DNA of 13,196 nt. It comes from a virus. The notes beneath the pieces are model-generated. The model saw only the letters and a list, made by a program, of their open reading frames with translations, had not been told where the DNA came from and did no database searches. Made by a program: the position numbers and the translations under genes. Below are positions 1-13,196 of the stretch, in pieces (the first letter of the stretch is position 1; every line of letters starts with the position of its first letter). The stretch lies in IMG/VR virus record IMGVR_UViG_3300045988_146093; one strand, 5' to 3'.

Positions 1-30
1 AAAGTACCCCGTCCTCGATAGCAAGCAAGT

Positions 31-127
31 CACTTTCCCACTTTAGCATGGTAAAGTGCTAAAGTGCTAAAGTGATAAAGCAAGACAGCAATGCTTTAGT
101 GTAGTAAAGTGTTAAAGCGGTGAAGCG
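31..127 (+). repeat. Terminal iteron array based on the octamer (G/C)TAAAGTG
   Basis: Tandem GTAAAGTG, CTAAAGTG, CTAAAGTG at 51-74. A second triplet GTAAAGTG, TTAAAGCG, GTGAAGCG at 104-127. Inverted copies CACTTT at 31-36, CACTTTA at 39-45 and CTTTAG at 94-99. CACTTTA-N6-TAAAGTG forms an inverted repeat around 39-58. Confidence 0.85.
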
Positions 128-194
128 AGTACAAATAATTGGACAGTTGGCGAGTACAAATAATTGGACTGATAAAGTGTACAAATAATTGGAC
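125..194 (+). repeat. Three direct repeats of GTACAAATAATTGGAC with 25-bp period
   Basis: GCGAGTACAAATAATTGGAC at 125-144 and 150-169. GTACAAATAATTGGAC at 179-194. Repeat starts at 129, 154 and 179. Confidence 0.9.
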
Positions 195-302
195 AGATTA
201 GAAAATAAAAATAATACCCTTACGCAATAAAGAGCAAAAATATTTAGTTAAATAGAATTAACAAATACATAAAAGAAAAATATAATGTTTACAATTTATT
301 CA

Positions 303-331
303 TTGACAATTGCGGTGTGGTGTGATATACT
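303..331 (+). promoter_or_regulatory. Near-consensus sigma-A type promoter inside the left ITR, firing inward
   Basis: -35 TTGACA (303-308), a 17-nt spacer, -10 TATACT (326-331), with TG at 322-323... preceding as TGA-TATACT (extended -10 like). An AT-rich tract lies upstream at 200-300. The expected TSS is near 338. Confidence 0.75.
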
Positions 332-340
332 ATATATAGA

Positions 341-373
341 GTTAAGGGAGAGGAACAAAAGAAAAACCTTAAC
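341..373 (+). other. Leader stem-loop at the 5' end of the ITR-promoter transcript
   Basis: GTTAAGG (341-347) and CCTTAAC (367-373) are reverse complements with a 19-nt purine-rich loop, starting a few nt after the predicted TSS. Confidence 0.5.
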
Positions 374-388
374 AAACAAAATTTTAAA

Positions 389-406
389 AGTTGCAATATG
401 ACAACT
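389..406. promoter_or_regulatory. Degenerate copy of the 18-bp palindrome (AGTTGCAAtatgaCAACT) at the left ITR boundary
   Basis: 4 mismatches to AGTTGCAACGTTGCAACT, all within positions 9-13 of the motif (window 397-401). It is positionally equivalent to the perfect copy at 12791-12808. Confidence 0.7.
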
Positions 407-421
407 AGAAAGGATTTTATC

Positions 422-1075
422 ATGGAGAACATTATTAAATCAGAAAGCACAAACATCATGGACACATTTAAGAGCAACGCTCTTAGGGAAAGCACTCAGC
501 GTATCTTTACAAGAATGGTAAATGTAGAGGATAACAAAAAAGCTATCTGTACAGACCTTGCGGAGATTTACAACAAAGGTACATGGAAAGACGACTTCAG
601 CGACTTTGGCGACTACACAATGACAATGTTTAACATCACAAAGTCAACAGCGAGCCGTATGAGAAGAGTTTCTGACAAGTTCATAACTGACATTAACTCA
701 CCGCTCAACGCTGAAATGTTCACATTCAATCAGCTTGCCACCCTTGTTACTCTTGACAATGAAGTCATTGAGAACTCAATTGTCAATCCTGATATGACGA
801 TTAAGCAGTTGAGAGAATTTGTAAACAGCGTTAAGGCTCTTGAAATGAAAGACACAGAGGAACAGGAAGAGGAAGCAGAGGAAAAGGAAGAGGAAGTAAC
901 AACGGCTGAAAGTTGCAACGTTGCAACTAATGAAGAGGAAGCTTCGAGAGAGATGGTACACTTTGCAAATCTTAAAAATTTGTCAATATGGGTAAATGCA
1001 CTCATGGAGAAAAGAGAAAACCTTGAAAATATCGACATAAGTTTTGACGTTACAACAAAGCACACTGAGTATTAA
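422..1075 (+). CDS. Putative HTH DNA-binding protein (ParB/KorB-type HTH-like segment, acidic C-terminal half), first gene of the left operon
   Basis: The ORF track gives 398..1075. I prefer ATG 422 because GAAAGGA (408-414) lies 7 nt upstream, and the same SD is conserved at the right end, whereas ATG 398 has no SD. The segment WKDDFSDFGDYTMTMFNITKSTASRMRRVSDKF...FTFNQLATLVTL matches the W..F.e....g.s.stA.r.m.v..f...l..s.l..L pattern of ParB-family/DUF3102-type HTH proteins as I remember it. A Glu-rich run EEQEEEAEEKEEE follows. Confidence 0.55.
   Translation: MENIIKSESTNIMDTFKSNALRESTQRIFTRMVNVEDNKKAICTDLAEIYNKGTWKDDFSDFGDYTMTMFNITKSTASRMRRVSDKFITDINSPLNAEMFTFNQLATLVTLDNEVIENSIVNPDMTIKQLREFVNSVKALEMKDTEEQEEEAEEKEEEVTTAESCNVATNEEEASREMVHFANLKNLSIWVNALMEKRENLENIDISFDVTTKHTEY
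911..928. promoter_or_regulatory. Perfect 18-bp palindrome AGTTGCAACGTTGCAACT inside the HTH gene
   Basis: Exact match read directly. It encodes SCNVAT in the 422..1075 frame. Confidence 0.9.
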
Positions 1076-1087
1076 TTACTCAGTGTG
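1061..1087 (+). other. Perfect 11-bp-stem hairpin spanning the stop codon of the HTH gene
   Basis: CACACTGAGTA (1061-1071), loop TTAAT, TACTCAGTGTG (1077-1087). It is followed by an A-run rather than a U-run, so it is not a canonical + strand terminator. Confidence 0.6.
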
Positions 1088-1105
1088 AAAAAAAGAGTGA
1101 GTATA

Positions 1106-1330
1106 ATGAAAAGACTATTTATGTGTGAATGGTGTGGGGAAATTTATGACGACGAATTTAAAGCAAAGAAATGTGAAAGAGGTCATTTAATCCCCCTCAA
1201 CGTCACCCCCTCATATTACGATAATCAGAAGAAAATCCCTGAGTTAGTAACTGTTGATTTCGGTGAACATACAGAAATTTACAGACTTGTTGGTGGTAAC
1301 AAAGAAAAAATAGAGGGAGTTCAGCTATGA
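1106..1330 (+). CDS. Small zinc-finger-like protein (CxxC...CxxxH), function unknown
   Basis: The ORF track gives 1085..1330 from a GTG start. ATG 1106 yields MKRLFMCEWCGEIYDDEFKAKKCERGHL with C-x2-C-x14-C-x3-H. Its stop overlaps the next start as ATGA. Confidence 0.55.
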   Translation: MKRLFMCEWCGEIYDDEFKAKKCERGHLIPLNVTPSYYDNQKKIPELVTVDFGEHTEIYRLVGGNKEKIEGVQL

Positions 1331-1488
1331 AGATAACAATAAAATCAGTTGTTACAATCCTATTGACGATTGTATTTTGTCTGTTATCACTTGCAGGCAA
1401 GATAACAAGTGAGCAGTACATGACTGTATTTACTACAGTAATTGCTTTTTACTTTGGTACTCAGTTTTCAAAGAATGGTAAGGTGTGA
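1327..1488 (+). CDS. 53-aa two-transmembrane holin-like protein (absent from the supplied ORF track)
   Basis: Manual translation gives MKITIKSVVTILLTIVFCLLSLAGKITSEQYMTVFTTVIAFYFGTQFSKNGKV. SD AGAGGGA lies upstream and the ATGA overlaps the preceding stop. There are two hydrophobic helices and a short charged tail, and the gene sits directly upstream of the endolysin module. Confidence 0.6.
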   Translation: MKITIKSVVTILLTIVFCLLSLAGKITSEQYMTVFTTVIAFYFGTQFSKNGKV

Positions 1489-1489
1489 A

Positions 1490-1699
1490 ATGTGGAGTTC
1501 AATAATAGTTGCAGTGCTATCCCTGATAGGTACATTTATTGGCACTTATTCTGGGTTTAAGTTGACAGAATACAGGGTACAACAGCTGGAAAAACGAGTA
1601 GCAGAGCATAACAACTTTGCAAGGAGATTACCAGTTGTTGAAGAACAGATAAAGGTAATTAATCATCGTTTGAACGATTTAGAGGTGAAAGAAAAATGA
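1490..1699 (+). CDS. N-terminal TM plus coiled-coil protein associated with the lysis cassette (holin or antiholin-like)
   Basis: The ORF track gives 1442..1699. ATG 1490 has SD AAGGTG and avoids overlap with the 53-aa ORF. The product is MWSSIIVAVLSLIGTFIGTYSGF followed by a heptad-like charged region (QQLEKRVAEHNNFARRLPVVEEQIKVINHRLNDLE). An ATGA overlap links it to the endolysin start. Confidence 0.6.
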   Translation: MWSSIIVAVLSLIGTFIGTYSGFKLTEYRVQQLEKRVAEHNNFARRLPVVEEQIKVINHRLNDLEVKEK

Positions 1700-2364
1700 C
1701 GTTTAAGGAATATATTTCTAAAACCCTAGGAAAATCAATCGATTTTGACGGAGTTTACGGCTTTCAGTGTTGTGATTTAGTCAACGATTATATGCAGAAA
1801 TGTTTTAATATTTTTACATATTATCCATACAATTTCAATGCACAGCAGTATTTCACAAGGTTCAATGAGGTATCAGCTCTTGTAAAGAATTTTACAAAAA
1901 TTTCAAATACTCCTGATTTTGTACCAATGCAAGGTGATATTTGTATTTTTAAGTCGGCTGACAATATTGGTCATATCTCAATAGCAACGGGCGAGGGAAA
2001 TACAAGCTATTTTTACAGTTATGACCAAAACTGGAACGGGCACAATTTTGTAGCAAAAGAGAAGCACACGTATACTAATTTTTTAGGTGTTCTGAGGTAT
2101 AAAGGCAATTCACTTGACATTTCAGGACTAAAACGTGGAGATAATAACGCAGGTGTTTACGCTTACAAAATGATGTTAAAATTGGCAAAAACTTGCAAAA
2201 TAATTAGTACAAGCGTTGATTTTAACGGAATATACGGCAAAGGCACTGAAAAGGCTACAAATGAGATTTTGCGAAAGCTGAAAAAGAAAGAGAATGGAAT
2301 AGCAGGAGTAAAGTTAATCAACGCACTTTATGAAGCTATTCTTGACAAAATAGTTAATTTTTAA
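1696..2364 (+). CDS. Endolysin with an N-terminal CHAP domain and a C-terminal peptidoglycan-binding-like repeat
   Basis: CHAP signature YGFQCCDLV (catalytic Cys) and GDICIF...IGHISIATGE (catalytic His). The C-terminal segment GDNNAGVYAYKMMLKLA...DFNGIYGKGTEKATNEILRKL resembles the PG_binding_1 pattern. SD GAGGTGA. Confidence 0.85.
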   Translation: MTFKEYISKTLGKSIDFDGVYGFQCCDLVNDYMQKCFNIFTYYPYNFNAQQYFTRFNEVSALVKNFTKISNTPDFVPMQGDICIFKSADNIGHISIATGEGNTSYFYSYDQNWNGHNFVAKEKHTYTNFLGVLRYKGNSLDISGLKRGDNNAGVYAYKMMLKLAKTCKIISTSVDFNGIYGKGTEKATNEILRKLKKKENGIAGVKLINALYEAILDKIVNF

Positions 2365-2453
2365 CAAGTTAATACGTTATGTGAGCATTTAACAATACAA
2401 CAGACAATTGATAATAATTAATATTTTTTAAAAATAAGAGGTCTAAACCGCTA

Positions 2454-2483
2454 TTGTTATCTAACGTACATAACTATTATATT
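2454..2483 (+). promoter_or_regulatory. Candidate internal sigma-A promoter in the 171-bp non-coding gap
   Basis: TTGTTA (2454-2459), an 18-nt spacer, TATATT (2478-2483). The context is AT-rich, so false positives are likely. Confidence 0.3.
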
Positions 2484-2535
2484 ACGGTCACATAATATTG
2501 AACAAATTACAAAAACATGGAAAGAGGTTTTAAAC

Positions 2536-2874
2536 ATGAACGGATTTAACGTAAACATGACTAAAAAGGACATTTTTAATGCAAAGAGTGGGTCAATCTC
2601 AATCAGGACAGCAGAGGCAAGCGAGTGGCATACTGTATCAGGGTGTGCAGTGGTAGAAAATGGTGGAATCGACAGAGATAAGAATCCATGTGATATTGGC
2701 TATGTAGCTACAGAAATTGGAGTTTTCGGTTTCTCGTCAAAGGTTTGTCTTGACCACATGGAAGAATTGGCAGATATTCTCAGCGAGTGCCTTAATGACG
2801 GTGAAGAAGTAAAGGTAAGATTTGTCAAAGGTAAGTCAACTAACGGAGAGTTTTACTCAATTCAGATACAGTAA
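2536..2874 (+). CDS. Putative phi29 p5-like single-stranded DNA-binding protein
   Basis: SD AAGAGG. At 112 aa it is close in size to p5 (about 124 aa). The C-terminus FSSKVCLDHMEELADILSECLNDGEEVKVRFVKGKSTNGEFYSIQIQ aligns by eye with my recollection of phi29 p5 ([48 protein letters not shown]). Confidence 0.5.
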   Translation: MNGFNVNMTKKDIFNAKSGSISIRTAEASEWHTVSGCAVVENGGIDRDKNPCDIGYVATEIGVFGFSSKVCLDHMEELADILSECLNDGEEVKVRFVKGKSTNGEFYSIQIQ

Positions 2875-2904
2875 ATAACAAAATCGGCAAAACGTGGTGG
2901 CAAA

Positions 2905-2922
2905 AGTTGCCACGTTGCAACC
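2905..2922. promoter_or_regulatory. Palindrome variant AGTTGCcACGTTGCAACc upstream of the portal gene
   Basis: 2 mismatches to the consensus. It ends 19 nt before ATG 2942, with SD GAAAGGGG in between. Confidence 0.8.
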
Positions 2923-2941
2923 GATTGAAAGGGGTGAAAAA

Positions 2942-3898
2942 ATGGGTTCAAAAATAAAGCCGTGGAACTGGAGCGAGTTCGGAGTTTCAAACATAGACAA
3001 AACACAACTGACAAGCTACTATTACAAAATGTTGCTAAATCGTGTTATTAATATGTTTACATGGGGAAACCTACCAGACACCATTGATGAGCAAGTAATG
3101 AACTTTTGGTTATTTGTAACAGGAAGAGTTGTATTTACAGAATTTAACGGAAAGTTATATGCACTAAATGGAAATTATGGTGGCTATCCTAACGAGTATT
3201 ATTTACCTACTGAATTTGTTATTGCTAATCCAATTTTAGGAAGTAAAGTTGTAAAGTTGGACGTTGACGGAGTGGCAATGTTTAACAGTGATACGGATAA
3301 GTACCCAACGCAGGGGTTAGTAGGTGGTTTATATCCTATACTAACACTAACGGCAAATATGTTAGCTGATTGTGTGGTCACAATTTCCAGTGCATTGAAA
3401 AACGGCAGAGTTCAAACAGCGTTTTTGTGTAAGGACGATACAGTACGAATTGCAGGAGAAAAAGTTCTACAACAGTTATATAACGGCAACCCAGCTGTTA
3501 TGATTGACGACACAATTTTAAATTGTATTTCGCCTATCAAAATGGCAGATAATACAAGTGTTGCTACAATCCTACAGCAGACAATTGAAACGTATCAATT
3601 TTGGCTTGCAAATTTTTACAACTCAATAGGAGTAAACGCAAACTTTAACATGAAACGAGAACGGCTAAACACAGCAGAAGTCAATATTAATGATAGTGCA
3701 TTGTTTGTAAATGTTATTAATATGTTGAATAACCGACAGCAGGCACTTGAAAAAATTAACAAAATGTTTGGTACAAACATAACTGTTGAAATTTCTGAGG
3801 AATGGAAAGACTTGACAGAAACTGAGGAAACCCCTACAGAGGAAGAACCTACAGAGGAAGAGGGAAAAGACAATGCGGCAGATAATAACGCTGAATGA
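2942..3898 (+). CDS. Portal / head-tail connector (phi29 gp10 upper-collar family)
   Basis: The ORF track gives 2894..3898 from GTG. ATG 2942 has SD GAAAGGGG and leaves the palindrome non-coding. By-eye matches to phi29 gp10: [14 protein letters not shown] vs [35 protein letters not shown] vs [40 protein letters not shown] vs REEACEKINELYGLNVKVKF. Acidic C-terminal tail. Confidence 0.9.
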   Translation: [318 protein letters not shown]

Positions 3899-4550
3899 GT
3901 GGATTGAAAAGTTTCCCACTATAAATACTATTTTTGACAAGGTATCAGCAGACTTGAAATTATTTACAGTTTTTACATCGGCTGAAATGTTCTCATATTT
4001 TGTAAACAAGTTTGGTGAGCGTGGTTTTTATCTGTATTATGATAGCGAAAATGCAACAAATAATACTAATAGAGTGAAACAGGCAAGCGACTATATAGCA
4101 TTATATGGTAAATCTCACAAATACGAGTATGACAAGTTAGTCGATACTCTGTCATTGGAATATAACCCCATAGAAAACTACTCCATGACAGAAAAAGGAA
4201 CGGACACAAGAACGCCAAACATCACGCAAACAAACAAGGGTGTAAATACAAATACTGTAGGTGTTGACACGTCAATTACAACGGGTAAAACAACATTTGA
4301 CAAATCTGATAGTTTTATCAATGATACAAAAACTACCAATACGGGAACTAATACCGATACGCAGGATATAAACACTACAGTTACCACGGCAGGAAATGAA
4401 AAAACTGTACATGAATTTACAAGAAGTGGTAATATTGGTGTCACTACATCACAACAGATGATTGAAAGTGAACGTCAATTAGCAATGTTTTCTGTAGTTG
4501 ATTTATTCGTCAAAGCAATTGCAGATATTATTTTAATTGGTGTATATTAA
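3873..4550 (+). CDS. Putative lower collar / tail tube adaptor protein
   Basis: It follows the portal directly with a 26-nt overlap and SD GAGGAAGAGGGA. A long Thr/Asn-rich alternating segment (TDTRTPNITQTNKGVNTNTVGVDTSITTGKTT...) suits an extended beta-hairpin tube. The motifs YNPIENY and RSGNIGVTTSQQMIESE are ones I associate with small-podovirus collar/adaptor proteins. The assignment rests on position and composition. Confidence 0.45.
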   Translation: MRQIITLNEWIEKFPTINTIFDKVSADLKLFTVFTSAEMFSYFVNKFGERGFYLYYDSENATNNTNRVKQASDYIALYGKSHKYEYDKLVDTLSLEYNPIENYSMTEKGTDTRTPNITQTNKGVNTNTVGVDTSITTGKTTFDKSDSFINDTKTTNTGTNTDTQDINTTVTTAGNEKTVHEFTRSGNIGVTTSQQMIESERQLAMFSVVDLFVKAIADIILIGVY

Positions 4551-4552
4551 AA

Positions 4553-4570
4553 AGTTGCAACGTCGCAACT
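4553..4570. promoter_or_regulatory. Palindrome variant AGTTGCAACGTcGCAACT upstream of the capsid module
   Basis: 1 mismatch at motif position 12. It ends 20 nt before ATG 4591, with SD GGAAAGGAG in between. Confidence 0.88.
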
Positions 4571-4590
4571 AGGAAAGGAGAAAAAATAAA

Positions 4591-4878
4591 ATGCAAAAAG
4601 TGAGAAGTCCAACATATGCAGAGAATTACGTCAATCTTGCAAGAGCCGTTGTGCTAAAAGTAATAATAGACACTCTCCAAAATAAGGAAGATTTAAGGAA
4701 ATATATTTTATATAGTGATGATTTTGTGTTTTGGTTACGCCTTGCAGATTGGTTAAAATATGAAAATGTTATTAAAGATAAGTTTTCATATTTTAAAGGG
4801 ATTGACAGAACGTTAAAAAAGAAACTAAACACATATTACCGTCTTAAAGGTGAAGAAATGAAAAGAGGTAAATTATAA
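4591..4878 (+). CDS. Hypothetical 95-aa protein; scaffolding role possible from position only
   Basis: Strong SD, and its stop overlaps the MCP start (TAATG). It occupies the position of phi29 gp7 (98 aa) directly upstream of the MCP. Its aromatic and hydrophobic composition is not typical of scaffolds. Confidence 0.35.
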   Translation: MQKVRSPTYAENYVNLARAVVLKVIIDTLQNKEDLRKYILYSDDFVFWLRLADWLKYENVIKDKFSYFKGIDRTLKKKLNTYYRLKGEEMKRGKL

Positions 4879-6026
4879 TGAAAGTTACACAAATTGCCAC
4901 AATTTTGAATGAAGCACAAAAGGAAATAATCGGTGAGAGTGCTATAACAACGGAAAATCTTGAAAACGTTGTCGACATGGGCAAGCAGATACTTGAAGCG
5001 ACAGATGTTGACAATTACGTCCGCAAGCTGATTGACAAAGTCGGCAGAATGATTTTTGTCGATAGAGTTTATAACTCAACAGCTCCTGACATTTTGACAG
5101 ATAGCTGGGAATACGGGTCAGCAATGCAGAAAGTTCGTTGTGAAATGCCTGACGCTGTTGAGAATGACAGCTGGAAATTGACCAACGGTCAGAGTTATGA
5201 CCCATTTGTATTCACTGCACCTGACGTTCAGTCAAAATTTTATGACAGTAAGGTGACATACGAAGTGCAGATGTCATTTACAGAAATGCAAGTCAAGAGT
5301 GCATTTAATTCACCTACTGAAATGAACAGCTTTTTTGCAATGATTGAAAATCGTATCAGATTTAAGCTGACTTTGTCAAATGATATACTCAAAACAAGAA
5401 CCGTTAATAATCTCATAGCAGAAAAGATACACAGCAAAAACAACGTTGTTAATCTTTTGGCAATGTACAACGCAGAATTTACACAGACCCTAACAGCGGC
5501 ACACGCTCTTATGGATAAAGATTTTCTAAGATACGCAATCGGAAAAATCAAGGAGTATATCAAGTACATTCAGCGTCCGTCAATGTTGTTCAATGACGGC
5601 GGTTACACAACTTTCACCCCAGAAAGTGACATGAAAATGGTGCTTTTGTCAAGATTTGTAAATACGGCTGAGGTTTATTTACAGAGTGACACGTTCCATA
5701 ATGACCTTGTGAAGCTGAGTGGTTATTCTGAGGTTCCATACTGGCAGGGCAGTGGAACGGGTGAAACGTTTGATTTTGCAGAAATTTCAAAAATCGATGT
5801 TACAACTGCAAGCGGTAACGCAGTATCTCAGACAGGCGTTATCGGTACTATTTTTGACCGTGACGCTTGCATGGTATGTAACGCTAATCCAAGAGTTACA
5901 AGTATTTACAATCCAAAGGGCGAATACTGGAACTATTTTTATAAGTATGACGCAAGCTATTTCAATGATACCATGGAAAATTGTGTTGTATTTATAGTAG
6001 CAGACACAGCAAAAAAAACAGTATAA
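4878..6026 (+). CDS. Major capsid protein (phi29 gp8 family, HK97 fold, no obvious C-terminal Ig domain)
   Basis: SD AAGAGG. By-eye matches to phi29 gp8: NPKGEYWNYFYKYD vs NPRGLYWNYYYHVW near the C-terminus, and LIDKVGRMIFVDRVYNS vs LVDRIGLVVIRQVSLNN. At 382 aa it ends about where the gp8 core ends. Confidence 0.88.
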   Translation: MKVTQIATILNEAQKEIIGESAITTENLENVVDMGKQILEATDVDNYVRKLIDKVGRMIFVDRVYNSTAPDILTDSWEYGSAMQKVRCEMPDAVENDSWKLTNGQSYDPFVFTAPDVQSKFYDSKVTYEVQMSFTEMQVKSAFNSPTEMNSFFAMIENRIRFKLTLSNDILKTRTVNNLIAEKIHSKNNVVNLLAMYNAEFTQTLTAAHALMDKDFLRYAIGKIKEYIKYIQRPSMLFNDGGYTTFTPESDMKMVLLSRFVNTAEVYLQSDTFHNDLVKLSGYSEVPYWQGSGTGETFDFAEISKIDVTTASGNAVSQTGVIGTIFDRDACMVCNANPRVTSIYNPKGEYWNYFYKYDASYFNDTMENCVVFIVADTAKKTV

Positions 6027-6044
6027 CAAAATGATAGTTAAAAC

Positions 6045-6052
6045 GTTGCAAC
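6045..6052. promoter_or_regulatory. Extra half-site GTTGCAAC, 8 nt upstream of the full palindrome
   Basis: ACGTTGCAACC read directly. It sits in the MCP-tail intergenic region. Confidence 0.6.
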
Positions 6053-6060
6053 CCTAAAAA

Positions 6061-6078
6061 AGTTGCAACGTTGCAACT
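6061..6078. promoter_or_regulatory. Perfect 18-bp palindrome upstream of the tail module
   Basis: Exact AGTTGCAACGTTGCAACT. It ends 18 nt before ATG 6097, with SD GAGGTGA in between. Confidence 0.92.
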
Positions 6079-6096
6079 ATATTGAGGTGAGAAAAA

Positions 6097-6597
6097 ATGC
6101 CAATTATAACAACGTATCAATGTTCGCAGGATGTGAGAACTATTCAGAAAACAGTAACAAATCCAGTTGAATATAATTGTGAAATACTAAATAGTATGAA
6201 CAGTTTTTCACCCCGTATAAGATTATTCTGTACGTCTGAAACGTTCAACGCAAATATGACTTATATACCATTTTTTGATAAATTTTATCACATAATTTCA
6301 GCAGACGTTGAGAGTGCAGAAACCATTATTTTACAATGTGAGTTTGATATATTCACATATTCAGTAGCACTATTATCTAGCGAATTTTTAGTTACTAGAA
6401 ATGAAAATATTGGAAGTACATATATTCCTGATACAATGTTACCATTAAAAGGTAATAAGGAAATGAAAGTAATTGAATTTACTGGCGGTGATTTTAACCT
6501 AGACACTGCCACGGCAAACAGTTACAATTTTGTACTAAATGTAGCAGGTGGCGGAAGTAATCAAGGAACGGCGGAGAACGGGGGGCTAATAAAATGA
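6097..6597 (+). CDS. Tail knob N-terminal-domain-like protein (stand-alone)
   Basis: The segment NMTYIPFFDKFYHIISADVESAETIILQCEFDIFTYSVALLSSEFLVTRNE resembles the N-terminal region of phi29 gp9 as I recall it ([58 protein letters not shown]). An ATGA overlap links it to the next ORF. Confidence 0.55.
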   Translation: MPIITTYQCSQDVRTIQKTVTNPVEYNCEILNSMNSFSPRIRLFCTSETFNANMTYIPFFDKFYHIISADVESAETIILQCEFDIFTYSVALLSSEFLVTRNENIGSTYIPDTMLPLKGNKEMKVIEFTGGDFNLDTATANSYNFVLNVAGGGSNQGTAENGGLIK

Positions 6598-8642
6598 AAC
6601 TAAATACGGAAATATGGGGAACGGGTGAACAAATATCAGGTGCTCCACAAGGTTTTAAAGGATTAAGAGCAGATTTTCCAAGATTAGCTGAATGGATTGA
6701 TCAAGGAAAAGTTACACTAAACCAACATTTTGACCAATCATTTTTAATCGGAATAAATTTCAAAAATCCAAATTCTATAATGATGTGGTGTGATAGCTAC
6801 AATCGTGACCCCTCATTGAATACATTTTCTGACCCTATCGACACGGGAGTGTTTTTGGCAGGTACTGACGAAATGTCACGTTATGGCTCATACCCGGAAG
6901 TTTTACGGTGGAGAGTTGCATATGACCAAACAGAAACACCATATATCAATTATAAACCTCTTTTGAAATTTCCATTTAAAGGGCTGTGCTTTTTGCCAAT
7001 TATATATTCGTGTACTAACAAAGCAGTTACTAACCATTTACACAAGTTTTCAATAAATGATTATTATAATGGTGAAAATGAAAATACATACCCTTATATA
7101 GTAGGAATTGAATTATGTCCATATATTGGAAACGCAACTACAAGAGGGTTCTATTTAGATGGTTATATCGGTAGAATATCACCATGTATGTACGGGGATT
7201 TCCAAAATTTTAGAAAAGATACCTTATATACTAACGCCGAAATGTTTCCTATGGGTGGAAATTTATTTACAGACCGTTTAACATGGGGATTAATGAATGA
7301 AGATGTATACTATCATACAGGATTTAACACATTTGATTGGATAGCAAACACTCCCTATGGTGAAAAATTATGGGAATTTGTGGCAGGAATAAGAGTGCAT
7401 ACACATTTTAAGGGAACTAAAAATGATATTTTAAAAATGTGTGCAAATACGGGGTGTTATTGTGCGTTATCTGAAAATGCGGCTAAACGTGATGATTTAA
7501 ATAATCCTAGTAACAATATAATTATTGGAAAAATGAGTGAAGATGGTTCAATTTCCGATACTGTTTTGCAAGGTGAGGATATTAAAGATAACACACAGCA
7601 AGACAAATGGAATGACCCTGACGACACAGGAAACGGATTTGACGGCATTGAAAATACTGACCCAAATGACTACACAGACAAAATAGATTTGAATAAGCCT
7701 ACATTATCAAATGTAAACGTTTTTAACCGCAGTTTTGCAGTTAATGCAAATACTGTAAAAAATTTGGCTGATTTTTTATGGAACGCTGACGAAACTAAAT
7801 TTCAAGAAATTGTAAAAGGATTAGCATTAATGGGTGAAAATCCAATGAATGGTATAATTGATTTGCGTTTATTTCCGTTTAATGTAGCTTTGAAAAATTC
7901 TGCCATGCAAGCAGAACCCATTGTAATAGGCAGAACAAACACGGGTGTAAACGGTATCAAATTAACTGAAAATGTAAACAGTTTGATTGACCTAGGTGAA
8001 TGCACATTTTTCACTAAATTCAAAAATTTCCTAGATTATGAACCATACACGACAGCACAACTATATATTCCATATATTGGCGTTGTACCAGTTTCGACAG
8101 CTGAATTTATGGGGCATAGAATATCGGTTAAAATGATAGTTGACTATACCACGGGGGCAGGAACAGCAATTGTATTTAAAGACGATATACCATTTATTTA
8201 CAGAAATGGTGTAGTAGGTGTATCAGTTCCAATGACTGGAAATGACAGTGCAAGCTATGCAAATACAGTTATCGGAAATGTAGTTAGTGGTGCTATAGGC
8301 GGTGTAACATCAATTGCTAACGGAAATATAGGCGGTATGGTTAGCAGTGCTGAAAAATTGTATAGCGGTTTTGCAACTGGTACAAATTACCAAGAAGCAA
8401 GTGCAAGTTCTCCGTCTGTTGCAACGTGGCAACCGCAAAAATGTTATTTCATAATTGACCGTCCTATTTTAAATGTGCCTGATAATTACGGGCGAACGAT
8501 TGGTTTTGCGTGTGAAAAAACTGGTAAACTATCAGATTTTAAGGGTTTTACAGTTGTTAGCAACCCTGAAATAAATTTCAGATGTACAGACAGTGAAAGA
8601 CAATATATAGTAAATATGTTACAAGGCGGTGTATTTGTATGA
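6594..8642 (+). CDS. Tail knob / distal tail protein: gp9-like C-terminal half preceded by an unrecognised domain of about 330 aa
   Basis: C-terminal similarity by eye to phi29 gp9: YEPYTTAQLYIPYIGVVPVSTAEFMGHRISVKMIVDYTTG vs [38 protein letters not shown]; a Gly-rich loop VSGAIGGVTSIANGNIGGMVSS vs VGMLGGGVSAGASAVG; and a terminal ...GFACEKTGKLSDFKGFTVVSNPEINFRCTDSERQYIVNMLQGGVFV block with the same layout as the gp9 C-terminus. I do not recognise residues 1-330. Confidence 0.7.
   Translation: MKLNTEIWGTGEQISGAPQGFKGLRADFPRLAEWIDQGKVTLNQHFDQSFLIGINFKNPNSIMMWCDSYNRDPSLNTFSDPIDTGVFLAGTDEMSRYGSYPEVLRWRVAYDQTETPYINYKPLLKFPFKGLCFLPIIYSCTNKAVTNHLHKFSINDYYNGENENTYPYIVGIELCPYIGNATTRGFYLDGYIGRISPCMYGDFQNFRKDTLYTNAEMFPMGGNLFTDRLTWGLMNEDVYYHTGFNTFDWIANTPYGEKLWEFVAGIRVHTHFKGTKNDILKMCANTGCYCALSENAAKRDDLNNPSNNIIIGKMSEDGSISDTVLQGEDIKDNTQQDKWNDPDDTGNGFDGIENTDPNDYTDKIDLNKPTLSNVNVFNRSFAVNANTVKNLADFLWNADETKFQEIVKGLALMGENPMNGIIDLRLFPFNVALKNSAMQAEPIVIGRTNTGVNGIKLTENVNSLIDLGECTFFTKFKNFLDYEPYTTAQLYIPYIGVVPVSTAEFMGHRISVKMIVDYTTGAGTAIVFKDDIPFIYRNGVVGVSVPMTGNDSASYANTVIGNVVSGAIGGVTSIANGNIGGMVSSAEKLYSGFATGTNYQEASASSPSVATWQPQKCYFIIDRPILNVPDNYGRTIGFACEKTGKLSDFKGFTVVSNPEINFRCTDSERQYIVNMLQGGVFV
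8417..8434. promoter_or_regulatory. Palindrome variant tGTTGCAACGTgGCAACc inside the tail knob CDS
   Basis: 3 mismatches (motif positions 1, 12, 18). It encodes S-V-A-T-W-Q-P. Confidence 0.6.
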
Positions 8643-9190
8643 TGAATGAACATTTTGCAAGCGGTTTAACAAATGAGCAATTAAAAGCTGAGATTTTAAG
8701 GCAAGGGCGTAAAGCAAATTTACGCCTAAACCAATTGAAAAAAAGTGGGTATTACAAGAAAAACCCTATAATTATGGCGAAATGGAATACATTTCTAAAA
8801 GAAAACAAATTTTCAACTAAAAATAATTTTTTCAAAACGGGTTCAAAGGACGAAAACCGTGCAGATTTGTTAAAACATTATGTACAGATTAGACAGTTTT
8901 TAGGGCAACAAACGAGTGTAGCTGACACGAAAAAAATCATACACAAACACGCTTTGCGTTTGGAAGTTGAAGATGATACCGTTGAACGTGTACTAGAATT
9001 TTATGGAAATAATTCAATTTTAGGACAGCTGTCTAATAGTGATTATGCACAACAATTTGTGCGTGATATGGTCACAAAGGGATTTAATGATGATGAAATT
9101 AATGTGGTGTTAGATACCCTTGAAAAATCTGCAAAAACTGAAAGTGATATGACAGACTCTATGAGAAATTTTCTACAAACATTAGAATAG
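8639..9190 (+). CDS. Putative terminal protein (replication primer)
   Basis: It lies directly upstream of the protein-primed polymerase, as phi29 gene 3 does relative to gene 2. It has a basic N-terminal third (RQGRKANLRLNQLKKSGYYKK, loosely like phi29 TP KNTKAKIARTKKKYG) and an acidic C-terminus. At 183 aa it is shorter than phi29 TP (266 aa). The homology is weak. Confidence 0.5.
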   Translation: MMNEHFASGLTNEQLKAEILRQGRKANLRLNQLKKSGYYKKNPIIMAKWNTFLKENKFSTKNNFFKTGSKDENRADLLKHYVQIRQFLGQQTSVADTKKIIHKHALRLEVEDDTVERVLEFYGNNSILGQLSNSDYAQQFVRDMVTKGFNDDEINVVLDTLEKSAKTESDMTDSMRNFLQTLE

Positions 9191-9206
9191 TTGCAACGTT
9201 GCAACT
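9189..9206. promoter_or_regulatory. Perfect 18-bp palindrome upstream of the DNA polymerase gene
   Basis: Exact match. It overlaps the TAG stop of the preceding ORF (9188-9190) and ends 22 nt before TTG 9229, with SD AAAGGGG in between. Confidence 0.92.
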
Positions 9207-9228
9207 ATTTTGTAAAGGGGTGTAATAG

Positions 9229-11367
9229 TTGATAAATGTAAATGATTTTGATTTTAATATTCTAAAAAATAGTAATTTACAAACAGTTACAACCCGTACA
9301 CGGGATAATCAATATATTGAATATTATAATACCCCGTTTGCGTTTGATATTGAAACTAGCTCATTTTATGACAGCGAAAACAAAAGAGCGTGTATGTATA
9401 TTTTTATGTTTGCATTAAACGGAAACTATGTATACGGCAGGACATGGGAAGATTTTGATTTTACATTGAATAAGTTAAAAGAGGTACTACAATTAAATGA
9501 ATACAGAAGAATTATAATATATATTCACAATTTAGGTTATGAATTTCAATTTCTAATCGGTCATGAGCAGTTCAAAGACGTTTTTGCAAGAAATGCTCGC
9601 CACCCTATTAAGTGTACTATGAATGACTGTTTTGATTTGAAATGTAGTCTAATGCTGAGTGGTATGAGTTTAGCTAAAACCGCAGAAGATTTGACAAGTG
9701 TAAAAATACAAAAATTAACAGGTGATTTAAACTATAAACTATTAAGAACATGGAGAACTCCACTTACCAAAAATGAATTGGCATATTGTGAGCATGACGT
9801 TAAAATTTTACACTATTTTATTCTTGAAGAAATGAGTAAAAATGATAACAATATCACAAAAATCCCATTAACAAAAACGGGGTATGTAAGAAAATATTGC
9901 CAAAACTACATTAAGAAACATACATATTATCCAAAATATAGAGAAAAAATTAAGAAGATAGCCCCAGTTGATAAAGATTTATTTTGCCTATTGCACAAAA
10001 GTTTCATGGGTGGATATACTCATTCGAATTATATGTATGTAGGAATGGTATTGGAAAATGTTGCTAGTATAGATTTTACAAGTTCCTATCCGTCCGTTAT
10101 GATACGAAAAAAGTACCCCATGCAACCATTTACAAAACCCCGTATAAAGGATTTAAAAGATTTTAGATATTGTATTAAAAATTATCCGTGCGTTTTTGAA
10201 GTTGAATTAACTAACGTTACCGCTAAAAAATGCAATCATATTTTGTCACGTTCAAAATGTTCTGTTTGTGATAATGCTGTTGTTGATAATGGACGAATTG
10301 TATCAGCAGATAGGATATTTACATATTTTACAGATGTTGACTTTAAGGACTTTGAACAATTTTATTCTTATGAACATTTGTCAATTGGCAATTTTTACAC
10401 GTCTAGTTATGGATATTTGCCAAAACAGATTATAGAATGTGCGTTAAAATTTTACAACGACAAAACCACCCTAAAAGGTGTAGCAGGAAAAGAAGTTGAG
10501 TATCTAGTCGGCAAAGGTATGCTAAATAGTTTATTTGGAATGTGCGTAACCAATCCTGTTAATGATGATATTGTTTTTAATGGCAAAGAATGGAACACAG
10601 AAAAGAAAGATATTTCAGAAGCATTACAAGAAAATTACATAAAGAATAAAAAACAAGTATTAGTATATCAGTGGGGTGTGTGGATTACTGCATGGGCTAG
10701 GCACGAACTTTTTAAAGGTATATTGAAAATTAATGAAGATGTTATTTATTGTGATACGGATAGTATAAAATTCTTAAACTATGAAAATTATGAAAACTGG
10801 ATAAATGAATATAATAAGAATTGTATTAATGAGATAAACAAGGCTTTAAATTATTATGAAATCGATTTGAATTTAGCTAAACCAAAAACAATTAAGGGCA
10901 TTAAAAAACCGTTAGGGGTATGGGATTTTGAGGGAATTTATTCAAAATTCAAGACTTTAGGTGCAAAGCGTTACGCTTATGAACAAGACGGGAAATTTAA
11001 TATTACAGTTTCAGGACTAAATAAAAAATGTGCCGTTCCGTACATAGTTGCAACGTCGCAACCGTTTGAATTTTTTGACAATGAAATGTATATACCGAAA
11101 GAGTATACGGGCAAAAATACATTGACATATATTAATGACCCATACAAAATTATGGTAAAAGACTATCAAGGAAATTATGCCGAGGTATCTGAAAATAGTT
11201 ACATACATATGGAAGAACAGGATTATAACATGGCACTATCCGAACAATTCATATATTATTTAATGTGTGGTACAAATTTCGGTAGTGGTGCAAAAGAGCA
11301 TACATTATTTGAGAAAAGCCAAGAATTGGCTACAAATTTCTGGGAGTGTGATTTTAATGAGAAATGA
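9229..11367 (+). CDS. Protein-primed family-B DNA polymerase (phi29 gp2 type)
   Basis: All hallmark motifs are present: ExoI FAFDIETSS; ExoII YIHNLGYEFQFL; ExoIII YCEHDVKIL; motif A DFTSSYPSVM; motif B KGMLNSLFGM; WGVWITAWARH (phi29 MGVFITAWARY); motif C VIYCDTDSIKF; KxY GAKRYAY. The start is TTG with SD AAAGGGG 8 nt upstream. Confidence 0.97.
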   Translation: MINVNDFDFNILKNSNLQTVTTRTRDNQYIEYYNTPFAFDIETSSFYDSENKRACMYIFMFALNGNYVYGRTWEDFDFTLNKLKEVLQLNEYRRIIIYIHNLGYEFQFLIGHEQFKDVFARNARHPIKCTMNDCFDLKCSLMLSGMSLAKTAEDLTSVKIQKLTGDLNYKLLRTWRTPLTKNELAYCEHDVKILHYFILEEMSKNDNNITKIPLTKTGYVRKYCQNYIKKHTYYPKYREKIKKIAPVDKDLFCLLHKSFMGGYTHSNYMYVGMVLENVASIDFTSSYPSVMIRKKYPMQPFTKPRIKDLKDFRYCIKNYPCVFEVELTNVTAKKCNHILSRSKCSVCDNAVVDNGRIVSADRIFTYFTDVDFKDFEQFYSYEHLSIGNFYTSSYGYLPKQIIECALKFYNDKTTLKGVAGKEVEYLVGKGMLNSLFGMCVTNPVNDDIVFNGKEWNTEKKDISEALQENYIKNKKQVLVYQWGVWITAWARHELFKGILKINEDVIYCDTDSIKFLNYENYENWINEYNKNCINEINKALNYYEIDLNLAKPKTIKGIKKPLGVWDFEGIYSKFKTLGAKRYAYEQDGKFNITVSGLNKKCAVPYIVATSQPFEFFDNEMYIPKEYTGKNTLTYINDPYKIMVKDYQGNYAEVSENSYIHMEEQDYNMALSEQFIYYLMCGTNFGSGAKEHTLFEKSQELATNFWECDFNEK
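11046..11063. promoter_or_regulatory. Palindrome variant AGTTGCAACGTcGCAACc inside the polymerase CDS
   Basis: 2 mismatches (motif positions 12, 18). It encodes I-V-A-T-S-Q-P, the same frame as the 8417 copy. Confidence 0.75.
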
Positions 11368-12448
11368 ATACTATTCACTAAAAAAGATTAATAAGTTAAA
11401 TGCACTATACAATTTAATTATAGGGCAACGTTCAAACGGTAAAACTTATGCAGTGTGTGAGCAGGAAATAAAAGGTTACTTTAAAGAAGATTTTCGGCTT
11501 GCGTATATAAGACGATATGATGAGGAAATAATGCCCAAAAATATACAGAATTTATTTAAACCGCATTCGGCTTTAATTGAAAAATTATCTAACGGGCAGT
11601 TTAACAGCACTGTATACAAGAATAGGGAGTTTTTCCTATATAATACAGATACGGAAGAAAAAAGCGAACAAAGTTTTTGCAAGTGTTTTTCGCTTAACGC
11701 ATGGGAACGTACAAAAGGTGCTGATAATGGCTACTTTAAATATATATTATTTGACGAATTCATGACCCGTTCGTTTTATCTTAATAATGAATTTGTTATA
11801 TTTACTCAACTTTTATCTTCTGTTATGCGTGATAGAGATAACACTATTATTTACATGATTGCAAATACTGTCAATCAATACTGCCCTTATTTTGCTGAAA
11901 TGGGTTTAGGCAAAATTTCAGATATTAAACAGGGTGACTTGAAATTATTTACATATGGTGATAGTGAATTAACCTTAGCTTTAGAATACTCAGACAGCAG
12001 AGGTCAAACTGGAAAAGTTAGTAAATACTTTGCGTTTGACAACCCACAATTGAAAATGATAACCACGGGGCAGTGGGAGATTAAAAACTACCCACACGCC
12101 CCATTTAAGATTCAAAAGGAAAATATTGTATATAGAGCTTATATATTTTTTGATAGTGACATTATAGCTTGTAATATTATACATTATAACAATAACGTAT
12201 TTCTATTTTTTAACATTCAAACAAAAACGGAAAATCTCGATTTAAAAAAGAGGATTGTATACAGTTTTGAAACTGATACGAACCCCCTACACGTCCAGTC
12301 ACTAGCAGAACAGCCGACAGACGTACATAAACTTATTAATAATTTAATAACATTTAATCGTGTGTTCTATGCGGATAATTCAGTAGGTGAAATTGTTAGA
12401 AACTGGATAAACGCACAAAGCAAGCACGCTATTAGCATAAGGGCATAA
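11357..12448 (+). CDS. DNA encapsidation ATPase (phi29 gp16 family)
   Basis: The ORF track gives 11267..12448. ATG 11357 overlaps the polymerase stop by 11 nt and gives MRNEYYSLKKINKLNALYNLIIGQRSNGKTYAV, collinear with phi29 gp16 (...YDRILNFVIGARGIGKSYAMK). Walker A is GQRSNGKT and Walker B is YILFDEF. Confidence 0.92.
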   Translation: MRNEYYSLKKINKLNALYNLIIGQRSNGKTYAVCEQEIKGYFKEDFRLAYIRRYDEEIMPKNIQNLFKPHSALIEKLSNGQFNSTVYKNREFFLYNTDTEEKSEQSFCKCFSLNAWERTKGADNGYFKYILFDEFMTRSFYLNNEFVIFTQLLSSVMRDRDNTIIYMIANTVNQYCPYFAEMGLGKISDIKQGDLKLFTYGDSELTLALEYSDSRGQTGKVSKYFAFDNPQLKMITTGQWEIKNYPHAPFKIQKENIVYRAYIFFDSDIIACNIIHYNNNVFLFFNIQTKTENLDLKKRIVYSFETDTNPLHVQSLAEQPTDVHKLINNLITFNRVFYADNSVGEIVRNWINAQSKHAISIRA

Positions 12449-12487
12449 AAATAACCCCGTGAGTTTTTTCTCACGGGGTTATTTTTT
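12449..12487. terminator. Bidirectional rho-independent terminator between convergent genes
   Basis: AAATAACCCCGTGAG (12449-12463), loop TTTTTT, CTCACGGGGTTATTT (12470-12484): a 15-bp stem with a GC core, flanked by an A-run upstream and a T-run downstream, so a U-tract follows the hairpin on both strands. Confidence 0.88.
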
Positions 12488-12488
12488 G

Positions 12489-12773
12489 TTATATCACATA
12501 ATCCCTTAACACTGCTTGAATGTTTGTCATAGTAGGTTTTACATATTCCTTGTCGTAAACGTCACATAGTAAATCACTTATGTTTTCATATCTATTGTAA
12601 CCACTTAAAACTCTCTCTTGATTATCTAAAAACCACTCAACAGTTGCACAAGCAACTGTATTTGTTACAATATCAAATATAATCATTACAATTGGCTCAC
12701 CTGACTTATTTGCACTGTTATATCTGCCTACTGCCTTTTTAATTCCTTTAACCTCTGTACCATTAATTTTCAT
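12489..12773 (-). CDS. Hypothetical 94-aa protein, the only minus-strand gene, driven by the right-ITR promoter
   Basis: From the ORF track. SD GAAAGGA lies 9 nt upstream of the ATG. It is bracketed by the perfect palindrome/ITR promoter and the bidirectional terminator. I recognise no family motif. Confidence 0.75.
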   Translation of the reverse strand: MKINGTEVKGIKKAVGRYNSANKSGEPIVMIIFDIVTNTVACATVEWFLDNQERVLSGYNRYENISDLLCDVYDKEYVKPTMTNIQAVLRDYVI

Positions 12774-12790
12774 AATAATCGTTCCTTTCT

Positions 12791-12808
12791 AGTTGCAACG
12801 TTGCAACT
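12791..12808. promoter_or_regulatory. Perfect 18-bp palindrome straddling the right ITR boundary
   Basis: Exact match. Its left half (12791-12800) lies outside the perfect ITR and its right half inside. It ends 17 nt from the minus-strand start codon at 12773. Confidence 0.92.
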
Positions 12809-12823
12809 TTTAAAATTTTGTTT

Positions 12824-12856
12824 GTTAAGGTTTTTCTTTTGTTCCTCTCCCTTAAC
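12824..12856 (-). other. Leader stem-loop of the right ITR transcript (mirror of 341-373)
   Basis: Identical sequence by ITR symmetry. Confidence 0.5.
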
Positions 12857-12865
12857 TCTATATAT

Positions 12866-12894
12866 AGTATATCACACCACACCGCAATTGTCAA
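12866..12894 (-). promoter_or_regulatory. Near-consensus sigma-A promoter inside the right ITR, firing inward
   Basis: Mirror of 303-331. On the minus strand it reads TTGACA (12894-12889), a 17-nt spacer, TATACT (12871-12866). Confidence 0.75.
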
Positions 12895-13002
12895 TGAATA
12901 AATTGTAAACATTATATTTTTCTTTTATGTATTTGTTAATTCTATTTAACTAAATATTTTTGCTCTTTATTGCGTAAGGGTATTATTTTTATTTTCTAAT
13001 CT

Positions 13003-13166
13003 GTCCAATTATTTGTACACTTTATCAGTCCAATTATTTGTACTCGCCAACTGTCCAATTATTTGTACTCGCTTCACCGCTTTAACACTTTACTACACTA
13101 AAGCATTGCTGTCTTGCTTTATCACTTTAGCACTTTAGCACTTTACCATGCTAAAGTGGGAAAGTG
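13003..13166 (-). repeat. Mirror copies of the terminal iteron arrays
   Basis: GTCCAATTATTTGTAC at 13003-13018, 13028-13043 and 13053-13068. CACTTTA(G/C)-type octamers at 13070-13093 and 13123-13146, with inverted copies out to 13166. Confidence 0.88.
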
Positions 13167-13196
13167 ACTTGCTTGCTATCGAGGACGGGGTACTTT

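Follow-up and report, generated by a model that had tools for sequence, protein, structure and literature searches.

Long composite inverted terminal repeats with a predicted inward early promoter in an uncultured phi29-like phage of the human gut

The inverted terminal repeats (ITRs) of Bacillus phage phi29 and its Bacillus relatives measure 6–16 bp (PMC6266182). In phi29 itself the ITR is 6 bp long and the two ends of the genome are therefore asymmetrical: on the left, promoter A1 is directed outward and yields the pRNA, and the inward early promoter C2 lies 125–159 nt from the right end, where a bidirectional terminator separates the late operon from the right early operon. Other cultured phages have longer repeats. 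Streptococcus phage Cp-1 (Salasmaviridae, Cepunavirus) has an annotated, perfect ITR of 236 bp, which we measured as 352 bp when imperfect pairing (97.7%) is included. The best sigma-70-like promoter of its genome (316–344) falls inside this imperfect ITR and faces inward, its mapped early starts PE1 (351) and PE4 (18993) mirror each other at 351 nt from their respective ends, and the right end carries a small leftward early operon. Mycoplasma phage P1 (Delislevirus), with a genome of 11.66 kb, has perfect ITRs of 350 bp (6.0%); each contains an annotated promoter, and the genes begin at the ITR border. Lactococcus phage asccphi28 devotes about 6% of its genome to ITRs of 577 bp (609 bp at 98.7%), which contain the annotated inward promoters P2 and P7. 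In the Astrithrvirus group (Salmonella phage astrithr, Acinetobacter phage Phanie and others) and its uncultured relatives the genomes have 11–13 kb, and their right end carries a small operon directed inward; the ITR is just 18 bp in astrithr and 171 bp in Phanie.

We have analysed a stretch of 13,196 nt originating from the human gut (henceforth the window) that we consider, with a probability of roughly 0.85, to be the complete linear genome of an uncultured phi29-like podovirus with protein-primed replication and composite ITRs of about 400 bp. Besides the polymerase, for which phi29 DNA polymerase was the sole PDB match (E = 1.4e-7), the window encodes a phi29-type structural and packaging set of capsid protein (Pfam Phi29_MCP, 1.1e-54), connector (Phage_connector, 3.2e-18) and packaging ATPase (Podovirus_Gp16, 1.6e-13), which bears out the first-pass annotation of a phi29-like genome of the protein-primed type. 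The candidate terminal protein gave no match in family searches and a weak pairwise match (E = 0.004) to the gene 5' of the polymerase in astrithr; a terminal protein would be covalently attached to the 5' ends of the genome. The closest cultured relatives belong to the Astrithrvirus group (42% identity in the polymerase, 43–46% in the capsid protein), and no cultured phage was matched when the whole window was compared by megablast. A look-up of the capsid protein by its exact sequence yielded no contig. In the Astrithrvirus group the replication module is located at the left end, whereas in the window it closes the plus-strand array on the right, and the cultured hosts are Gram-negative, whereas the endolysin of the window has relatives in Ruminococcus and Eubacterium MAGs that point to a host among the gut Clostridia. 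Given this source and these relatives, the sigma-A promoter and strong Shine-Dalgarno sequences described below fit well.

A search of the window with Rfam at E values up to 10 detected neither pRNA nor any other credible RNA family, all matches being terminator look-alikes. As pRNA is established for the close relatives of phi29 only (PMC11476376), its absence does not bar the window from the wider phi29-like group. The only sizeable intergenic region (2365–2535, 171 nt) was tried as a pRNA candidate and rejected, since the fold of neither strand surpasses that of shuffled sequence. Folding of an alignment of the same region gives a conserved long-range helix.

Table 1. Coordinates of the features described in the window (13,196 nt).
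Feature	Position	Strand	Remarks
Left ITR	1–414	+	perfect match up to 396, imperfect from there to 414, Shine-Dalgarno sequence included
Terminal origin core	1–29	.	5'-AAAGTACCCC...; template 3' end TTT; presumed protein-primed initiation site
Subterminal zone	30–128	.	8-bp-phased TAAAGTG(C) units and inverted copies (CACTTT)
Iteron-like tandem repeats	124–198	.	three 25-bp copies, GCGAGTACAAATAATTGGACAG...
Upstream promoter-like site	258–286	+	TTAACA-17-TATAAT, 11/12 matches
Main inward early promoter (predicted)	303–331	+	TTGACA-17-TGaTATACT (extended -10); TTGACA 303–308, TG 323–324, TATACT 326–331; predicted start ~337–339
Leader hairpin 1	341–373	+	GUUAAGG...CCUUAAC, 7-bp stem; begins 3–4 nt past the predicted start
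Left palindrome copy, degenerate	390–405	.	GTTGCAATATGACAAC
ORF1, 217 aa	422–1075	+	first gene after the left ITR promoter; HTH-like segment and acidic tract
Palindrome copy within ORF1	912–927	.
Further palindrome copies	starts 2906, 4554, 6037, 6062, 8418, 9190, 11047	.
Candidate terminal protein, 183 aa	8639–9190	+	directly 5' of the polymerase gene
Protein-primed family B DNA polymerase	9229–11367	+	profile searches: Pfam DNA_pol_B_2 (2.7e-14), PHROG 1907 (4e-61)
Bidirectional intrinsic terminator	12447–12486	.	17-bp stem; ends both convergent transcription units
94-aa gene	12489–12773	-	only minus-strand gene; sole gene served by the right ITR promoter
Right ITR	12783–13196	-	mirror of 1–414
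Right palindrome copy, intact	12792–12807	.	GTTGCAACGTTGCAAC; 18 nt upstream of the ATG
Mirror early promoter (predicted)	12866–12894	-	fires leftward into the 94-aa gene

Self-comparison confirmed the terminal ITR of 396 bp reported at first pass: bases 1–396 are the exact reverse complement of 12801–13196, and 2 × 396 of 13,196 nt gives the reported share of 6.0%. A perfect inverted repeat of this length placed exactly on both ends cannot have arisen by chance. A repeat search extends the arms to the limits given in Table 1 at 99% identity, and base-by-base reading located the mismatches only at 397, 398, 400 and 401, within the left copy of a 16-bp palindrome (see below). The limit at 396 thus reflects a small cluster of mutations peculiar to this window, since the ends of relatives keep the palindrome: it is present in 14 of the 15 other complete ends that we aligned (with one substitution in two of these), the exception (L016_L) diverging into a different first gene. 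In two relatives (L002 and L014) the repeat extends through the start codon (410 nt).

The 5'-AAAGTA terminus is, as had been pointed out, the terminal hexamer of phi29, and its AAA reiteration is compatible with sliding-back, which operates on a 3'-TTT template (PMC5175343); the terminal origin would supply the AAA for this step. The shared hexamer is weak evidence of relatedness, given that sister lineages end in AAAGGTA or GGGATA/GGGTTA and that the polymerase match to phi29 reaches only E = 1.4e-7. The evidence from the window and its relatives consists entirely of metagenomic assemblies (18 independent related contigs, 11 of them with near-complete termini), and metagenome assemblers can make terminal inverted duplications. 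Some related contigs do have aberrant ends, namely a 119-nt terminal inverted repeat of coding sequence in L006 and a mismatched pair of ends in L001. That the ITR of the window is an inverted duplication of this kind is nevertheless very improbable, because ITRs starting from the same AAAGTA were recovered in many independent assemblies from several samples, with their own variants identical at both ends, and because ITRs are present in cultured relatives whose ends were sequenced. L001 and L008 begin with the terminal sequence of the window, AAAGTACCCC, and at both ends of L002 an Illumina adapter tail, TCCGATCT, immediately precedes AAAGTCCCCC. The adapter also adjoins the terminus in L082 (one of this pair is a close relative of the window and the other a distant one), which opposes an assembly artefact. 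Since related contigs stop at the same AAAGTA, with the adapter directly against it, we consider the ends of the genome to be physical. Covalently closed hairpin telomeres in the style of N15 or the poxviruses, whose replicons may likewise have long ITRs, are scarcely credible here in place of protein-capped ends: no protelomerase or resolvase is encoded in the window, the phi29 type is evident in the polymerase, capsid protein, connector and ATPase alike, and the terminal AAA reiteration and adapter-ligated blunt ends suit open, protein-primed ends. In eight of the 11 contigs whose termini are near-complete, the two ITR copies are identical to each other (327–410 nt perfect) but only 87–94.5% identical to the ITR of the window. 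Copies that are the same within a genome and different between genomes would be explained if the termini were copied from each other, by protein-primed replication or recombination.

From the end inward, the proposed order of the ITR is the origin, then phased repeats, palindrome and iterons, then an AT-rich block with the inward promoter, and finally the leader. The subterminal zone includes an imperfect 46-nt palindrome (30–75), folds as single-stranded DNA with z = -4.07 and has 64 of its 99 columns invariant in ten relatives; the motif CACTTTA-N6-TAAAGTG is found again in a phage with a polymerase only 36% identical (L022). The 25-bp repeats vary from 0 to 4 copies among close relatives. 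We infer that the subterminal repeats, the palindrome and the iterons probably serve to load a protein that binds the origin or organises the DNA.

An inward promoter and a leader hairpin had been annotated in each ITR. The promoter (303–331 and 12894–12866) stands: from its sequence, each ITR copy is predicted to carry a strong inward sigma-A-type early promoter, which ranks first among 204 candidate sigma-70-like sites in the genome. In ten relatives five of the six -35 positions and eight of the nine extended -10 positions are invariant, but only 6 of the 17 spacer positions; the spacer length is constant. The transcription start and the early timing are likewise predictions. The near-invariant AT-rich block (200–302) contains the upstream site, which is itself invariant in 27 of 29 columns and could be the true start or an additional one; its function is less certain because the spacer length shifts by 1 nt in two relatives. 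Unlike Cp-1, in which an outward promoter is also annotated in the ITR, and asccphi28, in which outward promoters and terminators are annotated in each ITR, the window showed only one weak outward site (9/12) in this region.

The annotated hairpin resolves into two elements, the second being a dispersed palindrome that had been missed. Hairpin 1 has a stem that is invariant among relatives and a loop of variable length, which in the window holds a Shine-Dalgarno-like GGGAGAGGA, and the leader as a whole folds with z = -3.9. The genes behind the two promoters begin at 422 and 12773, and the leader of ~85 nt would be made up of the 5' stem-loop, a copy of the palindrome found genome-wide and the Shine-Dalgarno sequence. 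The left ITR copy would lead a 12-kb array of co-directional genes with an HTH-like early protein first, and the right copy would drive a single fast-evolving early gene of 94 aa that ends at the bidirectional terminator. The earlier claim that both ends launch identical inward transcripts holds for only ~60 nt (up to base 396, with agreement at 76 of the first 80 nt), as the genes behind differ, and the two leaders are not strictly identical since the left palindrome copy is mutated in the window. The physical coupling of replication origin and early promoter that had been proposed is sound, both being located within each ITR copy. For ORF1, one source labels a homologue as DUF3102 and 3 of 60 remote homologues match DUF3102 weakly; nothing informative came from NCBIfam or from searching the PDB by sequence and by profile, and the poor structure model (pLDDT 45) was left unused. 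The 94-aa protein has homologues of 38 to 96% identity and a confident model (pLDDT 91.8), for which no structural neighbour was found in the PDB, the only match in a viral library being an uncharacterised protein.

Set against these relatives, the ITR cannot be called unusually long, as it had been at first pass. P1 (350 bp), asccphi28 (577 bp) and Cp-1 (236/352 bp, the shorter value agreeing with the GenBank annotation, as quoted in the first-pass annotation) have repeats of this order, and among the uncultured relatives of 9.5 kb or more (37 genomes), 23 had end-anchored ITRs of 50–535 bp, those of 11–13 kb among them. The description is true only if the ITR is set against phi29 and the related Bacillus phages; a long promoter-bearing ITR is the usual design in the phage group of the window, and of an already known kind. 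The window resembles Cp-1 in its long ITR with the best promoter of the genome facing inward, mirrored early starts (predicted ones in the window) and a small leftward right-end operon, although the Cp-1 genome is larger (19.3 kb), differs in gene order, encodes only distantly related proteins and lacks both a dispersed palindrome family and parS. With P1 it shares the ITR proportion, a promoter per ITR and genes starting at the border, but in P1 two large gene blocks converge from both ends, the promoter is missed by a simple sigma-70 scan and the host has no cell wall. The similarity to asccphi28 lies in the length and inward promoters of the ITR, within a larger genome (18.8 kb). Protein-primed replication, the terminal hexamer, an inward early promoter near the right end and the bidirectional terminator are shared with phi29, which differs in its short ITR and its outward A1; canonical parS sites and pRNA are present in phi29 and neither was detected in the window.

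The dispersed element, GTTGCAACGTTGCAAC, is a perfect 16-bp palindrome that has CG at its centre and GTT...AAC as its arms. The genome contains nine matches to it at up to 2 mismatches, against 0.08 expected, and across 178 instances in 19 genomes the variation is almost confined to positions 6 and 11. A role as promoter element was dropped, the -10 elements upstream of the internal copies being inconsistent. Visual comparison with the consensus sequences of cre, Cheo (LexA), the 0A-box and CIRCE suggested no fit to any of them. Scanning a genome collection with an 18-mer that comprised the palindrome and flanking bases gave about the number of single matches expected by chance and one mobile element, and indicated no host. 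Six copies of this palindrome also occur within 4 kb of an unrelated integrase/relaxase element.

Sister lineages have the exact consensus parS, TGTTTCACGTGAAACA, in the slots that the palindrome occupies here, placed in the ITR just past the -10 and in the arrangement stop codon, site, TAGAAAGGA, ATG. Relatives contain 84 parS matches (0.007 expected), distributed over 30 of 69 relatives, and 66 of them lie within 400 nt of a contig end. Dispersed sites are a likeness to phi29 too, where one host parS stands right between stop codon and terminator and Spo0J uses these sites to bring the genome into the prespore (PMC2731898); a sequence scan located four of the phi29 sites. Sites of the ParB family are 16-bp palindromes with CG in the centre (PMC5450999; bioRxiv 10.1101/724823).

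Our tentative reading, which we put at a little under even odds, is that the copies of the palindrome, those of the ITR leader as well as the dispersed ones, are sites on DNA in the class of parS or of operators, read by a dimeric ParB-like or HTH protein that may be encoded by the host or by the phage (ORF1 being a candidate), with tethering or partition of the phage genome, or else silencing or a road-block of transcription, as the effect, on the model of the host parS sites in phi29. The form of the palindrome, its copy number, its recurrence in the integrase/relaxase element and the slots held by parS in sister lineages all favour a DNA site, and the constancy of 14 of 16 positions argues for a sequence-specific reader over structure alone. 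On the other side, the parS consensus TGTTNCACGTGAAACA has zero matches in the window at up to 4 mismatches, the half-sites of the palindrome would lie 2 bp farther apart than those of parS, profile and homology searches of the window detected no ParB-like protein, and the ORF1 model, at the pLDDT given above, is unusable as support for a reader. One relative (L022) holds a canonical parS together with its own palindrome, so the two sites need not be equivalent; the left-end ORF of this relative encodes a lysozyme and is not homologous to ORF1. It is rather doubtful that the palindrome acts instead as an intercistronic RNA stem-loop, which in the sense direction would stabilise 5' or processing sites or form a translational operator and in the antisense or outward direction would be an intrinsic terminator. 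A 7-bp stem with an ACGU loop is compatible with such a role, as is the position of the palindrome in 5' leaders, 10–25 nt ahead of the Shine-Dalgarno sequence. A-runs 5' of most copies produce a hairpin with a T-run on the opposite strand, and a terminator scan called copies on the minus strand (4570–4553, 6078–6061 and 9209–9186) and on the plus strand (11047–11062). The ITR copies are so oriented that they would halt transcripts running outward to the origin, T11>C changes allow G-U pairing in the antisense RNA, and in L097 copies sit at gene ends with A- and T-runs on their flanks. Ordinary terminators or stabiliser hairpins, however, do not stay identical in sequence across nine loci and a further, unrelated element; the variants at positions 6 and 11 are mostly incompatible with wobble pairing, three copies lie within ORFs, and the equivalent in sister lineages is a bona fide parS, a DNA site. 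Returning to the DNA-site reading, a further step, which we regard as speculative and on balance unlikely, is that this lineage swapped the host parS, which sister lineages and phi29 carry in these slots, for a re-specified centromere-like palindrome, and that a different protein of ParB-like or HTH type, either of the host or ORF1 of the phage, reads it.

The ITR and promoter of the window are another well-resolved case of a known design. Long composite ITRs with origin, iterons and early promoter are normal in phi29-like gut and wastewater phages of 11–13 kb, among which the 6 bp of phi29 are the outlier, and the comparative data define the promoter, leader and origin of a very abundant uncultured human-gut phage as experimental targets. 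The greater lead is the exact host parS in many sister ITRs, against a different, dispersed palindrome in the equivalent positions here. If the swap took place, centromere sites in the ITR would be a general way for small, nominally virulent gut podoviruses to join the segregation machinery of the host, with a possible carrier state or spore entrapment and possible silencing of the neighbouring early promoter. If these sites do recruit segregation proteins, the spore-entrapment strategy of phi29 would extend to gut phages, which might help to explain the persistence of virulent phages in the gut.

Comparison of the window with its own reverse complement returned a perfect inverted repeat at 1-396, the plus strand from the left end and the minus strand from the right end reading alike through base 396; the first-pass annotation had thus described the ITR correctly, as it had the 5'-AAAGTA terminus and the mirrored TTGACA-17-TATACT promoter. 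A repeat search carried the arms further, to 1-414 and 12783-13196 at 99%, and a base-by-base reading of both ends left mismatches only at 397, 398, 400 and 401. The homology past these mismatches covers the ribosome-binding site TAGAAAGGA and stops 8 nt short of the start codons behind the ITRs (left ATG at 422, right ATG at 12773). The length of 396 is accidental, because a four-base mutation cluster found in this window only has hit the left copy of a 16-bp palindrome. This palindrome is present in 14 of the 15 other complete ends aligned, twice with one substitution, and in two of the compared contigs (L002 and L014) the ITR passes through the ATG to about 410 nt. The four clustered substitutions (CGTTG to TATGA at 397-401) are absent from the other aligned ends and create an in-frame upstream ATG at 398; gene callers that use it make ORF1, the first gene behind the left ITR, 225 aa long instead of 217 aa.

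A scan of IMG/VR provided 18 contigs with polymerases 93-95% identical to that of the window. Two contigs (L001 and L008) start with the same AAAGTACCCC as the window, while L010 has two additional bases ahead of it. At both ends of L002, TCCGATCT, the 3' end of the Illumina adapter, directly adjoins AAAGTCCCCC, and at the right end of L082, a more distant relative, CGTGTGCTCTTCCGATCT is followed by AAAGGT. An adapter joined directly to terminal sequence marks a physical DNA end; these adapter remnants in public records (L002 and L082) are useful as end markers, yet they are contamination. In 8 of 11 relatives with near-complete termini both ITR copies are the same (327-410 nt perfect), and these ITRs are only 87-94.5% identical to those of the window. 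Copies alike within a genome and diverged between genomes fit termini that template one another, and on these grounds we rejected an assembly artefact. The ITR of the window is genuine, terminal and functional-looking. Aberrant ends were seen in two contigs, L006, with a 119-nt terminal inverted repeat consisting of sequence from the 94-aa gene, and L001, whose two ITR copies are unlike, the left one missing the 25-bp repeats; both are probably chimeric or mis-joined assemblies.

The first-pass annotation had called this ITR unusually long, which fails for the wider group because ITRs of 240-580 bp that carry promoters are on record for Cp-1, P1 and asccphi28, and the clade of the window commonly has them too. 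ITR lengths, measured here or taken from annotation, are 6 bp in phi29, 18 bp in Salmonella phage astrithr, 55 bp in Amedibacillus phage AD70P2, 171 bp in Acinetobacter phage Phanie, 236 bp annotated (352 bp at 97.7%) in Streptococcus phage Cp-1, 350 bp, perfect, in Mycoplasma phage P1 and 577 bp annotated (609 bp at 98.7%) in Lactococcus phage asccphi28; Bacillus relatives of phi29 have 6-16 bp (PMC6266182) and Clostridium perfringens podoviruses 25-30 bp (PMC3362512). In its GenBank record, P1 has one annotated promoter per ITR (227-260, mirror 11401-11434), inward promoters P2 and P7 are annotated within the ITRs of asccphi28, and the mapped early start sites of Cp-1, PE1 (351) and PE4 (18993), each lie 351 nt from their end, their promoter (316-344) being the best sigma-70 match of that genome. 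A profile-based scan retrieved 69 uncultured relatives at a greater distance (39-50% identity in the polymerase), and 23 of the 37 that reach at least 9.5 kb have end-anchored ITRs of 50-535 bp (e.g. L027 534, L071 535, L078 342, L057 340). Their termini read AAAGGTA... or GGGATA / GGGTTA..., always with the triple reiteration that fits sliding-back (PMC5175343). The window does share its terminal hexamer with phi29, but since the AAA is required only GTA is left to match, and with other termini in relatives the identity is weak evidence of a specific relationship. The proposed coupling of origin and early promoter likewise holds for these ITRs but is already known from phi29, where promoter C2 lies 125-159 nt from the right end and is repressed by p6, a protein also taking part in DNA replication (PMC11476376).

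Features of the window, with coordinates on the plus strand.
Feature	Position	Strand	Remarks
Terminal core	1-29		
TAAAGTG(C) or complement	30-128		about ten copies, 8-bp phasing
25-bp tandem repeats	124-198		three copies
AT-rich block	200-302		near-invariant
Second promoter-like site	258-286		TTAACA-17-TATAAT, within AT-rich block
Main promoter	303-331		TTGACA 303-308, 17-nt spacer, TG 323-324, TATACT 326-331; mirrored in right ITR
Leader stem-loop	341-347 / 367-373		7-bp stem
16-bp palindrome, left ITR	390-405		degenerate
Shine-Dalgarno sequence			innermost listed ITR element, both copies
ORF1	422-1075	+	HTH-like segment FNITKSTASRMRRV and acidic tract
CHAP endolysin	1696-2364	+	Pfam/PHROGs
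phi29-type connector	2894-3898	+	Pfam/PHROGs
Phi29_MCP capsid protein	4878-6026	+	Pfam/PHROGs
Family B organellar/viral DNA polymerase	9229-11367	+	Pfam/PHROGs
gp16-type packaging ATPase	11267-12448	+	Pfam/PHROGs
Bidirectional terminator	12447-12486		17-bp stem; between plus-strand array and lone minus-strand gene
94-aa ORF	12489-12773	-	single minus-strand gene
16-bp palindrome, dispersed	912-927, 2906-2921, 4554-4569, 6037-6052, 6062-6077, 8418-8433, 9190-9205, 11047-11062		
16-bp palindrome, right ITR	12792-12807		intact

The subterminal repeats include an imperfect 46-nt palindrome (30-75; single-strand fold z = -4.1), and a CACTTTA-N6-TAAAGTG element is common to the window and the genome L022 (14-114), though the L022 polymerase is only 36% identical. 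The subterminal repeat unit resembles the terminal AAAGTAC. The 25-bp repeat varies from 0 to 4 copies among close relatives (genomes ~90% identical), and in other lineages different iterons occupy its position, e.g. four copies of TTGGCACGGTTTTTG in L088.

The main promoter scores 11/12 plus the TG, ranking first among 204 candidate sites on both strands. Across ten distinct genomes, invariant columns number 5/6 in the -35, 8/9 in the extended -10 and 13/13 in the start region, and just 6/17 in the spacer, the length of which is constant at 17 nt. Conserved hexamers and start region around a variable spacer of fixed length are the pattern expected of a used promoter, and the assignment, being backed by these comparative data, is well supported; transcription would start near 337-339, with the leader stem-loop beginning 3-4 nt past this predicted start. 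No plus-strand site elsewhere in the window equals the ITR promoters in score, so much of the 12-kb array may be transcribed from the left one, with internal promoters also possible. The right one is predicted to drive only the 94-aa gene. The two inward transcripts, previously claimed to be identical, would be so over only about 60 nt, up to base 396 (of the first 80 nt, 76 match).

Fifteen of the 16 genes lie on the plus strand. By sequence, the polymerase matched only the phi29 enzyme in PDB, and the 183-aa ORF directly upstream, weakly similar to the ORF in the same position of astrithr (E = 0.004), is a candidate terminal protein. The 94-aa protein (38 to 96% identity among relatives, with unrelated genes filling its slot in others) gave a confident model (pLDDT 91.8) with no PDB neighbour, and its only match in the viral library is one uncharacterised protein; a fast-evolving, first-expressed gene suggests a role in host takeover or counter-defence. 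The structure model of ORF1 was too poor for use; one source names a homologue DUF3102, a family weakly matched by 3 of 60 remote homologues. We found no DNA-level similarity to cultured phages. At the protein level the 11-12-kb Astrithrvirus group comes nearest among them (polymerase 42%, capsid 43-46%), then Amedibacillus phages. A protein identical to ORF1 is recorded on a JGI contig of 13,196 bp and a Human Microbiome Project stool scaffold, and the endolysin has full-length relatives in MAGs of Ruminococcus and Eubacterium; the phage is thus a human-gut virus, and its host is probably a Clostridial Firmicute. The replication/packaging module (8639-12448: candidate terminal protein, polymerase, ATPase) lies at the right end of the plus array, ~9 kb from the left promoter, whereas Astrithrvirus and Phanie have it at the left end, as the opening block (comparison of the window with L019 and L020).

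At 2365-2535 lies the one large intergenic region, which is more conserved than its coding flanks and could serve as a promoter region or encode a small RNA. Its long-range complementary arms (~2373-2399 with 2453-2482) show one compensatory change, ACGTT/AACGT to ACGCT/AGCGT, in four contigs (L004, L005, L007, L014); its single-sequence fold was not significant. A variable tandem repeat of 19-20 bp lies in the same region, where L002 additionally carries an inserted copy of the palindrome.

Of the "leader hairpin" described earlier, the 7-bp stem-loop does belong to the leader, but the second hairpin is a palindrome dispersed over the whole genome. This 16-bp perfect palindrome, GTTGCAACGTTGCAAC, occurs in nine copies at up to 2 mismatches in the window (0.08 expected), mostly between a stop codon and the following Shine-Dalgarno sequence (SD). 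The connector and polymerase genes, ORF 4591 and ORF 6097 each have it just 5' of their SD; three copies fall within ORFs, 160-310 nt ahead of the next gene. Eighteen relatives keep it at these positions, and almost all variation among 178 instances in 19 genomes falls on positions 6 and 11, which are related by symmetry. That dispersed copies hold one sequence argues for a sequence-specific reader, and we put the probability that it is a parS- or operator-type DNA site at about 0.4. Action as RNA, in a stem-loop or an antisense terminator, is in our view only somewhat less likely. Six copies with A- and T-run flanks also lie within 4 kb of an unrelated element (L097 1637-5681, JAEDGP010000024.1, and L106 5049; integrase, topoisomerase, HicB, relaxase) on a MAG contig binned as Treponema sp. 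(GC 34.5%), which showed no protein similarity to the window by tblastx.

Other lineages carry palindromes of their own at positions matching that of the window. L022 has eight copies of TGTTCGACGTCGAACA, while TGTTTCACGTGAAACA occurs five times in the genome L034 (180, 1293, 4235, 5578, 12722) and four times in L058. TGTTTCACGTGAAACA is the exact chromosomal parS consensus, the host centromere site to which ParB/Spo0J binds (PMC5450999; bioRxiv 10.1101/724823). One L034 copy lies in the ITR directly after the TGTGTATAAT -10, and others separate a stop codon from a terminator or an SD. Counting sites with up to one mismatch, parS is present in 30 of the 69 distant relatives (84 matches vs 0.007 expected, 66 of them within 400 nt of a contig end), frequently paired in tandem at a distance of 42 bp, or tripled, within each ITR. 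Besides L034 and L058, carriers of TGTTTCACGTGAAACA or the variant TGTTTCACGTGGAACA include L032, L030, L057/L059/L062 and L073-L094 (~130-290 nt from each end). In phi29, five parS sites have been reported, and Spo0J helps to move the genome into the prespore (PMC2731898); we located four TGTTTCACGTGGAACA sites, one directly between the gene 16 stop codon and terminator TD1. The window itself holds nothing within four mismatches of parS, but its palindrome stands in the parS slot (L058 at 4547 reads ...TGTTTCACGTGAAACAtagaaaggaa...ATG, the window ...GTTGCAACGTTGCAACtagaaaggaa...ATG). It is this palindrome/parS slot adjoining the promoter that is the part worth following up.

Follow-up and report, generated by a model that had tools for sequence, protein, structure and literature searches.

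Genome organization and the repeated palindrome

The window, that is, the whole 13,196-nt stretch of DNA analysed here, represents an entire linear genome. Its perfect 396-bp ITR terminates, on either side, within a copy of a repeated palindrome (389 and 12791). The left ITR contains a terminal AAAGTA, TAAAGTG units of 8-bp period, three 25-bp direct repeats and two predicted promoters (TTAACA-17-TATAAT at 258-286 and TTGACA-17-TG-n-TATACT at 303-331), and the same predicted pair is mirrored at 12866-12939 on the - strand. One strong promoter per strand had been proposed before; by consensus scan, each ITR has two of sigma-70-like type. The single strong terminator was correctly recognized and is bidirectional (12447-12486). 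The setting had also been described as phi29-like, which needs some adjustment: judged by the DNA polymerase, the most closely related isolates are Astrithrvirus-type phages and not phi29 itself.

The palindrome, the 18-mer AGTTGCAACGTTGCAACT, was found by motif scan of the genome in four exact copies (911, 6061, 9189 and 12791) and in variants with one mismatch (4553), two mismatches (2905 and 11046) or three (8417 and 6036). Nine matches at ≤3 mismatches were observed against 0.01 expected, and none of 200 shuffled genomes attained this number; the scan thereby confirms all exact and variant positions of the original prediction. A supposed extra half-site at 6045 is the right half of the three-mismatch copy at 6036. 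The copy at 389 (AGTTGCAATATGACAACT, four mismatches) is half-degenerate as claimed, but in the window genome only, with the 16-bp consensus core present at this position in at least 15 of 18 relatives. Altogether, about 10 sites (9-10) of a 16-18-bp palindrome are distributed over 13.2 kb. The sites and the features around them are as follows.

1..396: left ITR, perfect copy of 12801-13196; inner edge within a motif copy
258..331, + strand: two strong sigma-70-like promoters upstream of gp1, predicted by consensus scan
389..406: ITR-boundary copy, degenerate; ~50 nt downstream of the predicted ITR transcript start, 15 nt before the gp1 ATG
422..1075, + strand: gp1, 217 aa, first early protein and candidate motif reader (predicted structure)
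911..928: exact copy within the gp1 gene, encoding SCNVAT in an acidic linker
2891..2901: arm resembling a degenerate half-site; its sequence complements the first half of the copy at 2905
2905..2922: two-mismatch copy, 19 nt before the portal gene ATG (2942)
4553..4570: one-mismatch copy between the stop of 3873-4550 (2 nt away) and the ATG at 4591 (20 nt away)
6036..6053: three-mismatch copy with a good right half (6045-6052), 25 bp upstream of the exact 6061 copy
6061..6078: exact copy ending 18 nt upstream of the ATG at 6097
8417..8434: three-mismatch copy in a 682-aa tail-region gene, synonymous positions conserved
9189..9206: exact copy; overlaps the stop codon (TAG) of 8639-9190 and ends 22 nt short of the start of the DNA polymerase gene (9229)
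11046..11063: two-mismatch copy in the DNA polymerase gene; encodes IVATSQP, in a loop that varies within the family; conserved at synonymous positions
12489..12773, - strand: early gene, 94 aa; predicted right-ITR promoters read through the motif copy
12791..12808: exact copy where the right ITR ends on its inner side; 17 nt separate it from the start of the - strand gene (12773)

The 2905 copy carries the variant GTTGCCAC in 18 of 19 genomes, the 16-bp core at 8417 is the reverse complement of this core variant, and the palindrome at 9189 is extended to 13 bp per arm.

Placement, conservation and spacing of the sites

It was initially proposed that the palindrome marks every gene-module boundary. 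Six copies do precede genes, ending 15, 19, 20, 18, 22 and 17 nt before the start codons at 422, 2942, 4591, 6097, 9229 and 12773 (- strand), in agreement with the distances first given, but two + strand gaps (1076-1084 and the 171-nt gap at 2365-2535) contain no motif, and the copies at 911, 8417 and 11046 are located inside ORFs. Moreover, the boundary claim argues partly in a circle, since for the most part there are gaps only where they are occupied by the motif and a Shine-Dalgarno sequence (SD). Absence from related genomes, named as a result that would speak against the motif, was not found: all sites are conserved in 18 related human-gut phages of 12-13 kb each (19 genomes with the window). 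At the intragenic copies, third-codon variability is 0.01-0.06 in the core vs 0.20-0.23 in the flanks, and these copies are thus under selection at the nucleotide level. In the related phage MT836155, the majority of sites are intragenic. Spacing is more even than chance in four lineages (CV 0.37, P 0.006; P 0.005; CV 0.17, P<1e-5; P 0.02), and asymmetric motif variants are present in both orientations (2905 vs 8417; L074/L065).

Identical 18-mers could also act as cassette boundaries at which co-infecting phages exchange modules by crossing over. Extra right-end genes in three relatives (L021, L033, L036) are each flanked by their own copy of motif and SD, and ITR homology stops at the motif. 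However, gene order and site positions are otherwise fixed across the 19 genomes, intragenic copies are unable to be cassette borders, no recombinase is encoded, and 18 bp is short for homologous exchange, which could in any case be a by-product of any repeated sequence. A recombination function for the palindrome is therefore most improbable.

Possible hairpin and promoter functions

RNase III hairpins between genes punctuate long phage transcripts in T7 and in Bacillus phage SP82, where the sites are alike in sequence and structure; the stems in both phages are ~20 bp with internal loops. Similarly, each copy of the palindrome might fold, on a long polycistronic transcript, into a hairpin flanked by the stop codon of the preceding gene and the SD of the next, whether cut by RNase III at the double-copy hairpins, left as a 5' stabiliser after RNase Y/J-type cleavage in an A-run, or acting as a translational insulator. 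Several observations are consistent with such an element. Six copies lie directly past stop codons and 15-22 nt before start codons, with a conserved A-run upstream of the motif. Interrupted 17-bp hairpins are formed by 2891-2922 (-23 kcal/mol, z -3.7) and by the 6036-6078 pair (-21.7 kcal/mol, z -4.3), and the 9189 region folds to -17. The 6036/6061 arms co-changed in three relatives (U-A to G-C, plus a G-U wobble), and in unrelated "G2" phages the motif stands 0-3 nt after stop and 0-40 nt before start codons.

On the other side, single copies in the window pair over 7 bp, unlike the T7 and SP82 stems, and fold no better than shuffles (z -0.3 to -2.4); 17 bp is reached at two loci only, and sister-lineage hairpins are too weak in three lineages (about -1.5 to -3 kcal/mol). 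Three copies lie in ORFs (gp1, the 682-aa tail-region gene and the essential DNA polymerase) and are conserved there at synonymous positions; cleavage at these copies would destroy the mRNA, and their conservation therefore counts against RNA processing. A pure structural signal needs no common sequence, yet all copies within a genome have one, and substitutions cluster at positions 7/12, where they are mostly pair-breaking and not wobble-tolerant, the "compensatory" change being exactly the variant tolerated elsewhere. Even spacing of the sites, and the occurrence of asymmetric-centre motifs in either orientation relative to transcription, also fit poorly. No Rfam family matches the motif. 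The RNase III-type intercistronic hairpin was rejected as the class of all copies, its features (a stem of about two helix turns that is more stable than shuffles and lies outside coding sequence) being found only at 2891-2922 and 6036-6078, with three copies intragenic. Altogether, an RNA-level role of the palindrome is rather unlikely, though less so at the two double sites with their predicted 17-bp hairpins.

The motif could instead be an element of internal middle or late promoters that host RNA polymerase recognizes together with gp1, the latter in an activating or sigma-like role, in which case each module would have its own transcript starting just past the motif. The 15-22 nt between motif end and start codon would then give short SD-containing leaders; a -10-like TAGAAT adjoins the 9189 copy, and sigma-70-like -35/-10 pairs overlap the first motif bases at some G2-phage sites. 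However, no conserved -35/-10 at a fixed distance was found in the window family or at 138 oriented G2 sites, and sites centred ~25-30 bp before the start codon leave no space for a core promoter. A perfect palindrome does not give direction, an RNA polymerase gene is absent from the genome, and both the intragenic copies and the even spacing are left unexplained, so that a promoter function is very improbable.

Structure and family of gp1

The protein gp1 is predicted to consist of a ParB/Spo0J/Noc-like core (aa 1-152, HTH ~62-88), an acidic disordered linker and a small C-terminal beta-alpha-beta domain, the model being all-helical over residues 4-151 (full-length AF2 model, pLDDT 85; core model, pLDDT 89.6, pTM 0.80). 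When the core was compared with the PDB using Foldseek, 25 of the 26 top matches were ParB/Spo0J/Noc DNA-binding domains, including the DNA complexes 4umk, 6s6h, 6y93 and 7ol9 (prob up to 0.99, TM 0.4-0.53; E-values weak at 0.06-3, the list being consistent). The best structural matches of the full-length model are likewise Spo0J/ParB/Noc. As modelled, the gp1 core folds like the HTH DNA-binding domain of these proteins, which points to a DNA-binding protein. The N-terminal CTPase (ParB/Srx) domain of ParB and its GERRxRA motif are absent from the gp1 sequence, which has no ParBc Pfam match. No Pfam match reached threshold, and none to DUF3102 (PF11300) was found at E<=0.1; weak DUF3102 matches were obtained for 4 of 61 gp1 homologues (best E 2e-4), and a protein near-identical to gp1 is named DUF3102 in one source. 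Neighbours in the viral structure library BFVD are DUF3102 and "chromosome partitioning"/Spo0J-like proteins, and by these comparisons gp1 resembles the uncharacterised DUF3102 family. Two sites are tied to the gp1 gene, one inside it and one directly upstream. As an independent case, the exact 18-mer also lies within the coding sequence of a genuine DUF3102 gene carried by an unrelated MAG contig (L042).

Co-occurrence of gp1 and dispersed palindromes

In every palindrome-bearing lineage (L119, MT836125, MT836155, L122, L074, L065 and L120), the first gene encodes a gp1 homologue, and none of the 44 other genomes of the same DNA-polymerase clade has one. All eight lineages sampled that encode a gp1 homologue differ in their palindrome, which is dispersed in six of them or more; the 44 relatives lacking gp1 show no such palindrome. 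Copy numbers in six gp1 lineages are 4-10 in five and 1 in L120, where two TCCG-N6-CGGA sites adjoin promoters; genomes without gp1 have at most two copies. The lineage palindromes are GTTGCC-N4-GGCAAC, GTTCGACGTCGAAC, GTTCAAC-N-GTTGAAC, TACAATCGATTGTA, TCTAGT-TG-ACTAGA, TGTAGT-TG-ACTACA and TCCG-N6-CGGA. The predicted recognition helix of gp1 varies along with the lineage motif and is near-same (TKSTASRMRRV vs SKSVASRMRNV) only in the lineage with the same arms. This phyletic pattern may reflect one clade and hence few independent events, and two structural proteins have a similar, though less clean, distribution.

Comparison with known dispersed-site systems

The searchable literature agrees with the earlier statement that no such motif has been described for phi29-like phages. 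Canonical parS, TGTTNCACGTGNAACA, has no match in the window at ≤3 mismatches; the window motif is a different palindrome of the same 16-bp length with the same central ACGT. Membership in ParABS was rejected: the predicted ParB-type HTH is present, but a CTPase domain, canonical parS and ParA are lacking, with no candidate for a Walker-type ParA ATPase among the 16 ORFs, the sole ATPase being a phi29-type packaging enzyme (11357-12448).

Closer likenesses are found among dispersed operators. KorB of the IncP plasmid RK2 binds a palindrome, with OB core TTTAGCGGCTAAA, at many dispersed sites (PMC11790492). KorB is an element-encoded protein with a ParB-family HTH, its palindromes lie in or near intergenic control regions, and it regulates its own operon; in the phages, too, many dispersed copies are present on an element encoding a candidate binder (9-10 sites, 19 genomes). 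The OB sequence is unrelated to the window motif, however, and KorB has a ParB CTPase/clamp domain and works with KorA, whereas gp1 has no CTPase and no visible partner. The window also differs from RK2 as a 13-kb linear, protein-primed lytic-type phage with evenly spaced, in several cases intragenic, sites. The linear phage-plasmid N15 encodes SopB, which binds 16-bp palindromes (GTGCGACCnnGGTCGCAC) at four separate places in its genome (PMC7205306). Like the window, it is a linear phage genome with dispersed palindromes rather than one clustered centromere and its own ParB-type protein, but N15 has a full SopA/SopB partition system and a plasmid prophage state, whereas the window has no ParA-type ATPase, CTPase domain or sign of lysogeny functions.

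Many copies of one short site are scattered through another phage genome as well. Mycobacteriophage L5 is said to carry two dozen copies of a short repressor-binding site, the stoperators (reportedly described by Brown and colleagues in 1997), mostly in short intergenic gaps, where the bound protein blocks elongating RNA polymerase. L5 stoperators are reportedly asymmetric 13-mers in a fixed orientation to transcription, read by the prophage repressor, whereas the window sites are palindromic and occur in either orientation, with no lysogeny evident. An L5-type stoperator is ruled out by the perfect palindrome and by asymmetric variants in both orientations.

A possible reader not encoded by the phage

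The sites could also be read by a host DNA-binding protein or by one common to mobile elements. Unrelated phages (42-55% GC) carry the identical core TTGCAACGTTGCAA at high density, as do a Treponema-MAG integrative element and many environmental contigs; these elements have no protein in common with the window. HMM and hhalign comparisons detected no gp1/DUF3102 homologue in the TTGCAACGTTGCAA-dense unrelated phages; a different reader is therefore required in those phages and, in principle, is conceivable in the window too. Host factors are also used by related phages: phi29 carries Spo0A boxes. It further has five parS sites used by a ParB protein, the host Spo0J (PMC2731898). The gp1-less gut relatives of the window have 2-3 tandem copies of TGTTTCACGTGGAACA per ITR, and since this is canonical parS, use of host ParB occurs in the clade. 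These sites and those of phi29 are canonical parS read by a host protein, whereas the window has a candidate reader of its own and no parS-like site.

However, among 185,579 species genomes (596 Gb) the exact 18-mer has 11 loci, about as many as expected by chance, and a host regulon is therefore not apparent; of these loci, the two that are multi-copy or linked are both on mobile-element-like contigs. A generic host repeat, likewise named as a finding that would count against the motif, is accordingly not the case, and a REP- or uptake-sequence-type repeat was rejected, high chromosomal copy number not being seen in the 596 Gb. Sister lineages of the same habitat have different palindromes tracking their own gp1, and their motifs are not common to unrelated phages. 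An external reader is thus improbable for the window.

gp1 as the candidate reader of a proposed genome-wide array

On balance, the palindrome is probably a DNA recognition site (operator or parS-like) of the phage's own gp1, as suggested by sequence comparison and structural modelling. Both binding and its consequences are inferred, from the sites, their conservation and spacing, the gp1 fold, and the co-occurrence and co-variation of gp1 and motif observed here. Of the two readings in the original prediction, a phage-encoded global regulator is the better supported: gp1, one of the two products named there for binding tests, has a modelled ParB-type fold and co-varies with dispersed palindromes, while the ParB-parS analogy does not extend to a canonical site, a CTPase domain or ParA.

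The strong host-type promoters of the left ITR would lead to gp1 being made first, and gp1 dimers might then fill the 9-10 sites, ~1.5 kb apart, along the 13-kb linear genome. At either end, a dimer bound at the ITR-boundary site, between early promoters and first gene, could be a roadblock providing autoregulation and early shut-off. Remaining sites would use the few intergenic gaps or, where no gap is available, lie within a gene and be retained by selection on nucleotide sequence, so that the whole set may constitute an array with a regulatory or architectural role across the genome, similar to KorB-OB on RK2 and the SopB sites of N15. Roadblocks ahead of late genes do not sit easily with one early promoter, unless the sites are occupied dynamically by gp1 or internal promoters are present. 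If true, a function for a protein family of unassigned role would follow.

A broader proposal has two parts, which jointly are unlikely to hold. The first is that a CTPase-less ParB-fold (DUF3102-like) protein and evenly spaced palindromes would give the smallest tailed phages, on their linear genomes, a chromatin-like scaffold or "distributed centromere", coupling early autoregulation to genome organisation or a hidden carrier state. The second is that the same 14-18-bp word would be per-gene punctuation in large unrelated environmental phage groups and an integrative element, implying a widely exchanged reader or a protein-independent code in which identical self-complementary sites pair with one another.

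Sites and genome layout

The window is a complete linear genome whose ends form a perfect 396-bp inverted terminal repeat (ITR) starting AAAGTA. Its products include a phi29-type connector and a CHAP endolysin, and the major capsid protein, protein-primed B-family DNA polymerase and packaging ATPase were assigned through homology to annotated relatives. No close DNA-level match was found among GenBank phages; the nearest isolates by DNA polymerase are Astrithrvirus-type phages (~42% identity), and the polymerases of two unannotated human-faecal contigs, MT836125 and MT836155, are 32-36% identical to that of the window. Contig names in a metagenome scan indicate the human gut as the source of the family.

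Features of the window (coordinates, strand, description)
911, 6061, 9189, 12791: exact copies of the palindrome AGTTGCAACGTTGCAACT
4553: copy with one mismatch
2905, 11046: copies with two mismatches
6036, 8417: copies with three mismatches
389: tenth copy, with four mismatches
422-1075, + strand: gp1, the first gene
12447-12486, both strands: strong bidirectional terminator

The palindrome is real and conserved. At up to three mismatches the window holds nine matches, against a mean of 0.01 in dinucleotide shuffles, so that its repetition across the genome beyond chance, as originally predicted, is upheld. Distances of 15-22 nt between motif and start codon were also correct. The claim that the motif marks every module boundary was overstated, because the + strand gaps 1076-1084 and 2365-2535 hold no copy. 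Three copies are intragenic, lying in gp1, a 682-aa tail-region gene and the DNA polymerase. A single terminator had been proposed and is borne out by the one strong bidirectional signal, but the proposal of one strong promoter per strand is not, as two strong promoter-like sites were found in each ITR.

The inner edge of the ITR falls in the middle of a copy, at 389 and 12791. The 389 copy is degenerate in this genome alone; the 16-bp consensus core stands at this position in at least 15 of 18 relatives, and the perfect ITR of the window therefore ends 10 bases before the end of terminal homology in the relatives. Elsewhere in the ITR (33-128 and 125-199, mirrored on the right) are TAAAGTG(C/A/T) units with an 8-bp period and three 25-bp direct repeats around GTACAAATAATTGGAC, which are probably replication-origin or other protein-binding sites, separate from the palindrome. 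A hairpin with an 11-bp stem (CACACTGAGTA...TACTCAGTGTG) at 1061-1087 covers the stop of gp1 and the GTG that starts the following ORF, with no U-run on the + strand. Several promoter-like hexamer pairs occur in the biggest intergenic gap (2365-2535, 171 nt), an AT-rich stretch that may contain an internal promoter driving the structural genes.

Conservation of the sites

Whole-genome alignment with 18 IMG/VR contigs (12-13 kb, 84-90% identical to the window) placed the motif at every orthologous position, amid indel-rich intergenic DNA. The 16-bp core GTTGCAACGTTGCAAC is near-invariant, and variation, which is site-specific, occurs mainly at 18-mer positions 7/12 and 1/18. For example, the 2905 site reads GTTGCCAC in 18 of 19 genomes, and the 8417 site is the reverse complement of that core. 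At the three intragenic copies, third-codon variability is 0.01-0.06 in the core compared with 0.20-0.23 in the flanking 300 nt, so selection acts on the nucleotide sequence itself; the copy in the DNA polymerase sits in a stretch that is unconserved in the protein family. The right ends of three relatives (L021, L033, L036) carry extra small - strand genes, each with its own segment of ~45 nt that comprises an A/T-rich stretch, the motif and the Shine-Dalgarno (SD), as if added as motif-headed cassettes.

Palindromes of sister lineages

The two human-faecal contigs have the same site architecture as the window with different words; an SD and a start codon come after many of their sites, and many lie within genes. 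Four further motifs came from genomes found via gp1 homologues.

Palindromes of related lineages (motif, genome, remarks)
GTTCGACGTCGAAC: MT836125, 8 copies
GTTCAAC-N-GTTGAAC: MT836155, 11 copies
GTTGCC-N4-GGCAAC: L119
TACAATCGATTGTA: L122
TCTAGT-TG-ACTAGA and TGTAGT-TG-ACTACA: L074 and L065, respectively
TCCG-N6-CGGA: L120, adjoining sigma-70 promoters

Genomes of the same polymerase clade were gathered with a DNA polymerase alignment, which yielded roughly 340 clade members; the gp1 alignment has too few conserved columns. A dispersed palindrome was not found in 44 such genomes of at least 9 kb, which had at most two copies, corresponding to the ITR pair. Repeats in L068, L072 and L105 were discarded as coding tandem repeats. 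Four gp1-less genomes (L086, L091, L098, L110; 44% GC) have two to three tandem canonical parS sites (TGTTTCACGTGGAACA) with 42-bp spacing in each ITR (for example, L098:205-304 and 11498-11555), and in MT836125 (L050) two canonical parS sites accompany the genome's own palindrome. This arrangement suggests that these linear phage genomes recruit host ParB to their termini. Five parS sites are present in phi29, where they are used by host Spo0J (PMC2731898).

A site set on DNA or a signal in RNA

Sites are spaced more regularly than random in four lineages.

Regularity of site spacing (genome, coefficient of variation, P)
Window: CV 0.37, P 0.006
MT836125: CV 0.33, P 0.005
MT836155: CV 0.17, P <1e-5
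L074: CV 0.41, P 0.02

The majority of MT836155 sites are intragenic, and these, like the selected intragenic copies, fit a property of the DNA molecule rather than of cistron boundaries. An RNA by-function is possible at the 2891-2922, 6036-6078 and 9189 loci. The first two, each a full site with an upstream half or degenerate copy, form 17-bp interrupted hairpins (z -3.7 and -4.3), at 9189 the arms of the palindrome reach 13 bp each, and an A-run lies upstream of most copies. Single copies folded as RNA, however, reach -7 to -10 kcal/mol in context, not better than shuffles, and the bare motifs of L122, L074 and L065 just -1.5 to -2.9 kcal/mol. Motifs with asymmetric centres are found pointing either with or against transcription. 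Both arms of 6036/6061 changed together in three relatives, but this joint change corresponds to the 7/12 variant, which other sites also tolerate. Substitutions in the motif mostly disrupt the would-be base pair rather than keeping it.

Other readings were compared and rejected. There is no U-run after the motif, as an intrinsic + strand terminator would have, and several copies are terminator-like on the - strand but are not so in other lineages. No known RNA family matched. A sigma-70 promoter was dismissed because no fixed-distance -35/-10 was found in the family alignment or at 138 oriented sites of unrelated motif-rich phages; sigma-54, ECF-sigma, LacI/cre and PurR operators, compared by eye, had mismatched spacing. 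A host chromosomal repeat was ruled out by a scan of 185,579 species genomes, which held 11 exact 18-mers.

gp1 as the candidate reader

The product of the first gene, gp1, is the one protein whose distribution cleanly matches that of the palindromes. Its HMM matches the first gene of seven palindrome lineages and none of the 44 other clade genomes; an eighth lineage, L051, was reached solely with a broader profile (E 1.6e-5). The gp1 gene contains one site and is immediately preceded by another. Although gp1 itself has no Pfam match, DUF3102 was touched by 4 of 61 diverse homologues, and a near-identical protein is named DUF3102 in one database. AlphaFold gave confident models, with a pLDDT of 85 for full-length gp1 and 89.6, with pTM 0.80, for residues 1-152. 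For this core, Spo0J/ParB/Noc DNA-binding domains account for 25 of the 26 highest-ranking PDB matches, several in parS or NBS DNA complexes, at weak E-values of 0.06-3 (prob <=0.99, TM 0.4-0.5). Matches in a viral structure library were DUF3102 and partition-type proteins, and PDB sequence searches with gp1 or its profile returned coiled-coil noise only. The predicted recognition helix (aa 74-88) varies between lineages with different palindromes and is near-identical only for the window and L119, both with arms GTTGC./.GCAAC.

From these distributions and models, we lean slightly towards reading the motif set as operators of gp1, a phage-encoded, CTPase-less protein of ParB fold, whose binding is predicted; the physiological output of such binding is proposed with less confidence. 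The ITR promoters would transcribe gp1 first. At each end, the site (389 or 12791) is ~50 bp downstream of where transcription is predicted to start and abuts the first gene's SD. A gp1 dimer bound there could impede elongation, placing the early genes under autoregulation, and the internal sites may be further roadblocks or anchors for a higher-order complex. The equivalent site in L120 and MT836155 is at or just past the predicted transcription start, the classical operator position. Such a system would work like KorB-OB and N15 SopB-IR. It falls outside ParABS, since gp1 has no CTPase domain, the phage has no ParA and canonical parS is absent from the window.

As anticipated in the original prediction, the motif string was not found in the literature searched, and a 2024 review of phi29-like phages makes no mention of ParB, palindromes or operators. 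Functional literature on DUF3102 was likewise not found in the literature searched. If true, the reading would give the first function and exact DNA target for a DUF3102-like family with a wide distribution among phages (in a 1.8-billion-protein library, 151 clusters at 50% identity), and ParB-fold DNA-binding domains would act as dispersed-site regulators with no CTP clamp. It would also be a plausible route of genome-wide control for astrithr/phi29-like gut phages, which seemingly have terminal promoters only. The eight natural protein/site pairs form a data set on the evolution of ParB-type specificity and could be used as orthogonal operator/binder parts.

The same core in unrelated phages

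A problem posed by the finding is that one motif is common to unrelated phages. The core TTGCAACGTTGCAA is dense, at 1-2 per kb, in unrelated phage contigs of 42-55% GC (L004, L012, L025, L037, L011, L020, L022, and metagenome loci including L211, L158, L174 and L221), of which one group, of ~17 kb, has large terminase, HNH and SU10-type adaptor genes and another AAA_24, DUF669 and UDG genes. It is also dense in 77 of 113 metagenome contigs, which share a 42-54% GC range, and in an element with integrase, topoisomerase and relaxase genes that was binned with a Treponema MAG. The motifs of the sister lineages are not common to unrelated phages as the window core is. Sources of the unrelated phages include soil, rhizosphere, moss and marine samples. 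Their motif lies 0-3 nt after a stop codon, with the next start 0-40 nt on, often 0, and with no SD or conserved promoter at the motif.

No protein common to the window and these phages, and no gp1/DUF3102 homologue in them, was found by phmmer, family HMMs, the A1 profile, hhalign (504 ORFs), a recognition-helix regex and three Pfam/PHROG rounds; the sole match was the DUF3102 ORF of L042, a MAG contig. That phages in which no gp1 homologue was found carry the core lowers confidence in gp1 as the only reader. There, a reader of another family with the same specificity, a shared factor, or sites acting by mutual pairing are possible explanations.

The L042 gene is a bona fide DUF3102 gene (27 bits, cut-off 24.4) that contains one of the exact 18-mers of the species-genome scan. 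This unrelated contig (54% GC) codes KVATLQL at the 18-mer (589-606, within ORF 206-1234), paralleling the 911 copy in gp1. In three unrelated genes, the copies at 8417-8434, 11046-11063 and L042:589-606 share one reading frame, giving V-A-T-x-Q-(P/L), and the gp1 copy is read in a different one (SCNVAT). Contigs of another phage group (L014, L024, L032, L035, L001) have the motif once or twice, always with GGGTGGAA just before it; they encode a 161-aa two-HTH protein (HTH_23/HTH_28 plus sigma-70 region-4-like), and an ORF that resembles the ParB N-terminal domain by eye, with no Pfam match. Treponema sp. MAG113 (L039:1636-5682, L048:5048) carries six copies, three of them exact 18-mers, in an 8-kb stretch encoding an integrase, topoisomerase, HicAB pair and relaxase; these copies are mostly flanked by A-runs and T-runs and thus resemble bidirectional terminators with a fixed stem sequence.
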